Assembly: GCA_027082955.1 (NCBI GenBank)
Contig: JALWTA010000010.1
Location: 9,712 to 73,711 of the forward strand
Direction of reading: 5' to 3'
DNA length: 64,000 nucleotides
Source of the DNA: Sulfurovum sp.
GTDB taxonomy: Bacteria > Campylobacterota > Campylobacteria > Campylobacterales > Sulfurovaceae
Of this stretch, positions 1-64,000 are shown one piece after another. The notes below the pieces were generated by a model. The model was given only the letters and a program-made list of their open reading frames with translations, was not told where the DNA came from and ran no database searches. Positions within the stretch are counted from its first letter, which is position 1; each line of letters starts with the position of its first letter. Both the position numbers and the translations under genes were made by a program.

Positions 1-59
1 TCGATCATTAAGTCACCGATTACAAGAATACGGGGAGTATGGGATTTGAGTGTGATCAT
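1..59 (-). CDS. hldE: HldE (RfaE) heptose 7-phosphate kinase / heptose 1-phosphate adenylyltransferase, N-terminal fragment cut by the window edge
   Basis: Too short for the ORF track. A minus-strand ATG at 59-57 overlaps the hldD stop (TAATG). My hand translation is MITLKSHTPRILVIGDLMID, which matches the conserved ILVIGDxMxD start of the HldE kinase domain. The context is hldD-gmhB. Confidence 0.55.
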   Translation of the reverse strand, partial: MITLKSHTPRILVIGDLMI

Positions 60-1072
60 TAGACGGACTTAACCTCTTCTTCATAGAGGCGGATAATCTC
101 TGGAAGATAGTCGCGGATACCCTCTTCAAGTTCCCACTCCGGTTCATAACCCAGGGCTTCTTTTGTTGTAGATACCTCTGCCTGTGTATGCATTTGATAT
201 CCGGTATAGGGATTGGGGAAATATTCGGTTCCGTAATCGGTGCCAAGTTCTTTCTGCAGGATATCCGCAATATCCTGAAAACTTCTCGGTTTGCCTGTGC
301 CTACGTTAAAGACACCGTTGTGTTTGGCATCACACGCTTTGATGTTCGCCTGAATGACATCTTTGATATAGACAAAATCCCGTACGATCTTGTCACTTCC
401 TTCAAAGAGGCGTGGTGCCTTGCCTGAGAGGATCTGATGCCCGAACTGAATGACTGTCGAAGCAGTTTTGTCTTTGAAGAACTCACGTGCACCGTAGACG
501 TTAAAATATTTTAGCCCAACTATACGCATATCGGGATATTCTCGCATATATCGATAGGCAATCTGATCCATCGCATATTTACTGAAACCGTACGGATTTT
601 CAGGAGCCTCTTTGCCTACGGTCTGGGGAGAGGAAAGTGATCCGTAGGTTGCGGCAGATGAAGCGTATATGAGTGCAGCACCGCTTTTTTTAGCCATCTC
701 CAAAATAGGATAAAAACTGTTGACATTGGTACGCATAATGGTTTCCTGATCATATACCCGCGTATCGGAGATAGCCGCTTCATGAAAAATATAGTCAAAG
801 CGGTATGTTTCCCCAAGTGCTTTGAGGGAGGATATATCATTCAGGTCTCCGCATACGATATCACCGTGAAAACCGATAAGGTTTTTGTAATGCCCGAAGC
901 TGACAAGGTTGCCGTTTGAAAAGGTTTGTTCACTGCGGAACTTGTCAAAGACAACCACTGTGCTTTTAGGGAAATGCTCTTGAAAGTAAAATGCAAGATT
1001 GGAGCCTATAAATCCTGCACCACCGGTAATAAGTATGGTTTTGTTGTTAAAATCAATAGCGTTGTATCGCAT
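59..1072 (-). CDS. hldD: ADP-L-glycero-D-manno-heptose 6-epimerase
   Basis: 337 aa. It has the Rossmann motif GGAGFIGSN plus YASSAATYG, YFNVYGxRE, LFEGSxxxxRDFVY and NVGTGxxxSFQ blocks, as in E. coli HldD. It is flanked by gmhB and hldE. Confidence 0.85.
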   Translation of the reverse strand: MRYNAIDFNNKTILITGGAGFIGSNLAFYFQEHFPKSTVVVFDKFRSEQTFSNGNLVSFGHYKNLIGFHGDIVCGDLNDISSLKALGETYRFDYIFHEAAISDTRVYDQETIMRTNVNSFYPILEMAKKSGAALIYASSAATYGSLSSPQTVGKEAPENPYGFSKYAMDQIAYRYMREYPDMRIVGLKYFNVYGAREFFKDKTASTVIQFGHQILSGKAPRLFEGSDKIVRDFVYIKDVIQANIKACDAKHNGVFNVGTGKPRSFQDIADILQKELGTDYGTEYFPNPYTGYQMHTQAEVSTTKEALGYEPEWELEEGIRDYLPEIIRLYEEEVKSV

Positions 1073-1089
1073 AGTCTGCCTTCGATAAA

Positions 1090-1611
1090 TTAGGAATCAA
1101 TTATATCCATTGCCTCTTTAATCGTACCTAATACATAGCTGGCTTTGGATGTGATTTTTTCCTTTGTATTTGGAGCTGCCAACCGAATGGTCTGTGTAAT
1201 ACCGGCAGCATTGGCAGCTTCGATGTCACTCTCCTTGTCACCGATCATCCATGAATTTTTGAGATCGATATGGTGTTCTTTGTGTGCCTGAAGGAACATT
1301 CCCGGTAGTGGTTTTCGACAATCACACCCTGTATCAGGGGCATGAGGACAATGATAGACTGCATGGATATGTATATGCGCTTCTTGAAACTTTTCTAGCA
1401 TCCATGCCGTGAGTTTTTCAAAATCCGATTCTGTGTAATATCCACGTCCGATACCGGATTGGTTAGTGACAATAACAAGCAGATATCCTAGTGACTGGAA
1501 GTGTTGGCATGCCTCAAGGACATTGTCCAAAAATTCAAAATCCTCGATTTTGTACAGGTATGATTTGTCTATATTTACTACCCCGTCTCTATCCAGAAAG
1601 ACTGCTTTCAT
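1090..1611 (-). CDS. gmhB: D-glycero-D-manno-heptose 1,7-bisphosphate phosphatase (HAD family)
   Basis: 173 aa. HAD motif I is FLDRDGVVN. TNQSGIGRGY is present, as is the Zn-binding loop HCPHAPDTGCDCRKP and GDKESD. Confidence 0.9.
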   Translation of the reverse strand: MKAVFLDRDGVVNIDKSYLYKIEDFEFLDNVLEACQHFQSLGYLLVIVTNQSGIGRGYYTESDFEKLTAWMLEKFQEAHIHIHAVYHCPHAPDTGCDCRKPLPGMFLQAHKEHHIDLKNSWMIGDKESDIEAANAAGITQTIRLAAPNTKEKITSKASYVLGTIKEAMDIIDS

Positions 1612-1727
1612 TATCTACTCCCATTCTGTTATGAAAGTATAGCATATGGGCACCTCGAATAAGCCTAGAGACCATATAAGGTTCAAATGTTAAAATTGTA
1701 GCTCTGATATTTTAAAGGCTGTTATGG

Positions 1728-3434
1728 ATGAAAAAACTCTTTTTTTATTTTCTCCCTTATCTTTCCGAGTACAAACGGGAATTTTTCTTGGCTTTTCTCG
1801 GTATGGTTTCCGTAGCAGTTGGTACCGCTGGTTCAGCGCATTTGCTAAAACCGGTACTTGATGAGGTGTTTATTGCCAAAGACAGGGATATGCTTCGATT
1901 GATTCCTTTTGCTATTATTGGGGTTTTCTTTCTCAAATCTGCGGGTAAATATGTACAGACCTATTATACGATTTATATCGGCAACGATATTGTCAGAAAG
2001 ATACGCAACACGCTTTCGGAACATCTCATGTATCAGGATATGGCATATTTGAATCGGATGCGCAACGGTGAACTGCTTAGCCGTACGACAAATGATATTG
2101 CTCGTATCCAAAATGTCGTTTCATCGCTTCTTCCCAATACAATGATTAATGCGATGTTGATTGTTACATTGACCGGTTATGTGATATGGCAGAGTCCCAA
2201 GTTGGCATTTTATTTTTTAGTGGTCATGCCGTTAGCACTGCTGCCGCTGCAGATTTTGGCAAAGCGTATGAAAAAGTATTCGATACGATCACAGGAAAGC
2301 AATGCAGATTTAACGGCACGGCTGACAGAAATCTTCAACAATATTGAAATTATAAAGTCAAACTCCTCACAGCAGTATGAACAGAAAAAGTTTACGGATG
2401 AAAATATGAATTTTTTCAGACTTTCCATGAAGCAGAGCAAAACCAATGCCATGGTCAGTCCTGTATTAGAGTTTTTTGGTTCTATCGCCATTGCTGTTGC
2501 CATTTACATCGGCGCAAATGAAGTGATTGACGGGCAAATGACAGTAGGGAGCTTCTTTGCCTTCGTCACGGCCCTTTTTATGCTGTATGATCCAATCAAA
2601 AAACTCTCCAGTGTTCACAATCAGATGCAGGATGCGCTTGCCGCAACGGAGAGGATAGAAGAACTCTTTGCCCAAAAGCCTGTGATTGTCTCTGGGGCAA
2701 AAGTGCTGGATCATGTCGAAGCTATCAAGTTTGATGATGTATCACTCAGTTATGGCGATAAAACAGCACTTTCTCACATCAATATCGAAGCGCATAAAGG
2801 AAAAGTATATGCACTTGTAGGTGACAGCGGTGCAGGCAAGAGCAGTTTGGTCAACCTGTTGGTACGTTTTTACGATGCAACTTCAGGTACTATCTATGTC
2901 AATGAGCATGATATCCGGGATTACACATTGCCGTCACTGCACCGAAAGATCGCTTTTGTTACACAGCGTATTTTTATTTTTCAAGATACAATCGCCAAAA
3001 ATGTTGCCTATGGGGAGCAGGTTGATGCCAAAAAGGTGGAAATAGCATTGAAAAAGGCACATGCCTGGGAGTTCGTCTCTAAACTGCCTGAAGGAATAGA
3101 AACACCGCTTGATGAGTTCGGAGTCAATTTGAGCGGCGGACAGCGTCAGCGTATTGCTTTGGCAAGAGCACTTTACAAAGAACCTGATGTGCTCATTTTG
3201 GATGAAGCGACTTCAGCTCTTGACAATAAGAGTGAACAGGCTATTCAGAATGCATTGGAAGGGCTGAAATGCGATATGATCACCTTCATCGTCGCTCACC
3301 GTCTCAGTACCATAGAACATGCCGATGAGATACTGGTATTTCAAGAAGGTACCATAGAAAGCCGAGGCACCTACACTGAACTTTTAGAGACCTCCAAAGC
3401 CTTCCAAAAACTTGCAAAAAAGAAGCAGAATTAG
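1728..3434 (+). CDS. msbA: ABC exporter, fused permease/ATPase, MsbA-like lipid A / glycolipid flippase
   Basis: 568 aa. An N-terminal 6-TM domain is followed by an NBD with Walker A GDSGAGKSS, signature LSGGQRQRIALARAL and Walker B LILDEATSALD. It sits next to LPS-core genes. The substrate cannot be proven from sequence. Confidence 0.65.
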   Translation: MKKLFFYFLPYLSEYKREFFLAFLGMVSVAVGTAGSAHLLKPVLDEVFIAKDRDMLRLIPFAIIGVFFLKSAGKYVQTYYTIYIGNDIVRKIRNTLSEHLMYQDMAYLNRMRNGELLSRTTNDIARIQNVVSSLLPNTMINAMLIVTLTGYVIWQSPKLAFYFLVVMPLALLPLQILAKRMKKYSIRSQESNADLTARLTEIFNNIEIIKSNSSQQYEQKKFTDENMNFFRLSMKQSKTNAMVSPVLEFFGSIAIAVAIYIGANEVIDGQMTVGSFFAFVTALFMLYDPIKKLSSVHNQMQDALAATERIEELFAQKPVIVSGAKVLDHVEAIKFDDVSLSYGDKTALSHINIEAHKGKVYALVGDSGAGKSSLVNLLVRFYDATSGTIYVNEHDIRDYTLPSLHRKIAFVTQRIFIFQDTIAKNVAYGEQVDAKKVEIALKKAHAWEFVSKLPEGIETPLDEFGVNLSGGQRQRIALARALYKEPDVLILDEATSALDNKSEQAIQNALEGLKCDMITFIVAHRLSTIEHADEILVFQEGTIESRGTYTELLETSKAFQKLAKKKQN

Positions 3435-3469
3435 GTTACAGGAGAGGAATATGGAAAATCCAATTTCTA

Positions 3470-4786
3470 CTAGTACGCCCCATCTCGCTTCAATACAACT
3501 TTGATTGTTTTTATGAGGATGACAATATCCAGCCAAAGTGACCAGTTGGAGACATACCATTTATCTGTTTTGACGCGGTAGTCATAGTCGGTATCACTGC
3601 GTCCACTTACCTGCCAAAGACCTGTAATCCCGGGTTTGACCATGAAATAGTATTCGGCGTCTTCTTTATAATAACGGTCTATCTCTTCCTGAATGACAGG
3701 ACGTGGACCGACAAAGTGCATTTCCCCTTTCAGAACATTGAAGATTTGTGGCAGTTCATCAAGTGATGTTTTGCGTAGGAAAGCTCCGATTTTGGTAACC
3801 CTTGGATCACGTTTAAGTTTATACGAACTCTCCCATTCCGCTTTTGCTTCAGGATCTTCTTTTAGAAGTTGGTCAAGCCGTTCTTTTGCATCGGCATACA
3901 TACTGCGAAATTTATAGGTAGGAATGACTTTACCGCCCTGACCGATGCGGTTATGGGTAAAAAAGATCGGACCCTTGGATTCTGTTTTGATCAGCAAAGC
4001 AAAGATACCGATGGCTGGGAGTACCAAAGGAAGCATAAAAAGGGCAAGAAGATAGTTATAGGTTTGTTGAAAAATCTTTCTGTAGGTACTTTTTAAACGG
4101 TTCTGATAGACAATAAGGTTGGTGCGAGTATTGAAGAGTTCATAAATATGAGAATGAGTTAGATCGTAGTCGTCCATCAACGGTACAAAGATGACTTCAT
4201 GTTTTTGTTTAATCTGACAGGAGAGTACAGTTTTGAGTGCTTGTGGATTACTTCCCTGTGAATTGACAAAGATCGTTGCAGGCTCTTCCCCTTTTTTGGG
4301 ACGTACATATCCTAGATAGGGATTACCGTATATTTCATCGGTAAGAAAAGGGTCATTGCCGTAAATAGCTGCTTTTTTACGCCAAAGCCCCAGTTTGAAA
4401 AGCAGTTTTTTGGTTATGTTTTTGGCAATCGGTATAAACATAACCATGAAAATAAAAGTGAATCCAATGACAAGTCTGGAGTAGTCTTCTATGGACTTTG
4501 TCATCGCAAGATATGCGAAAACAAGTATTGCCGAAAAGGTGATCGCTTTGAATATCAATCGTATTTCATGCCAAAAATCATACCGGTAGGTGTAGATCCC
4601 TTCATAGGCAAGCAGTACAATGGGAATGATATAAATTGGATAAAAGTGCAAATAGGTACTGCATGGAATGGTATGAAGGTATTCGACAGGGATGATGTCT
4701 CTGAGTACATAGGCTGCGAAAAGGGAGAGGAAGATCATTGTCGCATCCAGCAGAATAAAAATGATCTTTGCGACAATATCTTTCAC
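3470..4786 (-). CDS. Polyprenyl-phosphate hexose-1-phosphate transferase, WbaP-like large phosphoglycosyltransferase
   Basis: 438 aa. N-terminal TM helices are followed by a C-terminal bacterial sugar transferase domain with KFRSM, DELPQ, GPRP and GITGLWQVSGRS. Confidence 0.85.
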   Translation of the reverse strand: MKDIVAKIIFILLDATMIFLSLFAAYVLRDIIPVEYLHTIPCSTYLHFYPIYIIPIVLLAYEGIYTYRYDFWHEIRLIFKAITFSAILVFAYLAMTKSIEDYSRLVIGFTFIFMVMFIPIAKNITKKLLFKLGLWRKKAAIYGNDPFLTDEIYGNPYLGYVRPKKGEEPATIFVNSQGSNPQALKTVLSCQIKQKHEVIFVPLMDDYDLTHSHIYELFNTRTNLIVYQNRLKSTYRKIFQQTYNYLLALFMLPLVLPAIGIFALLIKTESKGPIFFTHNRIGQGGKVIPTYKFRSMYADAKERLDQLLKEDPEAKAEWESSYKLKRDPRVTKIGAFLRKTSLDELPQIFNVLKGEMHFVGPRPVIQEEIDRYYKEDAEYYFMVKPGITGLWQVSGRSDTDYDYRVKTDKWYVSNWSLWLDIVILIKTIKVVLKRDGAY

Positions 4787-4832
4787 TCAAAACTCCAATC
4801 CATTGTTTCACCCAAAAGGGTGTATCTGCGTA

Positions 4833-4838
4833 ATTATA
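4833..4838 (-). promoter_or_regulatory. Candidate -10 box (TATAAT on the minus strand) for the WbaP-like gene
   Basis: Plus-strand attata equals minus-strand TATAAT. It lies 46 nt upstream of the ATG at 4786 in a 115-nt intergenic gap. No experimental support. Confidence 0.3.
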
Positions 4839-4901
4839 GAGCAGGTTGCATTTAAAAATCTATAAAATAGTACAGTTTCGCGATGGAAATGCTGCCACTG
4901 T

Positions 4902-5183
4902 TTATTTTCGGATAATTTGCGCCTCGCCTGCAATAAGGGTAACAGTGGATTCGTTATGTCCGTCGGTATGGCTAATGGTGATCTCTGCATTGTCAGTAGT
5001 CTTCACAACTTTGTCACCCGGATAGACCGTATAGGATTGATTTGGCTGCATATCGATCTGCGATGGTCCCAAGGAGCCAAGGGAGGAAGAACCGCTTCCG
5101 TCTGCAGATGTTCCTCCACCGCCACCACCGCATCCCTGCAGAAGCAGCAGTGCTGTTGTTGTGATTACCAAATAACGTATCAT
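4902..5183 (-). CDS. Small Gly/Ser-rich lipoprotein, function unknown
   Basis: 93 aa. The signal peptide ends in the lipobox-like LLQGC, followed by GGGGGGTSADGSGSSS. It starts 13 nt after the upstream SGNH gene, so it is probably co-transcribed. Confidence 0.5.
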   Translation of the reverse strand: MIRYLVITTTALLLLQGCGGGGGGTSADGSGSSSLGSLGPSQIDMQPNQSYTVYPGDKVVKTTDNAEITISHTDGHNESTVTLIAGEAQIIRK

Positions 5184-5195
5184 GCTTGTTCCTTT

Positions 5196-6062
5196 CTAAA
5201 ACTGGATACCGGTATCGGGTATCTCTGTGGTAAACGTGACGCTGCCGGCTGTATCGTCATAGCTTACATCGATAATGTATTGCCGTGCAACTAGTGATGT
5301 CGGGAAGGCACGAAGATTATCGTTAAAGGTGCTGTTTTGCATAATGGCATTGAACCACACATTTGCTATTTTATAGTATCCGTTATCATTAGGATGTGTA
5401 TTGTCTGCGTAATCGGAGGAGGTGAGTCCTGCATCATTATACATATCGACAATCACAATGTCATCCCCCTGGGCAATACGCTGCTGAAGCATATCGTTGA
5501 GGCGTCGGTTAAAGATAGGAATCCTTCCGTCAGGTTCTTTTCTGTCAATGATGAGTGCGACAAATACTTTGACATGTTTTGAATAGGTGACCTCATACTG
5601 GTCAATAGCATTTAAAATATCGGCTACACCCTGCGGGTTAGTGGTTGTTCGGTCATTGGTCCCTATGTGGAGCAGAACCATATCGGGTTGGCTGTTGACC
5701 ATGTAGTCGTAGGCATGTTCTGCAATGTCATATGTAGTCCAGCCCGGATGTCCCTCATTTTCCGGATCGAATGGCGGTGTGATATCTTGACCTGCAATCT
5801 GTGAGCCGACGAAATCGGCTGCAAATCCGGCATCCTGCAGTTTATACCAGAGATAATTCCGGTATCCGCTTCGCTGCCCAGCAGGACGTGGATGGTCGGA
5901 GTCGGCATAGGTGTCATCATAGGTAATGGAATCACCAAGCGGCATAATACGTACAACAGCATGTGCCGCTGCGGAAAGAAAAGCTAAAATCAAAAATATT
6001 TTTAAATAACGGAGACCTGACATACTGAAAAGCAACCTTTTTAATTTTAAATATAAGTGCAT
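5196..6062 (-). CDS. Secreted SGNH/GDSL-family hydrolase (candidate O-acetyl esterase)
   Basis: 288 aa with a signal-peptide-like N-terminus. The true start may be the internal Met at about 6023. SGNH blocks are GDSIT (I), GTND (III) and DNTHPND (V, DxxH). Confidence 0.75.
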   Translation of the reverse strand: MHLYLKLKRLLFSMSGLRYLKIFLILAFLSAAAHAVVRIMPLGDSITYDDTYADSDHPRPAGQRSGYRNYLWYKLQDAGFAADFVGSQIAGQDITPPFDPENEGHPGWTTYDIAEHAYDYMVNSQPDMVLLHIGTNDRTTTNPQGVADILNAIDQYEVTYSKHVKVFVALIIDRKEPDGRIPIFNRRLNDMLQQRIAQGDDIVIVDMYNDAGLTSSDYADNTHPNDNGYYKIANVWFNAIMQNSTFNDNLRAFPTSLVARQYIIDVSYDDTAGSVTFTTEIPDTGIQF

Positions 6063-6125
6063 AGAATAATATAGAAACCTTACTAAATTCCCCCTTATCC
6101 TAACCCTGTATTAAAAAAAAATGAC

Positions 6126-6131
6126 TATAAT
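6126..6131 (+). promoter_or_regulatory. Candidate -10 box TATAAT for MBOAT copy 1, preceded by an A9 tract
   Basis: A consensus TATAAT lies 26 nt upstream of the TTG start at 6158. An A9 run (6113-6121) lies immediately upstream. This is the only intergenic gap feeding the plus-strand block from 6158 to 14189. Confidence 0.4.
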
Positions 6132-6152
6132 TGCCTAAAAATAAACGGGATA

Positions 6153-7342
6153 CGCCCTTGCTGTTCAACTCCTACGCATTCATTTTTTTCTTTCTGCCGG
6201 TAGTTTTTGCTGTTTATTTTTATCTTAACCAGAGACGGCTGACAGAGGCAGGCAAAGCCTTTTTGGTCGTAGCGTCTCTTTTTTTCTACGCCTGGTGGAA
6301 TGTAAGCTACCTGCCGCTGATACTGGTGTCGATGGTGGTCAACTATGCAATAGGAAGAGAACTGGCACGGCACCAAAAGAACAGAAGAAGCTACTCTCCC
6401 AAAAAACTGCTTGCCGCAGGTGTCGTGTTCAACCTTGGACTGCTGGGATACTACAAATATATGGATTTTTTCCTCGAGAACGTCAACCGCATATTCCATA
6501 GCCATATCCCTCTGCTGCACCTGGCACTGCCGCTTGCGATCAGCTTCTATACCTTCCAGCAGATCTCCTACCTCGTAGACAGTTACAGAGAAGAGACCAA
6601 AGAGTATGACTTTCTTAACTATGCACTCTTTGTGACCTTCTTCCCCCAACTGATCGCAGGGCCTATTGTTCACCATGCAGAGATGATGCCGCAGTTTGCC
6701 AAGACAAGGAACAAAGTAAAGCACTATTACAATATCGCTCTGGGGCTCTTTGTCTTTTCTATGGGGCTGTTCAAAAAAGTGATCATTGCAGATACATTTG
6801 CACAGTGGGCGACCCAGGGGTTCGATGTGTCAAAAGAGCTTAATATGCTCGAAGGATGGGTCACTTCACTCTCCTATACCTTCCAGCTCTACTTTGACTT
6901 CAGCGGCTATACCGATATGGCGATCGGTGCCGCACTGCTGTTCAATATCAAACTGCCGATCAACTTCTTCTCTCCCTACAAGGCAGTCAGTATTCAGGAT
7001 TTCTGGAGGAGATGGCATATTACCCTTTCACGCTTTTTGAAAGATTACCTCTATATTCCGCTTGGCGGGAACAGAAAAGGCAAAATGCGTACCTATATAA
7101 ACCTCTTTGTCACCTTTTTGCTCGGGGGTATCTGGCATGGGGCAGGATGGACTTTTGTCTTTTGGGGCACACTGCACGGCGCGGCACTGGTGATACACCG
7201 TTTCTGGCAGCAGATGGGTATGAAGATGCCTAAGATCCTTGGATGGTTCATTACTTTTAACTTTATCAATATCGCATGGGTCTTTTTCCGGGCAAACAGC
7301 TTTCATGATGCCTTGAAGGTCTTGAAGGGAATGTTCTTGGGT
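6153..7342 (+). repeat. Direct repeat copy 1 (1,190 bp), identical to 11191-12380
   Basis: I compared the two stretches base by base and found no mismatch. All sense and antisense ORFs inside the two copies are identical in the supplied track. Confidence 0.9.
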
Positions 7343-7612
7343 ACGTTTGTCTACCCGGCGGGACTGCCTTTTGCAGACATGGTCAAGCATTGGGGCGCTA
7401 TTGTAGGGAAGTGGAGCTATCCGTTCCTGAAAGAACCGATGATAGGTTATTGGCTTCTTGCCGGTCTGGTTGTCGTACTCTTTTTCCCCAACTCAATGCA
7501 ACTCAAAGAACGCTTCAAAACGAACAGCTGGTACCTGATGTTAACGGTACTCTTTTTCCTTTCGGTCTTTTTTCTGTACAGAAAGAGCGAATTTATCTAT
7601 TTTAACTTTTAA
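6158..7612 (+). CDS. MBOAT-family membrane O-acyltransferase (AlgI/DltB/PatA-like), copy 1
   Basis: I chose TTG 6158, which gives MLFNSYAFIFFFLP. That is the typical family start and equals the start of copy 2. The ORF track extends to TTG 6131. The protein is polytopic, with the MBOAT His in GGIWHGAGW and a C-terminal SEFIYFNF. Confidence 0.85.
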   Translation: MLFNSYAFIFFFLPVVFAVYFYLNQRRLTEAGKAFLVVASLFFYAWWNVSYLPLILVSMVVNYAIGRELARHQKNRRSYSPKKLLAAGVVFNLGLLGYYKYMDFFLENVNRIFHSHIPLLHLALPLAISFYTFQQISYLVDSYREETKEYDFLNYALFVTFFPQLIAGPIVHHAEMMPQFAKTRNKVKHYYNIALGLFVFSMGLFKKVIIADTFAQWATQGFDVSKELNMLEGWVTSLSYTFQLYFDFSGYTDMAIGAALLFNIKLPINFFSPYKAVSIQDFWRRWHITLSRFLKDYLYIPLGGNRKGKMRTYINLFVTFLLGGIWHGAGWTFVFWGTLHGAALVIHRFWQQMGMKMPKILGWFITFNFINIAWVFFRANSFHDALKVLKGMFLGTFVYPAGLPFADMVKHWGAIVGKWSYPFLKEPMIGYWLLAGLVVVLFFPNSMQLKERFKTNSWYLMLTVLFFLSVFFLYRKSEFIYFNF

Positions 7613-7623
7613 GGAGACGTAGC

Positions 7624-8589
7624 GTGACACCTAAAACATACCTCAAACGTCTCTTTGGCGCTTTGGCACTTATCTTCTTTGTTGCTGTTGGATATGTTGC
7701 CTATTTTAATACCTATTACCCTGTTCCGATCACAGATCATATCTCATTTGATGCTAAGCTGAAGTTCGCTAGAGAGAAGATAGACCCCGACGGAGTGGAT
7801 ACACTCATTATAGGTTCATCGATCGGTTTGAACGATCTGCTTGGCACCGAACTGGAAAGGCACTCAAAGCATATTCACAAAGCATTGAACTTTTCTGTTT
7901 ATGGTGCGACCACCCTTCAGGCGGAACAGATTATGGCGCTTATGGATGCCTTTCCTCATTTGAAACGGATCATCTACTCCGTACAGTACTCGGATATGCC
8001 GCACCTATGGAAGTTTAAAGACTATCATCCCAAAACATTGGTAAAATATATTCGTCATGAGCTGAATCCTTTTGCCTATTTGAAACTGCTCTTTGATGCC
8101 TGCAATAACCTGGAATTCTGTTATGAACGTCAGAAAAAGTGGGTTCCCGACCATATGCGGACCAATACGTTCGAGTCGCTGATCTTTGATCCAAGCGGCA
8201 GTGTACCGCTGCATATTTACGGCAAAGATATTATTTGGCACCGGTGGCATCTGCCTCATCCGGGTATCATGCACAGCGAATCGTTCCGGGCGGTTGGGCG
8301 AATGGCAAAAAAGGCACAAGCGCACGGCATCCGTTTTTATGTTGTACATCAGCCCTATCGGAAACCGCTGTATGACACACATAAATCGGTAAGAGATGCC
8401 ATGGCATATTTTGATGCCAAGGTAAAGGCGGCAATGCAGCCGTATAACGGAAAACTCATCCGCATTCAACCGCTTCATCTGGGCGATGCCTATTTTGCAG
8501 ACCGGACGCACCTCAATGACAAAGGCAGTCCGGTGGTTTCGGCCTATGTTGCTAAACAGATAGACAGACTTGAAGATCAAGACCATTAA
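7624..8589 (+). CDS. Membrane-anchored periplasmic SGNH/DltD/AlgJ-like protein, putative acyl-transfer partner of MBOAT copy 1
   Basis: 321 aa. GTG start 7 nt after AAGGAG. It has one N-terminal TM helix, a candidate nucleophile in LIIGSSIG and a DxxH block (ADRTHLNDKG) near the C-terminus. Its position directly downstream of an MBOAT gene matches the algI-algJ, dltB-dltD and patA-patB arrangement. Confidence 0.5.
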   Translation: MTPKTYLKRLFGALALIFFVAVGYVAYFNTYYPVPITDHISFDAKLKFAREKIDPDGVDTLIIGSSIGLNDLLGTELERHSKHIHKALNFSVYGATTLQAEQIMALMDAFPHLKRIIYSVQYSDMPHLWKFKDYHPKTLVKYIRHELNPFAYLKLLFDACNNLEFCYERQKKWVPDHMRTNTFESLIFDPSGSVPLHIYGKDIIWHRWHLPHPGIMHSESFRAVGRMAKKAQAHGIRFYVVHQPYRKPLYDTHKSVRDAMAYFDAKVKAAMQPYNGKLIRIQPLHLGDAYFADRTHLNDKGSPVVSAYVAKQIDRLEDQDH

Positions 8590-8599
8590 GGAGAGAACT

Positions 8600-9172
8600 A
8601 TGCAATTTACACGAACGAAGATCGAAGATGTGATCATCATTGATCCTGTAGTACATGGAGATGAGAGAGGCTATTTTGTGGAAACGTTCCGTCAGGACAA
8701 ACTGGAAGATTTTCTTGGTTTTAAAGTCAATTTTTGTCAGGACAATGAGTCTAAAAGCAGCAAAGGTGTGTTGAGAGGGCTGCACTATCAGCTGACACCG
8801 GCAGCACAGACGAAACTTGTGCGGGTGATCAAAGGACGCGTTTTGGATGTGGCAGTCGATATTCGAAAGGGCAGTCCGACATTTGGAGAGTATGTTGCAG
8901 TTGAACTCAACGAAGAGAACAAACGGCAGCTTTTTGTACCAAGAGGCTTTGCCCACGGGTTTGTTGTGCTTGAGGATGATACGGTCTTTGCCTATAAAGT
9001 AGATAATTACTATTCTCCGGAAAATGACAAGGGGATCGCTTTTGATGACCCTGCCATAGGCATAGATTGGCAGATAGACAAAGCATTGCTGAAACTTTCG
9101 GACAAAGATACAAAACAGCCGCTTCTAAAAGATGCTGACCTCTTTAGCTATGGAGAGAATCTTTATGCGTAA
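8600..9172 (+). CDS. rfbC: dTDP-4-dehydrorhamnose 3,5-epimerase
   Basis: The ATG at 8600 gives MQFTRTKIEDVIIIDPVVHGDERGYFVETF. Cupin motifs RGLHYQ, KLVRVxxGxVxDVAVDxR and VPxGFAHGF are present. The ORF-track start at 8570 is probably a spurious extension. Confidence 0.9.
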   Translation: MQFTRTKIEDVIIIDPVVHGDERGYFVETFRQDKLEDFLGFKVNFCQDNESKSSKGVLRGLHYQLTPAAQTKLVRVIKGRVLDVAVDIRKGSPTFGEYVAVELNEENKRQLFVPRGFAHGFVVLEDDTVFAYKVDNYYSPENDKGIAFDDPAIGIDWQIDKALLKLSDKDTKQPLLKDADLFSYGENLYA

Positions 9173-11189
9173 ACATATTCTTATTACCGGTGCGAACGGA
9201 CAGCTTGGAGGTGAATTCCGTTCTCTGGTGGACAACCGGGAACGTTTTGATACCTCCGATCACTATTTTTTCACCGATAGAGAAACACTGGATATTACCG
9301 ACAAAGAGGCTGTTGAAAACTATGTGATGCAGCACAATATTGATACGATCATCAACTGTGCTGCCTATACGGCGGTCGATAAAGCTGAGGAGGAGGAAGC
9401 ACTTGCCTATCTTATTAATCGTGATGCGGTCAGAAACCTGGCAGAAATTGCCAAAAAATATGATATACATCTGATCCATATCTCTACAGATTATGTGTTT
9501 GACGGTACAAGCCATACCCCTTTGTGTGAAACAGACAGTGTTAACCCCCAAGGTGTCTATGCCAAATCAAAATATGAAGGTGAAGCGGCTATCAGAGAAA
9601 TTGCACCTAAAGGTGCAATGATCATACGTACCTCATGGATCTACAGCAGCATGGGGCACAACTTTGTCAAAACAATGCTGCGCGTGGGCAGTGAACGGGA
9701 TGAAATACGTGTTGTGTGTGACCAGATAGGGACGCCAACCTATGCAAGAGATCTTGCGAGGGCAATTCTTACGATCATTGCATCAGAGAGCCAGAGCGAT
9801 GAAGTCAAAACGTATCACTACAGCAATGAAGGGAACTGCTCCTGGTACGATTTCGCACAGGCGATCTTTGAGATCGCACAGGTTGACTGCCGTGTTACTC
9901 CCATCAGTACCCATGAGTATCCGACACCGGCAAAACGTCCTTCTTACAGTGTTCTCAACAAAGATAAGATCAAATATGAGTATGGTCTTGACATCCCCTA
10001 CTGGAGAGATTCACTCAGGTCCTGTATCTCGCTGCTGGACTTCAAAGAGGTCAAGCGTTACAAGATCGGTATTATTGGTTCAGGTTTTATTGCCAACGGA
10101 TTGGCAAAACTGCTGCTGCAGCATCCTGACTATGAATTGAAAGCGGTATTGACCCGAAGTGATTTAAGCAAGCGCAGTGATTTTGTCAAACCTGAGGTAT
10201 TGACCAATGACCTTGAGGTATTGCTTGATACGTGTGATTTGATCGTAGAATGCAGCGGAGATGCCATCTATGCAACCGAGACGATCGACAGAATCATCAA
10301 AGAGGACATACCGGTTGTGACGATGAACTCAGAGTTTCATGTGACTACAGGTTCTTACTTTGTGGACAAAGGGTTGGTTACGGAAGCCGAGGGGGATCAG
10401 CCCGGTGTCGAGGCTATTTTGTATGAAGAGGCGCTGGCAATGGGCTTTAGACCATTGGCATTTGTCAATATCAAAGGTTTTCTGAATGAAAATCCGACAA
10501 GAGAAGAGATGGAGTACTGGGGTGGACGCTCAAATCTCTCCCTGGAAATGGTAACTTCGTTTACGGACGGAACAAAGGTACAGATAGAACAGGCACTTGT
10601 TGCCAATGGTCTTGGCGGATGTATTGCACAGGAGGGGCTGCTTAAGCTGAAAGATGACGACATGCTTCATGGCGGTACTATTTTGGCGGACAAGGCTAAG
10701 GAACTGGGCTGTCCGGTCAGTGACTATGTGCTCTCTCCAAAACTGCCTGCCGGTGTTTTTTTGGTGGTAGAACATGATGAAGAGCAGGCAGGATCACTGC
10801 GTTACTACAAACTTGGGGAAGGTCCCTACTATGTTTTGGAGCGTACTTATCATCTTTGCCATCTTGAGATCATTAAAACGATCAAACGGGTACTGGGCGG
10901 TGGTGGTGTCCTGCTAAATAACGGCAGTGATCCGAAATTGAGTGTCGCAGCCATTGCAAAACATGACATTATGCCCGGTGATACGCTGAAAAAGGGCATC
11001 GGCAGTTTCGATGTACGCGGCGAAGCGGTATATATTGAGAAGCATCCTGACCATGTGCCCATAGGACTGCTTGCTGATGCGACGTTTGTGCGTGAGGTTA
11101 AAGAAGGGCAGATCGTAACCTTTGCAGATGTGGAACTTCCGGAGAGTCTGGCGCTGGATATCTGGAAGCGTATGCACATCAAAGGCTGA
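9165..11189 (+). CDS. Fusion protein: dTDP-4-dehydrorhamnose reductase (RmlD) N-terminal domain plus a homoserine-dehydrogenase-like NAD-binding domain ending in a SAF domain (COG4091-like)
   Basis: ATG 9165 overlaps the rfbC stop (ATGCGTAA). Residues 1 to about 295 are RmlD-like: ILITGANGQLG, STDYVFDG, YAKSKYEGE, PTPAKRPSYSVL. A second Rossmann motif KIGIIGSGFIANG then follows, with EGDQPG and a C-terminal beta-clip-like SAF segment (IMPGDTL...VKEGQIVTFADVE). Confidence 0.7.
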   Translation: MRKHILITGANGQLGGEFRSLVDNRERFDTSDHYFFTDRETLDITDKEAVENYVMQHNIDTIINCAAYTAVDKAEEEEALAYLINRDAVRNLAEIAKKYDIHLIHISTDYVFDGTSHTPLCETDSVNPQGVYAKSKYEGEAAIREIAPKGAMIIRTSWIYSSMGHNFVKTMLRVGSERDEIRVVCDQIGTPTYARDLARAILTIIASESQSDEVKTYHYSNEGNCSWYDFAQAIFEIAQVDCRVTPISTHEYPTPAKRPSYSVLNKDKIKYEYGLDIPYWRDSLRSCISLLDFKEVKRYKIGIIGSGFIANGLAKLLLQHPDYELKAVLTRSDLSKRSDFVKPEVLTNDLEVLLDTCDLIVECSGDAIYATETIDRIIKEDIPVVTMNSEFHVTTGSYFVDKGLVTEAEGDQPGVEAILYEEALAMGFRPLAFVNIKGFLNENPTREEMEYWGGRSNLSLEMVTSFTDGTKVQIEQALVANGLGGCIAQEGLLKLKDDDMLHGGTILADKAKELGCPVSDYVLSPKLPAGVFLVVEHDEEQAGSLRYYKLGEGPYYVLERTYHLCHLEIIKTIKRVLGGGGVLLNNGSDPKLSVAAIAKHDIMPGDTLKKGIGSFDVRGEAVYIEKHPDHVPIGLLADATFVREVKEGQIVTFADVELPESLALDIWKRMHIKG

Positions 11190-11190
11190 T

Positions 11191-12380
11191 CGCCCTTGCT
11201 GTTCAACTCCTACGCATTCATTTTTTTCTTTCTGCCGGTAGTTTTTGCTGTTTATTTTTATCTTAACCAGAGACGGCTGACAGAGGCAGGCAAAGCCTTT
11301 TTGGTCGTAGCGTCTCTTTTTTTCTACGCCTGGTGGAATGTAAGCTACCTGCCGCTGATACTGGTGTCGATGGTGGTCAACTATGCAATAGGAAGAGAAC
11401 TGGCACGGCACCAAAAGAACAGAAGAAGCTACTCTCCCAAAAAACTGCTTGCCGCAGGTGTCGTGTTCAACCTTGGACTGCTGGGATACTACAAATATAT
11501 GGATTTTTTCCTCGAGAACGTCAACCGCATATTCCATAGCCATATCCCTCTGCTGCACCTGGCACTGCCGCTTGCGATCAGCTTCTATACCTTCCAGCAG
11601 ATCTCCTACCTCGTAGACAGTTACAGAGAAGAGACCAAAGAGTATGACTTTCTTAACTATGCACTCTTTGTGACCTTCTTCCCCCAACTGATCGCAGGGC
11701 CTATTGTTCACCATGCAGAGATGATGCCGCAGTTTGCCAAGACAAGGAACAAAGTAAAGCACTATTACAATATCGCTCTGGGGCTCTTTGTCTTTTCTAT
11801 GGGGCTGTTCAAAAAAGTGATCATTGCAGATACATTTGCACAGTGGGCGACCCAGGGGTTCGATGTGTCAAAAGAGCTTAATATGCTCGAAGGATGGGTC
11901 ACTTCACTCTCCTATACCTTCCAGCTCTACTTTGACTTCAGCGGCTATACCGATATGGCGATCGGTGCCGCACTGCTGTTCAATATCAAACTGCCGATCA
12001 ACTTCTTCTCTCCCTACAAGGCAGTCAGTATTCAGGATTTCTGGAGGAGATGGCATATTACCCTTTCACGCTTTTTGAAAGATTACCTCTATATTCCGCT
12101 TGGCGGGAACAGAAAAGGCAAAATGCGTACCTATATAAACCTCTTTGTCACCTTTTTGCTCGGGGGTATCTGGCATGGGGCAGGATGGACTTTTGTCTTT
12201 TGGGGCACACTGCACGGCGCGGCACTGGTGATACACCGTTTCTGGCAGCAGATGGGTATGAAGATGCCTAAGATCCTTGGATGGTTCATTACTTTTAACT
12301 TTATCAATATCGCATGGGTCTTTTTCCGGGCAAACAGCTTTCATGATGCCTTGAAGGTCTTGAAGGGAATGTTCTTGGGT
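11191..12380 (+). repeat. Direct repeat copy 2 (1,190 bp), identical to 6153-7342
   Basis: Same evidence as copy 1. The offset is exactly 5,038 bp. The repeat begins 1 nt after the TGA of the rfbD-fusion gene. Confidence 0.9.
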
Positions 12381-12680
12381 GATACAGATATGAAAACATA
12401 TCTTCAAGGACTCTATGACCAAGCAAATCCAATTGCACAATGGTTCAATCTTAATAGTGGTGCCTACCATGCACCGTTCAATCTGTTCGCTTTGGCAATG
12501 GTAATGGTGGGATTGTTGATTGTCCTGTTCTTCCCAAACTCCAATGAGCTTGCCGGTATTTTTCATGCGAAGAAGCGTGTTTCTTGGCGATATTATCTGT
12601 TATCGGTACTGCTGTTTGGTACCGCATTGGCAATGATGAGTGTTTCGCATGGATCTGAATTTCTCTATTTTAATTTTTAG
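11196..12680 (+). CDS. MBOAT-family membrane O-acyltransferase, copy 2 (identical to copy 1 for 395 codons, divergent last ~100 codons)
   Basis: 494 aa with a TTG start. It equals copy 1 through VLKGMFLG, then diverges and ends SEFLYFNF. Confidence 0.85.
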   Translation: MLFNSYAFIFFFLPVVFAVYFYLNQRRLTEAGKAFLVVASLFFYAWWNVSYLPLILVSMVVNYAIGRELARHQKNRRSYSPKKLLAAGVVFNLGLLGYYKYMDFFLENVNRIFHSHIPLLHLALPLAISFYTFQQISYLVDSYREETKEYDFLNYALFVTFFPQLIAGPIVHHAEMMPQFAKTRNKVKHYYNIALGLFVFSMGLFKKVIIADTFAQWATQGFDVSKELNMLEGWVTSLSYTFQLYFDFSGYTDMAIGAALLFNIKLPINFFSPYKAVSIQDFWRRWHITLSRFLKDYLYIPLGGNRKGKMRTYINLFVTFLLGGIWHGAGWTFVFWGTLHGAALVIHRFWQQMGMKMPKILGWFITFNFINIAWVFFRANSFHDALKVLKGMFLGDTDMKTYLQGLYDQANPIAQWFNLNSGAYHAPFNLFALAMVMVGLLIVLFFPNSNELAGIFHAKKRVSWRYYLLSVLLFGTALAMMSVSHGSEFLYFNF

Positions 12681-12689
12681 GAGCATGGC

Positions 12690-14189
12690 GTGAGCAAGAA
12701 ACGGTATATCTTTATGATGCTGGCAGGAAGTCTGCTCTTTTTGCTGGTGCTGCCTGTGTTCAATTATCTCCATGACCAGTGGCGCGTACTCCATCGGGAT
12801 TTTGCCTATGCCTATGATGATATTGCGATCAACAAATCCTACTTGAAAACAGTCTATCTTTTGGCACATCCAAACCGGTATGATACACTGTTGTTTGGTT
12901 CTTCCAGAAATGCAGCTTTTGTAGAGACCGATATTGCACCGCATGCCTACAATGCCTATGCTGATTTTGGTGTAATAGGACAACACCTGCATACGCTTGA
13001 GATTTTGCTGGGACACGGCTTGGCTTTGAAAGAAGTGTGGATAGGGATCAATGATTTTGATATATGGAAAGATCCTAAAGATTTTGAAAAGGACTATTCC
13101 AAGCGGGTGTATCATGAAGATATAGAGGGGATATTTGACTTTTACAGACTTTATCTGTTTAAGCCTGTTGACAACAATGACCTTGCCATTATGAAAGGCA
13201 AATTCAAATTGGCTCCAAGTAACCGAATTTACCGTAAAGCGCTTGACAAACACAGACAAACATTGATAGACAAAGAGAAAAGTTTGCAAGAAAAAGGTAT
13301 GCGCTGGCGTAAAAAACTTACTTCGACTGCCGCGACACTGCTTGGCTACAAGGATGATCCCAAACAGTACAGAATCTCAAAAAGTATCGATGAGATCAGA
13401 AGGATCAAGCGTCTTTGTCAAAAACATCATGTTAAAACGGTTTTTTTCTTCTACCCGGCATTCTACAAAACCTATATGATGTACAACCAGTCCAGAATAG
13501 AAACTTTCAAACGTAAACTGGCAGAGGTGACAGATTTCTACGATTTTTATCGTCTTGATGCGACTGCAATGGATGAAACAAAATGGACAGATACCAGCCA
13601 CTTTGTCTATAGCGTCGCCTTTCAAATGGTTCAGGATATTAAACATGGGAAGCATCTTGTAACACACAGTAACTGTGAAAGCGTATTGAGACAAGAGCGT
13701 CAAATGGCTACAGAACAGTTACTGCGTAAACAACTTCCAATACCGTATGTAATGCGTTTTAACGGTACGATCCTGCCAAGTGGAACCGATGTACTATTTG
13801 ATATGAAAAAGGGTAGTTATGTCCCAAATGTACAGACCAGAGTGCAGACTGACACTGAGGGCATCAAGGTGAAAAGTCTTGGTACTGATCCAAATTTGTT
13901 GTTTGGTCCGGTGCTTTCAAAAACGCAGAATGTGGTGTTACATTGTGAGATGACAAGTCAATACAAGACACTTTTTCAGCTTTTTTACAAGGTTGGCAAG
14001 GATGCCCGTTTCAATGAACATGATGCGGTTAAATTCGGGTTACACAAAGGGCTGAACCGTTTTAACCTGCTGATCCCTTCTGCTTGGCTAAGGTATGGTT
14101 TCCGCATGGATCCGGGGCAGAAACCCGGTGATTATTTGATCAAGAAAATGGAGATATTTGGAGAGAAAAAATGTGCTTCAGGAGAGTGA
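12690..14189 (+). CDS. Membrane-anchored periplasmic SGNH/DltD/AlgJ-like protein with an extra C-terminal beta-rich module, putative partner of MBOAT copy 2
   Basis: 499 aa. GTG start after AGGAG, with the same junction layout as partner 1. It has an N-terminal TM helix, LLFGSSRN and a TDTSHF (DxxH) block. Residues from about 385 to 492 form a module also seen in the 695-aa and 615-aa proteins. Confidence 0.5.
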   Translation: MSKKRYIFMMLAGSLLFLLVLPVFNYLHDQWRVLHRDFAYAYDDIAINKSYLKTVYLLAHPNRYDTLLFGSSRNAAFVETDIAPHAYNAYADFGVIGQHLHTLEILLGHGLALKEVWIGINDFDIWKDPKDFEKDYSKRVYHEDIEGIFDFYRLYLFKPVDNNDLAIMKGKFKLAPSNRIYRKALDKHRQTLIDKEKSLQEKGMRWRKKLTSTAATLLGYKDDPKQYRISKSIDEIRRIKRLCQKHHVKTVFFFYPAFYKTYMMYNQSRIETFKRKLAEVTDFYDFYRLDATAMDETKWTDTSHFVYSVAFQMVQDIKHGKHLVTHSNCESVLRQERQMATEQLLRKQLPIPYVMRFNGTILPSGTDVLFDMKKGSYVPNVQTRVQTDTEGIKVKSLGTDPNLLFGPVLSKTQNVVLHCEMTSQYKTLFQLFYKVGKDARFNEHDAVKFGLHKGLNRFNLLIPSAWLRYGFRMDPGQKPGDYLIKKMEIFGEKKCASGE

Positions 14190-14225
14190 AGCTGTTTTAG
14201 TCTTATTACCCTTCAGCTTTACTAT

Positions 14226-15410
14226 TCATATATGGAATGACGCGTTGTTTTTGGCTTTTCTGAACCTGCCGCGTTTCCCAAAAGTGATTCCCGGACGTTC
14301 GATGAAGAGATAGGTCAGGGAAGCAGTCAGCACCACGAGCACAACGATAATAGGCATCATATAGGTGTGCTGTGTAGCGCTGATGAGTTTCAGGTCAACT
14401 ACCTCAAATACTGTAAAGAGAATGTAGATGATTGCACCGTGCAGGAGGTAGATGCTGTAGCTTATCTCTCCAAGCAGCAAAGAAGCTTTTTTATGCATCA
14501 GTCCGAAGAGGGAATTGCCCCAGGCAATGGCGATAAAAAAGAGTGCTACCAGCGAAATGGGCAGGGGATCGTATATTTTTTTGTAAAATACCGCATATAG
14601 CAGGGCGATGGTGATTGCTGCGGAGACAAATGCATTGTCAATATAGCGAATGGGAATGCGCTGAATATGCCCGGAGAGCACTGCGGCAACCCCTCCGATG
14701 ACAAAAAAGACAAGATGGATCGTCTCAAATGCGTAAAAGGCATGATTTTCATAAAAATAAACGGCACCGCCAATTGCCAGCAGCAGAGCGATCCATCGGT
14801 TAAGGGTAATGACAAGTGCGATTAGCGGCAAGGAGAGGTAAAAAAGCCATTCATATTTGAGCGTCCAGTCCACTCCGGCAATGATCAGAGGAGTATGGTC
14901 GTGCGTATGAAGATTACCGCCATGAAAAAAAAGCCAATGGGTATATTGTTCCACCAGAGAAGAGATGTCGATACCGTGACGGTATTGCGGTTGCATGAAA
15001 ACCACGACACTGATGACAAAAATGGCAAACAGATAGAGTGGATAGATCCTGAAAATACGGGATTTGTAGAGTTTGATCCAGTCTGTTTTGTGTCTGTCTT
15101 TCATGATCTTGGCAGTAAAGAGATAGCCTGTGATCATAAAGAAGATCATCACACCTATCAGTCCAATATTCTGGAAATAGACCTCATGCGGGCGCCACCA
15201 GTGGGTCGTGTTCTTCCAGTACCATGTCAGCATGAAGTGGTGGGCGAAGACCGAGAGGGCAAGGTAGCCTCGCAGTCCGTCTATTGCACCGTAACGGCCA
15301 GTACGTTCATGCAGAAAAGCAAAACGCGAATGTCTGACAACAAGGCTGCCAAGCAGGTAGCTGACTACCAGCATCGTCATAAAAAATCCGATCTTTACAA
15401 TATCATCCAA
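14226..15410 (-). CDS. Acyltransferase family 3 (OafA/WecH-like) membrane O-acyltransferase
   Basis: 394 aa, about 10 TM helices. AT3 hallmark IDGLRGYLALSVFAHH near the N-terminus. Confidence 0.8.
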   Translation of the reverse strand: MDDIVKIGFFMTMLVVSYLLGSLVVRHSRFAFLHERTGRYGAIDGLRGYLALSVFAHHFMLTWYWKNTTHWWRPHEVYFQNIGLIGVMIFFMITGYLFTAKIMKDRHKTDWIKLYKSRIFRIYPLYLFAIFVISVVVFMQPQYRHGIDISSLVEQYTHWLFFHGGNLHTHDHTPLIIAGVDWTLKYEWLFYLSLPLIALVITLNRWIALLLAIGGAVYFYENHAFYAFETIHLVFFVIGGVAAVLSGHIQRIPIRYIDNAFVSAAITIALLYAVFYKKIYDPLPISLVALFFIAIAWGNSLFGLMHKKASLLLGEISYSIYLLHGAIIYILFTVFEVVDLKLISATQHTYMMPIIVVLVVLTASLTYLFIERPGITFGKRGRFRKAKNNASFHI

Positions 15411-15459
15411 AGGGGCTCTTTCAGGTTTTGGAGAAGTATAGCGAAATTTGTTGAGAAAA

Positions 15460-15468
15460 TGGTATAAT
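15460..15468 (+). promoter_or_regulatory. Extended -10 promoter element TGgTATAAT for the 695-aa membrane protein gene
   Basis: An exact TGnTATAAT lies 26 nt upstream of ATG 15495 (SD GGGGAG) in the divergent intergenic region. Confidence 0.45.
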
Positions 15469-15494
15469 GGCGAAGCTTTAAGGCGGGGAGAGAC

Positions 15495-17582
15495 ATGTTG
15501 CTACGGGAACTTTGGAAACGTAAAAAAGAATTTTTTATTGTATTTGGCTACTTTTTTTTGCTTGTCTCTGGCATGATCATGACACATCATACCTTTTTGG
15601 GTATTCAGGACGAGGCTCAGCTTCAGGCCACACTTAAAGCAGCAGATGTCTACAACTATATGACCAGCTATCCTCTCGCTCTGTTTGGCGGATGGCTTTA
15701 TACCCATTTCCCCCATGGACAGTGGTACAGTGTCATCATGACCTTCTATACGCTCTTTATGACACTGGTTATGAGTGGCTATATCATATTGCTTGATATC
15801 GAAAACAGATGGGGAAGATGGTTTATTAAAGGGCTTTTGCTTGCGCTTTTTACTCTTCTGACGGTCTATACACTGCTGGAGGTCGATGTGACCTCTCCGA
15901 CACTCTTGCTTATCGCTTTGGCAGTGCCGTTGGTCAAACGTCATCAGGTATGGTTTTGGTTTATTTTTTGGGTAGCGAGCTTTTTACGCGAACAGATCAT
16001 CTTTTCGGTCATACCGCTGGTTGCACTGGCATATGTTATCGGCTTTGACAGAACCTATTTTACGAACAAGCGCAAGATTGTACTTTCATTGCTGTTCGTT
16101 GCGGGAATTCTGTTCAACCATTTTTCCTATAAACTTGACAAAGGATACGCACAATGGATGGAGTTTACTGAAGCACGTGCGTTTTTTACCGATTTTAACG
16201 GCGGATACAGTCCTGTTTTGACACCCGATGAATATCATCTTGCCAAAACATGGTGGCTGCTTGATCGGGAACTCTACCCTGTAGCCAAGATCCCGAAAGC
16301 CGCGGGAAGCAAGGTCGATCTTGTCAAAGAGCGTTTTTTGCAAAATCATCCGAAATGGCAAGTCAGAGCAGTACTGATCAGACATCCTGAGATCAAAATA
16401 CTCTTTGCGCTCTCTTTGCTCATTGCGTTGCTCTACAGGAGCTGGTTGCGTTTTGGGGCATACGCACTGTTCGGTATTGGACTTATTGTGCTGTTGATTG
16501 TCAAAGATGTCGAACGGGTGACATTTCCGGTGCTTATTATGTGGTGGGTACTGTTGGCAACGGATCTGTGGCGCATCAGGGGCAATGTGTGGCTGCGGCG
16601 ATCTGCGGTGGGTGCAGTGGTGCTTATTGTGGCATGGTTGTGCTACTTTACCTACCGGACACTTCCCTTGGACAGGATCACCCATTTTGCCCAGAGAGAA
16701 GCGCTGCATAAAGAGTTTAAGGATATTATCGCTCGTAACCACATGCAACTGGAGATCACATCCGGATACCCGGCATCATGGGGCTTGCTGGTGGAAGCGT
16801 TGATGGAAAATCACCTGTTCGACGAAGCCAACTGGGCAGATTTCTACCATGATCTGCTGCTCTCAGGGTGGTTTACACAAAGCCCTATCTGCTACCGGCA
16901 GCATCAGATCAGTGCAGATGGGGTCAAACGGAAATATGCCACCTACTATGACTGGCTGATGGATCCAAATACCGGTATCATCGGTTCAAAAGGGGAACGC
17001 AGGCATGTTCATCCGTTTTTGGCAACGAAACTTATGGCACTCTATGATAAAAAACATCCAAAAAAAGGATTCCGTCATATTCCTGAGGTGGTCGATGAGA
17101 GTAAACATTTCATTATTCACCGTATCGTACAGACAGATGCCTTTATTACACGTGTTTCCCCTGTAAAAGATATAAAGCAGTATACGCCGTTGTGGCGTAT
17201 ATCCTCTGCATCTTCACTCAGACCCCATCACATGGCATGGAAAGAGGGAATACTGCATGCTACAGACAAAGATCCGTGGTTTTTCGTGACACTGCCGCAT
17301 AGCAAAAGCCGTTTTGTGCTGCTGGATGTTGACATAGAGATTCCAAGGGCGCATGACGAGATGCAACTCTTCTATAAAACATCGGACAAACGTCCCTACA
17401 ACGAGATCGATTCTGTAAAAATAAGACTGAAAAAGGGCTGGAACCATTTCCAACTGAAGATCCCAAGAGAATACCTTCAAAGAACAGTCAGAATAGATCC
17501 TTCCAATTATGCGGGGGAATACCGTGTGCGTTCTATAGCACTCTATCCGTATGCGGAAGAGAATGCTTCTATGCAAAAGTGA
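15495..17582 (+). CDS. Polytopic membrane protein with a large C-terminal extracytoplasmic domain, function unknown (candidate GtrC/GT-C-like transferase)
   Basis: 695 aa. About 10 TM helices span residues 1-390, followed by a soluble region ending in the shared beta-rich module (residues about 578-686). I recognised no family motif. The functional guess rests on context only. Confidence 0.3.
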   Translation: MLLRELWKRKKEFFIVFGYFFLLVSGMIMTHHTFLGIQDEAQLQATLKAADVYNYMTSYPLALFGGWLYTHFPHGQWYSVIMTFYTLFMTLVMSGYIILLDIENRWGRWFIKGLLLALFTLLTVYTLLEVDVTSPTLLLIALAVPLVKRHQVWFWFIFWVASFLREQIIFSVIPLVALAYVIGFDRTYFTNKRKIVLSLLFVAGILFNHFSYKLDKGYAQWMEFTEARAFFTDFNGGYSPVLTPDEYHLAKTWWLLDRELYPVAKIPKAAGSKVDLVKERFLQNHPKWQVRAVLIRHPEIKILFALSLLIALLYRSWLRFGAYALFGIGLIVLLIVKDVERVTFPVLIMWWVLLATDLWRIRGNVWLRRSAVGAVVLIVAWLCYFTYRTLPLDRITHFAQREALHKEFKDIIARNHMQLEITSGYPASWGLLVEALMENHLFDEANWADFYHDLLLSGWFTQSPICYRQHQISADGVKRKYATYYDWLMDPNTGIIGSKGERRHVHPFLATKLMALYDKKHPKKGFRHIPEVVDESKHFIIHRIVQTDAFITRVSPVKDIKQYTPLWRISSASSLRPHHMAWKEGILHATDKDPWFFVTLPHSKSRFVLLDVDIEIPRAHDEMQLFYKTSDKRPYNEIDSVKIRLKKGWNHFQLKIPREYLQRTVRIDPSNYAGEYRVRSIALYPYAEENASMQK

Positions 17583-17952
17583 AGTAGCGGTTAAGCAGAT
17601 AGAAAAGTGTACTGTAAATGACCATCCCGGCAAAAAAAGCGATATCCGTTGCTATAAGATGGTGTTCAACGATAAAGTGCAGACCGGCATAGCTTGCACC
17701 ATAGGAGATGCCAAATGAGAGTAAAAAGAGCGTAAACTCTTTTAGCTTGTTTTTGTTGCTGAAAAAGACGAACTGCCGATTGAGAAAAAAGCTGATGATG
17801 ATGCCAATGACGTAGCTTAGGAAATAGGAGAGCGAGTAGCTTAGTCCTACCAGATGAAAAAAAATGAGGATGACGGCATATCCTATAATGGTATTGACCA
17901 CACCGACCGCTACAAAACGCAGAAAGGTTTTGTCGATAAGAGGGAGGTTCAT
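17569..17952 (-). CDS. GtrA-family small membrane protein (polyprenyl-phosphate-sugar translocation)
   Basis: 127 aa, 4 TM helices. GtrA-like N-terminus FLRFVAVGVVNTIIGY. ATGA overlap with the upstream ydjC-like gene. Confidence 0.8.
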   Translation of the reverse strand: MNLPLIDKTFLRFVAVGVVNTIIGYAVILIFFHLVGLSYSLSYFLSYVIGIIISFFLNRQFVFFSNKNKLKEFTLFLLSFGISYGASYAGLHFIVEHHLIATDIAFFAGMVIYSTLFYLLNRYFTFA

Positions 17953-18758
17953 GATCGTCCTATAGAGAGTACAGCATCCAGCTCCACACGTCTGTCTGAA
18001 GAAATACGGTAGTCTTTTTCCCCATCATCATAGAAGTGTACTTCTGCATCGAGTTCAGGATAGCTTGGATGCACCATGGCTTCAAACGGTATAGACATTG
18101 TTTGAAGCTTCTGGAGAATTTCTTTGCCGACCACTCCGGTATACAGGATAGAGTAGAACGCACGCTCACCGTAGCGGTCTTCGTAACGGCTGTCTATCAT
18201 ACTGAAAGTGCGCAGCAGCAGATATTTTATGATGCCGCCATTGAGGATAAAATTGAAACGTTTGGAGAGGCGGAAGGATTGCAGCGGATTCTCTTTGATA
18301 AGTCTGATCCGATCGATACCGTAACGTTCTGCGAGTTTCACTGCTATGGGGTAAAGATGAGGAATGAGATGGACATGGCGGTGACTGTCAATGTGGGTGA
18401 GGGGGCGTGTAAACCCTGAAAAGGAGAGTACACGCTGGATCTGTGCTTCCCACTCTTTCTCAACCGCTGCAAGAAAATCGGGGTCCTTTTGGGTCAGTAG
18501 TGTTTTGTAGCCGAGATTAAAACAGCCATTCTCATCACAATAGAGAGCATTAGGAAGAAGTGCTTTTCCATAAGTCAGATTCAAGTGCATACCCACACCG
18601 AGTTCAGGACGTTTCAATGCCCCTTGCATCGCCTCATCAAAATAGTCACAGTTTGCCATGATACTGGCATGCGTGATACCGCCTTTATCGTGTCCGTCAA
18701 ATATGGCACGGTTGGCACCAGGAGTCATCCCAAGGTCATCTGCATTGACAATGAGCAT
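17949..18758 (-). CDS. YdjC/ChbG-superfamily carbohydrate deacetylase (NaxD/LgmC-like)
   Basis: 269 aa. It has the YdjC motifs LIVNADDLGMTPGANRAI and THIDSHRHVH. Confidence 0.8.
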   Translation of the reverse strand: MLIVNADDLGMTPGANRAIFDGHDKGGITHASIMANCDYFDEAMQGALKRPELGVGMHLNLTYGKALLPNALYCDENGCFNLGYKTLLTQKDPDFLAAVEKEWEAQIQRVLSFSGFTRPLTHIDSHRHVHLIPHLYPIAVKLAERYGIDRIRLIKENPLQSFRLSKRFNFILNGGIIKYLLLRTFSMIDSRYEDRYGERAFYSILYTGVVGKEILQKLQTMSIPFEAMVHPSYPELDAEVHFYDDGEKDYRISSDRRVELDAVLSIGRS

Positions 18759-19715
18759 CTATGCGACCTCTTCTTCAATGAAGTAGTGTGGTCTGCCTTT
18801 TGTCTCTGCGTAAATCTTCCCGATATATTCTCCAATGACGCCCAGCGCCAGCAGTTGAATACCGCCGATAAAGTAAAGCGGCAGTACGGTAGATGCCCAC
18901 CCCGGTACGGCTTCATTTGTAAAATAGACCGTATAAAGCACATCGAGTGAAAGAACAATACTGCCAAGAAAGATAATGAATCCCGTGATGGTGATCAGTT
19001 TCAGGGGGAAGAGGCTGAAGGAGGTGATCCCTGACCATGCAAAACTTAGCATCTTCTTGAGTGTATATTTGGATTCGCCTGCAAACCGTTCGGTGGTTTT
19101 GAAGTAGACTTTGGTCGTTTTGAGCCCAATCAGTTTGATCATGCCTCGAATGAAAAGGTTCCGTTCCTTGAACTGAAGGAAAAAGCTCAGTGCTTTATAG
19201 GACATCAACCGGTAATCTGCATGGTTGAATTCTATATCCACACCCATGAAGTGCATCAATGTATAGTAACCTTCAGCGGTCATTTTTTTAAAAAACGAAT
19301 CTGATTCTCTGTCTTCTCTGATACCGAGTACGACCTCATAGCCTTCACGGTATTTTTCCACCATGACCTCTACGGCATCCGGGTCTTGCTGAAGATCTGC
19401 ATCGAGAGATACCATGCAGTCTGTATGTGTTCTGTGGGCATATGCCATACCGGCAAGAAGCGCATGCTGATGCCCCTCGTTTTTGGAAAGCTTGATACCT
19501 TTGATAAACGGATAGGTGTCGGCATAGGAGGAGATCATCTCCCATGTAGCATCCTGACTGCCGTCATCTACGAAGACAATATAGCTTTTGCCAAGGATCT
19601 TGTGGGTATTGACCAGTCGGGTGTAGAGCTCTCCCAGACGTTTAACGGTTTCGGGGAGTACCTCCTCTTCATTGTAACAGGGAATAACAATGGCTAATGT
19701 AGGCAAGGTCGACAT
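18759..19715 (-). CDS. GT2 polyprenyl-phosphate glycosyltransferase (GtrB/ArnC-like)
   Basis: 318 aa. Motifs LAIVIPCYNEEE, FVDDGSQD, SLDADLQ, ADYRLMS and GESKY, two C-terminal TM helices, and GEYIGKIYxExKGRPxY. Confidence 0.85.
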   Translation of the reverse strand: MSTLPTLAIVIPCYNEEEVLPETVKRLGELYTRLVNTHKILGKSYIVFVDDGSQDATWEMISSYADTYPFIKGIKLSKNEGHQHALLAGMAYAHRTHTDCMVSLDADLQQDPDAVEVMVEKYREGYEVVLGIREDRESDSFFKKMTAEGYYTLMHFMGVDIEFNHADYRLMSYKALSFFLQFKERNLFIRGMIKLIGLKTTKVYFKTTERFAGESKYTLKKMLSFAWSGITSFSLFPLKLITITGFIIFLGSIVLSLDVLYTVYFTNEAVPGWASTVLPLYFIGGIQLLALGVIGEYIGKIYAETKGRPHYFIEEEVA

Positions 19716-19744
19716 GAATTCTCTTTTTGGATAATTGTATGAAA

Positions 19745-20689
19745 TTATACTGCATTAGATGTTAAAGTGTCCAGATGTGCGTGTGTGTACCACCATGACG
19801 GATGCATACTCAGTTTTTCTATCAGAAATTGCGGCAGTTTTTTATGGTGCACTCCCAATGTATAGCCAAGATATTTGAGGGTATTCCGTATGACAAATTC
19901 CGGGATTTTCCCATAGGCATGCTGTGCGGCAATATAGCGAAGTTCGGAGAGGATATATCGTTTTCCCTCTCCGCCGGCTTTGCCAAATGTATCAATCAGC
20001 CAAGCTTCTCTGCTATGAAAGACACCGGTATCAAAATAGCGTTTAAAGTCTTCAATGACTGAATAGCTGTGGGCATGATATACAGCAGCTTCTGCCTGAT
20101 AGGCGACGCGGTAGCCATCTCTGAGGATTTTTGCTACAGTATGCATGTCTTCTCCAACGATCAAGCCCTTTTTGAACCAGCCGACCTCTGAGAGGACAGA
20201 TGTACGGTATGCCCCAAAACTGTCCGAGAAAAAAGCTGTTTTCAATCCGTAGCGCTCTCTGTCCTGGAGAATACGTACATAAGATTGCTCAGGGTAGTTA
20301 AAATAGCGAAGGTGGCGTCCAAACAGTGACGTTTTTTCATATGGTATTTGCCTCCCGTATGCTGCGGCAATGGAAGGGTCGTCAAAAGCACCAACAAGTC
20401 TCTCTAGTGTTTTGTTGTTACACGGCATTGCGTCCTGCGTCATGAAAACAAGGATGTCTCCGTTTGCTGCCTGTGCGGCGATGGTACGTGTATGTCCATG
20501 ATCAAATGTCTCCTTGGGGATGGAGAGAAAGATATCGGCAGTTTCTCTTGCAATCTGTGGAGTGCGATCCGATGAAGAAGAATCTATGACGATCAGTTCG
20601 CTTTCAATACTTTGTGCCCGCAGCCGTGACAGCAGTGCCGGCAGCAGCTTTTCAGCCTGATAGGTAGGGATGATGACACTCAGTCTCAT
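19745..20689 (-). CDS. GT2-family glycosyltransferase (rhamnosyltransferase-like)
   Basis: 314 aa. LSVIIPTYQAEKLL and VIDSSSSD are present, and it is soluble. Acceptor and donor are unknown. Confidence 0.7.
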   Translation of the reverse strand: MRLSVIIPTYQAEKLLPALLSRLRAQSIESELIVIDSSSSDRTPQIARETADIFLSIPKETFDHGHTRTIAAQAANGDILVFMTQDAMPCNNKTLERLVGAFDDPSIAAAYGRQIPYEKTSLFGRHLRYFNYPEQSYVRILQDRERYGLKTAFFSDSFGAYRTSVLSEVGWFKKGLIVGEDMHTVAKILRDGYRVAYQAEAAVYHAHSYSVIEDFKRYFDTGVFHSREAWLIDTFGKAGGEGKRYILSELRYIAAQHAYGKIPEFVIRNTLKYLGYTLGVHHKKLPQFLIEKLSMHPSWWYTHAHLDTLTSNAV

Positions 20690-20710
20690 AGATAATGTAT
20701 CTCCAAAAGA

Positions 20711-21916
20711 TTAGAGCGGCAGTCGGCTGAGATATGCTTCAAAGCCTCTAAAGGAACCTGATATAGAAGCTTTTCCTCCCTGCTCTTCCAATTCATACTG
20801 TATGGCAATGAGTGTGACCTCCCAGTCTTCCGGATTGAGTCCGAAGTTCTGCCCAGCAACTTCAGGCGGAGGGTTGTCCTGAAGAGCAGCGAGGACTGCA
20901 CGAATATTTTGGTAAGCGATATTAACACGGTAAAAGTCATTCCATTGCCCATCATCGGCAGTTGACTTGTTTGGTGTGTTCGTTACTTCCTGGATCGAAC
21001 GTGATTTTGGCGATTTGGTACACCACCACGAATCATCTTTGGCAACTGTTGCGACATGGACGATACCGGTAGTAGGGTCAAATCGGATACCGGCACGCTC
21101 TTCCTGCCATGCCGAACCGTACGCATAGATGCCGATTACAAAATTCAAATGTTTATTGATCTTTGGGTTGTACAGGAAAACATTAAATGAAACCCCACCA
21201 CCGATATTGGATTCGTAATTGTGGTAGATAGGCAGGTCGAAACTGCCTTGAAGCATCAGGTTGCCCGTACCGTCACTTTTCCATGGCATAATGTGGGTAC
21301 TAGGACGTATCTGGTAGGTGAATGTGCTGCCGATACCTGAGTAGGTCAATGCCTGTTCCGGGGCATCATAAAGGTTGAGGGTGGTGCCTGCTGCAAGTGC
21401 ACCATTAACACATTTGGATTCGCCTACCACGCCACTTGGGTCTATTTGCGAAAAATCACTGCCTATGATAGTATTGCGGTTACCGGTTCTGGCATCGATA
21501 CCGGTCAGTACGGAGTGGTTGGCAAAATGTGTACCATCACCGTTATAGAGATAGCGTGAAACAGGATTGGTATAGCGGAAATCCCAAAATGGTTTGAGTA
21601 CTTCTGAAAAAGGATAGGAATAGAGATTGGCTGTGGCAGAGAAATACCGACCTGCTGCCTCTGTTTGTGTCATAAAGTGGACAAACCCGACATCAGCATT
21701 GCTACTGCACTGGGAAGTGATAATAGGTGTTTTGTCGGCTTCATTTTGCTGGAAGGTTACAGTAAAAGGACGCGAACCTCTTGTATCGGCAGTACCTTTG
21801 TACTCTTCATATTTGTGTTTTACACGTTCAAGTTCTTTTTTGGCTTTATCGATAAGCTGGCATCCGGAGAAGATGAGAAGAAAAGGGAAAAGCAATAGAA
21901 TGATTCTGTGTTTCAT
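20711..21916 (-). CDS. Lipoprotein of unknown function
   Basis: 401 aa. The signal peptide has the lipobox LIFSGC. The mature part looks beta-rich and carries no motif I recognise. It is embedded between two glycan genes in the same operon-like run. Confidence 0.5.
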   Translation of the reverse strand: MKHRIILLLFPFLLIFSGCQLIDKAKKELERVKHKYEEYKGTADTRGSRPFTVTFQQNEADKTPIITSQCSSNADVGFVHFMTQTEAAGRYFSATANLYSYPFSEVLKPFWDFRYTNPVSRYLYNGDGTHFANHSVLTGIDARTGNRNTIIGSDFSQIDPSGVVGESKCVNGALAAGTTLNLYDAPEQALTYSGIGSTFTYQIRPSTHIMPWKSDGTGNLMLQGSFDLPIYHNYESNIGGGVSFNVFLYNPKINKHLNFVIGIYAYGSAWQEERAGIRFDPTTGIVHVATVAKDDSWWCTKSPKSRSIQEVTNTPNKSTADDGQWNDFYRVNIAYQNIRAVLAALQDNPPPEVAGQNFGLNPEDWEVTLIAIQYELEEQGGKASISGSFRGFEAYLSRLPL

Positions 21917-21951
21917 GCTGAAAATACCTTAATATGGGTTTGCTTGGAAGA

Positions 21952-23031
21952 TTATAGCGAATTTTCTACTTGTTTTCGCCATTTGAATCCACGTTCCTCT
22001 ATCTGATAGTAGCTTAGGGACGATATACCTAAAAGTGAAACAACGAAGATCGTGATGATCATAGGCATAGAAGGGTGGTGCGGAAGCAGATAGTGGTCGA
22101 TCAGAAAGAGAATGGGCATATGCCAAAGATAGACAGAGTAGGAGATTTTGCCTATCCATTCTATAAATCCTACACCTTTTGGATCACTGTTGAACAGAAG
22201 TATGAAAAGAGCACTGACGATCAGCAGCATAGCGATGTTTCTAAACAGAAAGCTCTCTTGCATGAAAGAGTATGTCGAAAGGTAGACAAAAAAAACACCC
22301 AGTGCTATAGCAAGTATGTATCGGATAGAAAAACCGATACGGGGTGTGTAGACGACATAGCGGTAGATCAGAATGCCACTGATGAAATAGATGATCTGAC
22401 CAGGAAGCTGAAATGAAAGATAGTATGCAATAAGCATATAGTTGCTTGCAGATCTGTCAAGGTGGAGAAGGGTATCATACCATCCCCGGTCGATACCGAA
22501 GAGATAGAGCATCCCTGCAAAAAAAAGTATCATAAGATAACGGCTTTTGTGTACATAAAGGAAAAGCAGCGGTGCAATGAAATACCAAAGCATTTCTACA
22601 TTGAGAGTCCAGTATGCACCATTGATACCATAACCGGCATCTTTGTAGATAAAGTACGAAGTAAATGTCAAGTGACTTAACAGTGATTTTAAAAATCCGA
22701 ATGAAATCGGATGTGAAATACCAAAGAAAGCACCGTAGAGCATAATGACAAAAAGAAGATTGGCATAGTAGGCAGGAAGGATCCGAAAGAGCCTGTGAAG
22801 CGCATAGCGAACAAGTCCGCGTTTAGGATTCTCCTGGGAGAGATAAAAACTGACAGAACGGTAGATGAGGTAGCCGCTGATGATAAAAAAGAGTGCCACT
22901 CCGAACTGACCGAAAAAGTGAATATAGCCAAATACCGGCTCTCCCATCAGGTGCAGTAGTACATAAAAATGATAGATAACAACACTGATGACTGCAATTC
23001 CCCGAAGAAGGTCTATTCCTTTCAATCTCAT
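21952..23031 (-). CDS. Acyltransferase family 3 membrane O-acyltransferase
   Basis: 359 aa. It has IDLLRGIAVISVVIYHF and about 10 TM helices. ATGA overlap with the upstream gene. Confidence 0.8.
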   Translation of the reverse strand: MRLKGIDLLRGIAVISVVIYHFYVLLHLMGEPVFGYIHFFGQFGVALFFIISGYLIYRSVSFYLSQENPKRGLVRYALHRLFRILPAYYANLLFVIMLYGAFFGISHPISFGFLKSLLSHLTFTSYFIYKDAGYGINGAYWTLNVEMLWYFIAPLLFLYVHKSRYLMILFFAGMLYLFGIDRGWYDTLLHLDRSASNYMLIAYYLSFQLPGQIIYFISGILIYRYVVYTPRIGFSIRYILAIALGVFFVYLSTYSFMQESFLFRNIAMLLIVSALFILLFNSDPKGVGFIEWIGKISYSVYLWHMPILFLIDHYLLPHHPSMPMIITIFVVSLLGISSLSYYQIEERGFKWRKQVENSL

Positions 23032-26000
23032 ACGACAGTATTGTCCTGTTGTGCTTTTGTGACCGTTCTCAGCACAGCATCTGCCGAAACTTCATCGATA
23101 ATATATCCTTTGTCATACATCTTTACCCGTTCGGCAGGGGCACCAAGGTCAAAGACCATAAGCGGAAGTTCCATCTGCATGATCTCTTCTGCTGTGTAGG
23201 AGAAGGTCTCCGGCCAGATTGACGGAATAAAGAAAAGATCGACGTGGTAATGCTGTATGATCTCAGGAAGTATATTTCGTTGGTATTTTCCTGTTAAACT
23301 GTAATGCGGACTTTCTATCGGTTCTGTGATTTCACCAATGACTACTACGTTAATATTGAGATCTTCCGCATCGATACGTGAGACCAAATCTTTAACCATT
23401 GCAGCCCCTTTGGCGTAGTTGATCGCTCCAAGAACACCAACTGTAAAAGGCGCATCTTTCTCTTTTGGTGGAAGTGAAAGAGGTGTCATATCCGTGACTT
23501 TGTGCGGCAATACTTCAATATTGGCACTTTCAAGACCAGGGTATGCTTTTAGCAAGATCTCTTTTGAGCTCTGGCTAAAGCAGAGAATAGAGCTGCTAAG
23601 ATGCAGTAGACGGTCCCAGAGCAGACGCCATGTATCAATATCGGCAGGCTCCGGATGATAAGTTTTCCATTCAAGCCGATTGCGTCCCATGCAGTCACGA
23701 CATGTCTGGATATCAGGGATATCACAATATGTGCCGGTATCATTGAGGAGTGTATAGCTTGGGCAGACTGCATAGAAATCATGCAAAGGTATGATGAGGT
23801 CAATATTACGACGATTGATAAAGTGTTCAAGGTATTCCAGTATCTCTTTACTGTTTGTATAGGAGACAAGACTGTTTAGAAATACCGTATCGACACGTAG
23901 TTGCTCCAAAAGTATCTCTACGCCATTAAGTGTATCGATGGAGAAGAGGGATTCGTATGATTTGTATCGATGATGGATCGAGAACTTGTTTGTATAGAAA
24001 TCAAATCTGATCATAAGGGTATTTTCCCCTTCTGCATGTTTGTTCTCTACCAGAGCATCTGCATAATGATTCGCACCTCCTCCAAGAGCATGATCGAACA
24101 TGATCCACATCGGTTTTTTCAGGGAAGATGCAGTAAGTACCAACAGTTTCCGAAGTGTATGATGCGGATCTTGCTGAATATAACGTTGTACTTGTTTGTC
24201 ATAATCAGGATGGCGGGTAAGGAGTTTGCTGTAATTTTCTTCCAGAAGCTTCTGTTTAAGCACCGAAGGGAAAGATCCGCCATGTTTGTGATATACAAAG
24301 AGGTTAGGTACGAGTATGTTGGTATAGCCGTGTTCTATCGCGCGTTGGCACCAGTCATTCTCCTCTCCGTAACCTTTTCCGAATGTTTCGATATCGAAAA
24401 ATCCTATTTCCTGAACAACATCATAATTGACGCCCATACAGAAACCGACCCCTGTCGGCAGATGTGCATAATAGGGTATGGGATTGATTTTTTGGAACAT
24501 ACTGTCAAGCTGTGTAACGGACAATGCTTCAAAAATGGGGTTATCTTCAAGGAATTTCGGGAAACTTGCGATAGTACCGGAGTTTGTAAACGGAGTGGTC
24601 GAAGCGACCTTTGGCATGTGAAAAACAGGATACATCAGACGTTCAAGCCAGAAAGGTGGCAGTTCTGTATCGGTATTGAGAATAACGAAATGACCCTCTG
24701 CTTTTTCTACGGCACGATTGACACTGCGTACGAAACCAAGGTTCTCTTCATTATCAAGTAGTGTAGCATGGTCGAATTCTGAAAGTCTTCTTTGTAAGTA
24801 AGGCAGTACACGTTCATCAGGGCTGGCATCATTGACTACAATCAATCTATACGGATGGGATGTGTTTTCTTTGAGGGTGTTGAAGAGAATCTCAAGAAAA
24901 TCATATCCATTATAGACAGGTATAATAATATTGATCCTTGTATGTTCAGGCAAAGCATACTGCTTGGGGTCGAAAGAGATGAAATCACGCTTTGGATCAA
25001 TAGAGAGTGCATTGCCCGACTGACGAAGATTGGTTTGCATCTTTTCTTTTAGCTTTTCCCACATATAACGGAACTCTCCGCGTTTAAGATAGTAGAAAAG
25101 TTTTCTTGCCGCAGCCGGGTTGGCTTTGAAGAGTGAAGCTGCTGTTGAGAATTTCTCTGCCGCAGAAGGTTTCGGCAGGGCAGGGGTCTCTTTGCCGAGT
25201 TTGGTACGTACATGTTTTATAACTTCGGATGGAAGATTTTTAAGACGGTTTTTCAGGCGCATTGATTCTGCAAGTGTTTCCATCTCTTTGGCATACTGCT
25301 TCAGTGCCTGCATCTCATCGATCAGTTCATTGACCTTTTCAAAGATATCCTGCCCTGCATATTGCTGGGAAAGTACCAGCGATGCAGTCTCTTCAGTCAG
25401 TGATACAGGTAGTGCAGCATAGTCAGCAGGGCTGGGTGCAATATACATGCCCTGTTGTTGCACAAGGATACCCAAAAAACGTTCGATCGCATGTGCAACG
25501 GTATGATCTTTTTGTCCACGCTCCTCTTCAAAATCAAGTTCACCGTTTTGAAAGAGTGTCAGCAATGGTGCGAGAAGTTTACTGCGTGTCCAGAACATTG
25601 TGCCACCGGCAAATGTATAGTCTGCAGAAAAAGGTATGTTCGCTGCTTCACACAGCTGTTTGATCTTTGTATTGTTCCCGTAGGCATAACGTTGTGAATC
25701 AAGAATGGTATGTCTGCCCGTGATCTGCCCGATATTAGGATCTTCTGCAAAAAGATTCATTGTTTTCGTTACAGTCTCCGGCGAACCAATCAGATCAAAA
25801 TAGAGCATTTTTCGCCAAACACTGCCAAGCGGGCTTTCACCCGTTTTTTTAGTATGTAGTTTGCATAGATAAGTATAGGTATCGATACCGATATGGTTCA
25901 TAACAAGCAGGAAAGGCAATACATCTCTTCCGCGATTTTCGACTGTGTAGAGGGTTGCTTGCGGGCATGCCTGCAGGATGCGCATGGCATCCGATTCATC

Positions 26001-26201
26001 AATGTGCTTTGGTAGTGTAACATAGAGATCATACGGCATATCCAGAGCAGATAGGTAGCGGTATATCTCTTCCCATATGTCAGGATAGAAAAGGTGGATG
26101 ATAATAGCAGTTCTGGCATGTGTGCCACGGATAGGTTCCGGCTCTTTCCTGAAAATGCGGTCGGATGCAAAAACGATTTGTTCAAAAAGATAGGATTTCA
26201 T
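23028..26201 (-). CDS. Three-domain glycosyltransferase: RgpF-like (rhamnan synthesis F) N-domain, coiled-coil/Pro-Lys linker, GT2 domain, GT-B (GT4-like) C-domain
   Basis: 1,057 aa. Residues about 30-255 are RgpF-like (IIHLFYPDIW, VENRGRDVLPF, KLHTKK). Residues about 283-395 are heptad-rich and contain SMRLKNRLK. Residues about 422-650 form a GT2 domain (INIIIPVYNG, VVNDASPD, NTDTE). Residues about 695-1050 are GT-B-like. Confidence 0.7.
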   Translation of the reverse strand: MKSYLFEQIVFASDRIFRKEPEPIRGTHARTAIIIHLFYPDIWEEIYRYLSALDMPYDLYVTLPKHIDESDAMRILQACPQATLYTVENRGRDVLPFLLVMNHIGIDTYTYLCKLHTKKTGESPLGSVWRKMLYFDLIGSPETVTKTMNLFAEDPNIGQITGRHTILDSQRYAYGNNTKIKQLCEAANIPFSADYTFAGGTMFWTRSKLLAPLLTLFQNGELDFEEERGQKDHTVAHAIERFLGILVQQQGMYIAPSPADYAALPVSLTEETASLVLSQQYAGQDIFEKVNELIDEMQALKQYAKEMETLAESMRLKNRLKNLPSEVIKHVRTKLGKETPALPKPSAAEKFSTAASLFKANPAAARKLFYYLKRGEFRYMWEKLKEKMQTNLRQSGNALSIDPKRDFISFDPKQYALPEHTRINIIIPVYNGYDFLEILFNTLKENTSHPYRLIVVNDASPDERVLPYLQRRLSEFDHATLLDNEENLGFVRSVNRAVEKAEGHFVILNTDTELPPFWLERLMYPVFHMPKVASTTPFTNSGTIASFPKFLEDNPIFEALSVTQLDSMFQKINPIPYYAHLPTGVGFCMGVNYDVVQEIGFFDIETFGKGYGEENDWCQRAIEHGYTNILVPNLFVYHKHGGSFPSVLKQKLLEENYSKLLTRHPDYDKQVQRYIQQDPHHTLRKLLVLTASSLKKPMWIMFDHALGGGANHYADALVENKHAEGENTLMIRFDFYTNKFSIHHRYKSYESLFSIDTLNGVEILLEQLRVDTVFLNSLVSYTNSKEILEYLEHFINRRNIDLIIPLHDFYAVCPSYTLLNDTGTYCDIPDIQTCRDCMGRNRLEWKTYHPEPADIDTWRLLWDRLLHLSSSILCFSQSSKEILLKAYPGLESANIEVLPHKVTDMTPLSLPPKEKDAPFTVGVLGAINYAKGAAMVKDLVSRIDAEDLNINVVVIGEITEPIESPHYSLTGKYQRNILPEIIQHYHVDLFFIPSIWPETFSYTAEEIMQMELPLMVFDLGAPAERVKMYDKGYIIDEVSADAVLRTVTKAQQDNTVV

Positions 26202-26242
26202 GGATATCGCCTTGTGATATGTACATTACGACAGACATATGC

Positions 26243-27568
26243 CTACTGCGCACCGATTTGAAAATATTCAAAGCCCATATCCTGCATATGTGCCTTGTCA
26301 AACTGGTTACGCCCATCGAAGAAGATAGGTGTATTGAGCCGTTTTTTCATTTCATCAAAATCCGGGCTTCTAAACTCCTGCCACTCGGTAATCAGGATTA
26401 GAGCGTCAGCACCATTGAGTGCATCGTATTTGTTATCGGCATAATCGACATGGGTGTTTCCCTTCAGATAGAAACTTTCTGCTTCATGGCGGGCTTTTGG
26501 GTCATAGGCGACAATATGTGCGCCACGGGAGGTAAGCTCATTGATAATAGTGATGGATGAAGCCTCTCTCATATCATCGGTTTCTGGTTTGAATGCCAAT
26601 CCCCATACGGCAAATGTTTTACCTGAAAGATCATCTCCGAAACGTCTGATGACTTTGTCACTGATGACTTTTTTTTGTGCATAGTTGACCGCTTCGACCG
26701 CATCGAGAATACGCGGTGTATAGCCAACGTCTTTAGCGGTTTTTGCCAATGCCTGCACATCTTTGGGGAAACAGCTTCCGCCATAACCGCAGCCGGGGTA
26801 GATAAAGCTGTAGCCGATGCGGCTGTCCGATCCGATGCCGTTTCGGACTTTGTTGACATCGGCACCGACACGCTCACAGATATTGGCAATCTCATTCATA
26901 AAGGAGATTTTGGTGGCCAACATGGCATTGGCGGCATATTTTGTCATTTCTGCACTCTTGACATCCATACCGATAAAGCGGTCTCTGGTTTTCATAAAAG
27001 GTGCGTAAAGATCGTGCATGATCTTCATGGCACGTTCACTGTCTGCACCTACCACTACACGGTCAGGGTGCATGAAATCCTGAATAGCTGCGCCTTCTTT
27101 TAGGAATTCCGGGTTGCTGACCACATCGAAATCGATCGATACACCACGTTTGTCCAATTCTGCCTGAATGGTTGCTTTTACTTTGTCGGCTGTACCTACC
27201 GGAACAGTGGACTTGTCGACCACCACCATATAGTGCTGCATATGTTCTCCAATGCTTTTGGCAACAGCAAGAACATATTGTAGATCGGCACTGCCGTCTT
27301 CGCCCATCGGCGTGCCCACCGCAATGAAACTGATGGCGGTATTTGCAATGGCATCGGCAATATCGGTAGTGAAGTGCAGTGTCCCCTTCGCATGGTTTTC
27401 CAAGACCATTTTCTCCAGCCCGGGTTCATAAATTGGGATTTTCCCTTGTCTGAGTGCATCGATTTTGTCTGCATCGATATCCACACAGGTGACGGTATTG
27501 CCCATTTGGGCGAAACAGGTACCGCTTACAAGTCCGACATAGCCTGTTCCAATGACCGATATTTTCAT
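26243..27568 (-). CDS. ugd: UDP-glucose 6-dehydrogenase
   Basis: 441 aa. It has [16 protein letters not shown], the catalytic GGSCFPKD and a typical length for the family. Confidence 0.9.
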
Positions 27569-28482
27569 GTTTCCAATCCTTTTATATTTGTTTTGACTGC
27601 TAATGTCGAGAGATACATCATGATATCAACAATAATATTGACAAGCCGTATCAGCAGCACGGAGAAGACGATCACTTCGGATGCAATGTTGACATGCAAA
27701 AATGATGCAACAGCAATGAACGCTCCTTCCCTTACGCCCAGTCCCCCTGAAGCTCCCGGTGTAACAAAGCCGATGAGCCAGCTGATGATATAGATGCTCA
27801 TGCTCTCAAAAAAAAGCCCGGCAGTCATATTTGGATGTTGTACGGTAACGACAATCCCCATCATAACTCCCTGCAGCATCACCGACATGGAGAGCATCAG
27901 ATTCATCCTGATTTTTGCAGCAAACGGGAAAGAGGGATAGGTATAGTACACAACAATGGCTGTAATCATACACGATACACCCATCAAAGTCAAGATATAG
28001 AGCGGTATCGTAGTTGAAAAAAAGGCAAACAGTGTACTGGAAAAGAGTGTCGCCGCTATCAGTAGAAATGCGAAGAAGACTGAAATTTTTGCCATGGCTT
28101 TTTGAGTGATACCGATGCTGGAGGCTAGGGCCTGTCTTCCTACAAAATGGAAGAGGTTGCCGGGAAGGTATTTGGCTATCTCCGTCTTTGCAAAGTAGTA
28201 GTAGGATGTTTTGTACGAAAACGCGGCTGCCGCATAGTTAAGCAGCATGATATGCCAAGCGTAGATACCAAGCAGGGTCGAGATGATGTTGACAACAAAA
28301 AGTACGGGGAGGATAGGCAAAATCTGGGTAAAGTGTGCAGCAAAGGTTTCAAGTGTATAGTGCTGAAAGAGGGTATAGAAGACGAAAAACAGTCCGGCAG
28401 CACCCAGAAGTTTCCCCGCAGCAGAAAGTACCTGTTTATTGTGCATGCGGTACCTTCTGGATGTTCTTTTGAAGGGGGGCAA
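27565..28482 (-). CDS. UPF0104 / lysyl-phosphatidylglycerol-synthase TM-region (MprF flippase-domain-like) membrane protein
   Basis: 305 aa, about 8 TM helices. Family signature [14 protein letters not shown] near the C-terminus. The start is uncertain, with an alternative ATG at 28446. Confidence 0.65.
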
Positions 28483-29524
28483 AAATACGTGTTGCCATTA
28501 TGTTTCTTGCGCAGGCATTGCTGAGTTTTTGATCGTAGGATATGAGCGCATTGGCACCGACCTGCGTAAGCAGCGCCGGATTTTGTTTGATCTCAACGAT
28601 ACGTGCTGCCAGTGTTTCAGGATGATTGTCTTTAGTAAAAAAGATATCTTCGTTGTCTGTAAAAGCTTCCTGCATAGCATCTGTTTTCAGTGTCAGGTGC
28701 GGTTTCCCGACACGGAATGCATCGTTCGTTTTATTGAGTACCACACTGTTGGCACGTTCACCGACGCTGAAGAGCCCAAGGTTGATATCGGTAGCATTGT
28801 AGTAGTAGTTGAGATCTTCAAGGCTCATGAAGCCTTTGAACTCAATGTTGCGCAGTCCGTATGACTCTGCAAGCGTCTGGCATTTCTCCAGATCCGGTCC
28901 TTTGCCTATCATAAGGAAAAAGGTATCGTCCCCTTGCTCCTGAAGGATACGTGCCGCTTCGATGATGACTTCTGTCCCGTGCAGAGGGATGTAGCTGCCG
29001 ACATAAAGTACGGTAAACTGCGGTTTGTAGCGTTCTGTTTGTAGTGGTTTGACATTCTCTTCATTGATCGTCAGCGGTACTCTGACAAATTTCTCTTTGG
29101 GAATATTGTAGTTTTGAGAGAGTGTTTCGATAAGTTTATGGGTATCGACAATAATATAGTCGGCAAGCTGAAGTGATTTTTGTTCGATCCAGTAGGTAAG
29201 TTTGCCAAGCAGGCTGTCAGGTTTGTAGATTTTTCTGTCATTGCACATCATGTCGTAGATGGAGAGGTAAAAGTCAAATACAATGGGTTTTTTGGTAAAC
29301 AAACGTAGATAAAGTACGAGAAAATGACCCATATAACTGACAAAAAAGAAATCTTGTCCAATCATCTTGAACGGAAGGCGAACAAGAATACTTGGAATCC
29401 TGGAGGCATAACTTTTCCCTTTGGAGACGCACTCACTATAGTCAAAATAGTTCTGGAGCGTTTCTCTGTGAAACTTGTTACGGGAGATGGTCGGTTTGTC
29501 AGAACAGGTAAAGAGTGCTTTCAT
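28436..29524 (-). CDS. GT4-family (GT-B) glycosyltransferase
   Basis: 362 aa. The C-terminal half has a typical glycos_transf_1 layout (VGSYIPLHG...KG...NxGLF...ND). It abuts the downstream GT2 gene. Confidence 0.6.
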   Translation of the reverse strand: MKALFTCSDKPTISRNKFHRETLQNYFDYSECVSKGKSYASRIPSILVRLPFKMIGQDFFFVSYMGHFLVLYLRLFTKKPIVFDFYLSIYDMMCNDRKIYKPDSLLGKLTYWIEQKSLQLADYIIVDTHKLIETLSQNYNIPKEKFVRVPLTINEENVKPLQTERYKPQFTVLYVGSYIPLHGTEVIIEAARILQEQGDDTFFLMIGKGPDLEKCQTLAESYGLRNIEFKGFMSLEDLNYYYNATDINLGLFSVGERANSVVLNKTNDAFRVGKPHLTLKTDAMQEAFTDNEDIFFTKDNHPETLAARIVEIKQNPALLTQVGANALISYDQKLSNACARNIMATRIFAPLQKNIQKVPHAQ

Positions 29525-30481
29525 CTATTTGCCGATTTGCTCCAGATCACGTTTTATCTGTTCGACACGAAGCTCTTCAAGCAGTTTTCGGTTGACAGAG
29601 AGCAGGTCTGCTATAAAGGCGATCAGCCCTGTCTGAAAGCCCATTCCCATCAGTACACCGGCAAGAATGACCGACTGTATATGTCCTGCACCGTCCCCGG
29701 TAAAATAGAAGTATAGGTAGCGCAGTCCCAGCAGCAGTCCCAGGCCAAAAAGAACTGCAGCTATGCTCATAAAGAACTGGAATGACTTGTACACCACAGA
29801 GATACGTACAATGGTCACAACTGATTTTTTGATGTAGTTGGGAATGCTTGAAAGCAGTCTGGAGGGTCTGAGGTCTTCATTGGTGCGGATGGGAACTGAG
29901 GTGATCGCCATGTTCTTCTGACCCGCCTGAATGATGGTTTCCAGCGTATAGGTGTAGTTGTTGTAGACATTGAGCTGCATGGCACACTCGCGGCTCATTG
30001 CCCGAAACCCGCTTGGCGCATCAGGAATGTCAGTACGGCTGGCTTTTCGAACCACCCATGAACCGAGTTTTTGCAGAAATTTTTTGGCTGGGGAGAAGTG
30101 TTCTGTTTTGTCAATAGGACGTGCGCCTATGACATATTCTGCCTTATGCTCTAAAATCGGTTTGACGAGTTTAGGGATGTCCTTTGCCTCATACTGGTTG
30201 TCTGCATCGGTGTTGACTATGACATCAGCACCTTGCCTGAGACACTCTTTGATACCAGCCATAAAGCCCTTGGCAAGCCCTTGGTTGTGTTTGAAGTCAA
30301 CAATGTGGTCGACACCGCACTCTTTCGCTACCTTTACGGTGTCATCGGTACTGCCGTCATTGATAATGAGCCATTCGACGGTATCAAATCCCTCAACCTC
30401 TCTTGGCAGTGCTCCCAGTGCGATGGCAAGGGTTTCGGCTTCATTATAGCAGGGTATCTGGATGATGAGTTTCATGAACAA
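29525..30481 (-). CDS. GT2 polyprenyl-phosphate glycosyltransferase (DPM1/RgtE-like) with C-terminal TM helices
   Basis: 318 aa. Motifs IQIPCYNEAETL, IINDGSTDDT, TDADNQY and PSGFRA, plus two C-terminal TM helices. Confidence 0.8.
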   Translation of the reverse strand: MFMKLIIQIPCYNEAETLAIALGALPREVEGFDTVEWLIINDGSTDDTVKVAKECGVDHIVDFKHNQGLAKGFMAGIKECLRQGADVIVNTDADNQYEAKDIPKLVKPILEHKAEYVIGARPIDKTEHFSPAKKFLQKLGSWVVRKASRTDIPDAPSGFRAMSRECAMQLNVYNNYTYTLETIIQAGQKNMAITSVPIRTNEDLRPSRLLSSIPNYIKKSVVTIVRISVVYKSFQFFMSIAAVLFGLGLLLGLRYLYFYFTGDGAGHIQSVILAGVLMGMGFQTGLIAFIADLLSVNRKLLEELRVEQIKRDLEQIGK

Positions 30482-30486
30482 GGCTC

Positions 30487-32334
30487 CTATCGGTAGTATT
30501 GCAAAAAGTAAAAGAAATCAGAATAGATCGCCTGAATACAGATCAGTATAACGGCACCTGTAAAGAGAAAGCTCTTTTGAAAACGTTCCGCAAAAATAGA
30601 TGCCATTATAGCAAAACCAAACATAAAGGGCAATAAGTAGCGCGGCTGAAGACCGCCAAGGTAGCCGCTGTGCAGATGGGCTCTGTAAGAGAAAAGGTAC
30701 TGAATCACCAGCACGGCAAAGAGTGAAAGCAAAACGATCTTTCCAAGCAGGCAGTAGCTGTGCTGTTTCTCTGTTCTGGCGCACGGCATAAAGAGTGCGG
30801 CAAGGGCAAAGAGATGAAGGAACAGCAGACCACTGTAGCCTACCCAGCTTTCTTTTGTAAAGGAGTGGTGGGAGTGGATGCCGAACCAGCCTCCCTCAAT
30901 ATAGTGCAGCATACGTTCACCCCATTGCAGAGGACTCAAATGCTGTCTAAACTGTTCAGGTACGAAAAAAGGAGAATCCAGATACTGTTTGGGATGGGTC
31001 ACATTGAACGTCGGTACGAGTGTATGGTAATGAAGCGTAATGGCAAGTTGATAGTAGACAACAGGGACAAGTACGAATGCAAAGAGTAAAATGTGCCATC
31101 GGTTGAGCATAGGCTTTTGCCGTGTTGCGAGCAGATAGGCAAGATAAAAGAGCAGGGCGAAGAAGATGAGTATGGCAGCTGTCAGTTTGCTGAAATAGGC
31201 GACCAGTATGCCCAAGGCAAGGAGCAGGTAGGTAGCGGCAGTGTACCGCTTTTCCAAAAGCCGCACGAATCCAAAGGCGAAGACGGCAGCACCGAGAATG
31301 GCAAGGGTGTCGTTTGAGATGCTTGCTCCGATATAGGCATACATCGGCACTGAAGTAAGCAGAGAGAGAAAGACAAAATCCCCAAGTATGCCCAGTTCAG
31401 CACGGAAGCCTATCGCAACTATAAGCACAAACGCCAGCAGAAAGAGCATCATACTGAGTGTTCGAAAGTTGTCAACATTCTCTCTTGGCGAAAGGTGGTC
31501 GTCATAGGCAAGGTTCATCAGCTCATAATAGAACGGAGGGTGGCTGAGATAGTTGCCACGGTGTTTGTTGTTGAGCATCACCATATGTTCGTAGTCCGGT
31601 ATGAAGTGGTGGTGTTCGTGTACCGAGACAATGTAGGAAAGGTGTGCCAGTTCGTCAGGCGGATAGCTGAAGCGCACATGCTCTTTGTAGTAGAGTGTCT
31701 TGAAAAGGGTCAGTGACAAAAAGAGCGCATAAAGGATGAGTTTTGCTGTAGGTACAGGTTCATGGCGATAGTGCATATAGAGGTGTACGGTAAAGGCAAG
31801 AAGCAGATAGAGCAGTGCTGCTTCCATTAAAAGTGTGATATGTGTTTCGGTCATGACTGCAACGGTGTTCGCATGCAGGTTCATAGCAAGATGGGGGTCT
31901 GCACCTGTTGTGTTGAATGAAACCTCTTTGCTGTTACGTGTAAAGTGTGTGACCTGTGCATCTGGTGCAAGTGATGTCAGAGGAACCGTACTGTAGAGAG
32001 TATGAAACCACTTTCTCTGTACAAGTGCGATATGGGTAATGTGTACAGTGGTTTTACGCATAGCAGGGTCAAAACGTATATGCGCAAGATATTGTGCTTT
32101 GGGCAGTACAAATGCGTAGCGGTTATTCTCGACATGAACAGGTTTCACAGAATGCTGTTCACTATAAGGCTGATGCATTTTGGCATAATAGATCTGCGGA
32201 TGAAGCGGATGGCTGTCAGAGCTGTACATCTGAATAGTCAGTGTCGTTGTATTGTGCCAATAGAGCAGCAGAGCAAAGAGTATGCCAATGCCAATGATCG
32301 GGAAAAACAGGTATCGGATTAATGTTTTAGACAT
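30487..32334 (-). CDS. GT-C fold glycosyltransferase (ArnT/PMT_2-like) with an N-terminal inserted beta-rich module
   Basis: 615 aa, more than 10 TM helices. An acidic loop motif YPPDELAHLSY sits after the early TM helices, as in the ArnT/PMT families. Residues about 30-106 resemble the shared module. It lies immediately downstream of a polyprenyl-P GT2 gene. Confidence 0.6.
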   Translation of the reverse strand: MSKTLIRYLFFPIIGIGILFALLLYWHNTTTLTIQMYSSDSHPLHPQIYYAKMHQPYSEQHSVKPVHVENNRYAFVLPKAQYLAHIRFDPAMRKTTVHITHIALVQRKWFHTLYSTVPLTSLAPDAQVTHFTRNSKEVSFNTTGADPHLAMNLHANTVAVMTETHITLLMEAALLYLLLAFTVHLYMHYRHEPVPTAKLILYALFLSLTLFKTLYYKEHVRFSYPPDELAHLSYIVSVHEHHHFIPDYEHMVMLNNKHRGNYLSHPPFYYELMNLAYDDHLSPRENVDNFRTLSMMLFLLAFVLIVAIGFRAELGILGDFVFLSLLTSVPMYAYIGASISNDTLAILGAAVFAFGFVRLLEKRYTAATYLLLALGILVAYFSKLTAAILIFFALLFYLAYLLATRQKPMLNRWHILLFAFVLVPVVYYQLAITLHYHTLVPTFNVTHPKQYLDSPFFVPEQFRQHLSPLQWGERMLHYIEGGWFGIHSHHSFTKESWVGYSGLLFLHLFALAALFMPCARTEKQHSYCLLGKIVLLSLFAVLVIQYLFSYRAHLHSGYLGGLQPRYLLPFMFGFAIMASIFAERFQKSFLFTGAVILICIQAIYSDFFYFLQYYR

Positions 32335-32431
32335 GGAAGAAAACTTTCATTTGTAAAAGTCCAACTTGAATGATGCGCTCATAACACTTCTTTATTGATC
32401 CGCTTTAGTCGGACCGCTCTTTTTGAATGCT

Positions 32432-32437
32432 ATTATA
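32432..32437 (-). promoter_or_regulatory. Candidate -10 box (TATAAT on the minus strand) in the 188-nt gap upstream of the GT-C gene
   Basis: Plus-strand attata equals minus-strand TATAAT, about 95 nt upstream of the ATG at 32334. It sits in the largest non-coding gap of the window. Confidence 0.25.
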
Positions 32438-32522
32438 CTCACTATTGCATGAAGTTCCATTGAGCTGCAAGCTTGAAGTAGAAACATAAAATCAGAGCTT
32501 TTTATCCAGTAGTGTTTTAGCA

Positions 32523-34211
32523 TTACCGAAAGAGAAAGGATCGTATCATGTTTTTTATACGGGAAGGGATCAGCCGTTTTATCCCTTTTGAAGCCTCTGT
32601 GCCCGATAACGGTTTGGTGGATGAATGGGCGCGAAGTACCAGTATCCAGTCTTCATAGGTAGGAAGCGGTGGGATATCCCATACGCCATTTCCATTGGCA
32701 GTTACCATTCCGATCTGTTCTTGTTGTCCTGTACGGGGATCCCAAAAATATGCTTCATAGGCAACATAGGATTCAAGTGCAAGCAGACGGTAGCGCTGTG
32801 ACCACGGATAGACTGGACCGTAGAAGTAGACAATACGCAATACCTCATCTATACCGGAGATATGCGGTGTTTCACGCTCTGAATGACTGCCTGTCGTATC
32901 GATCCAGTCGGGTCTGGGCTGCATCTGTTCCCATGGCAGTGTTTCAAGAAAGGTTTTGGCAAGTCCAAGCTGCCGAGAGCCCGGCAGATTCATTGCCTCC
33001 TGCCAAGGGGTATTCCCCCAGCATCCGCCATGCGGCGAGGGACCGAAAGGTGTTTTGGGTGTATTGACCTGCCAAATGCCGTTGGCACCATAGGTAAATC
33101 CGGCTGCACCGCCAAGAAGCGTGCTCCAGAAAGCAAACCGCTGCATCTCCGCCCCTGTATCGTGGATGATCCCCTCATAGTTTATTTCACCCATGACAAC
33201 GGGCATGTGGGGGGTTCTTTGTACTGCCTGATGCAACAGCTTGCTACCCCAGAAGATACTTTTATATCCGTTGTGCCCCGCCTGAAGCAGTTCAAAGTCA
33301 AGCAGTTCGGGCTGGGTGATCTGGTCACGTCCCACCTCGGTAGGATGAATAGTGATCAGTCGTTTGAAAGGGTCCCGTTCACGGATGAAATGTACGATCT
33401 CTGTCCAGCCTTTGATCTGTTTTGCTTTGTCCTGTTCAGGTGTTTCGCTGAGGTAGTAGGGCATAGCAGCCTCGCCTGCTGCACACCAGACAACAGGGTA
33501 GGCTCCCCAGCGGGCGATGAGGTACTCCCAGTGCCGGCGCATGTTTTCATTGCCCATTTTAAGCAGGTAGTATCCCCATGCACCGACGATGCAGGGGGTT
33601 AATCCTTCAGAGACAAGGTGGGCAATGCGCATATCTGCTTCATCGAAAAAGGCAGGGTTGATACGGCTAAATCCCTCTTCCCAGACAAACCCGCTTTGGT
33701 TGGCAGCACGTGCATCGAAAGCATCCATATCGGGGTAAAGTCCAGCTACAATGAGGATGACATTGAAGCCTTTCTCTTTTCTGTCCTGTGCCAGCGTATG
33801 AAACTCCTCAGGGTAGCGCAGCCGCTCACTCAGACCCATCCACCAGGTATCCCCAAGCCAGAGAAAAGGATCGCCATTATCATACTGAAGTATGTTTTTA
33901 TCTGAACTGATTGTAAGCACTTTGTGTGTGCCTGTCTCGGAGGGTTCGATATGCAGTGTATGTGTGATGTCATGGAGTGAGGTATTGTCTTTGTCAGAAC
34001 ATTGGCTGCGTACGTTATAGACCCCTGGCGCTGGTGCACTAAACCTGACACTCCACCGCTCTTTGCCTCTCCAGAATGCAGGCACTTTCCATGTCTGTTT
34101 GTCATTACTGATAATGATGTCAAGTCTTACATGGTTGAAGGGATCGGCATAGGATATGTCGGAGAGGTAGTCCCATTCAGCAATTTGTCCGGTATAGGCA
34201 GTGATTGTCAT
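32523..34211 (-). CDS. DUF5060 + DUF4038 (GH140-like TIM-barrel) putative glycoside hydrolase
   Basis: 562 aa. An Ig-like N-domain is followed by PFLWLGDTWW, which is characteristic of DUF4038/GH140 proteins. SD AAGGAG lies before ATG 34211. I see no signal peptide. Confidence 0.6.
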   Translation of the reverse strand: MTITAYTGQIAEWDYLSDISYADPFNHVRLDIIISNDKQTWKVPAFWRGKERWSVRFSAPAPGVYNVRSQCSDKDNTSLHDITHTLHIEPSETGTHKVLTISSDKNILQYDNGDPFLWLGDTWWMGLSERLRYPEEFHTLAQDRKEKGFNVILIVAGLYPDMDAFDARAANQSGFVWEEGFSRINPAFFDEADMRIAHLVSEGLTPCIVGAWGYYLLKMGNENMRRHWEYLIARWGAYPVVWCAAGEAAMPYYLSETPEQDKAKQIKGWTEIVHFIRERDPFKRLITIHPTEVGRDQITQPELLDFELLQAGHNGYKSIFWGSKLLHQAVQRTPHMPVVMGEINYEGIIHDTGAEMQRFAFWSTLLGGAAGFTYGANGIWQVNTPKTPFGPSPHGGCWGNTPWQEAMNLPGSRQLGLAKTFLETLPWEQMQPRPDWIDTTGSHSERETPHISGIDEVLRIVYFYGPVYPWSQRYRLLALESYVAYEAYFWDPRTGQQEQIGMVTANGNGVWDIPPLPTYEDWILVLRAHSSTKPLSGTEASKGIKRLIPSRIKNMIRSFLFR

Positions 34212-34321
34212 GGAGACTCCTTGATTGCAAGCTGGTTTACTGTCAACTGTTCAATGATCGGTTACTACTTATCCCAATCTTCAAAGTATAATAGAAAAGC
34301 ATTTCTTTTATTCCCTTCGGT

Positions 34322-37057
34322 TCATGACAGTTTAGGACGTAAGCTAAAATCTTCTCTGTCATGATTTAGGTTTGGATTATAGTATGGATCACCGTTCTCT
34401 AAAATATGATTATGTCTGGCATAAAGTGCATCTTTTTCTGTCTGGAAACGTGCGATTTTCTCCGGTGTTGTCTCGTATCCTCTCGAGACAGACTCATGGT
34501 GGTACATCTGTGCATAAGGTGTGAAAAGATTATAGTACCCTTCTTCCAGAACACGCAGACAGAAGTCTACATCATTATAGGCAACTTTGAAATTGACCTC
34601 ATCCATGCCTCCTACTTCCTGATAGATGCGTTTTTTGATCATCAAACAGGCAGCGGTTACAGCACTGACATCTTGTATGACATTAAGACGGTTGAAATAA
34701 CCAGGGTTTTCCCGAGGGTAATGTTTGTGCGAATGACCTGCATATCCACCAAGACCGATGATGATCCCTGCATGCTGGATGGTGTCGTCAGGATAGTAGA
34801 GTTTCGCCCCTACACATCCTATCTCTTTTCTTTGAGAATGTTCGAGCATCGCCTCGATCCAATCAGGGCTGATGACCTCTATGTCATTGTTCAAAAGCAG
34901 TACATGCTCACCTTTTGCATAGGTTTCAACAGCATGATTGTTGATCTGTGCATAGTTGAACGGTACATTGTACTCGTAAAATTTCACCCTTTCATCTTTG
35001 CTTTCCAATTTTGTCATGCATGCAAATGTTGACTCCTCTTCTGAATTGTTGCTGATACCGATGATCTCGTAGTTCGCATAGGTCGATTTTTCCAGAATGG
35101 AGTCGATGCACATCTCAAGCAGTTCGGGTTTGTCTTTGAATGGAATGATGATGCTGACAAGGGGATGGTTTTGAATAGTGTAACGCACTCGGAAATAGTG
35201 GTGTATGTTGCCGTACTCAACCTTGCCGTCAATTTCTCTGCGCTTTAGAGTCTCTTCCAGCAGCAGTCTTCCGCGTTCCAGCGCTTCCGGTTTTGCTCCA
35301 CTGTTGAGGCTGGTGGAGTTCTCCAGCATTCTCCAGTGGTACAGTACTTTGGGAATATGACGAATGTTGTCTGCCTTTTCAGTCAGTCTCAAAAAGAGTT
35401 CATAATCCTGTGCGCCGTCATAGGCAGGATTGAAGTGACCTACCTCATCAAGGAGTGTACGTTTGAAGCAGCTAAGATGAGTAATGTAGTTGTGGGAAAG
35501 CAGCAGATCAGGGGAAAAGTCCGGTTTGAAGTGAGGGTTGATATAATCCCCCTCCGGAGAGATAAAGTCTTCATCACTGTAAATGAAGTCGGCTCCTGTT
35601 TCATTGATGCACTTGACCACCTCATAAAGTGCATCCGGCGTAATTTCGTCATCATTGTCCATCAAAACGATGTACTCACCTTCTGCAGACTGAAGTGCCG
35701 CGTTTGAAGCCCCTGAAATATTAAGATTCTCCTGTAAACGGGTGATTTTTATTTTGGGATTGGAGAGAGCATCAAGATAGGCAATGGTTGCTTCGTTTGT
35801 GCTTTTATCATCTGCAATGCAAAGTTCCCAATTGTTATACCATTGTGCTTCTACGGACTTTAGTGCTTTATCAAGCCATTTGGGATCGACATTGTAAACA
35901 GGCATTACCAAAGAGATCAATGGCTGTTTTTTAAATGATTTTATCTCTTCATCTATTTCTGTGGTCTGTTCAGGTATTTCATAACGATATACGTAAGGGG
36001 CAGTACTCTCCTTTTCTGAAGGTTTTTGGGGTGGAGTTGGTATCTTTATTTTATTTTTTGAAAAAGGATTGAGCTTTTGCAACAGTTGTTTCAATCGGTT
36101 TTTTAAGCGCATAGAGTCAAGTATTTGATCTTTGTATGCGATCACTTCTCTGGCATAACTGAGTTCCTCTCCTATATTGTTAAGCTTTTTGTTAATGTCA
36201 CTTAGTTCTCCCATCATCTCTGTCAGTCTTTGATGAAGCTCTTTGATCTCTTCATCTTTGTTCTGTAATTGGGTATGCGCTTTTTTTATCTCTTCAGTTT
36301 TACTATTGATCAATTGCTGTCTATTGTACAACGCTTCAAAAAGTACACGGATGTTGTCCAGATAGAGTTTCTTATGGTTATGGAATATCTGCTGATAGGT
36401 ATCTATTACCGCATTATCATTAGACTGCAATTTTATAGTACGCGATGTTTTTTTGATACGGTAGCTAAAGAGGATTTCAGGAATCTGATAGACCTCTCTT
36501 CCTAACTCAATAAGAGAAAGCCAAAAATCATAATCTTCATTTCCCTGCCGCATATTTTCACGGTATCCACCTACCTCTTCCCAGTCATTTTTTCTGTACA
36601 TCCCCGTTGCAAAGATCATATTGGCGGCGAGTATTTGAGGGAACGCATAAGGTGGAAGCTCCCATTTCCCCTGTTTCTCTCCAAAGAGTTCCGCTTCACA
36701 GTAGACAATACCTATTTTCTCATTGGTATCCAGTATTGTTTTAGCCTTTTCGAGGTAGGTTGGGGCAATCTTGTCATCTGCATCAAGAGGAAGTATATAT
36801 TCCCCTAGTGCGTTTTCAATTCCTTTGTTTCTTGCAACAGAAGGGCCTGAATTTTTTTGAAGGTAGATAATTTTATAACCTTTTGTTTCAAGCTCTTTTA
36901 GCACAGTAAGGCTTTTGGGATCATTTGAAGCATCATCGATAATAATTGTTTCAAAATTTTTAAATGTCTGGTTTTCTAAAGAGGCTATCGTTTCAAGCAG
37001 ATACTCACCATCATTATAAGTAGGGATAACCACACTTAACTTTATTGTGTTTTGCAT
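34322..37057 (-). CDS. Triple-GT2 glycosyltransferase with an internal coiled coil (ABC-pathway O-antigen/glycan polymerising enzyme type)
   Basis: 911 aa. GT2-1 spans residues 6-215 (VVIPTYND, IIDDASND, LDADD). The coiled coil spans about 235-330 and ends in SMRLKNRLK plus a P/K linker. GT2-2 spans 380-580 (LVMPVYNV, IADDKS, MDNDD). GT2-3 spans 633-860 (IIIPFKDK, LLNNDIEV). Confidence 0.75.
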   Translation of the reverse strand: MQNTIKLSVVIPTYNDGEYLLETIASLENQTFKNFETIIIDDASNDPKSLTVLKELETKGYKIIYLQKNSGPSVARNKGIENALGEYILPLDADDKIAPTYLEKAKTILDTNEKIGIVYCEAELFGEKQGKWELPPYAFPQILAANMIFATGMYRKNDWEEVGGYRENMRQGNEDYDFWLSLIELGREVYQIPEILFSYRIKKTSRTIKLQSNDNAVIDTYQQIFHNHKKLYLDNIRVLFEALYNRQQLINSKTEEIKKAHTQLQNKDEEIKELHQRLTEMMGELSDINKKLNNIGEELSYAREVIAYKDQILDSMRLKNRLKQLLQKLNPFSKNKIKIPTPPQKPSEKESTAPYVYRYEIPEQTTEIDEEIKSFKKQPLISLVMPVYNVDPKWLDKALKSVEAQWYNNWELCIADDKSTNEATIAYLDALSNPKIKITRLQENLNISGASNAALQSAEGEYIVLMDNDDEITPDALYEVVKCINETGADFIYSDEDFISPEGDYINPHFKPDFSPDLLLSHNYITHLSCFKRTLLDEVGHFNPAYDGAQDYELFLRLTEKADNIRHIPKVLYHWRMLENSTSLNSGAKPEALERGRLLLEETLKRREIDGKVEYGNIHHYFRVRYTIQNHPLVSIIIPFKDKPELLEMCIDSILEKSTYANYEIIGISNNSEEESTFACMTKLESKDERVKFYEYNVPFNYAQINNHAVETYAKGEHVLLLNNDIEVISPDWIEAMLEHSQRKEIGCVGAKLYYPDDTIQHAGIIIGLGGYAGHSHKHYPRENPGYFNRLNVIQDVSAVTAACLMIKKRIYQEVGGMDEVNFKVAYNDVDFCLRVLEEGYYNLFTPYAQMYHHESVSRGYETTPEKIARFQTEKDALYARHNHILENGDPYYNPNLNHDREDFSLRPKLS

Positions 37058-37060
37058 ACA

Positions 37061-38392
37061 CTAATCCTCTTTCGTAACTTTTTTCAATAGATATTCACCC
37101 TTGCTGTAGAAGACAGAGTGGAATGGTTTAGTAGGACTTTCAAAATTGACATTAATCACTTCGATCCCTTTTATCATATCTAGAAATCTATGCTGGATCA
37201 AAGGAATTGTTGGGTATTCAATTGAAGCGCCAAGTTTGTAGATATTTTGTCGCAGAGGCAGGTTTATTTTGATTGTGATAACCACAATGTCTCCCTTGGA
37301 AACTGCGGGGAAATCAACTCCATCCTGCGTATTGATCCATGCTAAGAGTTGCTCTCCATCCAGACTGAAGAGTGTTGTTGTCGCAACGAATGTCGGCAAG
37401 TCTTCATGGAAAAGTGCAGAGAATTGTATATAATAGTTCTCTTTTGAAATCAATTGATCTGTGCGGTTAAAGGCAAGATCAAATACCCCGAAATCTAAAA
37501 TTTCAGCTCCTTTGTCACCATGACGTACCATCCCTTCTTTATCTCCGATGGACGGTTCCAGCCGCACCATAGTTGGTATATTTTCCTGGTTGAACTCAAT
37601 AATTTCACCATCTGTATGTTTATGGGTATGTCCCATTGCCTTAAGTTGCTCATTGACCGCCTTTTGATCATCATTGATATACCTATCGACAACTTCGCCA
37701 GCATCTGCGACAAGGACACTTTTCCCATTGACGAGATAGACCCCTCTTGTACATAAAGAACGTACTGCATGGATATCGTGGCTGACAAAGAGAATAGTCA
37801 TGCCCTCTTCCATCAATGCACTCATTTTAGAGATGCACTTTGCCTGAAAGAGCATATCTCCGACACTGAGTGCTTCATCCACGATCAAAATATCTGCATC
37901 GACATTGATCGCTACAGAAAAGGCAAGCCGTGCGAACATGCCGCTGCTGTACATTTTTACTGGCTGATAGATAAACTCTCCTATATTGGCGAATTCAACA
38001 ATTGCATCCACTTTTTTAGCCATCTCCTCTTGACTAAATCCCATAAGTGTACCGTTGAGATAGATGTTCTCAATACCTGTCATCTCAGGATTAAAGCCCG
38101 CGCCGAGTTCTAAAAGTGATGCTACTTTGCCATTCACTTCAATAGTTCCTGAGGTAGGTGTTAAAACTCCCGTTATCATCTTAAGAAGTGTTGATTTTCC
38201 TGCACCGTTTTTCCCGATAATCCCTACCGTCTCACCACGTTTTACTTCAAAGCTTACATCATCTATAGCGTGAAAATCGTGATGATAGTTCTTTTTGAAA
38301 GGATGCAGCGCTTCTTTAAGGCGATCCTGTGGCTTGTCATAGAGATGGTAGATTTTTGTTAGATTCTTTACTTTTATCGCTATATCATTCAT
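37061..38392 (-). CDS. wzt: Polysaccharide ABC transporter ATP-binding protein with a C-terminal glycan-binding domain
   Basis: 443 aa. Walker A is GKNGAGKSTL, with SSGMFARLAF and Walker B ILIVDEALSVGD. An additional beta-rich C-terminal domain of about 170 aa has the Wzt_C layout. Confidence 0.85.
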   Translation of the reverse strand: MNDIAIKVKNLTKIYHLYDKPQDRLKEALHPFKKNYHHDFHAIDDVSFEVKRGETVGIIGKNGAGKSTLLKMITGVLTPTSGTIEVNGKVASLLELGAGFNPEMTGIENIYLNGTLMGFSQEEMAKKVDAIVEFANIGEFIYQPVKMYSSGMFARLAFSVAINVDADILIVDEALSVGDMLFQAKCISKMSALMEEGMTILFVSHDIHAVRSLCTRGVYLVNGKSVLVADAGEVVDRYINDDQKAVNEQLKAMGHTHKHTDGEIIEFNQENIPTMVRLEPSIGDKEGMVRHGDKGAEILDFGVFDLAFNRTDQLISKENYYIQFSALFHEDLPTFVATTTLFSLDGEQLLAWINTQDGVDFPAVSKGDIVVITIKINLPLRQNIYKLGASIEYPTIPLIQHRFLDMIKGIEVINVNFESPTKPFHSVFYSKGEYLLKKVTKED

Positions 38393-39183
38393 TAAAGTAC
38401 ATCCGAAAAATGAGGTCGTAGACGTTTAAATGTTTTCATACCTAGTAGGAAGACGATTATTGTAACGGACCAATAATAGAGTGTCATTTCACCTTTTTGC
38501 CAAAACCATTGGTGATAAATCATGCTATCCCTATATCCTTCAATGAGATAAACCATAGGATTGAGTTTGATAATCCAGTGGTATTTTTCCGGTATCATGT
38601 GAATCGACCAAAAGATAGGAGTGAGCCAAAAACCAAATTGTATCAGCATTGCTATGATCTGCCCCATATCTCTAAAAAATACTACTACAGACGAAGTAAT
38701 CCATGAAAGCCCTAGCAGTAAAACAATCATCGCAAACAGATAGTAAAAAACCTGTAACCAGTAGATATTTGGCATATACCCATAATAAAGAAACATACCG
38801 AACATAAAAAGAATAAAAAAAAGATGCACTATCAAAGAGGAAAAAATCGGAATGATTGGAAGTAAACTCACGCGGAATACGATCTTTTTTACAAGATAGC
38901 TATTGGCAATAATCGCATTTGTCGCATTTGTGAGTGCATCGGCAAAGAAAAACCAAGGCAGTATTCCGGTGATCAGCCATAAAATGAAAGGAAAGTTATC
39001 AACAGGTCTCGATTTGAAACCAACTTGAAAAACGAACCAAAAAATCAAAATAGTAGCCAATGGTTGGATAAATGCCCAGAGAATTCCTAAAAAATTTCCT
39101 ACATATTTCTGTTTTATATCATTTTTGATTAATGACCATAAAAGACGCCTATTCTCTGTAATAGAGATGAAATAACTATACAC
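38392..39183 (-). CDS. wzm: Polysaccharide ABC transporter permease (ABC-2 type)
   Basis: 263 aa, 6 TM helices. N-terminus LIKNDIKQKYVGNFLGILWAFIQP is typical of Wzm/KpsM/TagG. Confidence 0.85.
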   Translation of the reverse strand: MYSYFISITENRRLLWSLIKNDIKQKYVGNFLGILWAFIQPLATILIFWFVFQVGFKSRPVDNFPFILWLITGILPWFFFADALTNATNAIIANSYLVKKIVFRVSLLPIIPIFSSLIVHLFFILFMFGMFLYYGYMPNIYWLQVFYYLFAMIVLLLGLSWITSSVVVFFRDMGQIIAMLIQFGFWLTPIFWSIHMIPEKYHWIIKLNPMVYLIEGYRDSMIYHQWFWQKGEMTLYYWSVTIIVFLLGMKTFKRLRPHFSDVL

Positions 39184-39293
39184 TATTAAAGCTCCAGCCC
39201 ATAAATTATATAATTATAGCTTAAATAGATTTATAGACGCTAAGCTCTTCTCTGTTTCTAGCTATACGTTGTTACAATAAAAGTAAAAGGTGT

Positions 39294-40664
39294 ATGCTCA
39301 ATCTTACATTTAAGATACATAGCTATAATCTGAAAAGTGTTTTAAATACTAATAGTAACTATCGAAATTACATAGAATATGACACCAGTTTGCAATACGG
39401 AAATGAAATGATGAACATCCCTCAACAACAGAAAGTTTCTAATCATACCCATATACTTTTTGTTACGCTGATTCTAGCAATTTTGGGGACTCACCTCCTG
39501 GGAGACAATATATACGTATTGGTTATTGCTTCCCTGTTCTTCATTGATTGGGAAAAGATAGTTTCCAAGGAAACTATTTTGGTTGCACTCTTTCTGTTAA
39601 CAGTGTATATCATTTGGTTTCTTGTTGATCATGATGTACTTTTTAAAATGCATATAGCCATAAAAGTTGTCTCCGAACTTTTACTGATATTGTGCTTCTA
39701 TCTCTTGGGCAATAGCATACACTATGATCCTCACGACCAGTCATCACAATCTATTCGGTATATTTTTTATCTTTTATTTGGTTTTTTTATTGCGTACACC
39801 TCTATGATTATATACAGCTATATTGCCATCAAGCAGGATCATCCTTTGACAAGCTACGGTTTGTATGTGAATTTCCCCAATGAATATAAACGGTTACATG
39901 TGAATGGCGGGAGGCTCATCTCTACTATCATTGCTTATTATCTTACAATCAGTTCTTTCCTTTTTTCTTATTTCATCATTTTTTTTGACCGCTTCAAAAA
40001 AAAGAAAATATTTTCAATATGGGAAATGATCATATTTATAACCATAGCACTGTTTTCCCTTTACGTTGCTGTGCTTATGGGCAGAAGAACAACCTTAATG
40101 CTCTTTTTTACGGTTTTCACTTTGCTTCTTTTTGTCCGGTTTCTGTTTGATTCAACGTACAAGGAAAAAGGTATAATCATTCTGCTTCTGGTGCTTCTCT
40201 CTATTGTAACCTATCACTTTTTTGAAGATTTTATACAGAGGCATTTTATGTATATTTATAATAAATTGATGGTAAAGGGTATACATGATGTTAGGTTCTC
40301 TTTTTGGATACCCGGACTGGAAGCAATGTTAGCGTACCCCTTCGGTGGTGGTCACGGAGTATTTGTGGCTCATGGTATCAGGTTGGCACATAATACATGG
40401 ATTGATATCGGCAAAGATTTTGGTGTGATCCCGTTTACCCTTTTTGTAATGATTTGCGTTCTTCATCTCTACTATTTTATCAGGATTCTTTTTTCCCCAT
40501 CTGTAAATATCTTTCTTAAGTATCAATTGTTGATTATTCTATGTGGTATGATACCGATATTGATGATTGAACCTGTATTTACATCTGATAAACTATATAT
40601 TGCCTATCTCTTTTTTGTTTTTGGCTTCATCACACATCTTTACAAGCACAATAAAAATGTTTAA
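39294..40664 (+). CDS. O-antigen ligase family (Wzy_C / WaaL-like) membrane protein
   Basis: 456 aa, polytopic. The periplasmic loop motif RLAHNTWIDIGKDFGVIPF is typical of the ligase family. It is the only plus-strand gene between 17.6 and 64 kb. The start is uncertain, with an alternative ATG at 39408. Confidence 0.6.
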   Translation: MLNLTFKIHSYNLKSVLNTNSNYRNYIEYDTSLQYGNEMMNIPQQQKVSNHTHILFVTLILAILGTHLLGDNIYVLVIASLFFIDWEKIVSKETILVALFLLTVYIIWFLVDHDVLFKMHIAIKVVSELLLILCFYLLGNSIHYDPHDQSSQSIRYIFYLLFGFFIAYTSMIIYSYIAIKQDHPLTSYGLYVNFPNEYKRLHVNGGRLISTIIAYYLTISSFLFSYFIIFFDRFKKKKIFSIWEMIIFITIALFSLYVAVLMGRRTTLMLFFTVFTLLLFVRFLFDSTYKEKGIIILLLVLLSIVTYHFFEDFIQRHFMYIYNKLMVKGIHDVRFSFWIPGLEAMLAYPFGGGHGVFVAHGIRLAHNTWIDIGKDFGVIPFTLFVMICVLHLYYFIRILFSPSVNIFLKYQLLIILCGMIPILMIEPVFTSDKLYIAYLFFVFGFITHLYKHNKNV

Positions 40665-40671
40665 AGATATA

Positions 40672-41529
40672 TCAAACGCTCCTTTTTGTATTTAAGTTAC
40701 CTATGAACTCCAAAAAGAATGCCAAAAATATTGACAGCATCAACCCTGTTATGAACGCAACGATAACAATGAGTTTTTTTCGTGGTTTAACAGGGTGTGT
40801 CGAGGTTTCTATCTCTCCAATAATGTGCGTAGGTTGTACTTTTAGCGGAGTGATAGAAAGTTTTAGGTCATGTTCTTTTTCTCTTAGTGTAGAAATATAG
40901 TTTTTTAGTTTTTGAAGTTCTGTCTGTTTTTGGCCTATCTGAAGGGCGTATATTCCGGCGAGGGCGGCATCTTCACTTTTGAGAGAAACAATGCGCCGGC
41001 TATACTCTTCCAGCTCTTTTTCCATCTTTTCAAGATTTTTTATACTGTCTTTAATGTCCTCCTGTGTCAATGCCATCAATTCTTTTTGGCTATCTACGTA
41101 AGCATCGGTCTTCACTTGATACTGCTTTTCTATTTTTTTAATCACCTGTTGAATATACGCGATACCTTCTTCGTTGGTATTGCTGTGAATCGTAAGAGCA
41201 AGTATGGTCTTGCTGCCTTTTGGAACAGAAATAGCTTTTACCCTGGGAAGCGGTATTTTTTTTCCTTTCACATTTACCTGATATTCGTATGACAATTTCT
41301 GTTTGATAGCATTAACGTCATCTGTTGGTTTTTCATTGATCTGTCCGACCTCTATCATTGTTTTCACTTCATAGACAGGCTTGGCAATAAATAAAGCATA
41401 TATGACGGCAGCTATCGTTATAATACCAGTGATTGCCACAATGGTTTTTTTTCTCTTTTTGAGTATGAGAAAAAGCTCTTTTAGATCTATAGTATCATCT
41501 TCTATACATTGTTGTGTATTGTTTTGCAA
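40672..41529 (-). CDS. Wzz-like polysaccharide co-polymerase (chain-length determinant)
   Basis: 285 aa. It has the N-terminal motif IDLKELFLILKKRKKTI followed by a TM helix, a coiled-coil periplasmic region and a C-terminal TM helix. Confidence 0.65.
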   Translation of the reverse strand: MQNNTQQCIEDDTIDLKELFLILKKRKKTIVAITGIITIAAVIYALFIAKPVYEVKTMIEVGQINEKPTDDVNAIKQKLSYEYQVNVKGKKIPLPRVKAISVPKGSKTILALTIHSNTNEEGIAYIQQVIKKIEKQYQVKTDAYVDSQKELMALTQEDIKDSIKNLEKMEKELEEYSRRIVSLKSEDAALAGIYALQIGQKQTELQKLKNYISTLREKEHDLKLSITPLKVQPTHIIGEIETSTHPVKPRKKLIVIVAFITGLMLSIFLAFFLEFIGNLNTKRSV

Positions 41530-41587
41530 ATGTGATCCTTTCAGTTACAGTAAAGTCTTGTTATTATCTCACAATAGCCCTTAGCCC

Positions 41588-43333
41588 TTAGCTATCACTT
41601 TTATTCATTTGATGGTTGAACTCCGGTACTATCTTTTTAAGCCGGCTGAGCTTATCCTCTGCAAGGATAAGCTCTTCAATATCTTTCCGAAGTGCATCGA
41701 TATCATACCGTGTCGGTGCCGCAACAGTGATGGAGTCATACTCGGTATGCATATCGCTCTCATCGATAAGCAATTCCTCGTAGAGTTTCTCGCCAGGGCG
41801 TAGCCCGGTAAAGACGATTTCAATATCATCTCTGCCGCTGAGCTCTATCATTTTTTGGGCCAGATCGACGATCTTCACCGGTTCTCCCATATCGAGGATA
41901 AATATCTCACCCCCCTTACCGATAGCACCTGCCTGAAGTACCAGTTCACACGCCTCAGGGATCAGCATAAAGTACCGGGTAATATCAGGATGTGTCACGG
42001 TGATCGGTCCGCCTGCTTCGATCTGTTGTCTGAACTTGGGAATGACCGATCCGCTGGAGCCAAGTACATTCCCAAAACGTACCGCTACGATTTCCGTTTT
42101 TTCGGAAGGGACATTCTGTGCATAGAGCTCACAAATGCGTTTGGTCGTACCCATGACATTGGTGGGACGTACCGCTTTGTCTGTAGAGATGAGTATAAAC
42201 TTCTCAACACCGTTTTCTATGGATACATCGATGCAGTTTTTGGTGCCCACAACATTATTGAGTATTGCCTCTTCTACATTGGCTTCGACCAGCGGTACAT
42301 GTTTGTAGGCTGCCGCATGAATGACAATTTGGGGTTTGTACTGTTCAAATGTGTTTTTCAACTGCTCTTTATGTACCACAGACTGCATCACACAGGCGAT
42401 CTTCGCTTTGGATGCAAGCTCCTGTTCTATGCGGTATAGGTTGTATTCACTATGGTCAAGCAGTATAAGCTCTCTGGCACCATATTTGACACACTGTCTT
42501 GCAATTTCACTGCCTATGCTTCCACCGGCACCGGTAATAAGCACGGACTTGTTTTGAATAAATGCTGAAATGGTCGCCTTGTCCAGATCTTGCGGGTGTC
42601 TTGCCAAAAGATCGGCAACCGAGATCTTTTGAAGCTGTTGGCTAAAGGGTTCGTCTCTGAGGATTGCATCAAGCGATGGCAACACTTGTATGGTGTCAAA
42701 ATAGTCATGCAGCCGCTCGTAGATCTCCTTGATGCGGTGTGCAGGGGCAGAGGGCATGGCGATCACCAGCAGATCAAACGTTTGTGTGCCTATTTTCTCT
42801 TTGAGTTTCTCTTTGGAGATAATGGGGATGCCGTCAATGCTGCGTCCGTGCAGTATGCTGTTGTCATCAACAAAGTAGCGCAGCCTGTAAGGGGTGTCCC
42901 TGAATTCCTCTTCAAGTTTCAAGCCCGCTTTTCCCGCACCGTAAATGACGATATTTTTGGTTTTGACTACACGGCTTTTGTTGATGAAGTAGTAGTAGGC
43001 ATACATCAGAAAGTTGATACTGAAAAGGTAGGCAAACAGTTCGCTGACAAAGAAGTAGACATATATCTTGCCATAAAACAGCGGCATGTAAAATACAAAA
43101 GCAGTAAAATAGACGACACTCTTTATGAGAAAGGTTTTTGGGGTTGCCTTGCTCCATGAAAGAGAGTAGTCTTTGTAGATCAGGGTAGAAGCGATGAGTC
43201 TAGCAACGATCACTGTAGTGACGACCTTTGGCATGAAAGGCTGGTGAAATACCCATGATGTCCACGCAAATGTTGTCAAAGAGAGGAGTATGATAACCAG
43301 ATAGTTTAAAATACGTTTGTCAATAGTGAACAT
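41588..43333 (-). CDS. Membrane-associated UDP-GlcNAc 4,6-dehydratase (PglF/WbpM/CapD family)
   Basis: 581 aa. Four N-terminal TM helices and two Rossmann motifs (IYGAGKAG, ITGAGGSIGSE), plus YKHVPLVE and GNVLGSSGSVIP. Confidence 0.85.
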   Translation of the reverse strand: MFTIDKRILNYLVIILLSLTTFAWTSWVFHQPFMPKVVTTVIVARLIASTLIYKDYSLSWSKATPKTFLIKSVVYFTAFVFYMPLFYGKIYVYFFVSELFAYLFSINFLMYAYYYFINKSRVVKTKNIVIYGAGKAGLKLEEEFRDTPYRLRYFVDDNSILHGRSIDGIPIISKEKLKEKIGTQTFDLLVIAMPSAPAHRIKEIYERLHDYFDTIQVLPSLDAILRDEPFSQQLQKISVADLLARHPQDLDKATISAFIQNKSVLITGAGGSIGSEIARQCVKYGARELILLDHSEYNLYRIEQELASKAKIACVMQSVVHKEQLKNTFEQYKPQIVIHAAAYKHVPLVEANVEEAILNNVVGTKNCIDVSIENGVEKFILISTDKAVRPTNVMGTTKRICELYAQNVPSEKTEIVAVRFGNVLGSSGSVIPKFRQQIEAGGPITVTHPDITRYFMLIPEACELVLQAGAIGKGGEIFILDMGEPVKIVDLAQKMIELSGRDDIEIVFTGLRPGEKLYEELLIDESDMHTEYDSITVAAPTRYDIDALRKDIEELILAEDKLSRLKKIVPEFNHQMNKSDS

Positions 43334-43335
43334 GG

Positions 43336-44445
43336 CTACTCTTTAATTGTCTGTTTGATAGTATCACATATCATCTGCACATCATCTCTGGTCATGGTTG
43401 TACTGCTTGCAACACATAGACCCTTTTCAAAAAGCCGTTCACTTGTTCCATCCGCAATGGCTTTGGCATCTTTGAAGAGCGGCTGCAGGTGCATCGGCTT
43501 CCAAAGTGGACGAGATTCGACATTGATCTTCTCAAGCGCGTTGACAACATCCATATAGTTCGTCTTTTCAAATGTCAACGCTGTCAGCCAGCGGTTTCCT
43601 CGGCTATTTGGGAGTTCTGGCATAAAGCTGATCTCGTCAATTCCGTCAAGACACTCTCTATACCATTCAAAGATCTGCCGTTTCTTGGCAACACGCTCCT
43701 CGATCACCTCCATCTGTCCCACACCGATGGCTGCAAGCACGTTGCTCATGCGGTAGTTGTAGCCGTATTCGGTATGTTCATAATGCAAAAACGGCTCTTT
43801 TGCCTGTGTGGCATAGAAGAGTGCTTTGTCTCTCCAAGCTTGGTTTGGGGTCACAAGCATGCCGCCGCCGGAAGTGGTCAGGATCTTGTTTCCATTAAAA
43901 GAGTAGATGCCAAAGTCGCCAAAGGTACCGGTATGTTTCCCGTTAAAAGTCGCTCCCAAGGATTCTGCGGCATCCTCAATAAGATAGATACCATGTGTTT
44001 TGCATATTTTGGCTATCTCTTCTATATCTGCGCTCATGCCATACAAATGTGTCACGATGAGTGCCTTGGGCTTTTTGTCACAACTTTCCAGATATTCTTG
44101 GAGAAGTTTGGGTGAAAGGTTCCATGAAGTTTCATTGCTGTCTATGAAAACGGGGTTTGCACCCTGATACAAAATGGCATTGACAGATCCTATGAAAGTA
44201 AATGTTGATGCGAGGACATCATCACCTTGACCAATACCGAGTATCCTCAGTGCCAGATGCAGTGCCGCTGTCCCAGAAGAGACGGCCAGTGCATTGGATG
44301 TACCGGTGTAGGACTTGATGTTCTCCTCGAACTTATTGACATACTCGCCAAGCGGCGCGATGTAGTTGCTTTCAAATACTTTTTCAATGTACTTCAGTTC
44401 ATTGCCGCTCATATGAGGGGCGCTTAAAAAGAGTCTTTTTTTCAA
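43336..44445 (-). CDS. DegT/DnrJ/EryC1-family PLP aminotransferase (PglE-like sugar 4-aminotransferase)
   Basis: 369 aa. It has the family layout with SFNGNKILTTSGGGM (PLP lysine) and lies between PglF-like and PglD-like genes. Confidence 0.85.
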   Translation of the reverse strand: MKKRLFLSAPHMSGNELKYIEKVFESNYIAPLGEYVNKFEENIKSYTGTSNALAVSSGTAALHLALRILGIGQGDDVLASTFTFIGSVNAILYQGANPVFIDSNETSWNLSPKLLQEYLESCDKKPKALIVTHLYGMSADIEEIAKICKTHGIYLIEDAAESLGATFNGKHTGTFGDFGIYSFNGNKILTTSGGGMLVTPNQAWRDKALFYATQAKEPFLHYEHTEYGYNYRMSNVLAAIGVGQMEVIEERVAKKRQIFEWYRECLDGIDEISFMPELPNSRGNRWLTALTFEKTNYMDVVNALEKINVESRPLWKPMHLQPLFKDAKAIADGTSERLFEKGLCVASSTTMTRDDVQMICDTIKQTIKE

Positions 44446-45038
44446 TCTAGTTCCTTTATGACTTTACATGGGTTTCCGTAACATAGTTTATTGTCCTCGA
44501 TGGAACGTATGACGACAGATCCTGCGCCTATCAGGCAAGCACTTCCTACGGTGACTCCCTGAATGATGCTGCTGCCTATGCCGATATGCGTCAGATCTCC
44601 AATGCTCACATTGCCTGCCAAAGCGACACCCGGAGAGATATGTGCAAAATCTCCTATTGTGTTTTCATGTTCAATGACCGAAGCGGTGTTGATAATGGCA
44701 CCTTTGCCGACAGTGCTGTGCGTGTTGATAACAACACCGGGCATCACGACACTTCCTTTGCCTATCATTACGTTGTCGGAGACGATAGCAGAGGGGTGGA
44801 TCAGTGTGGCAATTGCAAAGCCTGCCTCTTCTATCTTTTTAAAAAGTTTTTTTCGAACGGCATTGACTCCTACACCGAGTGCAATGGGAATCTCTGTGTT
44901 GTTTTTTATCTCTTCAAAAGAGGGATGCTTATTTTCTCCATCATCTATGAATATAATCTCATCATATCCACAAGCCTTTGCAATATCTGCAACAACCAGT
45001 CCATGTCCACTGGCACCGTAGATGTATAGAGATTTCAT
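44442..45038 (-). CDS. NeuD/PglD-family hexapeptide N-acetyltransferase
   Basis: 198 aa. An N-terminal Rossmann-like IYGASGHG is followed by left-handed beta-helix repeats. ATGA overlap with the aminotransferase gene. Confidence 0.85.
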   Translation of the reverse strand: MKSLYIYGASGHGLVVADIAKACGYDEIIFIDDGENKHPSFEEIKNNTEIPIALGVGVNAVRKKLFKKIEEAGFAIATLIHPSAIVSDNVMIGKGSVVMPGVVINTHSTVGKGAIINTASVIEHENTIGDFAHISPGVALAGNVSIGDLTHIGIGSSIIQGVTVGSACLIGAGSVVIRSIEDNKLCYGNPCKVIKELD

Positions 45039-45039
45039 A

Positions 45040-45357
45040 CTATTGACTACACCCTATCTTCTGACAAAACATTTCAAAAATAAACTTTTGTTTTGTTGTA
45101 TTTAATGTTGCCAAATATTTAAATAAAATTGATTTGTGTAGTGTAAAGTTTTTAGGTACAACCACTAAAGAATCTTTTTTTAAATTTCCATCTACAAGGT
45201 CATTATTGGAAATTATGAGTTTCTTATCATGGTATTGAGATGTTAATTGTAAACAGATACAGTCATCACCAAGTTCTTTTATAATGAGGACAGGTCGTAT
45301 CTTGTATTCACTCAAATCTGTAAAGTATATTTTTGCAAGATAGATTTTTCCTACCAT
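45040..45357 (-). CDS. PemK/MazF-like type II toxin
   Basis: 105 aa. GKIYLAKIYFTDLSEYKIRPVLII matches the MazF/PemK N-terminal strand plus the K-x-RP motif. It overlaps the upstream antitoxin by 7 nt (ATGGTAG). Confidence 0.6.
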   Translation of the reverse strand: MVGKIYLAKIYFTDLSEYKIRPVLIIKELGDDCICLQLTSQYHDKKLIISNNDLVDGNLKKDSLVVVPKNFTLHKSILFKYLATLNTTKQKFIFEMFCQKIGCSQ

Positions 45358-45614
45358 TGTGTATAGTCCTCACTATCTTCAACAAAACTTTTTGAATGAA
45401 ATCCAATTTTACCTATATTTTCTAACTCTTTTTTATGCCAATGCATATAATCATAAGAAAATGCTTTTTTAAGGATATCGTACTCTTCAAATGATATAAC
45501 AACAACATTTTCACGACCCTTTCGGTGTATGATTACCTCTTCATTATCTAAGTACACACTATCAAACACTGCTTTGAGATTATTTCTTGCTTCTGTTAAA
45601 CTTACTACCTGCAT
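45351..45614 (-). CDS. Phd/YefM-family type II antitoxin
   Basis: 87 aa. MQVVSLTEARNNLKAVFDSVYLDNEEVIIHRKGRENVVVISFEEYD is a textbook Phd/YefM N-domain. Confidence 0.8.
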   Translation of the reverse strand: MQVVSLTEARNNLKAVFDSVYLDNEEVIIHRKGRENVVVISFEEYDILKKAFSYDYMHWHKKELENIGKIGFHSKSFVEDSEDYTQW

Positions 45615-45643
45615 AGAATATCCTTTACATTTTTCTGTACATT

Positions 45644-45652
45644 ATTATAGCA
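45644..45652 (-). promoter_or_regulatory. Extended -10 promoter element TGcTATAAT for TA pair 1
   Basis: Plus-strand attatagca equals minus-strand TGCTATAAT, 29 nt upstream of the antitoxin ATG (SD AAAGGA). It sits in the 44-nt gap after the PglC-like gene. Confidence 0.5.
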
Positions 45653-45658
45653 TACTTT

Positions 45659-46249
45659 TCAGTTTCCAGTAAACTTCTCCATAGTAACACTACCACTCGA
45701 ACTTATATCACTTCTTTTGACAACCTTTAAAAACGTAAGCCATAATATCTTCATATCGAGCAAAAAAGATTGATTCTCAACATACCATACATCATACTCG
45801 AACTTCTGCTCCCAACTGATGGCATTGCGCCCGTTGACCTGTGCCCATCCAGTTATCCCTGGTTTGACATCGTGGCGTTTCTTCTGCCGTTCGTTGTAAA
45901 GCGGCAGGTACTCTACAAGCAAAGGTCTTGGCCCCACGAAACTCATATCCCCTTTCAAGACATTAAAAAGTTGTGGGAGTTCATCCAAACTAGTGCTTCG
46001 TATGAACTTTCCTATCCCAACAAGTCGTTTCTCATCAGGCAACAGCTTGCCATTTTGATCTGTCTCATTTGTCATAGTTCGAAACTTGTATATCTTGAAA
46101 ATTTTTCCATCTTTTCCGGGGCGTTCCTGTGTAAAGAGTATTGGTCTTCCCATCTTCCGCCAAATCAACAACGAAACTATTAAATATACAGGAAAAAATA
46201 AAATAATCAATATCAATGACAGAATCGTATCAAATATTCTTTTTATCAT
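45659..46249 (-). CDS. Small monotopic phosphoglycosyltransferase (PglC-like)
   Basis: 196 aa. One re-entrant helix followed by [33 protein letters not shown] and [12 protein letters not shown]. Confidence 0.85.
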
Positions 46250-47396
46250 TTTCCAAAACCTCTTGATATTCTTTTAATAAACTTTGAAAAAACGCTTTTC
46301 TATCATATTTTTCAATTACACTTTTTCTTGTATTGGAACTTAAAACTTTTGATAAGGTTACATCTTCTAAAAATTTTCTCATAGCATTGTATAACATCTC
46401 TATGTTTTTAGGTTCGACAATCAAACCATTGACATTGTGCTCGATGATCTCATCGCATCCATTAATGTTGGTAACGATACAAGGCAGTTGCATGCTGCAT
46501 GCCTGAAGTACAACATTGGGAAATCCCTCCCTGTAGGTAGGCAGTACAAAACAGTCACTGGCCGCCAAATATGGTCTTATATCATTCTGAAATCCTACAT
46601 GAAAAATCTGTTTATTGGTTTTCAAAATACTATGTGCCTGTGTGGAGATGGGATCAAGTGTTTCTTCAAAACTTCCAACTATTAGCAATCTAATATGGTC
46701 ATACTCTTCGGAGAGCTTTTGAAAAGCACCTAAAAGTTCATTGACCCCTTTGTCTTTTACAACCCTGCCCACAAAACAGAAAACAAATGTATTGTGAAGA
46801 TTGTATTTGTTTTTGATCTTGTCTGCTTGCTCTACTACCTCATTGGTTTTGTCAAAATAGACTGTATCGATACCATTACTGCTGCCATGACCAATCACCT
46901 TTAGCTTCTCTTTCTTGGCAAGTCTTTGCTCCAGTATATAGCTTTGTAACCCAAGTGAATTCGGGTAGACTCTGGTTGCAAAGAAGTAGGTGAGTTTTTC
47001 GACAAGCAGCAGCAACTGCTTCTTCTTTCCAGTTGCTTCCATAACGGGAAGCCCCGCAACGGTATGAAGTCTATGAGGCACACGACAAATCCATGCAGCC
47101 ATCATACCCACAATGCCAGCTTTGGGTGTATGTGTATGCACAATGTCAGGCTTTTCTTTTAGGAGCAAAAAGACCATTTTGACTAAAGAGATGACATCAC
47201 GCATGGGTGTGATCTCTCTGCTCATCTCAAGTGAAACGGTTCTGATACCCTCCCTTTTCTCTACCTCTGTAAGTTCTTCTCCCGCGCTGGACACCCCTAC
47301 AACTTCAAAGTATTGGTTCATAAATTTGAGTTGATCTGTCAATAGTACTTTGAGAGATATAGGTACAGTTGTGATGCGGATTAGTTTAGGTTTCAT
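46230..47396 (-). CDS. GT4-family glycosyltransferase
   Basis: 388 aa. GT-B layout with HTHTPKAG and C-terminal [20 protein letters not shown] (the E-x7-E region). Confidence 0.75.
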
Positions 47397-48513
47397 ACGT
47401 ATCTCTCCCGCTTAACTTGGTATGCAGTGATTTTGATATCTGTCTACCTTTGTTTCTTAGGGGCTCTTCTATAAATCTATAGGAAAATTCTGTAAAAAGG
47501 ATGACTACGATGATATATGGAATTAAAAACATTAAATGATGCTCTGTATGGGAGGGTGAAAGTCCGGCATATCTGAAAAACAGTTCGCGGATAAAATAGA
47601 TTCCTAACATATGGGTTAAATATAAAGAATAGGATCTTGAACCTAGTACCGAAAGTGTTTTGCGCCATATGCCATCTTGCATTATCACCCCATTGTTAAA
47701 AGATGCCAATAGCACTAAAATACCTGAAACGATAACAACCAGTCCATGATAAAACCAAACAACTTCCTCTTTGGCTACCAGTACTAATAGAGCGAAGAGC
47801 ATTATCATGATAAAAGGTTTATATTTACTGGTTTTCAAAAATGTAAGTTGCATATGTGCAAAAAAATTGATATGGTGCAAATATGCAATGAGGATACCAA
47901 GAGCAATAGCATCTGTTCTAAAGAACCAAAGAGGTGATGGCCAAGGTCTATGTAAAAAAATCTGAGACAAAACCAAAATTAAAGAAATTAAAGCAATCTT
48001 CCGTTTGCCAAAAAAGAATAAAAGCAGAGGAAAGAGGAAATAAAACTGCTCTTCAAGTGAAAGACTCCAATATACACGAAGCCCTGTAGGTTCACAATGG
48101 GTAAAATGAAAATATTGACAAGAAACAAGATTGAAATTAACGACTTGAAAGAGACCTGCTATCGCAGTATTTACATTTCCCTGTATAGTACCGAAATAAT
48201 GGCTTTCATTAAAGAATATACTACACACAATAGCAAAAAGAGACCAAAAGATTGCTGCAGGCCATAATCTATAGATACGTTTGATAAAAAAAGGTATATA
48301 AAACGCACTAAAAGAGTCTTCTCGATCGTAAGCTTTCAATAGTATACCGGCGATTAGATAACCGGATATGCAAAAAAATAAATCTACTCCTCCGCCTAGC
48401 CAATAATAAGCTGTATAGGTACTTATTTCCGGGAACAAGTTTGGCAAATGGTCAAAGACTACAAGAGTAATTGCGTATGCTCTAAGTACTTCTATTTCGA
48501 AATTTTTTTTCAT
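47386..48513 (-). CDS. Acyltransferase family 3 membrane O-acyltransferase
   Basis: 375 aa. It has EVLRAYAITLVVFDH and about 10 TM helices. Confidence 0.75.
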   Translation of the reverse strand: MKKNFEIEVLRAYAITLVVFDHLPNLFPEISTYTAYYWLGGGVDLFFCISGYLIAGILLKAYDREDSFSAFYIPFFIKRIYRLWPAAIFWSLFAIVCSIFFNESHYFGTIQGNVNTAIAGLFQVVNFNLVSCQYFHFTHCEPTGLRVYWSLSLEEQFYFLFPLLLFFFGKRKIALISLILVLSQIFLHRPWPSPLWFFRTDAIALGILIAYLHHINFFAHMQLTFLKTSKYKPFIMIMLFALLVLVAKEEVVWFYHGLVVIVSGILVLLASFNNGVIMQDGIWRKTLSVLGSRSYSLYLTHMLGIYFIRELFFRYAGLSPSHTEHHLMFLIPYIIVVILFTEFSYRFIEEPLRNKGRQISKSLHTKLSGRDTYET

Positions 48514-50045
48514 ATGAACCTGCGCTTGATTTTTTCAATCATCATTACTTTAAAGATGCTCACTTCTTCATTCTTCAGAAGCAATAAAAGCAAGAAAAAG
48601 CATATTATACCCAATAACGCTCCTGTAAAAAAGTCCAAATACAAATTATGAAAATAACTGTATTTTTGGTAATTGTGCATGGCATATAGAGCTATCGAAA
48701 CTGCAAAAATATTTTTTGCTAAAAATACAGATATGCCATCATAGAAATCTTTACCGATTTTCTTGTGTAAAATAACAACTTGCATGAAAACATAAACAAT
48801 TAAAGAAATAGAAGATGCCAATGCCAATCCTTCAACACCTAAATATCGGACAAACATGATGCTAAGTAAAATGTTAACACTGACTGCAACAGTGCTGATA
48901 AGCAAAGGGGTTTTGGTATTTTTTTGAGCATAAAAGACCTTGTTGAACAGTTCTCGCAATCCTAAAAAAACAATACCTATGCTGTAAAAGAAAAAGACAG
49001 AAGAGGTTAATGTTGCTGCTGATGTATCAAATTTTCCGCGTTGAAATACAATGGAAACAATTTCGTGATTGTAAACGAGTGTTATGGCAGTAACAGGTAG
49101 CATGATCAGCAAGAGTAAACGTATGCTTTTTTGTATTGATAGATTTAGTTTGTCATTTTCGCCATTAACAATATGTTTTGAAAACATAGGATATACAATA
49201 CTCATAATAGCCATCACAAATATACCGCTTGCAAAACTGATCAGTCTGTTTGAATAGTTGAGTGCAGAAACACTTCCCTCCTGTAGCCCTGATGCCAGGA
49301 TCGTATCTACCATGATGTTGGTTTGGTCGATAAAAACACCCAAAAATGCAGGGAAGAAAAGTAACCCCATTTTTTTAATATTTTTATCTTTTAGATTTAA
49401 ATAAAAAGAGTATGCAAAATGTTTCCTTACAATCCATTTGTGTAAAGGAACTTGTAATGCCCATGCAACAACACCTGCAACGGCAGGTACATAGATACCA
49501 TAATTTGAAGCAAAGAGTGTAATTGCGATAACTACAATAGAATTATTGATTATGGGTACTAAATGTGGTGTTATGTATTGTTCATTGCTTAGTTGTATGG
49601 ATGTCATAAAACTGATAAAAATAGAAAAAACAAATGAGAGAGTCATAATACGTAAAAGAGAAATAGTTAAGCCAATATTTTGAGAATCAGTGGATGAATT
49701 GATTATGTGAACAATTTTTGGTGCAAAATAGACCCCAAGAATCATAATCAGTAAGGAAATAAGCAGATATAGATTGATGATATTGCTGCTAAATAGACTA
49801 CTGTTTTGCAAACCATGCTTGATTTTTTCTTCGTTATAGAGAGGTAAAAAAACCAAAGAGACTGTAGCGTAAAAAGCCGTAAATAGTATGCCTGTGATGT
49901 TGAGGGCTATGAAAAAAGCATCTGTATCGGAACCTGCACCAAAATAGGAGGAGATAACTACATCTTTTCCAAAAGCGATCGCTTTACCAATGATGATCAT
50001 CAGTATAATAAAAAGTCCTGTCGTAAATAGTGTTCTTTTTTTCAT
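48510..50045 (-). CDS. MOP-superfamily flippase, MurJ/MviN-like (probable O-unit flippase in this context)
   Basis: 511 aa, about 14 TM helices. The N-terminus GKAIAFGKDVVISSYFGAGSDTDAFFIA is MurJ-like. It sits in a glycan cassette next to a Wzy candidate. Confidence 0.65.
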   Translation of the reverse strand: MKKRTLFTTGLFIILMIIIGKAIAFGKDVVISSYFGAGSDTDAFFIALNITGILFTAFYATVSLVFLPLYNEEKIKHGLQNSSLFSSNIINLYLLISLLIMILGVYFAPKIVHIINSSTDSQNIGLTISLLRIMTLSFVFSIFISFMTSIQLSNEQYITPHLVPIINNSIVVIAITLFASNYGIYVPAVAGVVAWALQVPLHKWIVRKHFAYSFYLNLKDKNIKKMGLLFFPAFLGVFIDQTNIMVDTILASGLQEGSVSALNYSNRLISFASGIFVMAIMSIVYPMFSKHIVNGENDKLNLSIQKSIRLLLLIMLPVTAITLVYNHEIVSIVFQRGKFDTSAATLTSSVFFFYSIGIVFLGLRELFNKVFYAQKNTKTPLLISTVAVSVNILLSIMFVRYLGVEGLALASSISLIVYVFMQVVILHKKIGKDFYDGISVFLAKNIFAVSIALYAMHNYQKYSYFHNLYLDFFTGALLGIICFFLLLLLLKNEEVSIFKVMMIEKIKRRFI

Positions 50046-50047
50046 GA

Positions 50048-51361
50048 TTAAACTGTTTTGTAAAAGTTGAATTTTCTATGAGTAAAGAGCCATACAAAGA
50101 AGAAAAAGAACATTGCAATGACACTTCCGGGAGTATGAAGCAGCTGGTTATTGGCAGGAATATATAGCAGTCCGATTGTCAGATTGGCAAACAAGATGAT
50201 TGAGACAGGGTTATGATAACGGTAGGCTTCTTTCCATACTTTTGCATAAAAAAATGCTATGAGAGCAAATACAAACAGAGTGCCGATAAATGTAAAATCT
50301 CCCGCAAACCAGGAAAAAACAGTAGACCATTTGCTGTCATCCCATGCTGTGTGCAGTCCTGTTCTGTAAGGATAGGTATCGTGAAAATCGACAGGCACGC
50401 CTAAAAACCTGTTCATAAAGACTGTTACCGAATAGGAGTTCCCCATAAAATAGGTCCACTCGAAAGGTTCTTGCATACAAAGTGACAATCCGTAGTATCC
50501 TTGGGAAAGGTAGCCGCTAAAGGCAGCAAGTGCGAAACCAAATTTGTCTCCAAAAATAGAAAATATGATACTGTCTGTATCGTACTTCATGAGAGGATGC
50601 ACTACATCATTAATGTTGGATCTGTCAATGTTTAAAGCAGAATATCTAAAGTAGAGTACGGTAACAAGAAGGGCAATGCCGAGAATGCCAAAGAGAAAAA
50701 GTTTTTTAAGCAACTTTTTCCTTTTTACAGGATCGGTAAGGTCACTTCTTAGCAAAAAAACGATGCTTAGAAAAACAAGAATGTCTCCCAACTGTTTTTG
50801 CTTCCCATGTCCAATGGTTTCGAGTAAAATGATCGAGACATATGAAAATATTACCATATATCTATATGCTTTTGGTAGTTTCTTAAAATAGAAAGCGCCT
50901 AAAATCAATGTTGCAAGATAAGGAACATAGGTTAGTGTCTGTATAAGGAAAGCAACTCTTACATTTCCTTTGCCTCTTTCATAGTCTTTGTATAAATTAA
51001 TATATGCTTCTCCCATTTTGGATATTGAGAGATTTAGTGTTCCATCGTAAAGGGAGAGTATCAAGTTGACAAGTTGAACGATAGCAATAATGACAATACT
51101 GATTTTGACCCAAAAGATGATCGTTTGAAGCTTTGAACGTTGATCTTGCCGATGTATATTTATGGCACGGTTGTTTAATTCAACAAGTCCTAGAGTATAA
51201 CCAATGGAAAAGAGCAAAAGAAAGGCCAGCATATATGCTGCAACCGGTAATTTTTCATAATCTGTATAGGTAATAGGTCCCCAAAAACTCAATACTACAC
51301 CGATAAGAATATATAGCATTACAGCTATTAAAGGTAAAAAGTCTGTTGTAGTTGCTTTCAA
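50048..51361 (-). CDS. Putative O-antigen/oligosaccharide repeat-unit polymerase (Wzy-like)
   Basis: 437 aa, about 11 TM helices. I recognise no conserved motif. The call comes from topology and its position between a flippase and glycosyl/acetyl transferases. Confidence 0.45.
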   Translation of the reverse strand: MKATTTDFLPLIAVMLYILIGVVLSFWGPITYTDYEKLPVAAYMLAFLLLFSIGYTLGLVELNNRAINIHRQDQRSKLQTIIFWVKISIVIIAIVQLVNLILSLYDGTLNLSISKMGEAYINLYKDYERGKGNVRVAFLIQTLTYVPYLATLILGAFYFKKLPKAYRYMVIFSYVSIILLETIGHGKQKQLGDILVFLSIVFLLRSDLTDPVKRKKLLKKLFLFGILGIALLVTVLYFRYSALNIDRSNINDVVHPLMKYDTDSIIFSIFGDKFGFALAAFSGYLSQGYYGLSLCMQEPFEWTYFMGNSYSVTVFMNRFLGVPVDFHDTYPYRTGLHTAWDDSKWSTVFSWFAGDFTFIGTLFVFALIAFFYAKVWKEAYRYHNPVSIILFANLTIGLLYIPANNQLLHTPGSVIAMFFFFFVWLFTHRKFNFYKTV

Positions 51362-51900
51362 TGTGTATTGACCCCAAATATCTCTTTGTATTTTTTGACT
51401 TTTGCTTGACCGGTTAAATGCCCTATGTGTATGGATTCTTGTTGGGCTTTTTCAAGATAGTCACTGATTGTTTTTACAATTTTCGCAGGATTCCCGGCAA
51501 CAATACTTCCATCCGGTACATCCTTGGTAACAACGGAATAAGCACCTACTACACAATTATTTCCAATAGTAACTCCTGGCAAAATCAAGGCGCCAAGTCC
51601 GATAAAAACATTATTTCCGACAGTAATTCTCTTGGTAATATCAAGATCGGGTATATCTTTTCGAAAAGGCAAAACTGCTCCATCATGACAAATAAATTTT
51701 GCATCTAAACTTATATAAACATTGTCTCCAAGCGTTACAAGATACGGTTCGGCACTGAACATTTTATAGCTGCTTCCGTAGATGGTAACGTGACCTTTCA
51801 TTACCACACCCAAAGATTTCGCATATTTTACCGGATATAACTCTGCCATAAGTCGTTTATATGGAACAGTAAAGATTTTTAATAATCTAAATATTTTCAT
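51358..51900 (-). CDS. Hexapeptide-repeat (LbH) O-acetyltransferase, WbbJ/MAT-like
   Basis: 180 aa. Hexapeptide repeats GNNVFIGLGALILPGVTIGNNCVVGAYSVV followed by GNPAKIV. Confidence 0.8.
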   Translation of the reverse strand: MKIFRLLKIFTVPYKRLMAELYPVKYAKSLGVVMKGHVTIYGSSYKMFSAEPYLVTLGDNVYISLDAKFICHDGAVLPFRKDIPDLDITKRITVGNNVFIGLGALILPGVTIGNNCVVGAYSVVTKDVPDGSIVAGNPAKIVKTISDYLEKAQQESIHIGHLTGQAKVKKYKEIFGVNTH

Positions 51901-53117
51901 AATCTTTTCTCCATTTTGTGTAAAAAACCATCTACTTCCTTAATATATCGTCTATAATCAAAGATTTTGTTTTGTAGGCAATAACGCTTCATTGCAACCC
52001 TTTCTTCCCTGCTGAGGTTTAATATTTTAACCATTTTATTTACTTGTTCCGCTTCATCATCAAGACTGATAATGAAACTGTTTTTACCTTCAACTGCATA
52101 TTTTTCTATATTGCTTATCATATTTGATATGACAGGTGTTCCATAGGAAATAGATTCTGAAAATTTGCTGGGGAACCCTGCTTCGATAACTCTTTCAATG
52201 TTTCTTAGAAAAATAGTAAAGTCACTTTTTTGTATATTTTCAATGATAACTGAATGAGGCTGTCTCCCATGAAAGGTGACTAGATGGGCGAGCTTTTGAA
52301 GGATATTTGAATGTTCCGGAAAAACAGATAGATAATTCTCTTTGGTCAGACCGAAAACGTCAAATGTAAAGTTTGTTTTTTGTTGATGCACATTATGTAA
52401 CATCACAATGATCTTGTCCAGTCTGTCTTTGATGGTTGTCCTCTTCTTGTCAATCCGATTTAGATTGAACGCGCTGCCTGCATACATTAGCTTGACTGTC
52501 TCTGTTTGTTCTTCTTGTGAAGGAAGGAGGTCTAAGGTATCAACATCATAGAGGGTTGGCAGTTCGACAATGGCGCGGTGATGTTTTGAATAAAACTCGG
52601 TTAAAAATCTGCTTGTGGTAATAATTCCATCGGCTTTAAGATGTATATAGCGCATGCGCAGGCTTGTATCAAGCCATTTTACAGTATTGAAAAGCAATCC
52701 TCCTCCGTTGCTTTCATACCATTCTGTTGCATCCGGAATATATAAAGCATTGTAGCGATGGCATAGTTTTCTTATGTTATATTGGGCAAGTGCAGGGTAG
52801 TTGTAGCAGATGATGCTATGGAGGTCTTTATTGTAAAATTTGGAAACGACATACTCTAAAGGTTTGGCGGTAGTGATATAGCGAAACCATGCTTTGTGGC
52901 TGCCCGGGTAGGGAACAGACCATGTCTCAAAATCCCTAACAGTTGATTTAGTCTGTTTAATGTGTGTATTTTCAGACAAAGTTTTATCAATGCCTATCAG
53001 TACGACATGATAGCCAAGATCTCTCAAAATCTTTGCATTTGCCAAAACCCTTTGTGCGGCAGCATTTTTATCGGGCAGCTCAAATCCTCCCATGTAGATT
53101 ATGGTTTTCCTTTGCAT
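51897..53117 (-). CDS. Glycosyltransferase (GT-B/GT4-like)
   Basis: 406 aa and soluble. An N-terminal Rossmann-like IIYMGGFELPDKNAAAQRV and a C-terminal GFPSKFSESISYGTPVI (E-x7-E-like). Confidence 0.6.
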   Translation of the reverse strand: MQRKTIIYMGGFELPDKNAAAQRVLANAKILRDLGYHVVLIGIDKTLSENTHIKQTKSTVRDFETWSVPYPGSHKAWFRYITTAKPLEYVVSKFYNKDLHSIICYNYPALAQYNIRKLCHRYNALYIPDATEWYESNGGGLLFNTVKWLDTSLRMRYIHLKADGIITTSRFLTEFYSKHHRAIVELPTLYDVDTLDLLPSQEEQTETVKLMYAGSAFNLNRIDKKRTTIKDRLDKIIVMLHNVHQQKTNFTFDVFGLTKENYLSVFPEHSNILQKLAHLVTFHGRQPHSVIIENIQKSDFTIFLRNIERVIEAGFPSKFSESISYGTPVISNMISNIEKYAVEGKNSFIISLDDEAEQVNKMVKILNLSREERVAMKRYCLQNKIFDYRRYIKEVDGFLHKMEKRL

Positions 53118-53978
53118 TTAGTTGTTCCCATAATGGTCATAATACTCAGGATGTTTGTCCATCCATTCTTTCAGTTCGACTAACATCTGTTCGTAATCGG
53201 GAACAAGATAGTTTAACTCCTTGCGTGTACAAATAAGACTTTTGTCTACTTTGTAATCATCATAAGGTACTACGGTGATCTGTTTCCCCCATACTTTTGC
53301 AAAGAGTTTTAGAAGTTCAAATTTGGAAATCTTTTCATGTGGGCATAAATGATATAGTCCGACAATATCCTGTTTAATGAATTCTACAGTGGCTTTTGCT
53401 AGTTCTAGTGTCGTAACTCCGGACCAATAGGCTTGCGTATAGCCATTAACTGTATCTTTTTGTTTTAAAAACCAATCAAGCAAACCTGTACCATTGTTTT
53501 TGAGCTCTGGACCGATGATGGAAGTTCTAATAGTCAGGTCTTTATCATTGACAATTTCGCCTAGTGCTTTTGTTCTTGCATAATTGTCATCTCCATCCCT
53601 ATAGGATGTTTCTGTATATTGTCCTTTTTGACCCGAGAAGACACAATCTGTACTGATATGGATTAGCTTATAGTCAAGTTCATTGCCTAATCCGGATAAA
53701 AAGTTGGGCAAATAACTGTTAAGCAAAATTGCTGAAGAAAGATCCTCTTTTGACTGGGAGACCAAAGCACCTACACAGTTAACAACATAATGGGGGTTAA
53801 GATTTTCAAGATACTTTTCAAGTGCATTAAAGTCAGTTACATCCAAAACAGTATCAACATACTTTCCTTTTTTACGTGCTACACCAAATATGTCATACGT
53901 ATTTGTGTTATCAAGTATTTCTGCCATAATGTGTCCAGCCATACCTTGTGAGCCTAGAATGACAATTTTTTTCTTCAT
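53118..53978 (-). CDS. RmlD-like SDR 4-reductase (WbvR-type; UDP-2-acetamido-2,6-dideoxy-L-hexos-4-ulose reductase candidate)
   Basis: I chose ATG 53978, which gives an ATGA overlap with the upstream epimerase stop. The 286-aa product has ILGSQGMAGH and YARTKALGE (YxxxK). The size and layout match RmlD rather than the ~370-aa FnlB/Cap5F. Confidence 0.6.
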   Translation of the reverse strand: MKKKIVILGSQGMAGHIMAEILDNTNTYDIFGVARKKGKYVDTVLDVTDFNALEKYLENLNPHYVVNCVGALVSQSKEDLSSAILLNSYLPNFLSGLGNELDYKLIHISTDCVFSGQKGQYTETSYRDGDDNYARTKALGEIVNDKDLTIRTSIIGPELKNNGTGLLDWFLKQKDTVNGYTQAYWSGVTTLELAKATVEFIKQDIVGLYHLCPHEKISKFELLKLFAKVWGKQITVVPYDDYKVDKSLICTRKELNYLVPDYEQMLVELKEWMDKHPEYYDHYGNN

Positions 53979-55105
53979 TGGTACTGTCTCCAAACCGTGC
54001 GATTGATATAGTCAATGTAGCTGACAATAATTCTGACAACTTTTTTTGATACATTGTCACTTTTGTAATCTTCTACTATATGTACCGCATTTTTATTTTC
54101 TTCCCACTGTTGTGTGACAATATCAATCGCATTCAAGATATCATTACTTTTGAGACCGGACATGATCAACGTCCCTTCGTCCATGCCTTCAGGGCGTTCG
54201 TGTGCCTGACGAATAGTAATGGCTGGAAAATTCAATATGGAAGACTCTTCTGTGATAGTCCCGCTGTCTGAGATGGCACAATAGGCATTTTTTTGCAGAG
54301 CAATATAATCAAAAAAGCCAAGTGGTTTCATAAATTCTATTAACGGATTGAACTCTTTTATACCTATGGTTTCAAGTTTTTTTCGTGTTCTGGGATGTGT
54401 TGAAACTATGATGCGTTTGCCGTACTTCTCTGCAATTTTGTTGAGTGATTCCAGCAGATCATTGAAATTTTGTTCTGAGTCAACATTTTCTTCTCGGTGA
54501 GTACTGACGATGAAAAAATCTTTGGGTGACAGACCAAGGCGTTCCAATACGTCTGAATTATTGATATCCTCCCTATGATAGTTCAAGACTTCAAGCATGG
54601 ATGAACCTGTTTTGATGATTGTTTCAGGTCTGATCCCTTCGGCAATGAGGTATCGGCGCGCATGTTCGGTTAGGGTCATGTTAATATCACTGAGTTGATC
54701 AACAATTTTACGATTGATCTCCTCCGGTACTCGTTGATCAAAGCATCTGTTCCCTGCTTCCATGTGAAAGACAGGGATCTTACGACGTTTCGCAGAGATA
54801 ACAGAAAGACAGGAGTTTGTATCACCATAAAGCAGTACGGCATCAGGTTTGAGTTCATCAAAAAGTCTGTCTGACGTGCTGATAACGTTAGCAATGGTTT
54901 CAGCAGCATTTTCCGCTGCTGCATTTAAGAAGTAGTCAGGCTTTTTGATGCCCATATCGTTAAAAAAAACTTCATTTAACTCATAATCGTAATTTTGTCC
55001 TGTATGTACCAAAATGTGTTCTGTAAACTTCTCTAGCTCAGAGATTACACGGCTAAGTTTAATGATCTCGGGTCGCGTTCCGACTATTGTCATGACCCTT
55101 TTCAC
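53975..55105 (-). CDS. UDP-2-acetamido-2,6-dideoxy-L-hexose / UDP-GlcNAc 2-epimerase (non-hydrolysing; FnlC/WbvD/Cap5G family)
   Basis: 376 aa. It has IVGTRPEIIKL and HTGQNYD, the typical epimerase_2 layout. Confidence 0.85.
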   Translation of the reverse strand: MKRVMTIVGTRPEIIKLSRVISELEKFTEHILVHTGQNYDYELNEVFFNDMGIKKPDYFLNAAAENAAETIANVISTSDRLFDELKPDAVLLYGDTNSCLSVISAKRRKIPVFHMEAGNRCFDQRVPEEINRKIVDQLSDINMTLTEHARRYLIAEGIRPETIIKTGSSMLEVLNYHREDINNSDVLERLGLSPKDFFIVSTHREENVDSEQNFNDLLESLNKIAEKYGKRIIVSTHPRTRKKLETIGIKEFNPLIEFMKPLGFFDYIALQKNAYCAISDSGTITEESSILNFPAITIRQAHERPEGMDEGTLIMSGLKSNDILNAIDIVTQQWEENKNAVHIVEDYKSDNVSKKVVRIIVSYIDYINRTVWRQYQ

Positions 55106-56130
55106 GAGATCACTCCAAATTCTCTTAGATCATCTTGTATCTCTAAAAGATTTAAAAGCATTTCTTTGAGTTCATCTTCATTTAGTTGATATGTATTATG
55201 CGAGTGGTACTCGTCCGCCTGTGTAACAACCTCTTCGCCCTCTTCAAAGAATTTTGCATAATTTAAATCTCTAGTATCCGCAGGAATACGGTAATAATCT
55301 CCCATATCCTCTGCATGAACCATCTCTTCTCGAGTCAAAAGTGCTTCATATAGTTTTTCTCCATGCCGTGTCCCTATAATTTTGATTGGGTGTTCAGGTT
55401 TACCTAGCATCTTTGTCAAGGTATTTGCCAGTAACTCTATAGTTGCAGCTGGAGCTTTTTGAACAAATATATCTCCATTTCTACCGTTTTCAAAGGCAAA
55501 GAGAACCAATTCTACTGCTTGGTCAAGACTCATCATAAAGCGTGTCATGGCAGGATCGGTAATGGTGATTGCTTTACCTTGTCGGATCTGATCAATGAAG
55601 AGAGGAATCACCGAACCACGGGATGCCATAACATTGCCATAGCGGGTTACAGCGATCATGGTTTCATCATCATTCAGATTACGTGATTTTGCTACAGCTA
55701 CACGCTCCATCATAGCTTTACTGATCCCCATAGCATTTATTGGATAGACCGCTTTGTCTGTGCTGAGAACTATGATTTTCTTTACACCGGCATCTATAGC
55801 TTCATAAAGCACATTTTCAGTTCCCACGACATTGGTTTTGACAGCCTGCATAGGATAAAATTCGCATGATGGCACCTGCTTGAGTGCTGCAGCATGAAAA
55901 ACAAAGTCCACGCCACGCATAGCATCTTTGATAGAGTTTGGATCACGTACATCACCCAGGTAAAATTTAAGCTTAGGATTGTTGTACTGTTTACGCATAT
56001 CATCCTGTTTCTTTTCATCGCGTGAAAAGATGCGAATCTCTTTAATATCTGTATTTAAAAAACGTCGCAGAACAGCGTTTCCGAATGAACCTGTTCCCCC
56101 AGTAATTAGTAGTGTTTTATTTTTGAACAT
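55102..56130 (-). CDS. UDP-GlcNAc 4,6-dehydratase/5-epimerase (FnlA/WbvB/CapE family)
   Basis: ATG 56130 is preceded by GGAG and gives MFKNKTLLITGGTGSFGNAVLRRF. The catalytic MGISKAMMER is typical of the CapE family. Confidence 0.85.
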   Translation of the reverse strand: MFKNKTLLITGGTGSFGNAVLRRFLNTDIKEIRIFSRDEKKQDDMRKQYNNPKLKFYLGDVRDPNSIKDAMRGVDFVFHAAALKQVPSCEFYPMQAVKTNVVGTENVLYEAIDAGVKKIIVLSTDKAVYPINAMGISKAMMERVAVAKSRNLNDDETMIAVTRYGNVMASRGSVIPLFIDQIRQGKAITITDPAMTRFMMSLDQAVELVLFAFENGRNGDIFVQKAPAATIELLANTLTKMLGKPEHPIKIIGTRHGEKLYEALLTREEMVHAEDMGDYYRIPADTRDLNYAKFFEEGEEVVTQADEYHSHNTYQLNEDELKEMLLNLLEIQDDLREFGVIS

Positions 56131-57175
56131 TGTTTTCTCCAATATTTTCAATATACCACTCTATCGCTTCTTCCATCCCCTGATAGATATCATGTGTCGG
56201 TTCATAGCCAACTATCTTCTTGGCTTTGGAGATGTCGGCATTTGAGTGGCGAATATCGCCCGGGCGGAAGTCTCTGTAGATTGGTTGTTGGTTGATAGTT
56301 GATAGTTGATGCTTCTGTGCTGATTTATTCAGTTGATCCTTAATAAGATTGAATAGTTCATTAAGGGTATTTCTGCCACCAACTGCTACATTGAAGGCTT
56401 CCCCGAATGCTTCAGGGTTCTCTGTCAGTCCGGCAAGGACATTCATTTGGATAACGTTGTCTATATAAGTGAAGTCACGACTGGTTTCTCCATCGCCGTT
56501 GATGAAAACATCTTCACCTTTGAGCATGGATGCCACCCATTTTGGGATGACCGCTGCATAAGCACCGTTAGGGTCTTGTCGTCTTCCAAATACATTGAAG
56601 TAACGCAGTCCAAGTGTCTCCATACCGTAGACTTTGTGAAAGACGGAACCATAAAGTTCGTTGGTCGCTTTCATCGCGGCATAGGGAGAGAGTACGTTTC
56701 CTGTACGTTCCTCGACTTTGGGAAGCTCTTTTGAATCCCCATATACAGAACTTGAACTGGCATAGACAAACCGTTTGATACCGGCATCTTTGGCGGCAGT
56801 GATCATGTTGAGAAATCCTGTGATGTTGGAACGGTTTGAAGTAATAGGATCATCGATGGAACGGGGAACCGAGCCGAGTGCAGCCTGATGCAACACTATA
56901 TCTACACTTTCACAAGCTCGCTTGCAAGTTTCAAAGTCTGCTATATCTCCCTCTATGAAAGTAAAGTTCTTTGCATTCTTTTCGCCAACACTTGCCAGAA
57001 CATCATCGATGTTGTGCTGATAGCCGGTAGAAAAGTTATCCAGACCAACCACTTTTTGGTTGTGGTTGAGTAGAAACTCTGTAAGGTTGGATCCGATGAA
57101 ACCGGCATTGCCGGTAATCAGCCATGTTTTTTGTTCTGTATCGAATTTTTCTAATAGTCGTTCAAATGTTGTCAT
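56117..57175 (-). CDS. UDP-GlcNAc / UDP-GlcNAcA C4-epimerase (WbpP/TviC family)
   Basis: ATG 57175 (SD AAGGA) gives MTTFERLLEKFDTEQKTWLITGNAGFIGSNL. It also has GLDNFSTGYQHNIDDV and YAAMKATNE. The longer ORF-track start at 57277 runs into the toxin gene. Confidence 0.8.
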   Translation of the reverse strand: MTTFERLLEKFDTEQKTWLITGNAGFIGSNLTEFLLNHNQKVVGLDNFSTGYQHNIDDVLASVGEKNAKNFTFIEGDIADFETCKRACESVDIVLHQAALGSVPRSIDDPITSNRSNITGFLNMITAAKDAGIKRFVYASSSSVYGDSKELPKVEERTGNVLSPYAAMKATNELYGSVFHKVYGMETLGLRYFNVFGRRQDPNGAYAAVIPKWVASMLKGEDVFINGDGETSRDFTYIDNVIQMNVLAGLTENPEAFGEAFNVAVGGRNTLNELFNLIKDQLNKSAQKHQLSTINQQPIYRDFRPGDIRHSNADISKAKKIVGYEPTHDIYQGMEEAIEWYIENIGENNVQK

Positions 57176-57188
57176 GATTTTCCTTGTT

Positions 57189-57524
57189 TTAGCATATTTT
57201 ATGTATGAGATTTTCCAGGTTTTTCTGATCAACCTCAGATAAGCTTCCCACTTTTGTAAGTACATGACTTTTTTCAATGGTTGCTATGGCAGCCTTGAAA
57301 ATAGAAGGTTTCAATAAACCGCAAGTCTGCCATTCACTTACTTCCAATTCGAACTCCAGTTTATTGTCTACATTGCTTGATATAGCCAAAATCAACAAGG
57401 TATCTCTGCCATCTTCATTGTATGTAGGAGAAGAAATGACTACAGCAGGACGTGCTTTGTATTTTAGACTACTGGCAAATGGAAATTTGACAATGACAAT
57501 ATCATACTTGAAGATATCGGTCAT
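57189..57524 (-). CDS. PemK/MazF-like type II toxin
   Basis: ATG 57524 gives a 111-aa protein. YDIVIVKFPFASSLKYKARPAVVIS and LLKPSIFKAAIATIEKSHVLTKVGSL fit the MazF/PemK pattern. The ORF-track N-terminal extension is probably not translated. Confidence 0.65.
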   Translation of the reverse strand: MTDIFKYDIVIVKFPFASSLKYKARPAVVISSPTYNEDGRDTLLILAISSNVDNKLEFELEVSEWQTCGLLKPSIFKAAIATIEKSHVLTKVGSLSEVDQKNLENLIHKIC

Positions 57525-57711
57525 ATACGCTATCCTCTTGGTTGTCCCATATTTTCTTGAATGATTTTTGAGAAATTTCAATAAAATCTTTTTGATCTTT
57601 ATCTTCATTGATGACTTCATACTTTTTGACTACATCATCTTTTAGATTTTGGATAATATTTAATACAATATCCAATTTAGAATCTTCGATTTCCAGCTTT
57701 ATGGTTCTCAT
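57502..57711 (-). CDS. Putative antitoxin of unassigned family, partner of the MazF-like toxin
   Basis: 69 aa, acidic C-terminus (WDNQEDSVYDRY). It overlaps the toxin start by 23 nt and has its own SD and promoter. Confidence 0.5.
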   Translation of the reverse strand: MRTIKLEIEDSKLDIVLNIIQNLKDDVVKKYEVINEDKDQKDFIEISQKSFKKIWDNQEDSVYDRYLQV

Positions 57712-57730
57712 ATATCATCCTTTTTTAGCC

Positions 57731-57739
57731 ATTATAGCA
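57731..57739 (-). promoter_or_regulatory. Extended -10 promoter element TGcTATAAT for TA pair 2
   Basis: Plus-strand attatagca equals minus-strand TGCTATAAT, 19 nt upstream of the antitoxin ATG (SD AAGGA). It is the same 9-mer as upstream of TA pair 1. Confidence 0.5.
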
Positions 57740-57763
57740 AAATTTGCAATGGTGTCTACGGCA

Positions 57764-59020
57764 CTACAATTTTCCGTCGCTCTTTTTCAATTTGGACTTG
57801 ATATCGTAAGCAACCGCTTTTTCGTCAGCTTTCAGATTATCAATATCCAAATCGCTAAACGCATCATGTGCGACTGCCAAAACGATAGCATCATACTGCC
57901 TGTTCAATGACCCCAATAAGTCGATATTGTATTCTCTTTTTACCTCTTCTTTATCCGCCCATGGATCATAGACGCTGACATTGGTACCAAACTCTTGAAG
58001 CTCTCTTATGACATCGATCACTCTTGAATTGCGAATATCCGGGCAGTTCTCTTTAAAAGTAATTCCAAGCACCAGCACATTGGCACCCTCAATTTTATGC
58101 CCTTTTTTGATCATCAGTTTCACAACCTGATTGGCGACATAGATACCCATATTGTCATTGAGTCTTCTTCCCGCTAAAATGATCTCGGGATTGTGACCTA
58201 CTTCTTGGGCTTTATGAGTGAGATAATAGGGATCCACACCTATACAGTGTCCACCCACAAGACCCGGTCGGAAAGGGAGGAAGTTCCATTTGGTACCGGC
58301 AGCTTGGAGTACCGCTTCGGTGTCGATGCCGAGTTTGTTGAAGATGATGGCAAGTTCATTGACAAAAGCAATGTTAATGTCACGCTGTGAATTTTCAATT
58401 ACCTTTGCCGCCTCGGCAACCTTGATGGAAGGTGCCAGGTGGGTACCTGCAGTAATAATGGAGGCATACAGATCATTAACGATCTTCCCGATTTCAGGTG
58501 TAGAACCAGAAGTGACTTTCAAAATTTTGGTAACGGTGTGCTCTTTGTCCCCGGGGTTGATGCGCTCAGGAGAGTAGCCGCAGAAAAAGTCTTTGTTGAA
58601 TGTCAGTCCACTTGTTTTTTCGAGGATAGGAACACAGTCCTCTTCTGTCGCTCCCGGATAAACGGTAGACTCGTAAATGACAATGTCCCCTTTTTTCAGT
58701 ACTTTCCCAATAGACTCACTTGCTTTGAGCAGAGGGGTGAGATCAGGACGTTTATGCTCATCGATGGGTGTTGGAACGGTTACGATGTAAGTATTGCAAT
58801 CAGCTATATCTTCGAGTTGATTAGTGAACTCCATACCGTTGGCAATCGCTTCGTTAACCTGTTCGTCATTCAGTTCCAAGGTACGGTCATGACCGCTTCT
58901 AAGCTCGTCTATACGCCATTGTGCAATATCGAATCCGACTACTTTGTACTTTGTGCTAAAAGCATGCGCGAGTGGTAGTCCGACATACCCTAACCCTATG
59001 ACAGCGATTTTGTGATCCAT
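57764..59020 (-). CDS. UDP-N-acetyl-hexosamine 6-dehydrogenase (TviB/WbpO/CapL family)
   Basis: 418 aa. [18 protein letters not shown] and [22 protein letters not shown] are family-typical, and the catalytic Cys is in [11 protein letters not shown]. Confidence 0.85.
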
Positions 59021-59031
59021 AACAATCCTTC

Positions 59032-59916
59032 CTAAATGATTTTCTGTTCAGCGCGTCTGAGCAGGTATTGGCCGTACTGGTTCTTCTTTAGTGGTTGAGC
59101 CAGTTCTATGAGCTTCTCTTTGTTGATGTAACCCATTTCGTAAGCGATCTCTTCGATACAGGCGACTTTGAGCCCCTGACGGTTTTCGATGGTCTGGATG
59201 AAGTTGGAGGCTTCAAGCAGGCTTTCGTGGGTGCCGGTATCGAGCCACGCGTAGCCTCTGCCCATCAGCTTGACCTTCAGACGTTTTTCTTCAAGATACA
59301 TCTGGTTGAGGGTGGTGATCTCCAGTTCACCACGGTCGCTTGGCTTGACCTCTTTGGCTTTTTTGACCACATCGTTGGGGTAGAAGTAGAGCCCCACCAC
59401 AGCATAGTTGCTTTTTGGGTTTTCCGGCTTCTCTTCAATGGAGATGACGTTACCTTCCTCATCGAACTCGGCAACCCCGTAGCGCTCCGGATCTTTGACA
59501 TAGTAGCCAAAGACGGTAGCAGCATTGTGTTCTGTGGCGTTGCTAACAGAAGTTGCAAGCATCTGTGTCAGACCGTGTCCGTAGAAAATGTTGTCACCCA
59601 GTACCAGTGCTACATCGTCATCACCGATGAACTCTTCACCAAGAATGAACGCCTGTGCCAGCCCGTCCGGGCTTGGCTGTACGACGTAGCTGAACTGCAT
59701 ACCGATATCACTTCCGTCTCCTAGCAGCTGCTCAAAACGCGGCAGGTCTGTCGGTGTGGAGATGATGAGCACTTCCGTAATGCCTGCAAGCATCAGGACC
59801 GAAAGCGGATAGTAGATCATCGGTTTGTCATAGATGGGAACCAGCTGTTTGCTGACCCCTTTGGTGATAGGGTAGAGCCGTGTGCCTGACCCGCCTGCTA
59901 AAATGATGCCTTTCAT
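59032..59916 (-). CDS. rfbA: Glucose-1-phosphate thymidylyltransferase
   Basis: ATG 59916 gives [18 protein letters not shown]. It also has [11 protein letters not shown] and LGDNIF. ATGA overlap with the rfbB stop. Confidence 0.9.
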
Positions 59917-61001
59917 ACACTGTCTCCTAATCGTTCTCTTTGGTAGCTGCCGTCCTGTACGGCTCTCCACCATGCCTCATTGTCGAGGTACCACTGTACG
60001 GTCTTTTCCAGACCGGTTTCGAAGGTCTCCTGCGGTTTCCATCCAAGCTCCCGTTCGATCTTCGATGCATCGATAGCGTAGCGTACATCGTGTCCCGGGC
60101 GGTCTTTGACAAATGTGATAAGCTCCGAATAGCTGCGCAATGTTGAATTTTGAGTGTTGAATTTTGAATTGGCAGAAATGGGGATCTTTTTGTCAAGGAT
60201 CTGGCAGATGGTCTTGACCACTTCGATATTCTGTTTTTCGTTGTGCCCGCCGATGTTGTAGGTTTCGCCTATCTCTCCGGTTGTGGCGACGAGTACGAGT
60301 GCTCTGGCATGATCCTCAACGTAGAGCCAGTCGCGGATCTGGTCTCCTTTGCCGTAAATAGGCAGGGGTTTGCCTTCAAGGGCATTGAGAATAACAAGCG
60401 GGATGAGCTTTTCTGGGAAATGGTACGGCCCGTAGTTGTTGGAGCAGTTGGTTACCAGTGTGGGGAAACCGTAGGTACGCTGCCATGCGCGTACAAGGTG
60501 GTCTGAACTTGCTTTTGAGGCAGAGTATGGGGAACTTGGTGCGTAAGGGGTTGTTTCGGTAAAAAGATCGTCTGTACCTTCAAGGTCGCCATAGACCTCA
60601 TCGGTTGAGATGTGGTGAAAACGGAATCTCTTCTGTTTTGCCTCATCGAGGGTGTTGTAATATTTGCGTCCCTCATCCAGCAGGGTGTAGGTACCGAAAA
60701 TATTGGTCTTGATGAACTCTCCTGGGCCGTCGATGGAACGGTCTACATGGGACTCTGCCGCAAGGTGCATGACAATGTCAGGCTGATGTTCTCTGTAGAC
60801 ACGTGCGATCTCTGAAGCATCACAGATATCGACCTGCTCAAAACTGTATCGTGGAGAATCGCTGACAGACTCAAGTGATTGGAGATTTCCTGCATAGGTG
60901 AGTTTGTCCACATTGACCACTTCGTGATCGGTATTCTCGATGAGGTGGCGAATGACAGCCGATCCGATAAATCCGGCACCGCCGGTTACTAAAAACTTCA
61001 T
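59913..61001 (-). CDS. rfbB: dTDP-glucose 4,6-dehydratase (with a repeat-encoded loop insertion)
   Basis: 362 aa. Motifs [33 protein letters not shown] and [12 protein letters not shown]. Confidence 0.9.
60141..60168. repeat. Tandem 14-bp duplication inside rfbB (tgttgaattttgag / tgttgaattttgaa)
   Basis: Read directly from the sequence. There are two adjacent 14-nt units that differ at one base. Confidence 0.85.
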
Positions 61002-61832
61002 TTACTTGTCCCCCTTGTTAAAAAAATAGTTGGTTGCTTTGACAAAACCTTCGACAGAACCGCAGTCAAAACGTCTGCCTTTGAATTTGTATGCAATGAC
61101 CTTACCCTCTTTTGCCTGTTGCAGCAAGGCATCGGTAATCTGGATCTCTCCGCCTTTCCCCGGTGCTGTGCGTTTGAGGATCTCGAAGATATCCGGTGTC
61201 AGGATATAGCGTCCAATGATCGCCATATTGGTAGGCGCTTCATTGGGGGCAGGTTTTTCAATCATGTCAGTGACACGGTACGTATCGTCACTGTTGTCAA
61301 TGAGATGTCCTGCAATGATACCGTAGCGGTCTGTCTGTGCTGGTGGTACCTCTTCTATGGCGACGATGGAACACTCGTACTTCTCATACACCTTGACCAT
61401 CTGTTTCAGTATAGGGTCATGGGGAGCGTTGTCGCACAGGTCGTCTGCCAGCAGTACAGCAAAAGGTTCATTGCCAATGAGGGTTTCTCCGGTCAGGATG
61501 GCATGCCCGAGTCCTTTCATTTCGGTCTGTCTAGTGTAGGAGAAGGTGCATTGGCTGATCAGTGCACGGATCTCGTCAAGCAGCGGTTCTTTACTGGTGC
61601 CTTTGATCTGGTGTTCGAGCTCGTAAGAGATATCGAAATGATCCTCAATGGCACGCTTGCCGCGTCCTGTGACGATAGCCATGGTTGTGATACCGGCATC
61701 GAGTGCCTCTTCGACACCGTATTGGATGAGCGGTTTGGTCAGTACAGGCAGCATCTCTTTTGGGGTCGCTTTGGTAGCGGGAAGGAAGCGCGTACCGTAT
61801 CCGGCAGCGGGAAATAGACACTTTTTGATCAA
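61002..61832 (-). CDS. galU: UTP-glucose-1-phosphate uridylyltransferase
   Basis: 276 aa. It has CLFPAAGYGTRFLPATKATPKEMLPV and LLADDL. Confidence 0.9.
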   Translation of the reverse strand: MIKKCLFPAAGYGTRFLPATKATPKEMLPVLTKPLIQYGVEEALDAGITTMAIVTGRGKRAIEDHFDISYELEHQIKGTSKEPLLDEIRALISQCTFSYTRQTEMKGLGHAILTGETLIGNEPFAVLLADDLCDNAPHDPILKQMVKVYEKYECSIVAIEEVPPAQTDRYGIIAGHLIDNSDDTYRVTDMIEKPAPNEAPTNMAIIGRYILTPDIFEILKRTAPGKGGEIQITDALLQQAKEGKVIAYKFKGRRFDCGSVEGFVKATNYFFNKGDK

Positions 61833-61888
61833 GAAACATCCTTTAAAGATAATCCTGATATTTTAGCGTATTTGTTATTAGGGTTGCG

Positions 61889-63112
61889 TTAGCCCTTTTG
61901 TGCAGCGAGCTTCTCTTTTAAAATGATCTTCCCTGCTTCCACACCGGGTTGGTCATAGGTGTTGACATCAATGAGTTCCCCTACGAGAGAGGTGAGCAGT
62001 TCATAGTAGAATATCAGTGCGCCGGCAGTATATTCGCCGGTATTGGGAATGGTGATCACATCAACAGGGATGTCCTTTTCATTCAGCAGTGCTTCCATGA
62101 CAGAATCGCACTGCATATTGATGAGTGTTTCGAAAGGGAGACCGTTGAGAGCATCGAGTATTTCAAGGTTGGGAAGGCTGATATCGGAGATCATGGTATG
62201 GTCATTGAAATCTTCGATTTTGATGAATGTGACCGACTTGTCTCTGGTACCTTCCATGATAAGCTGCAGGAAAGAGTGCTGATCTTTGGGACCGATCAGC
62301 CCGATAGGGGTCAAACCGACATGGAATGCTGAATGGCGCTGGTGCTTGCCGAGACTTTCCCCCCAAAGCTGTACGTACCATTCACAGAAATATTTGAGTG
62401 ACTCGGAATAGGCAAAGAGGCAATTAATGTGATATTGTGCATGATGTTTGGCATAGTAAGCGGCTTTGTTGAGCAGTGTTTCCTGCATATAACCGGCATT
62501 GAAGAAGCTCTCTTTAATGCTCTGTGCACCTTTGAGCAGCGTATGGATATCGATACCGCATAATGCGAGCGGCAGTAATCCTACAGTAGAAAGAACCGAG
62601 AAGCGTCCACCTACATTCGCAGGCAGGTGGAGGACATCGGCACGAATCGTGTGTGCATACCGTTCAAGTGGTGAACCGGGATCGGTAATAAACGTATAGG
62701 ATTGCGGATCATTATGGAGTGAGTAGATGTACTTGTAGATGGCAAATGTCTCGACAGTGGTACCTGATTTGGAGATGACCAGGAAATGAGTTTTATCCAG
62801 CACAATATCATGAAGCAGTGCAGTTAAATTGACCGGGTCGGTACTTTCAAAGAAAAAGAGTCTGCGTGTAAGTGTTCTGACAGGGCGAATGAACTCATAG
62901 ACCGCTTTTGCTCCCAAAGAGCTTCCTCCAATACCTATAACGACAATGTTCTCTACGGTTTCTGGTATTTTTTGACAATAGTTCGTAATGGCAGAGGTAT
63001 CTTGCTCAGGTAAACCATAATAGCCTATGTGCTTTTGCTCTGCTTTGATCGCTTCGAATGCATGCTGTTTGGTTTTGTTGTCAGAGCAGGGGAAATAGAG
63101 TTTGTTTATCAT
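61889..63112 (-). CDS. pgi: Glucose-6-phosphate isomerase (short form)
   Basis: 407 aa. It has IGIGGSSLGAKA and ISKSGTTVET. Confidence 0.85.
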   Translation of the reverse strand: MINKLYFPCSDNKTKQHAFEAIKAEQKHIGYYGLPEQDTSAITNYCQKIPETVENIVVIGIGGSSLGAKAVYEFIRPVRTLTRRLFFFESTDPVNLTALLHDIVLDKTHFLVISKSGTTVETFAIYKYIYSLHNDPQSYTFITDPGSPLERYAHTIRADVLHLPANVGGRFSVLSTVGLLPLALCGIDIHTLLKGAQSIKESFFNAGYMQETLLNKAAYYAKHHAQYHINCLFAYSESLKYFCEWYVQLWGESLGKHQRHSAFHVGLTPIGLIGPKDQHSFLQLIMEGTRDKSVTFIKIEDFNDHTMISDISLPNLEILDALNGLPFETLINMQCDSVMEALLNEKDIPVDVITIPNTGEYTAGALIFYYELLTSLVGELIDVNTYDQPGVEAGKIILKEKLAAQKG

Positions 63113-63135
63113 GAATAGACTCCTTTGGGAGTTAG

Positions 63136-63163
63136 TGGGTAGCGGGTAGTGGGTAGTGGGTAG
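63136..63163. repeat. Tandem heptamer array (T/C)GGGTAG x4
   Basis: tgggtag cgggtag tgggtag tgggtag, read directly from the sequence. It lies between the four-helix-bundle ORF stop and the pgi start. Confidence 0.85.
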
Positions 63164-63173
63164 AAATTTGACA

Positions 63174-63527
63174 TTATGGGTTTGCCTTTGTAATAAGGTT
63201 TCTTTTTAAACCGTTAAGCATTTTGAGAAGTTCGTTGGCTTCTTTAATCCATAGAAAGCCTATATCTTTTTCAATATAATAAATTTCAATGCCAATATAG
63301 ATCTGGGTGATCAGTTCTGCTGTGGAACCTTTTGAGATTTCAAGAAAACGGATATTTTCTTTAAAAGATTCTTTTTCCATTCCTTCGGCAATATTACTTG
63401 CAATAGACAAAGAACTGCGTGTAATTTGATCTTTAAATGAAAAATCCTTGTTCTCTTTAAAGTAGGTATATATTTCTACACTTAAACGGCAAGCTCTTTC
63501 CCAGACATCGAGTTTTTCACATTTCAT
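63174..63527 (-). CDS. Four-helix-bundle protein (23S rRNA intervening-sequence protein / Avd-like family)
   Basis: 117 aa. LDVWERACRLSVEIYTYF, DQITRSSLSIASNIAEG and GSTAELITQ are hallmark motifs of this family. Confidence 0.85.
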   Translation of the reverse strand: MKCEKLDVWERACRLSVEIYTYFKENKDFSFKDQITRSSLSIASNIAEGMEKESFKENIRFLEISKGSTAELITQIYIGIEIYYIEKDIGFLWIKEANELLKMLNGLKRNLITKANP

Positions 63528-63559
63528 AGATATATTTGACCTTTCTACCTATCTACTCG

Positions 63560-64000
63560 CTACATACTTAGCACTAACTGCTTTGCAGTTTCAATAAGCT
63601 TATTGACCTTCTCTTCATACATTTTTGCCAAGGTAGCATCGGTTGATTCAAACCGTGTGACCAGTACCGGGGTGGTGTTGGATGCACGTACCAGTCCCCA
63701 GCCCTTTTCAAAGTTGATGCGAACACCGTCTACATCGATGATACTTTTGATAACAGGGAAATCTGCCGGAGGGGTTTCAAGCAGCTCTTTGACCTTGTCG
63801 ATGATGGCGAACTTCTCCTCTTCAGTTGTCTCAACCTTGATCTCTTCGGTTGAAAAGACTTGAGGAAGGGCATCGAGTTCTTTGTCAAGGTCGATGCCCT
63901 GTGCCACCAGTTCCAGCATACGCAGGGTGGCATAGATGGCATCATCGTAACCGAAGTAGCGGTGTTTGAAGAAGATGTGACCGCTCACTTCACAGGCGAG
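63560..64000 (-). CDS. Phosphomannomutase/phosphoglucomutase, C-terminal part (the gene continues beyond the window)
   Basis: The reading frame stays open to the window edge, where it reads ...LACEVSGHIFF. The SGHIFFKHRYFGYDDAIYA sugar-binding loop and the C-terminal domain 4 are typical of ManB/AlgC/PGM. Confidence 0.8.
   Translation of the reverse strand, partial: LACEVSGHIFFKHRYFGYDDAIYATLRMLELVAQGIDLDKELDALPQVFSTEEIKVETTEEEKFAIIDKVKELLETPPADFPVIKSIIDVDGVRINFEKGWGLVRASNTTPVLVTRFESTDATLAKMYEEKVNKLIETAKQLVLSM

Follow-up and report, generated by a model that had tools for sequence, protein, structure and literature searches.

The window analysed here, a 64-kb stretch of a metagenome-assembled contig from a Sulfurovum-like member of the Campylobacterota, carries two MBOAT genes that are identical over most of their length, end in different tails and are each followed by a gene for a different membrane-anchored partner. 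This arrangement raises the questions of what the two pairs do and how two genes of one operon come to share a single catalytic core. With good confidence, both pairs can be regarded as canonical MBOAT-SGNH O-acyltransferases of the PatA/PatB and AlgI/AlgJ kind, the cores of which have been made identical by gene conversion.

Organization of the locus

The two pairs occupy one operon, on the plus strand, of a rhamnose-containing surface-polysaccharide locus. MBOAT1 (6158..7612, 484 aa) and MBOAT2 (11196..12680, 494 aa) both match Pfam family PF03062 (MBOAT; E = 1.5e-40 and 1.1e-40, respectively), and among solved structures their core is matched by DltB (8jem and 6bug, ~1e-21). The first 395 residues of the two proteins, including the catalytic His327 (codons at 7136-7138 and 12174-12176), are identical and the remainder differs, in agreement with an earlier note on this DNA that described one core with divergent ends. 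MBOAT1 most likely begins at TTG 6158 (MLFNSY...), because the same codon opens about 35 related genes as well as the second copy, and a start at 6131 was disfavoured on these grounds. A Shine-Dalgarno-like GGGA lies 7 nt upstream of TTG 6158, and the TTG of MBOAT2 follows the upstream stop codon by 7 nt. The divergent intergenic region (6063..6157), read on the plus strand, contains a candidate -10 box (TATAAT at 6126-6131, with TG at 6122-6123), which a consensus promoter scan did not report.

Partner 1 (7624..8589, 321 aa) and partner 2 (12690..14189, 499 aa), also on the plus strand, start with GTG at 7624 and 12690. Both junctions had been given the layout of stop codon, AGGAG, 7-8 nt and GTG; the GTG starts and the AGGAG are indeed common to the two, but the AGGAG overlaps the MBOAT stop codon (TAAGGAG and TAGGAG) and the spacers to GTG are 8 nt for partner 1 and 6 nt for partner 2. 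Downstream of partner 1, on the same strand, lie rmlC (8600..9172), encoding a dTDP-4-dehydrorhamnose 3,5-epimerase of 190 aa (Pfam 2e-73, TIGR01221 2.2e-73; the gene call follows L001), and a gene (9132..11189) for a 685-aa fusion of RmlD (dTDP-4-dehydrorhamnose reductase) and a DRL/homoserine-dehydrogenase-like oxidoreductase (Pfam RmlD_sub_bind 4e-102, DRL_cat 2e-31, NAD_binding_3 8e-11), which is kept in L003, L005, L006, L007, and L009. The locus further encodes a WbaP-like initiating transferase, an RgpF-type glycosyltransferase, GT2/GT1 enzymes, a UDP-glucose dehydrogenase, and AT3 acyltransferases, and the substrate of the pairs is probably its rhamnose-containing glycan. One AT3-family acyltransferase without a fused SGNH domain (14226..15410, minus strand; Pfam Acyl_transf_3 7e-31) is convergent with the operon and adds another gene for O-acylation to this glycan locus.

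Divergent from the operon, a minus-strand gene (5196..6062) encodes a protein with a signal-peptide-like N-terminus and a match to Pfam Lipase_GDSL_2 (2.7e-12), consistent with its previous description as a secreted SGNH hydrolase. It resembles PDB entry 2vpt (1.3e-20) and the acetyl esterase 5b5s/5b5l (4e-17), retains canonical GDS, G, GxND (GTND), and DxxH (DNTH) blocks, and is a candidate CE3-like acetylesterase. Its gene adjoins MBOAT pairs in at least seven related loci (L005, L006, L007, L009, L010, L024, and L038), and it is a plausible candidate for the de-O-acylase that matches the pairs.

The repeat and its presence in sequence reads

At the DNA level, the shared core is a perfect direct repeat of 1,190 nt (6153..7342 and 11191..12380, both on the plus strand); the window holds no other repeat of 150 nt or more. 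It takes in 5 nt of leader and, from the TTG start onward, codons 1-395 of both MBOAT genes, and similarity drops abruptly on either side. The two copies enclose a 3.85-kb segment containing the tail of MBOAT1, partner 1, rmlC, and the rmlD fusion, the stop codon of which ends 1 nt before the second copy.

An exact repeat in such a contig could arise if the cores were in reality diverged, or if only one existed, and a collapsed node had been threaded twice or two strains had been joined across a stretch common to both. Assemblers evidently struggle here, since the contig is broken inside the first repeat copy in GCA_027024005.1 and at both repeats in GCA_054006095.1, and the popping of small bubbles by graph assemblers would yield perfect identity, such that the true identity of the cores may sit slightly below 100%. 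Cores that are 75% identical would never merge, however, and Logan unitig SRR13622959_127725 (L002), built from raw reads, consists of exactly the unique inter-copy segment and, on both sides, 30 nt of the repeat; its k-mers therefore support both inner junctions, repeat-to-tail 1 and rmlD-to-repeat. A-R-B-R-C is the one linear order in which every edge of the assembly graph is used, the same gene order is found in the independent relatives L005 and L007, and two relatives described below retain differences between their copies, so that two copies were resolved. The repeat is thus probably not an assembly artefact, and an artefactual origin is regarded as highly improbable.

Gene conversion of the MBOAT cores

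In four related genomes, the cores of the two paralogues have diverged to 71-77% DNA identity; paralogues this far apart occur in L030, L038, L039, L005, and the JALTYW genome. In three other genomes, and in one further, partial case, the identity between the copies is 98-100% across that block. The cores of L007 are 99.7% identical over 1,189 nt (99.5% over 1,185 coding nt), and all six mismatches, four of which fall in the blastn alignment, lie within the last 45 nt. In L042, MBOAT-b and MBOAT-c differ by a single mismatch in 1,189 nt (99.9% identity), while MBOAT-a is 71.6% identical to both; in L022, the core end is 98% identical. Between the window and L007, DNA identity of the cores is 85%, falling to 67% at third codon positions, compared with third-position identities within each genome of 100% for the window and 98.5% for L007.

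Phylogenies of the two parts of the gene are discordant. In the core tree, the two copies of each genome pair together (100% bootstrap), and the homogenized pairs belong to a clade (99%) in which every non-converted member is of type-1. The tail tree is split by partner type (100% bootstrap), as the core tree is not, and the MBOAT2 tail groups with tail 2 of L007 (97%). Together with the recurrence of homogenized cores, this discordance indicates, at the level of sequence comparison, recent and recurrent gene conversion (non-allelic homologous recombination). The direction of conversion, which rests on an NJ tree of few taxa, would be from type-1 to type-2: a type-1 core may have overwritten the type-2 core, the copies having since been kept alike. 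The conversion tract ends where homology ends, a few nt ahead of the start codon on one side and at codon 395 on the other, and each tail is passed on with its partner as a cassette that sets specificity. Conversion has thereby acted as a domain swap of natural origin, from which partner specificity can be assigned to the tail. The shared core had been read as a single acyl-donor channel reused for two acceptors; it is instead a product of conversion, as the diverged cores of the relatives attest, and because each MBOAT remains a gene and a protein of its own, the pairs do not physically draw on one channel.

Classical conversion tracts require homology on their flanks and do not usually extend, as this block of identity does, to the very edges of homology. 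Such a block would also be expected had MBOAT1 recently undergone segmental duplication and then had its 3' end and partner replaced, with no conversion of an older, diverged MBOAT2. This history is quite improbable. Tail 2 and partner 2 have orthologues, in the same synteny, in relatives with diverged cores (L005; JALTYW010000163), the window and L007 have tail 2 in common although each carries a homogenized core of its own, detectable homology stops at the same codons in unconverted paralogues, and the clustering of L007 mismatches is as expected of tract ends.

Alternatively, the repeats could form a recombination switch, in which RecA excises or amplifies the 3.85-kb segment, the surface glycan varies across the population, and selection for this variation keeps the repeats identical. 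Perfect direct repeats do flank a functional cassette that includes rhamnose-pathway genes, high identity is seen repeatedly, in several lineages and between the same limits, and the topology of the assembly graph fits a deleted form plus a circle equally well. A switch is nevertheless considered unlikely: the cores have diverged in half of the genomes with two pairs, conversion is self-reinforcing at high identity and so a simpler account of homogenization, and no deletion or amplification variant was observed in the data, which are short reads that cannot reveal one. Gene conversion is the preferred explanation.

The MBOAT tails

A TM scan predicts two segments in each tail, which comprises 89 residues in MBOAT1 (396-484; 7343-7609) and 99 in MBOAT2 (396-494; 12381-12677). 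A motif scan showed that the proteins end in FIYFNF (Tyr481; 7592-7609) and FLYFNF (Tyr491; 12660-12677), and this FxYxxF motif, which the earlier note overlooked, forms the extreme C-terminus of all 45 related MBOATs. FxYxxF has been demonstrated experimentally to be the acyl-tyrosine shuttle motif of PatA/PatB, and the variable MBOAT tail has been argued to be functionally equal to DltX, fused to the MBOAT (PMC12148441). By analogy, the tail would be mainly an acyl-carrying arm, a DltX equivalent, rather than an adaptor alone. The part of the adaptor proposal that stands is partner specificity, as tail type agrees with partner type in 45 of 45 related MBOAT genes and the tail tree splits accordingly. 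In the type-2 set, tail-partner distances are better correlated (0.75) than core-partner distances (0.48); in the type-1 set, the tail-partner value (0.79) is not above the core-partner value (0.84). The published PatA/PatB model has the partner TM helix touching the last tail helix (α17) and α1 (PMC12148441), and a comparable tail-partner contact may be supposed here. The equivalent of α1 falls in the identical core.

The SGNH partners

Each partner is a single-pass protein with an N-in TM anchor (residues about 3-31 in partner 1 and about 3-27 in partner 2), followed in partner 1 by a periplasmic SGNH/DltD-like domain and in partner 2 by a DltD-like SGNH domain (about 60-345) and a C-terminal CBM-like β-sandwich (about 350-495). 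The AlphaFold2 models have pLDDT values of 94.9 and 94.4. Foldseek aligns partner 1 with SGNH esterases, which are its top matches, DltD (6pfx/3bma/7dxm/6o93), and PatB (8tlb) at probabilities of about 1.0, and partner 2 with DltD (6pfx/3bma) at 1.0 and with CBM4/6/16/29/35 modules (target-normalized TM-scores 0.5-0.63); TM-scores on the query are moderate, at 0.3-0.47. The two-component architecture and SGNH-like fold previously suggested for the pairs are thus upheld, as are the GSS and DxxH blocks, which are invariant or nearly so in both families. Family alignment shows G64-S65-S66, N89, S91, and D293-R-T-H296 to be invariant in partner 1, and partner 2 has G70, S71, S72, N88, G119-x-N121-D122, D301, and H304 (the D301 column holding 28 D, 5 E, and 2 N; n = 35). 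The partners are, as had been stated, highly diverged, with no BLASTP similarity to each other and only a weak colinear match in profile-profile comparison. The proposed profile searches place both families outside every Pfam model: neither partner reaches any Pfam or NCBIfam threshold or has a sequence match in the PDB, and weak PF16822 (ALGX) matches in 11 of 43 partner-1 relatives are all below the Pfam threshold.

The esterase matches of partner 1, the service of two SGNH-like proteins in alginate acetylation, and the tight synteny of the secreted SGNH protein with the pairs would all suit anchored partners that are hydrolases (de-O-acylases or lipases) or AlgJ-like relays, leaving the secreted protein (5196-6062) as an AlgX-like terminal transferase. 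This assignment has a low probability, since each partner is translationally coupled to an MBOAT with the shuttle motif, the arrangement shown for PatA/PatB, and the secreted protein is nearest to CE3 esterases, with all the canonical blocks. Partner 1 moreover lacks the conserved block II glycine (N89-x-S91, then E/G at 94), the absence of which is associated with transferase preference (PMC12148441).

Proposed mechanism

With FxYxxF tail ends and SGNH partners, the pairs are therefore assigned to the canonical MBOAT-SGNH O-acyltransferases. By analogy with these, the MBOAT core (residues 1-395, His327) would accept an acyl group, most likely O-acetyl, from cytoplasmic acyl-CoA and place it on the FxYxxF tyrosine (Tyr481 or Tyr491), expected at the periplasmic face at the end of the two-helix tail. 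The anchored partner would then load the acyl group onto the GSS serine (putatively S66 or S72, going by alignment with the GDS block), with the DxxH pair assisting, and hand it to a glycan hydroxyl. Since partner 2 carries a CBM-like domain, the site of acylation, or the glycan itself, probably differs between the two pairs.

Comparison with known systems

The closest likeness is to PatA/PatB of Campylobacter jejuni and Neisseria gonorrhoeae, in which an MBOAT bears the FxYxxF acetyl-tyrosine shuttle on an extra C-terminal helical module, an adjacent gene encodes an N-terminally anchored SGNH transferase that has a Ser-His-Asp triad (PMC12148441), and an SGNH esterase gene (cf. Ape1) lies nearby. 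Partner 1 matches the PatB structure 8tlb by fold, although neither partner has sequence-level similarity to PatB, and partner 2 has a CBM-like domain that PatB lacks. Unlike the patA-patB-ape1 cluster, the present locus is one for a rhamnose-containing polysaccharide with two pairs in one operon, and its esterase is CE3-like without the CBM35 architecture of Ape1. The AlgI/AlgJ/AlgF/AlgX system and WssH/WssI of cellulose acetylation likewise combine an MBOAT and an anchored SGNH-like protein for an exported polysaccharide; no AlgF-like gene was identified here. Partner 2 resembles AlgX in joining an SGNH-like domain to a carbohydrate-binding module, but its domains sit on the membrane-anchored protein itself, and the catalytic blocks are in canonical SGNH order (GSS early, DxxH late).

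The best relatives of solved structure belong to the DltB/DltX/DltD system of teichoic-acid D-alanylation, DltB for the core and DltD for both partners, and the GSS nucleophile block resembles that of DltD. Unlike the Dlt system, there is no DltA/DltC carrier system or separate DltX here, the TIGR04091 score (152) is far under the cutoff (375), and the organism is Gram-negative with a donor that is presumably acyl-CoA. More than one MBOAT-SGNH pair per genome, each with its own acceptor site, is also seen in the PatA/PatB paralogues of the Bacillus cereus group, which act on secondary cell wall polysaccharide and include PatA2/B2. PatA1B1 of this group is cited in PMC12148441. A literature search found no homogenized cores or core/tail mosaicism reported for those pairs.

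The tuf genes and rRNA operons are examples of concerted evolution by gene conversion. As in those cases, the paralogues here are near-identical within a genome while orthologues have diverged, the tracts are sharp, and the phylogenies of segments are discordant. In contrast to tuf and rRNA, homogenization here is confined to the catalytic module of a membrane enzyme made up of two modules, and the specificity module and partner gene escape conversion, producing a natural chimera.

Gene Organization and Translation Starts

Two MBOAT acyltransferase genes, each followed by a gene for an SGNH/DltD-like partner protein, lie on the forward strand in the order MBOAT1 (6158-7612, TTG start), partner 1 (7624-8589, GTG start, 321 aa), rmlC (8600-9172), an rmlD fusion gene (9132-11189), MBOAT2 (11196-12680, TTG start), and partner 2 (12690-14189, GTG start, 499 aa). 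A GDSL/SGNH gene on the reverse strand (5196-6062) is located upstream and is divergent from this MBOAT operon, and an AT3 acyltransferase gene (14226-15410, reverse strand) is convergent with it downstream. Since the same start codon position (TTG, GTG, or ATG), followed by MLFNS..., is found in about 35 related MBOAT genes, MBOAT1 is assigned a start at 6158 and not at the upstream TTG at 6131. In the earlier note, both MBOAT-partner junctions had been described as a stop codon, AGGAG, a spacer of 7-8 nt, and GTG; AGGAG is indeed found in both, but it overlaps the stop codon (TAAGGAG and TAGGAG), GTG follows it after 8 nt in the first junction and 6 nt in the second, and the partner genes begin 11 and 9 nt past the MBOAT stops.

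Non-ATG starts prevail in this MBOAT family, TTG being used by approximately two thirds of some 35 genes and GTG or ATG by the remainder, and GTG is also the start codon of both window partners, which suggests that translation of the operon is initiated at a deliberately low level or in a coupled manner. A scan for promoter consensus sequences returned fewer promoter-like sites than were found in shuffled sequences. A hairpin (GCTTCAGGAGAGTGAAGC) that the terminator scan placed at 14175-14192 has T-runs on either strand and overlaps the end of the partner 2 gene at its stop codon. Lying where the partner 2 and AT3 genes converge, it may act as a bidirectional terminator.

The Repeated MBOAT Core

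Positions 6153-7342 and 11191-12380 are exactly identical over 1,190 nt, with similarity falling to random levels on both flanks, and no other repeat of at least 150 nt is present within the 64-kb window. The block begins 5 nt before the TTG start codon, which in copy 2 is 1 nt past the stop codon of the rmlD fusion, and ends after codon 395. The 395 identical residues followed by divergence that had been noticed between the two proteins are thus borne out, and the identity extends to the DNA. Codons 1-395 are referred to here as the core and the remaining 89 (MBOAT1) or 99 (MBOAT2) residues as the tail.

The repeat could in principle have been created during assembly, and the same sequence in a second assembly, GCA_027024005.1, is on a contig that terminates inside repeat copy 1; an assembly artefact is nevertheless very improbable, given that both inner junctions are found in a Logan unitig (SRR13622959_127725) built from the raw reads of SRR13622959 and that gene order is the same in the independent relatives L005 and L007 (related loci are designated by L-numbers). 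The unitig corresponds to window positions 7313-11220 and consists of the single-copy sequence that separates the two repeats, extended on either side by exactly 30 nt of repeat, which is how a k=31 graph behaves at branch points. Because it ends 30 nt into the repeat, the repeat-to-tail 1 and rmlD-to-repeat junctions must both be present in the reads, and the sole linear path through the graph is therefore upstream sequence, repeat, middle segment, repeat, and downstream sequence.

Probable Gene Conversion of the Core

Related loci were gathered via the partner proteins. In many of the related genomes there are two MBOAT-partner pairs, and in one there are three; the core identity between paralogues within a genome has a bimodal distribution. 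At the upper end are the window, where the paralogous cores are 100% identical at the DNA level (bubble-popping could hide a few true differences between the copies), the second and third MBOAT genes of L042, which are linked to partner 2 and to a third partner type ("ILGTSM...DLKH"; 99.9% over 1,189 nt), L007 (99.7% over 1,189 nt; 99.5% over 1,185 coding nt), and L022 (98%, its contig holding just the last 158 nt of one core). The lower group is made up of L030, on the same contig as L003 (76.8%), L038 (74.5%), L039 (73.7%), contig JALTYW010000163, which holds L006 and L011 (71.8%), and L005 (71.0%). In all high-identity cases the block begins 2-5 nt ahead of the start codon and extends to approximately nt 1,185-1,189. 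Past the block end (nt 1,185), identity in 90-nt bins is 33-58%, which is random, and in the unconverted pairs detectable homology stops at the same place as the converted blocks.

The window and L007 cores share 85% DNA identity (15% of positions differ), with only 67% identity at third codon positions (33% differ), whereas within each genome third positions are 100% (window) and 98.5% (L007) identical. This comparison indicates that homogenization took place after the window and L007 lineages split, and in both of them. The core mismatches in L007 are all confined to the final 45 nt of the block, a position that fits the vicinity of a conversion tract end.

Neighbor-joining trees of cores and tails are discordant. 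Tails separate into clades of type 1 and type 2 (linked to partner 1 and partner 2, respectively) with 100% bootstrap support, whereas cores show no split by type; instead, the two window copies pair with each other (100%), as do the two L007 copies (100%). Both core pairs group with the type-1 cores of the unconverted loci L006 and L009 (99%), and this clade excludes the type-2 core of L011, which belongs to the L006 genome. These patterns are best read as a type-1 core having overwritten a type-2 core, with the copies kept homogeneous since and the tract limited by the end of homology. In at least three lineages, the 395-residue core of one type is joined to a tail of another. In both converted lineages, partner 2 and tail 2 are intact and conserved (73 and 66% protein identity, respectively, with third positions near saturation), so the chimeric MBOAT2 is presumably functional. 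A literature search brought up nothing on gene conversion in bacterial MBOAT genes or on mosaicism of their cores and tails.

Glu7 in helix α1 of the peptidoglycan-type homologue PatA contacts its partner PatB, and a change of residue 7 to Ala was considered as an adaptation of the converted lineages. It was rejected, as a wide range of residues (E, A, I, V, T, Q, P, L) is found at this position whatever the type or conversion state.

The C-Terminal Tail and Its Cognate Partner

Both MBOAT proteins match Pfam PF03062 (1.5e-40 for MBOAT1 and 1.1e-40 for MBOAT2), and their nearest structures are those of DltB (8jem and 6bug, at about 1e-21). The invariant catalytic histidine of the WHG motif, His327, sits in the identical core. 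The alignment of the 380-position DltB model TIGR04091 spans residues 8-377 in the window MBOATs; since it stops there, the variable tail is outside the DltB-like core. Each tail comprises two hydrophobic segments followed by a terminal F-x-Y-x-x-F, the final six residues identified by motif scan being FIYFNF in MBOAT1 (Tyr481) and FLYFNF in MBOAT2 (Tyr491), and all 45 of the related MBOATs end in F[IL]YF[ND]F.

This motif has a documented role in peptidoglycan O-acetylation, where PatA auto-acetylates the invariant Tyr of a C-terminal FXYXXF from acetyl-CoA in a reaction that requires the MBOAT His, and an acetyl-Tyr peptide serves PatB as donor (Anderson, Schultz et al., J Biol Chem 2025, PMC12148441). 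In the AlphaFold-Multimer model of the same study, the conserved MBOAT core of PatA is built from helices 3-14, to which α15-α17 are added at the C-terminus, and the PatB transmembrane (TM) helix touches PatA α1 and α17 (PMC12148441). By likeness to PatA/PatB, an acyl group given up by acyl-CoA, with His327 as catalyst, would be taken up by Tyr481 or Tyr491 through auto-acylation, would then pass to the partner serine, and would end on a glycan hydroxyl.

Tail type predicts partner type in 45 of 45 related MBOAT genes. MBOATs linked to partner 1 end in ...LYRKSEFIYFNF, those linked to partner 2 in ...EFLYFNF, and the MBOAT of the third partner in L042 in ...SEFIYFNF, such that position 2 of the hexapeptide is I with partners 1 and 3 and L with partner 2. 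Tails and partners evolve at similarly high rates (in type 2, the mean distance is 0.66 for tails and 0.62 for partners; in type 1, it is 0.44 and 0.42), and the core is much more conserved (0.32 and 0.18). In Mantel analysis of the type-2 set, the correlation of tail with partner distances (0.75) exceeded that of core with partner distances (0.48); in the small type-1 set, the tail-partner value (0.79) was not above the core-partner value (0.84). The earlier proposal that the divergent last 90-100 residues are an adaptor is thus partly supported, in that co-inheritance and the published PatAB interface favor a tail that matches the MBOAT to its partner, with α1, in the identical core, also touching the partner in the PatAB model; what that proposal had overlooked is the acyl-shuttle motif.

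The third MBOAT of L042 (Ga0256824_10000054, 13810-17174), whose core is 99.9% identical to that of the second, is followed by the third partner type, a protein of approximately 383 aa with "VILGTSM" and a late "DLKH", and then by a transposase-like HTH_Tnp_1 ORF. The third partner has no Pfam match, and hhalign comparison with both partner profiles gave weak results, matching at motif positions only. This arrangement suggests that tail-partner cassettes can be gained via mobile DNA.

The SGNH Partner Proteins

Scans of partners 1 and 2 returned no Pfam or NCBIfam match, and profile searches of both families against PDB sequences yielded only noise; the two families are effectively unannotated. 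Homologues number 253 for partner 1 and 38 for partner 2, both families occurring in Campylobacterota and Sulfurovum-type genomes and metagenomes, and a profile search with the partner 1 family reached 486 representative clusters at E <= 1e-3, the distant members of which likewise have no above-threshold Pfam assignment.

AlphaFold2 predictions with family alignments (pLDDT 94.9 for partner 1 and 94.4 for partner 2) place an N-terminal TM helix in both proteins. In partner 1 this is followed by an α/β domain for which Foldseek retrieved SGNH esterases, DltD 6pfx, 3bma, 7dxm, 6o93, and Campylobacter jejuni PatB (8tlb) at a probability of about 1.0. Partner 2 has a DltD-like domain (6pfx and 3bma, probability about 1.0) and, at residues ~350-495, a C-terminal β-sandwich matching carbohydrate-binding module (CBM) families 4, 6, 16, 29, and 35, with target-normalized TM-scores of 0.5-0.63. 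Basic residues precede the TM helix of each partner, from which the catalytic domains of both should face the periplasm.

The GSS and late DxxH blocks picked out earlier as candidate catalytic motifs proved to be conserved across the alignments of both families. Partner 1 has the conserved blocks G64-S65-S66, N89-x-S91, and D293-R-T-H296, and S65/S66, D293, and H296 show no variation among 43 sequences. In partner 2 all four SGNH blocks are present (G70-S71-S72, N88, G119-x-N121-D122, and D301-x-x-H304); S71/S72 and H304 are invariant, and position 301 is D in 28 of 35 sequences and E in five.

Membership of the curated DltD and AlgX/AlgJ families, which the earlier note had raised, did not hold. 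Likeness to DltD is at the fold level only, as the window proteins have no match to PF04914, to which 10 of 43 partner-1 relatives match weakly (best E 0.001). For AlgX/AlgJ (PF16822), partner 1 reaches an E of 0.16 and 12 bits against a cutoff of 26.5, with weak matches in 11 of 43 relatives (best 0.017). DUF1574 (PF07611) does not match the window partners, and the relationship to it is borderline: two of 35 partner-2 relatives (best 7.7e-07) and six of 43 partner-1 relatives (best 1.8e-04) match, the family relative P0152 has a precomputed PF07611 match, and the distant relative P0269 scores 24.1 bits, below the 29.1 cutoff. The sub-threshold matches among family members all belong to the SGNH clan, including ALGX, DltD, DUF1574, GDSL_2, and DUF459, and the partners are probably remote relatives within it. 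No similarity between partners 1 and 2 was seen by BLASTP. Homology between the two was also considered at profile level, and is not claimed as proven by sequence: hhalign gave a colinear alignment (GSS on GSS, DRTH on DTSH), but a non-significant one at a probability of 6.9%.

Neighboring Genes and the Likely Substrate

The product of 5196-6062 begins with a stretch resembling a signal peptide and carries GDS, GTND, and DNTH as SGNH blocks I, III, and V. It is closest to CE3 acetyl(xylan) esterases (2vpt, 1.3e-20 over residues 35-238; 5b5s/5b5l, 4e-17), a similarity to solved enzymes that makes it a candidate CE3-type carbohydrate acetylesterase. A gene of this kind adjoins MBOAT pairs in at least seven related loci, and its product could plausibly be the matching de-O-acetylase of the pairs, by analogy with Ape1. 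Between it and the gene for a WbaP-like transferase, a 93-aa putative lipoprotein (4902-5183, reverse strand) has a lipobox, LLQGC, followed by a Gly/Ser-rich linker; a small ORF is found at the same position in L005, L006, and L009.

Genes of the locus encode the WbaP-like initiating transferase, an MsbA-like ABC transporter, rmlC and rmlD products, UDP-glucose dehydrogenase, several GT2 and GT1 enzymes, GtrA-like and YdjC-like proteins, two AT3 acyltransferases, and a giant RgpF-GT2-GT1 glycosyltransferase. The acceptor is likely to be a rhamnose-containing surface polysaccharide, and the transferred acyl group is probably acetyl. The giant glycosyltransferase (23028-26201, reverse strand; 1,057 aa) combines an RgpF rhamnan-synthesis domain with GT2 and GT1, which points to a rhamnan-like polymer as the locus product.

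The 685-aa product of 9132-11189 (forward strand) joins RmlD (dTDP-4-dehydrorhamnose reductase) to a C-terminal DRL/homoserine-dehydrogenase-like oxidoreductase (PF21135 DRL_cat plus NAD_binding_3, with a weak SAF match in relatives). This fusion is kept in L003, L005, L006, L007, L009, and L042, and may make a modified 6-deoxyhexose and not plain rhamnose. A 695-aa polytopic membrane protein (15495-17582, forward strand) has no Pfam match and a weak match to the NCBIfam "cell surface glycopolymer formation protein"; its C-terminal domain, encoded at 17244-17546, is a homologue of the partner 2 CBM-like β-sandwich, with 32% identity over 102 aa (E 3e-09), and L042 (13360-13761) carries this domain as an extension of a 767-aa sulfatase-family protein. 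The AT3 acyltransferases at 14226-15410 and 21952-23031 (both reverse strand) are without a fused SGNH domain, and AT3-SGNH fusions are found at related positions in L003. With two AT3 genes besides the MBOAT pairs, the locus would hold at least four separate O-acylation systems.

Implications and Comparison With Known Systems

The main interest of these genes is evolutionary and practical, in that recurrent, module-restricted conversion yields natural chimeras. On the question of what fits an MBOAT to its own SGNH partner, the window cores amount to a natural domain swap, after which tail and partner genes stayed intact and co-evolving. The implication is that the core (α1 to approximately α14, with the donor site and catalytic His) is interchangeable and that specificity resides in the last 90-100 residues, including hexapeptide position 2. 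This hypothesis is directly testable and would be useful for engineering glycan acylation. The genes also illustrate cleanly how concerted evolution can be confined to one module of a membrane enzyme, and two sizeable SGNH-like partner families beyond Pfam and NCBIfam models are now documented.

A far more speculative extension, which is put forward as a long shot, is that glycan O-acylation in these Campylobacterota is organized as cassettes, in which a partner-agnostic core is repeatedly copied or homogenized over two to three loci, at least three tail-partner types (partners 1 and 2 and the third of L042) give acceptor specificity, and the resulting perfect direct repeats, a kilobase in length, serve as recombination substrates through which cassettes (here tail 1, partner 1, and rmlCD) are deleted or amplified. 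If true, cassette deletion and amplification would generate heritable population-level variation in surface-glycan acylation and rhamnosylation.

The two pairs are MBOAT-SGNH systems of the PatAB/AlgIJX/WssHI/DltBXD kind, the sequence and fold features of that kind that were sought all being present, and this assignment can be held together with the conversion explanation at a good level of confidence. Within this group, PatB of C. jejuni (8tlb) is a fold match seen for partner 1. The window partners are not members of the curated DltD and AlgX Pfam families. DltB systems carry the shuttle motif on a separate microprotein, DltX (PMC12148441), whereas the window MBOATs carry FxYxxF on their own tails.

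Follow-up and report, generated by a model that had tools for sequence, protein, structure and literature searches.

How can two neighboring acyltransferase genes be identical to the last base over their first 395 codons and only distantly similar thereafter? The question is raised by the window, that is, the whole 64-kb stretch of Sulfurovum DNA analyzed here, in which MBOAT-1, partner-1, rmlC, an rmlD fusion gene, MBOAT-2 and partner-2 follow one another within a large surface-polysaccharide locus (Table 1). A sequence-only reading of this DNA had reported a mismatch-free direct repeat with a period of 5,038 bp, which duplicates the first 395 codons (hereafter the head) of an MBOAT gene, starts 5 nt upstream of a TTG codon, and in its second copy begins 1 nt past the TGA of the rmlD fusion gene (called an rfbD fusion there). 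All of this was borne out. Base-by-base comparison gave 1190/1190 identical positions, synonymous sites included, although the exact 100% identity could be slightly inflated because two passes of an assembler through the same graph node yield identical copies despite a few true differences; near-identity is not in doubt. Both copies carry codons 1-395 behind the same 5 nt, the TGA lies at 11187-11189, 6 nt ahead of the MBOAT-2 start, and the repeat ends exactly with codon 395, after VLKGMFLG. Beyond this point the similarity is indeed distant, as had been noted (46% over the last ~59 aa), up to the shared ends SEFIYFNF and SEFLYFNF. Mismatches stand directly outside both edges, so that the match cannot be extended by even one base, and alignability is lost at once. 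Besides this pair, the window holds no direct repeat of 40 nt or longer, a repeat search of the same 64 kb found no inverted repeats, and an exact 1190-nt repeat has a chance expectation of practically zero in a sequence of this length. Megablast of window positions 5000-15500 against PLSDB plasmids and an Rfam scan of the window at the gathering threshold returned no match. Our answer is that the repeat very probably reflects a recent gene conversion between two old tandem MBOAT paralogues, and that such conversion has recurred in the clade as concerted evolution.

Table 1. Features of the two-module acyltransferase locus (positions are those of the window).
Feature	Position	Strand	Description	Basis
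TATAAT -10-like box	6126..6131	+	leader upstream of MBOAT-1	direct reading, upstream-region alignment
Repeat copy 1	6153..7342	+	5-nt leader and MBOAT-1 codons 1-395	identity comparison, Pfam, NCBIfam
MBOAT-1 gene	6158..7612	+	484 aa, TTG start	ORF reading, domain searches
Tail-1 (M1-type)	7343..7612	+	89 aa; loop, two hydrophobic TM segments, C-terminal FIYFNF (7592-7609)	
Partner-1	7624..8589	+	321 aa; N-terminal TM helix and SGNH-fold domain	AF2 model, fold comparison
rmlC	8570..9172	+	dTDP-4-dehydrorhamnose 3,5-epimerase; inside the 5,038-bp unit	domain searches
rmlD fusion	9132..11189	+	685 aa; rmlD fused to a DRL-type oxidoreductase domain	domain searches
Repeat copy 2	11191..12380	+	same 5 nt and MBOAT-2 codons 1-395	identity comparison, Pfam, NCBIfam
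MBOAT-2 gene	11196..12680	+	494 aa, TTG start	ORF reading, domain searches
Tail-2 (M2-type)	12381..12680	+	99 aa; loop, two TM segments, C-terminal FLYFNF (12660-12677)	
Partner-2	12690..14189	+	499 aa; N-terminal TM helix, DltD-like SGNH domain, C-terminal CBM6/16-like beta-sandwich	

The repeat covers a recognizable part of the enzyme. Pfam PF03062 (MBOAT) matched aa 116-380 (E=1.5e-40 in MBOAT-1 and 1.1e-40 in MBOAT-2), the NCBIfam DltB model aligned to aa 8-377 with a score under its equivalog cutoff, and a WHGA catalytic-His motif lies at aa 326-329. As judged from these models, codons 1-395 are the whole DltB-like catalytic core of both paralogues, and the 3' edge of the repeat, shortly after the end of the DltB model at aa 377, is a structural boundary. 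What follows is the tail, whose C-terminal F-x-Y-x-x-[FYW] was present in 79/79 homologues surveyed. A recent study described the Tyr of the F-x-Y-x-x-F motif as the acyl carrier, the C-terminal helices as a DltX-like module that is joined to the MBOAT by fusion, and helix alpha17 as touching the TM helix of the SGNH partner (PMC12148441).

The genes directly behind the two MBOAT genes (gaps of 11 nt in module 1 and 9 nt in module 2) had no significant match in Pfam, NCBIfam or PDB sequences, apart from faint hits to ALGX (E=0.16) and DUF1574, and so they were placed by fold comparison. The AF2 models of both partners (pLDDT 94.4) begin with a helix at aa 3-31 in partner-1 and aa 3-27 in partner-2, and Foldseek linked both to PatB, DltD and GDSL esterases with a probability of 1.0, at modest TM-scores (0.4-0.65). 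G64-S65-S66 and D293..H296 are invariant in the partner-1 family, G70-S71-S72 and H304 in the partner-2 family; thus GSS and one His are invariant in both, and in partner-1 the Asp of D-x-x-H as well. By their models, both partners are membrane-anchored SGNH folds, and both modules are predicted to be MBOAT-SGNH acyltransferase pairs of the PatA/PatB type that transfer acyl groups to a glycan.

The sequence-only reading held that the two genes are not an old paralogue pair, and this did not stand. The same two tail/partner modules occur in relatives (L088, L086/L104, L112 and L116), often with the synteny GDSL, MBOAT-1, partner-1, rmlC/D, MBOAT-2, partner-2 kept, and there heads are 71-77% identical: 71.0% at the nucleotide level in L088, 76.8% in L086 and 74.5% in L112. 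In L116, heads 2 and 3 are 99.9% identical to each other and head 1 is 71.6% identical to either. Other relatives carry homogenized heads. In the sister lineage L090, which matches the window at ~82% identity over the locus, an additional PIG-L gene separates the same two modules. There the identity is 99.66% between the two heads, compared with 85% to the window heads and 100% within the window pair. Head pairs of 99.67% (L022, perfect over 1173 nt), 97.4% (L024, perfect from nt 36 to 1149, with a third copy also present) and 98.1% (L096, over the 158 nt available) were found as well, and the boundaries of the pattern recur across these loci. In L020 the heads are mosaic: they diverge by 8% over the 5' 750 nt, with 47 synonymous and 8 non-synonymous codon differences, and then a perfect 427-nt tract runs up to the head/tail junction. 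Within-genome head pairs are thus bimodal, seven at >=94.8% and six at 71-77%. Moreover, there are single-module loci, with module 1 only in L089 and with module 2 directly after the module-1 promoter and head in L092. Among GTDB representatives, a set without the source genome, the best head match was 79% at the amino acid level.

Heads and tails have incongruent histories, as seen in an identity matrix and a 26-taxon bootstrap tree of the heads. The head tree groups by genome or lineage with 100% bootstrap (window+L089+L092+L090; M1+M2 of L090; a+b of L020; a+b of L024), and the tail tree groups by module type (M1 99%, M2 88% bootstrap). The sister of the window head clade is formed by M2-type heads (L083/L084, 92% bootstrap), and the nearest database heads are mostly M1-type (P0007, 88.6% aa). 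For each tail and its partner, the nearest neighbors are the same loci across genomes, and tail and partner distances remained correlated given the head (partial Mantel, r=0.29, p=0.001). This co-inheritance could be due to physical linkage rather than functional docking.

Gene conversion would account for these observations as follows. Non-reciprocal homologous recombination between the MBOAT genes would have equalized the entire core, codons 1-395. The limits of the tract would be those of homology: on the 5' side unrelated sequences precede the two gene starts, and on the 3' side the DltB-like core gives way to the acyl-shuttle tail. The tail, with its two TM helices and F-x-Y-x-x-F, and the downstream SGNH partner may constitute an acceptor-specific unit that is co-inherited and stays diverged. 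One acyl-CoA-using core would then serve two enzymes that differ in their shuttle-tail/SGNH pairs and presumably in the position or sugar of the glycan that they acylate. Intrachromosomal gene conversion and replacement by transformed DNA of a sibling cell fit the head identity equally well.

The first interpretation had left two options, a very recent duplication or a gene conversion with sharp breakpoints. The sharp breakpoints, at the gene start and codon 395, hold and agree with conversion; duplication is the less likely option, because the paralogue pair is old and the heads alone are newly homogenized. Specifically, if an entire MBOAT gene had recently been duplicated in tandem and one tail and partner had then been exchanged for horizontally acquired DNA, the zero divergence of a very young duplicate would be expected, and tail/partner modules do clearly move independently of heads. 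However, it would need two precise events per lineage in at least six lineages, with identical breakpoints each time, and the two-module layout with the same synteny exists in relatives with 71-77% heads; therefore the arrangement is older than the identity. In addition, the L020 mosaic is the signature of a conversion tract and not of a duplication. We consider this scenario quite improbable.

The repeat of the window also suggests a possible instability. As had been pointed out, homologous recombination (here of the RecA type) between the copies, which are direct and 5038 nt apart, would delete or amplify a 5,038-bp unit containing tail-1, partner-1, rmlC and the rmlD fusion; the predicted remainder is the head with tail-2 and partner-2. 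Identical direct repeats, as a by-product of conversion, would make this unit prone to RecA-dependent deletion or amplification, and the proposed one-step switch of O-acylation specificity and L-rhamnose supply is plausible. The L089 and L092 configurations show that such single-module states arise on evolutionary time scales. A deletion or amplification variant would be hidden from short-read junctions because the repeat is longer than the read. It is another matter whether the heads are kept identical by selection as a high-frequency contingency locus that toggles or amplifies the acylation/rhamnose module for glycan heterogeneity. RecA can act efficiently on a perfect 1.19-kb direct repeat, the unit holds tail-1, partner-1 and the only rmlC of the window, where no second copy was found, the predicted deletion configuration is natural in L092, and head homogenization is recurrent in several genera. 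On the other hand, the deletion is irreversible unless the unit is re-acquired, and therefore would be no true toggle. The earlier statement that no recombinase gene is near also applies to the whole 64 kb, where ORFs of at least 150 aa contained no integrase, invertase or transposase domains, and this absence of a site-specific recombinase, like that of inverted repeats, sets the locus apart from programmed switches (inversion/excision, shufflon, phase-variable cassette). Furthermore, homogenization is missing from about half of the tandem pairs, which argues for episodic neutral conversion over maintained identity. A selected switch of this kind is very unlikely.

All the sequences compared come from short-read metagenome assemblies, and thus an artefact has to be weighed too: a single MBOAT head might exist, the tandem having been built from collapsed or chimeric strain variants, for example a module-1-only and a module-2-only allele. 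Both single-module alleles are known in relatives (L089, L092), contigs of relatives tend to stop within heads (L091, L096), and in a second MAG assembly from the same population (scaffold JALVTU010000072.1, L081) the sequence is interrupted by 100 N within head copy 1 and differs from the window by one synonymous change, G to A at window 7126. Against this, a Logan unitig of the same population (SRR13622959_127725, L082) corresponds base for base to window 7313-11220. It consists of the unique spacer flanked on each side by exactly 30 nt of the repeat (k-1, k=31), and its ends imply that the read graph contains the head/tail-1 and rmlD/head junctions as well as the sharp boundary at either end. 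The junction from the rmlD-fusion stop to the head start occurs in three assemblies and also bounds this unitig 30 nt into the repeat, and therefore a head must follow module 1; the path L-R-A-R-B is the sole one that uses each edge once. Besides, the same tandem layout was assembled in L090, L022, L024, L020 and L116 with heads differing at 1-61 sites, which are therefore not collapsed nodes. An artefact is accordingly very unlikely. Selection-driven convergence of the heads was rejected because purifying selection cannot equalize synonymous sites. A pilS-like silent-cassette model was likewise rejected because the window contains only two MBOAT genes; tblastn and a six-frame motif search found no extra or silent MBOAT heads or tails elsewhere in it.

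Returning to recent conversion between old paralogues, the locus combines features of two kinds of known systems. Like PatA/PatB and the related AlgI/AlgJ/AlgX, WssH/WssI and DltB/DltX/DltD, each module has an MBOAT core with a catalytic His, F-x-Y-x-x-F after extra TM helices and, as the next gene, a membrane-anchored SGNH protein with a Ser/His(/Asp) triad. Unlike in those systems, two modules stand in tandem in one operon of a polysaccharide (O-antigen/rhamnan-like) locus rather than acting on peptidoglycan, alginate or cellulose, and the partners are outside any Pfam family, partner-2 having a CBM-like domain. More than one MBOAT/partner pair per genome acting on surface glycans is also a feature of Bacillus, in which PatA1/PatB1 and PatA2/PatB2 acetylate the secondary cell-wall polysaccharide, but those pairs are not known to be tandem modules with an identical core or to show head homogenization. 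As in tufA/tufB, rRNA operons and Helicobacter pylori babA/babB/sabA, paralogues within a genome are closer than orthologues between genomes, and sharply bounded identical tracts lie beside diverged segments, with mosaics and no dedicated recombinase. Unlike in those cases, the genes here encode inner-membrane acyltransferases in tandem direct copies of one operon, and the whole catalytic domain is homogenized while the specificity part (tail and next gene) is spared. In the literature searched, nothing relevant appeared on gene conversion of MBOAT genes or on concerted evolution of O-acetyltransferases.

That one cell combines the same core with two unrelated tails and partners indicates that, repeatedly in nature, the MBOAT core is one module and the shuttle tail with its SGNH partner another, separable one. 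This lends independent comparative support to the recently proposed acyl-Tyr shuttle mechanism, and predicts that the last ~90-100 residues set partner pairing and hence acceptor specificity. One may go further and regard the MBOAT core as a selected 'recombination platform', the identity of which, within genomes and within species, is maintained as a portable homology arm for cassettes; we think this possible but doubtful. If true, cassettes of tail and SGNH partner (and sugar genes) would be gained, lost, amplified and exchanged via RecA and natural transformation, a recombinase-free system diversifying surface-glycan acylation in vent Campylobacterota, and these loci would be a natural domain-swap series in which the shuttle tail alone sets the SGNH partner of an MBOAT core. 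In practical terms, the locus draws attention to near-perfect repeats of 1.2 kb as a class that interrupts the short-read assembly of Campylobacterota polysaccharide loci and may render these loci structurally unstable, an acylation module being gained or lost along with rmlC/rmlD.

Finally, a scan for the sigma-70 consensus found fewer promoter-like sites than in shuffles and did not call the TATAAT leader. The ~55-nt leader before MBOAT-1 is conserved in L090, L089 and L092, and its TATAAT is likely to mark the promoter of the six-gene operon.

The two copies of the repeat (window 6153-7342 and 11191-12380) agree at 1190/1190 positions and mismatch at once beyond both edges; the 64-kb window contains no other direct repeat of 40 nt or longer and no inverted repeats. 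The TTG starts of both MBOAT genes lie 5 nt inside their copies (6158 and 11196), copy 2 begins 1 nt past the TGA of the upstream gene, and the 3' edge is the exact end of codon 395, all as the sequence-only reading had described. The two proteins share their first 395 residues (the head) and continue into tails of 89 aa (MBOAT-1) and 99 aa (MBOAT-2), which are alignable only over their final ~59 residues, at 46% identity, and terminate in SEFIYFNF and SEFLYFNF, respectively.

The underlying data are short-read metagenome assemblies. NCBI/ENA lists the locus proteins on a contig of 109,775 nt, and two further assemblies of the same population were retrieved. A 3,908-nt Logan unitig from SRR13622959 (L082) corresponds to window 7313-11220: it spans the unique spacer and, at each end, reaches exactly 30 nt into the repeat. 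This is expected of a k=31 unitig flanked by repeats, and thus the junctions from head to tail-1 and from the rmlD stop to the head start, with both sharp edges, exist in the read graph. The MAG scaffold L081 (GCA_027024005.1, JALVTU010000072.1) is 100% identical to window 7216-18589 and is broken within head copy 1 by a 100-N gap (L081:169-268) and a 168-nt piece in which window position 7126 differs synonymously. Only the tandem path uses every graph edge once. Perfect identity could mask a few true differences because one graph node gets written twice, but the near-identity of the heads is secure because the same architecture was assembled in other genomes with copies differing at 1-61 sites. 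Contigs L091 and L096 also end inside MBOAT heads; such near-perfect head repeats of ~1.2 kb are a systematic break point in short-read assemblies of these polysaccharide loci.

By its homologues, the organism belongs to Campylobacterota, near Sulfurovum-like vent MAGs. The locus L090, ~82% identical to the window throughout and with its modules additionally separated by a PIG-L gene, has heads 99.66% identical to each other and only 85% to those of the window; they match perfectly from -2 to about +1146, followed by three mismatches and a gap by the junction. Similar head pairs were found in L022 from a Sulfuricurvum MAG (99.67%, 1173 nt perfect), L024 (97.4%, perfect over nt 36-1149; its contig ends in a third copy), L116 (99.9% between heads 2 and 3) and L096 (98.1% across the 158 nt that the contig end leaves for comparison). 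L020 from a Sulfurospirillaceae MAG, which has rmlD and rmlC between its two MBOATs, is a mosaic whose first 750 nt differ by 8%, chiefly in the third positions of codons (of the codon differences, 47 are synonymous and 8 non-synonymous), before a perfect 427-nt tract that ends at the head/tail junction. Every similarity tract runs from 0-15 nt before the start codon to codons ~385-413. The 1,190-bp repeat is most likely a conversion footprint, of a kind that recurs in relatives, and gene conversion, which the sequence-only reading had offered as an alternative to recent duplication, was the right choice. Some relatives (L116, L024) carry three MBOAT genes in tandem, not two. In L116 (3397-14998) homogenisation is confined to heads 2 and 3, head 1 being 71.6% identical to both, and in L024 (7511-15981) the third head shares ~93-95% identity with the others across 300 nt. 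In addition, the 495-aa MBOAT P0003 (JGI) combines an M2-like tail with a head 89% identical to the M1-type head of P0012 and 86% to that of the window, and may be another head/tail recombinant in a different genome.

Orthologues of both modules, M1 and M2 (each a tail and its partner), are present in many metagenomes. They occur together in L088 (GDSL, MBOAT-M1, partner-1, rmlD fusion, MBOAT-M2, partner-2), L086/L104 and L112 (M2, M1, rmlC and rmlD) and L116 (M1, rmlC, rmlD, M2, third MBOAT), where nucleotide identity between M1 and M2 heads is 71.0%, 76.8%, 74.5% and 71.6%, respectively. These loci show the unconverted state of an old pair, and the view that this was not an old paralogue pair was mistaken. 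With further diverged pairs in L007 (76.8%) and L113 (73.7%) counted, within-genome head pairs fall into two classes, seven at 94.8% or more and six at 71-77%.

In neighbour-joining trees with bootstrap, heads cluster by genome or lineage, with 100% support for {window, L089, L092, L090-M1, L090-M2}, L090 M1+M2, L020 a+b and L024 a+b, and tails cluster by module type (M1 99%, M2 88%). Heads of one genome score 0.98-1.00 in similarity to each other, compared with 0.19-0.28 for tails and 0.02-0.32 for partners, and a tail and its downstream partner retrieve the same orthologous loci in nearest-neighbour lists. Among 70 MBOAT/partner pairs, tail similarity predicted partner similarity with head controlled (partial r=0.29, permutation p=0.001), and head similarity contributed little (r=0.09). 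This correlation fits tail-partner docking, though chromosomal adjacency alone could also yield it.

The Pfam match to the MBOAT domain and the NCBIfam match to DltB stop at residues 377-380, ~15 residues short of the repeat end. Each tail has two hydrophobic segments and the C-terminus F-[IL]-Y-F-N-F; F-x-Y-x-x-[FYW] is the C-terminus in 79/79 complete homologues surveyed. In PatA/PatB, the MBOAT auto-acylates the invariant Tyr of its C-terminal hexapeptide and the acyl group then passes to the SGNH partner, the PatA C-terminal helices correspond to DltX, a separate microprotein in the Dlt system, and in an AlphaFold-Multimer model the PatB-side N-terminal TM helix touches PatA alpha1 and alpha17 (2025 JBC, PMC12148441). 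The end of the DltB model, the two-segment tail and this shuttle role therefore place the repeat boundary at the junction of a DltB-like catalytic core and a DltX-like shuttle tail. Pfam and PDB sequence searches gave no significant match for either partner. Homologue alignments showed that G-S-S and one His are invariant in both partner families, as is the Asp of D-x-x-H in the partner-1 family. AlphaFold2 models (pLDDT 94.4 each) combine an N-terminal TM helix with an SGNH fold and match GDSL esterases, PatB (7tjb, 8tlb) and DltD (3bma, 6pfx, 7dxm) with probability 1.0 and modest TM-scores. Both gene pairs thus fit MBOAT-SGNH acyltransferase pairs in sequence and modelled fold, and this activity is predicted. 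The partner-2 model has an extra C-terminal CBM6/16-like beta-sandwich. The last ~100 aa of partner-2 (13857-14159) are 32% identical to the C-terminus (17244-17546) of the 695-aa protein at 15495-17582, so the two have a putative glycan-binding domain in common.

We propose that the tandem paralogues recombine non-reciprocally via their homology, one head being periodically overwritten by the other. The tract would extend only as far as homology: it would begin at the gene start because the upstream sequences are unrelated (promoter leader versus end of the rmlD fusion), and end at the core/tail junction because it cannot run past homology. Each conversion would renew the homology and ease the next, and tail and partner would meanwhile diverge as a specificity unit. 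The cell has two predicted acyltransferases whose acyl-CoA-handling core is identical and whose shuttle-tail/SGNH exits differ; they presumably act on two positions or sugars, either of a single glycan or of different ones. Pairing of MBOAT with SGNH proteins is already established, and so is concerted evolution among bacterial paralogues. The literature searched contained no report of the two combined, as here in a core-restricted conversion bounded at this junction and seen repeatedly across several Campylobacterota genera.

The direct repeats render the 5,038-bp unit unstable. Its deletion would leave the module-1 leader, head, tail-2 and partner-2, exactly the layout of L092, where the 55 nt preceding the MBOAT gene match the module-1 leader of L090 without a difference; L089 carries only module 1. 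From these two layouts, module gain and loss through the head has therefore occurred among relatives. The earlier idea of a one-step switch is a reasonable hypothesis, and such events may also occur at useful frequency within a population. No recombinase or transposase was found in the whole 64 kb, extending the earlier remark that none is nearby.

Features of the window
Feature	Position	Remark
Phosphoglycosyl transferases (two)	3470-4786, 45659-46249	WbaP-type and other
GDSL/SGNH lipase-like gene	5196-6062 (-)	divergent, upstream of MBOAT-1
TATAAT box	6126-6131	within ~55-nt leader
MBOAT-1	6158-7612	484 aa
partner-1	7624-8589	321 aa, no family match
rmlC	8570-9172	
rmlD fusion	9132-11189	fused to DRL-type oxidoreductase domain
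MBOAT-2	11196-12680	494 aa
partner-2	12690-14189	499 aa
695-aa protein	15495-17582	no family match
RgpF	23028-26201	
Apiosidase-like hydrolase	32523-34211	
Wzm/Wzt ABC-transporter route	37061-39183	with Wzt_C domain
Wzz	40672-41529	
Flippase	48510-50045	MurJ/Wzx-like
rmlA/rmlB-like genes	59-61 kb	
GT2/GT4 glycosyltransferases		many
AT3 acyltransferases		four, besides the two MBOAT pairs
Sugar-nucleotide enzymes		

The six genes from MBOAT-1 to partner-2 all run in the same direction with successive gaps of 11, -20, -41, 6 and 9 nt, and the TATAAT box and its leader, conserved 5' of MBOAT-1 orthologues, suggest a single operon. The rmlD fusion joins dTDP-4-dehydrorhamnose reductase (aa 15-300) in frame with a C-terminal NAD-binding and DRL_cat oxidoreductase part (aa ~310-580), which suggests a modified 6-deoxyhexose pathway, not plain L-rhamnose. 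No second rmlC copy was found in the window. A fusion of 679-691 aa also adjoins module 1 in L086, L088, L089, L090, L096 and L116.

The 64-kb window is one very large surface-polysaccharide region, which joins an ABC-transporter route and a flippase with Wzz. The GDSL/SGNH gene keeps its place in L001, L004, L088, L089, L090 and L112, and may act as a third SGNH component of the acylation system, perhaps an esterase.

Follow-up and report, generated by a model that had tools for sequence, protein, structure and literature searches.

An RmlD–DLO1 fusion protein of Sulfurovum sp. whose C-terminal half may be a second reductase at the dTDP-4-keto-6-deoxyhexose branch point

The window, that is, the whole 64,000-nt stretch of Sulfurovum sp. 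DNA that was analysed, contains an rmlC gene followed by a single ORF in which an RmlD domain is joined to a second oxidoreductase (Table 1). The first-pass annotation had described this ORF as uninterrupted, and its translation indeed gave 674 codons with a single stop, at the end. The ORF listing also offers an ATG at 9132, which would lengthen the product to 685 aa. Three features favour the ATG at 9165 as start: a GGAGAG motif lies 8 nt upstream of it, the rmlC stop codon overlaps it (as ATGCGTAA), and the resulting length matches that of the homologues (672–680 aa). The block formed by the MBOAT gene, the gene of its 321-aa partner, rmlC and the fusion is complete in four loci of relatives (L004, L005, L006 and L076); L010 is without MBOAT and L011 without rmlC. 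Pfam searches gave no match for the neighbouring proteins of 321, 499, 695 and 401 aa or for the N-terminus of protein P0136. The rmlA and rmlB genes, which are predicted to supply dTDP-4-keto-6-deoxy-D-glucose, lie 48 kb from the fusion in the same polysaccharide region. A perfect 1190-bp repeat begins 2 nt past the fusion stop codon and leaves the junction of the two halves untouched.

Table 1. Genes and protein domains at the fusion locus and the rmlA and rmlB genes of the window.
Feature	Position	Strand	Basis or remark
MBOAT O-acyltransferase	6131–7612	+	upstream of rmlC, within the 6131–8589 block
321-aa partner of MBOAT	7624–8589	+	no Pfam match
rmlC, dTDP-4-dehydrorhamnose 3,5-epimerase	8570–9172	+	PF00908, E 2e-73; TIGR01221, 245.8 bits vs cutoff 155.75
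Whole fusion ORF	9165–11189	+	674 aa plus stop; upstream ATG alternative at 9132
RmlD domain, predicted dTDP-4-dehydrorhamnose reductase (aa 1–290)	9165–10034	+	PF04321, TIGR01214, motifs, fold
Linker DFKEVKRY (aa 291–298)	10035–10058	+	between last RmlD helix and first strand of second Rossmann fold
Second NAD(P)-binding Rossmann domain (aa 299–405)	10059–10379	+	NAD_binding_3, E about 7e-11, aa 305–389
DRL-type catalytic domain (aa 410–569)	10392–10871	+	DRL_cat PF21135, E 2e-31; EGDQPG and TDGTKxQxE invariant
C-terminal SAF-like beta domain (aa 596–657)	10950–11135	+	PF08666, weak match
rmlA	59032–59973	-	TIGR01207, 493.7 bits vs cutoff 360.65
rmlB	59913–61001	-	TIGR01181, 518.4 bits vs cutoff 365.1

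The N-terminal half is a canonical, full member of the RmlD family. RmlD_sub_bind (PF04321) spans aa 4–289 (E 4e-102), and TIGR01214 (rmlD) scores 324.7 bits against an equivalog cutoff of 224.05, covering positions 2–282 of the 285 in the model. The motifs GANGQLG, STDYVF and YAKSK are present and kept in all 27 fusions aligned, and the glycine-rich NAD(P)H motif and the SDR catalytic Thr/Ser and Tyr-x-x-x-Lys expected of RmlD were found. The half has the RmlD fold (TMt 0.94, rmsd 2.0 Å and 44% identity to 1VL0; 3SC6, 8CTR and 4WPG are similar). The overlap with rmlC and the presence of rmlA and rmlB in the window are consistent with a predicted dTDP-L-rhamnose-forming activity. In its N-terminal 290 residues, its intact motifs and its coupling to rmlC, the protein thus resembles RmlD/RfbD (EC 1.1.1.133; PDB 1VL0, 3SC6, 1KBZ). 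However, the known RmlD enzymes are single-domain proteins of about 280–300 aa, whereas the fusion adds a 376-aa non-SDR oxidoreductase at the C-terminus. The only RmlD-type fusions described are the algal RmlC/D, as in Prymnesium parvum, and the plant RHM or NRS/ER (PMC6556577). These are likewise multi-domain enzymes of the rhamnose pathway which join consecutive or related steps, but they combine known rml activities, while the partner of RmlD here is a predicted oxidoreductase without known activity.

The junction had been noted as short, and it consists of an 8-residue linker (...CISLLDFKEVKRYKIGIIGSGF) with neither a stop nor an internal start codon inside. In the full-length model a helix at 280–290 and a strand at 299–304 flank the linker, where pLDDT falls to 69. 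Its length is near fixed, differing by at most about 4 residues in the 27 aligned fusions. The database search that had been recommended as a check found the same architecture in more than 120 clusters (90% identity) of 668–698 aa, which cover 99–100% of the fusion at 63–94% identity and all carry PF04321 and PF21135. These clusters come from independent assemblies (ENA, JGI, NCBI and Logan), with Algibacter and Lutibacter citreus represented by RefSeq proteins. Thirteen genome loci with the fused gene were collected. A missing stop or a frameshift is ruled out, because the architecture and the junction length are common to so many independent clusters. Far from being rare, the fusion is widespread among Campylobacterota; it is also present in some Flavobacteriia, where it occurs as an isolated gene. 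Mean pairwise identity among the 27 fusions is 59% in the N-half and 75% in the C-half, and both halves are intact and under selection. Our literature searches found no functional study of the fusion or of its C-half clade, and the only database label of the fusion is 'dTDP-4-dehydrorhamnose reductase'; the suggestion that it is uncharacterised thus held.

In the C-half, profile searches placed NAD_binding_3 and DRL_cat above their cutoffs, while SAF (PF08666) reached 17.9 bits, under its cutoff of 21. The second Rossmann domain carries GIIGSGFIANG and a near-invariant LTR after strand 2, with invariant G, L, T and R columns in the clade alignments. The motifs KIGIIGSGFIANG and EGDQPG were found as quoted in the first-pass annotation. 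In the predicted model the SAF-like end is beta-rich with pLDDT above 90, and the alignment to Brucella DRL runs through it. The proposed architecture of two enzymes was thus recovered, with a weak SAF-like end. Its domain order agrees with COG4091, as proposed, and 'Predicted homoserine dehydrogenase, contains C-terminal SAF domain' is the name that one source uses for free-standing relatives; some homologues carry PF08666. A true homoserine, aspartate or diaminopimelate dehydrogenase was rejected, as only the Rossmann part matches, weakly and far under the cutoffs. For homoserine dehydrogenase (EC 1.1.1.3), PRK06349 gave 23.9 bits against a cutoff of 205, and TM to the known structures was below 0.5.

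By sequence and model comparison, the nearest characterised relative of the C-half is the Brucella abortus DRL/DXR-II (PDB 3UPL, 3UPY), which the first-pass annotation had not mentioned. Both have the same Rossmann, DRL_cat and SAF-like C-terminal layout over nearly the whole C-half. The sequence match has an E of 1.3e-28 over aa 32–361 of a 379-aa query, and Foldseek aligned the C-half model to the DRL structure with E 1.5e-30 and TMq 0.86. Homology to DRL and its three-domain fold are thus present. No sugar-nucleotide-binding relative nearer than DRL was found by Foldseek against the PDB, where the next matches had E of about 1e-8 and TM below 0.5. Among the weak matches were the NAD-dependent sugar oxidoreductases RgNanOx and GnnA. 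Residues D225, K228, E232 and K193 of Brucella DRL are kept, but identity is 24–30%, and the context differs: isoprenoid synthesis (MEP pathway) for Brucella DRL, rml and polysaccharide genes and fusion to RmlD for the C-half. Lys191, Lys193 and Thr229 of DXR-II anchor the substrate or fosmidomycin (PMC3847144). In our alignment they correspond to N435, K437 and V472, of which the first two are invariant and the third nearly invariant throughout the clade. Two of the three anchoring residues are thus replaced (K191N and T229V), removing phosphonate/phosphate anchors.

Carretero-Paulet et al. 2013 (PMC3847144) defined DLO1 and DLO2 as 'DXR-II-like oxidoreductases' without assigned function, four representatives of which did not complement a dxr mutant. 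At position 229, DXR-II has Thr, DLO1 has Leu, Ile or Val, and DLO2 has Pro, Ser or Ala. The C-half has Val there; a Methanosphaerula homologue is 56% identical to it, and M. palustris appears under DLO1 in that study. With this hydrophobic residue and the overlapping taxa (Methanosphaerula and cyanobacteria), the C-half fits the uncharacterised DLO1 group, as far as sequence can tell. The study mentions neither rhamnose nor fusions; the RmlD–DLO1 fusion and the link of DLO1 to rml operons go beyond its description.

Fused and free-standing C-halves share invariant GDQPG, TDGTK..E, H..CH.E..K..R and R-G, and therefore the context of the free-standing genes is informative for the fused domain. 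Loci were collected by a genome scan with an 8-sequence alignment, 10 kb on each side was examined with a six-frame gene recount, and RmlD was counted as genuine at an HMM score of 100 bits or more. Free-standing homologues (50–66% identity) were found to occupy the RmlD slot of rml operons. Among the gene orders seen were rmlA-rmlC-rmlB-DLO1 (Bacillaceae), rmlB-rmlA-rmlC-DLO1 (cyanobacteria) and rmlA-DLO1-rmlC-rmlB (Sulfurovum). The most frequent families among the five genes to each side were RmlA (27 of 62 loci), RmlB (25), RmlC (24) and GT2 (19). No genuine RmlD was found within 10 kb per side in 63 of 70 free-standing loci. RmlC was near in 31 of these 63, and 23 of the 31 were also near RmlA or RmlB; the other 32 had no rml gene within 10 kb per side either. 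In 16 to 23 loci, rmlA, rmlB, rmlC and DLO1 were present with no RmlD within 10 kb. The RmlC proteins partnering free-standing DLO1 exceed the TIGR01221 equivalog cutoff. A separate RmlD accompanied DLO1 in seven loci, namely one of Methanosphaerula (rmlC-rmlB-rmlD-rmlA-DLO1) and six Bacillaceae clusters. In these seven loci and in the 13 fused ones, where both are present, RmlD and DLO1 are plainly non-redundant.

This gene-neighbourhood evidence suggests that a second 6-deoxy sugar is made by a route not recognised before, and we infer the substrate, reaction direction, product and cofactor of the C-half. The reading that we favour, while giving it slightly less than an even chance, is that the C-half is a second NADPH-dependent reductase at the dTDP-4-keto-6-deoxyhexose branch point, with a product other than L-rhamnose. 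With about the same degree of confidence, its clade may constitute a family of non-SDR terminal NDP-4-keto-6-deoxyhexose reductases that has so far gone unrecognised. The RmlD domain would reduce the RmlC product, dTDP-4-keto-6-deoxy-L-mannose, to dTDP-L-rhamnose. The DLO1-type C-half, whose Asp/Lys active site resembles that of homoserine dehydrogenase, would be a ketoreductase drawing on the same dTDP-4-keto-6-deoxyhexose pool. By general Rossmann-fold rules, Thr-Arg after strand 2 is the usual NADPH signature, and its near-invariance in the C-half suggests that NADPH is probably the cofactor. Rather than L-rhamnose, the C-half would yield another 6-deoxyhexose, most simply dTDP-6-deoxy-L-talose, the C4 epimer; alternatives would be D-fucose or D-quinovose formed from the RmlB product. 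The stereochemistry is a guess, and all 6-deoxy-L-talose routes known to us use SDR enzymes (Tll, Tal and Tle), which counts against the talose proposal. One polypeptide, translationally coupled to rmlC, might thus furnish a surface polysaccharide rich in O-acyl groups with two donor sugars. Further fusions also speak for this reading, namely the possibly independent RmlD–DLO1 fusion P0121, which lies in an rml operon, and a DLO1–GT2 fusion (P0124), though both are singleton metagenomic sequences. Against it count the 32 free-standing loci with neither RmlD nor another rml gene within 10 kb per side, and the isolated position of the fusion gene in Flavobacteriia.

The proposed role is like that of Tll and Tal (dTDP-6-deoxy-L-talose 4-dehydrogenases, EC 1.1.1.134 and 1.1.1.339) and of Fcd (dTDP-4-keto-6-deoxyglucose reductase), alternative terminal reductases which direct the branch point towards sugars other than L-rhamnose. 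However, these three are SDR enzymes homologous to RmlD, whereas the C-half has an unrelated catalytic domain of homoserine-dehydrogenase/DRL type, and the analogy would be functional only.

The first-pass annotation had suggested that the RmlD product, or the 4-keto intermediate, is channelled into a further oxidoreduction. The neighbourhoods support a further oxidoreduction in 6-deoxyhexose synthesis but disfavour channelling: free-standing homologues fill the RmlD slot without RmlD within 10 kb, which suggests that the C-half and RmlD work in parallel on the 4-keto intermediate rather than one after the other. The full-length AlphaFold model does not support channelling either, as it predicts no relative placement of the domains with confidence (pTM 0.63; the C-half modelled by itself reaches 0.90). 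A sequential action, in which the C-half would oxidise or epimerise dTDP-L-rhamnose at C2, C3 or C4 by way of a keto intermediate, whether transient or stable, giving a modified 6-deoxy-L-hexose or a keto-sugar, is unlikely. The fusion itself, the Methanosphaerula operon and the Bacillaceae clusters with both genes would fit a post-RmlD step, and the distant relatives RgNanOx and GnnA use transient oxidation. But the 16 to 23 RmlD-less loci would then need an rmlD elsewhere in every such genome, and the Thr-Arg signature suggests that the C-half reduces rather than oxidises.

Somewhat less probable still is that DLO1 is a non-SDR dTDP-4-dehydrorhamnose reductase making dTDP-L-rhamnose, so that the fusion would hold two enzymes for one reaction, differing, for example, in cofactor preference or regulation. 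The position of DLO1 exactly at the RmlD slot of RmlD-less rmlACB operons is the classic signature of non-orthologous displacement. On the other hand, the redundant fusion of two isofunctional enzymes would be unusual, this fusion, both halves of which are conserved, is stable over more than 120 clusters, and the two coexist as separate genes in Methanosphaerula and Bacillaceae.

It is also doubtful, and slightly more so, that the C-half reduces another NDP-4-keto sugar of the same cluster, such as UDP-4-keto-6-deoxy-GlcNAc from a PglF/WbpM-like dehydratase on the way to QuiNAc or FucNAc, with the RmlD fusion reflecting only co-expression. This reading draws on Hydrogenophaga, where DLO1 sits between a 649-aa gene, directly before it, and an OafA-like acyltransferase gene. 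The 649-aa product is 41% identical to the window protein at 41588–43333, whose best family matches are UDP-GlcNAc 4,6-dehydratases (PseB and FnlA), both under their cutoffs; it would again make an NDP-4-keto-6-deoxy sugar, which fits the favoured reading as well. However, the association with RmlC, RmlA and RmlB extends far more widely across phyla, and a possibly independent RmlD–DLO1 fusion lies within an rmlC-rmlB-[fusion] operon (P0121, a singleton metagenomic sequence).

There is a small chance that the DLO1-type domain has kept DXR-like reductoisomerase chemistry and acts on a sugar nucleotide; a terminal reductase is much more probable. In that case dTDP-4-keto-6-deoxy-L-mannose would undergo an alpha-ketol or retro-aldol rearrangement and then reduction with NADPH, giving a dihydrostreptose-type 6-deoxy sugar with a branched chain or a contracted ring, and DXR-II would have evolved from a sugar-nucleotide reductoisomerase. 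That the C-half is an alternative 1-deoxy-D-xylulose-5-phosphate reductoisomerase accidentally fused to RmlD is highly improbable: Brucella DRL/DXR-II is its only close solved structure, but the low identity, the replaced anchors, the DLO1 state at 229 with the failed complementation (PMC3847144), and neighbours other than MEP genes led us to reject it. An error of sequencing or assembly joining two genes can be practically dismissed, as no evidence for it was found (the repeat after the stop codon, away from the junction, calls for caution), and the many independent clusters, the 13 loci, the conserved junction length and the similar GC of the two halves (0.455 and 0.476) speak against it.

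The C-half family occurs in Campylobacterota, Bacillaceae, cyanobacteria, methanogens and Proteobacteria, and at present bears only the labels 'NAD(P)-dependent oxidoreductase' and 'SAF domain-containing protein', while the fusions are called 'dTDP-4-dehydrorhamnose reductase'. If the terminal-reductase reading is true, a role as a non-SDR terminal enzyme of dTDP-6-deoxyhexose synthesis could be assigned to a family of several hundred sequence clusters. Annotation would then mislead in two ways, as fusions are called plain RmlD and genomes with rmlACB-DLO1 operons may be scored incomplete for the rhamnose pathway. It would also suggest that DXR-II, an antibiotic-relevant alternative MEP enzyme, arose from sugar-nucleotide reductases. 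If the C-half is instead a redundant analogue of RmlD, it would be a modest case of non-orthologous displacement.

Translation of the fusion ORF gave 674 residues without interruption. The same frame is also open from an upstream ATG at 9132 in the ORF listing, but translation more probably begins at 9165, because the ATG there is preceded by a GGAGAG motif, overlaps the rmlC stop codon (ATGCGTAA) and gives a length typical of the homologues. Our Pfam and NCBIfam searches showed that the first-pass annotation had described the sequence accurately: an RmlD, a second Rossmann domain, a DRL catalytic domain and a SAF-like end follow one another, so that two enzymes, RmlD and a PF21135 protein, share one uninterrupted ORF. 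The N-terminal half has all the sequence and fold characters of RmlD and is a member of that family. It is the sole RmlD inside the window.

Features of the fusion ORF and of the surrounding polysaccharide region
Feature	Position	Strand	Match or remark
Fusion ORF	9165-11189	+	
Complete RmlD	aa 4-289	+	PF04321, E 4e-102; TIGR01214 equivalog, 324.7 bits (cutoff 224)
Linker DFKEVKRY	aa 291-298; nt 10035-10058	+	
Second Rossmann domain	aa 305-389	+	NAD_binding_3 (Pfam/NCBIfam search)
Oxidoreductase DRL, catalytic domain	aa 410-569	+	PF21135, E 2e-31
SAF match, sub-threshold	aa 596-657	+	17.9 bits (cutoff 21)
MBOAT genes	6131-7612; 11196-12680		
Direct repeat	6153-7342; 11191-12380		1190 bp, perfect; spacing 5038 bp
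321-aa gene	7624-8589	+	no Pfam match
499-aa gene	12690-14189	+	no Pfam match
695-aa ORF	15495-17582	+	no Pfam match
401-aa ORF	20711-21916	-	no Pfam match
1057-aa three-module glycosyltransferase	23028-26201	-	RgpF rhamnan-synthesis domain, GT2, GT1
Homologue of the 649-aa Hydrogenophaga protein	41588-43333		UDP-GlcNAc 4,6-dehydratases as best family matches, below cutoffs

Among about 5.8 billion proteins searched, the same fusion turned up in more than 120 clusters (668-698 aa, 99-100% query coverage, 63-94% identity), every one with both PF04321 and PF21135. They were drawn from independent assemblies in ENA, JGI, NCBI and Logan; the fusion is common, not unique. Named carriers include MAGs of Sulfurovum and "Epsilonproteobacteria" and, in RefSeq, proteins from Algibacter and Lutibacter citreus; every entry bears the label "dTDP-4-dehydrorhamnose reductase" and nothing more. 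In an alignment of 27 fusions the junction was nearly constant in length, the RmlD motifs GxxGQxG, STDYVF and YxxSK were kept in all 27, and mean pairwise identity was higher in the C-terminal half (75%) than in the N-terminal half (59%). The GC content of the two halves is alike. Given the number of clusters, the constant junction and the similar GC content, a missing stop or frameshift at the junction is excluded for practical purposes, and a false joining of two genes has a negligible chance of being the explanation. The single chain contains two intact, conserved oxidoreductase modules.

The only close relative of the C-terminal half with a known structure is DRL/DXR-II of Brucella abortus (3UPL/3UPY), an alternative DXP reductoisomerase. 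The sequence match (E 1.3e-28) extends over nearly the whole half including the C-terminal domain, and the predicted model (pLDDT 89, pTM 0.90) matched DRL in Foldseek with E 1.5e-30 and TMq 0.86. All other Foldseek matches, at about E 1e-8 and TM <0.5, include homoserine dehydrogenases, DHDPR and Gfo/Idh/MocA enzymes. Although the fold is alike, the defining anchor residues differ. Lys191, Lys193 and Thr229 anchor fosmidomycin or substrate in DXR-II (Carretero-Paulet et al., PMC3847144); aligned to DRL, the C-terminal half has Asn, Lys and Val there, and across the clade this Asn and Lys are invariant and the Val nearly so. Leu, Ile or Val at position 229 is the state of the uncharacterised DLO1 (DXR-II-like oxidoreductase 1) family, and those DLO members that were tried fail to complement a dxr mutant (PMC3847144). 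With Asn and Val in place of Lys191 and Thr229, we rejected the C-terminal half as a DXR-II, an identity that is now very hard to credit. It fits COG4091 and, through a single diagnostic residue and an overlap in taxa, also DLO1. The D-G-T/S-K...E motif common to DRL (D225, K228, E232) is retained, and we infer that it forms a homoserine-dehydrogenase-like Asp/Lys catalytic pair. A Thr-Arg after Rossmann strand 2, which by general Rossmann-fold rules goes with NADPH, is near-invariant in the clade and suggests this cofactor.

Only 801 relatives at E < 1e-3 emerged when 1.84 billion representatives were searched exhaustively with HMMER. Closest among them are free-standing proteins, 370-410 aa long and 40-53% identical, named "NAD(P)-dependent oxidoreductase", "SAF domain-containing protein" or "predicted homoserine dehydrogenase-like protein" in their sources. 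No NCBIfam model covers them.

With an alignment of the C-terminal half as query, our scan of GTDB, at one genome for each species, returned 80 loci from Campylobacterota, Flavobacteriia, Bacillaceae, Cohnella, cyanobacteria, Hydrogenophaga, Verrucomicrobiota, Azospirillaceae, Chloroflexota and methanogens. ORFs within five genes on either side were clustered and the largest families annotated. Around the 62 free-standing genes recognised up to this point, the commonest neighbour was an RmlA-type nucleotidyltransferase (27 of 62), followed by RmlB-type 4,6-dehydratases (25), RmlC (24) and GT2 glycosyltransferases (19). The gene order is GT2-rmlA-rmlC-rmlB-DLO1 in Virgibacillus, Ornithinibacillus and Siminovitchia, rmlB-rmlC-DLO1 or rmlA-rmlB-rmlC-DLO1 in Evansella and Lentibacillus, and rmlB-rmlA-rmlC-DLO1 in Myxacorys; in Sulfurovum, ugd and an epimerase-like SDR precede rmlA-DLO1-rmlC-rmlB. 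In such operons the DRL-like gene takes the normal slot of rmlD.

A profile HMM made from the RmlD halves of the fusions, run against the called ORFs, detected genuine RmlD (>250 bits) at just six Bacillaceae loci besides the fusions themselves; in those six it lies eight to nine genes upstream. A six-frame recount over 83 loci, independent of ORF calling, gave 13 fused loci, seven with a separate RmlD and 63 in which RmlD was not found within 10 kb per side. RmlC was present in 31 of these 63, together with RmlA or RmlB in 23 of the 31, and these RmlC partners are canonical (TIGR01221, 238-269 bits; cutoff 155.75). One of the seven is an archaeal operon, rmlC-rmlB-rmlD-rmlA-DLO1, in Methanosphaerula subterraneus (L041, 6876-11128), where RmlD and the DRL-like enzyme are separate genes of one transcription unit.

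The occurrence of rmlA, rmlB and rmlC with a DRL-like gene and without rmlD indicates that this enzyme can finish the pathway from the RmlC or RmlB product, and its stable persistence beside RmlD, be it in the same chain, operon or cluster, argues that it is no mere duplicate of RmlD. The reading that we tentatively prefer, at somewhat less than an even chance, is that RmlB and RmlC would supply a dTDP-4-keto-6-deoxyhexose and that the C-terminal half would act on it as a second, probably NADPH-dependent, reductase, giving a 6-deoxyhexose other than L-rhamnose. The simplest product would be the C4 epimer, dTDP-6-deoxy-L-talose. In known polysaccharides 6-deoxy-L-talose is commonly O-acetylated, which would fit the density of O-acyltransferases around the fusion. 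D-fucose or D-quinovose, made from the RmlB product, are alternatives.

A step downstream of RmlD, on dTDP-L-rhamnose, is compatible with the fused and co-operonic loci and is unlikely in view of the operons in which RmlD was not found. The general idea of the first-pass annotation, a further oxidoreduction, is supported by the rml neighbourhoods; its downstream channelling is not favoured. Nor was channelling between the two domains supported, since the full-length predicted model has well-folded halves and a pTM of 0.63, which leaves the inter-domain geometry undefined. The C-terminal half as an isofunctional non-SDR analogue of RmlD would suit the rmlD-less operons, and is made quite improbable by the coexistence of the two. 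Still less probable is that it reduces some other NDP-4-keto sugar made in the cluster, a reading on which the Hydrogenophaga-type loci bear. Functions other than those considered take the remaining probability.

In Hydrogenophaga and related Betaproteobacteria (L052, L053, L055, L056, L066, L073, L077) the DRL-like gene has no rml neighbours. A 649-aa gene precedes it and a 655-aa OafA-like acyltransferase follows; most of these loci also have a small Bac_transf gene upstream, and L065 has this arrangement without the downstream acyltransferase. The 649-aa gene product is 41% identical to the window protein at 41588-43333, which, with the below-cutoff UDP-GlcNAc 4,6-dehydratase matches of that protein, suggests a UDP-4-keto-6-deoxy-HexNAc substrate in this subclade. 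If the 649-aa gene encodes a 4,6-dehydratase, the common denominator would be an enzyme making an NDP-4-keto-6-deoxy sugar. Two further fusions point the same way as the rml neighbourhoods and carry little weight, because both are singleton metagenomic sequences: P0121, a divergent RmlD-DLO1 fusion (52% identity in the C-terminal half) in an rmlC-rmlB-[fusion] operon, which branches outside the main fused clade in a neighbour-joining tree, and P0124, a DLO1-GT2 fusion.

The preferred role is that of alternative terminal reductases of the Tll, Tal or Fcd type. These are SDRs, so the C-terminal half would be their non-homologous analogue. Fusions known from the rhamnose pathway include RmlC/D in Prymnesium and RHM in plants (PMC6556577), as well as RmlC-RmlD, RmlA-RmlB and RmlA-RmlC (bioRxiv 10.1101/854612); they join known activities, whereas the present fusion is a multi-domain nucleotide-sugar enzyme whose second module, a DRL-like domain found in none of them, comes from a family without assigned function. 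Full-text searches, with most subscription journals outside their coverage, turned up no work on either the clade or the fusion. Databases already contain the fusion; what appears to be new, and would moderately surprise specialists, is the inference that in rml operons from different phyla a DRL-like family fills the slot of RmlD.

In eight Bacillaceae loci (L030, L034, L035, L036, L039, L042, L050, L074) rmlA-rmlC-rmlB-DLO1 abuts, downstream, one or two asparagine-synthase-like genes, an HPr-kinase-C-like P-loop protein, a metallophosphoesterase and ORFs of ~95 aa. This set recalls lasso-peptide clusters that carry tailoring kinases and makes a peptide decorated with a 6-deoxyhexose conceivable. 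A 395-aa FAD-dependent oxidoreductase (PF01266 DAO, E 2e-59) recurs among several phyla, between or next to DLO1 and rmlC in L018, L021, L024, L036 and L042 and at +3 in L008; the window has no homologue of it.

The window genome is a Sulfurovum-like Campylobacterota, and its nearest loci are L076 (92% identity) and L004 (87%). The fusion sits within a very large polysaccharide region with an ABC exporter, two Bac_transf phosphotransferases, a GDSL protein, two MBOATs, two Acyl_transf_3 proteins, YdjC, several GT2 and GT1 genes, a UDP-glucose dehydrogenase and genes resembling PglF/WbpM, FnlA and TviC; rmlA and rmlB lie 48 kb from rmlC and the fusion. The 1057-aa glycosyltransferase is a likely polymerising user of the dTDP-6-deoxyhexose donors. 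The 695-aa and 401-aa ORFs are both inside this cluster.

The block of MBOAT, 321-aa protein, rmlC and fusion is complete in L004, L005, L006 and L076 and partial in L010 and L011. The 321-aa family is conserved beside rmlC and the fusion in relatives. This protein and the 499-aa protein, each encoded directly 3' of an MBOAT, are unrelated except for a short DTL(I/L)xGSS motif and are probably extracytoplasmic partners of MBOAT O-acylation systems. The direct repeat comprises the first ~395 codons of the two MBOAT genes, whose C-termini diverge. Its copies bracket the 321-aa gene, rmlC and the fusion, the second beginning 2 nt past the fusion stop. Relatives keep the upstream MBOAT and lack the downstream one, which suggests a recent duplication, gene conversion or an assembly problem.

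Among Flavobacteriia (L001/L002, Algibacter; L013, Lutibacter; L003) the fusion is isolated, with neither rml nor polysaccharide neighbours, and is 73-74% identical to that of the window in the C-terminal half and only 53-54% in the RmlD half. In the neighbour-joining tree, which carries no support values, the fused C-terminal halves from Campylobacterota and Flavobacteriia group in a single clade, whose sister is made up of free-standing genes from Sulfurovum. Since the Flavobacteriia are nested inside the Campylobacterota fusions, the tree suggests that the fusion arose once, in Campylobacterota, and later passed to Flavobacteriia.
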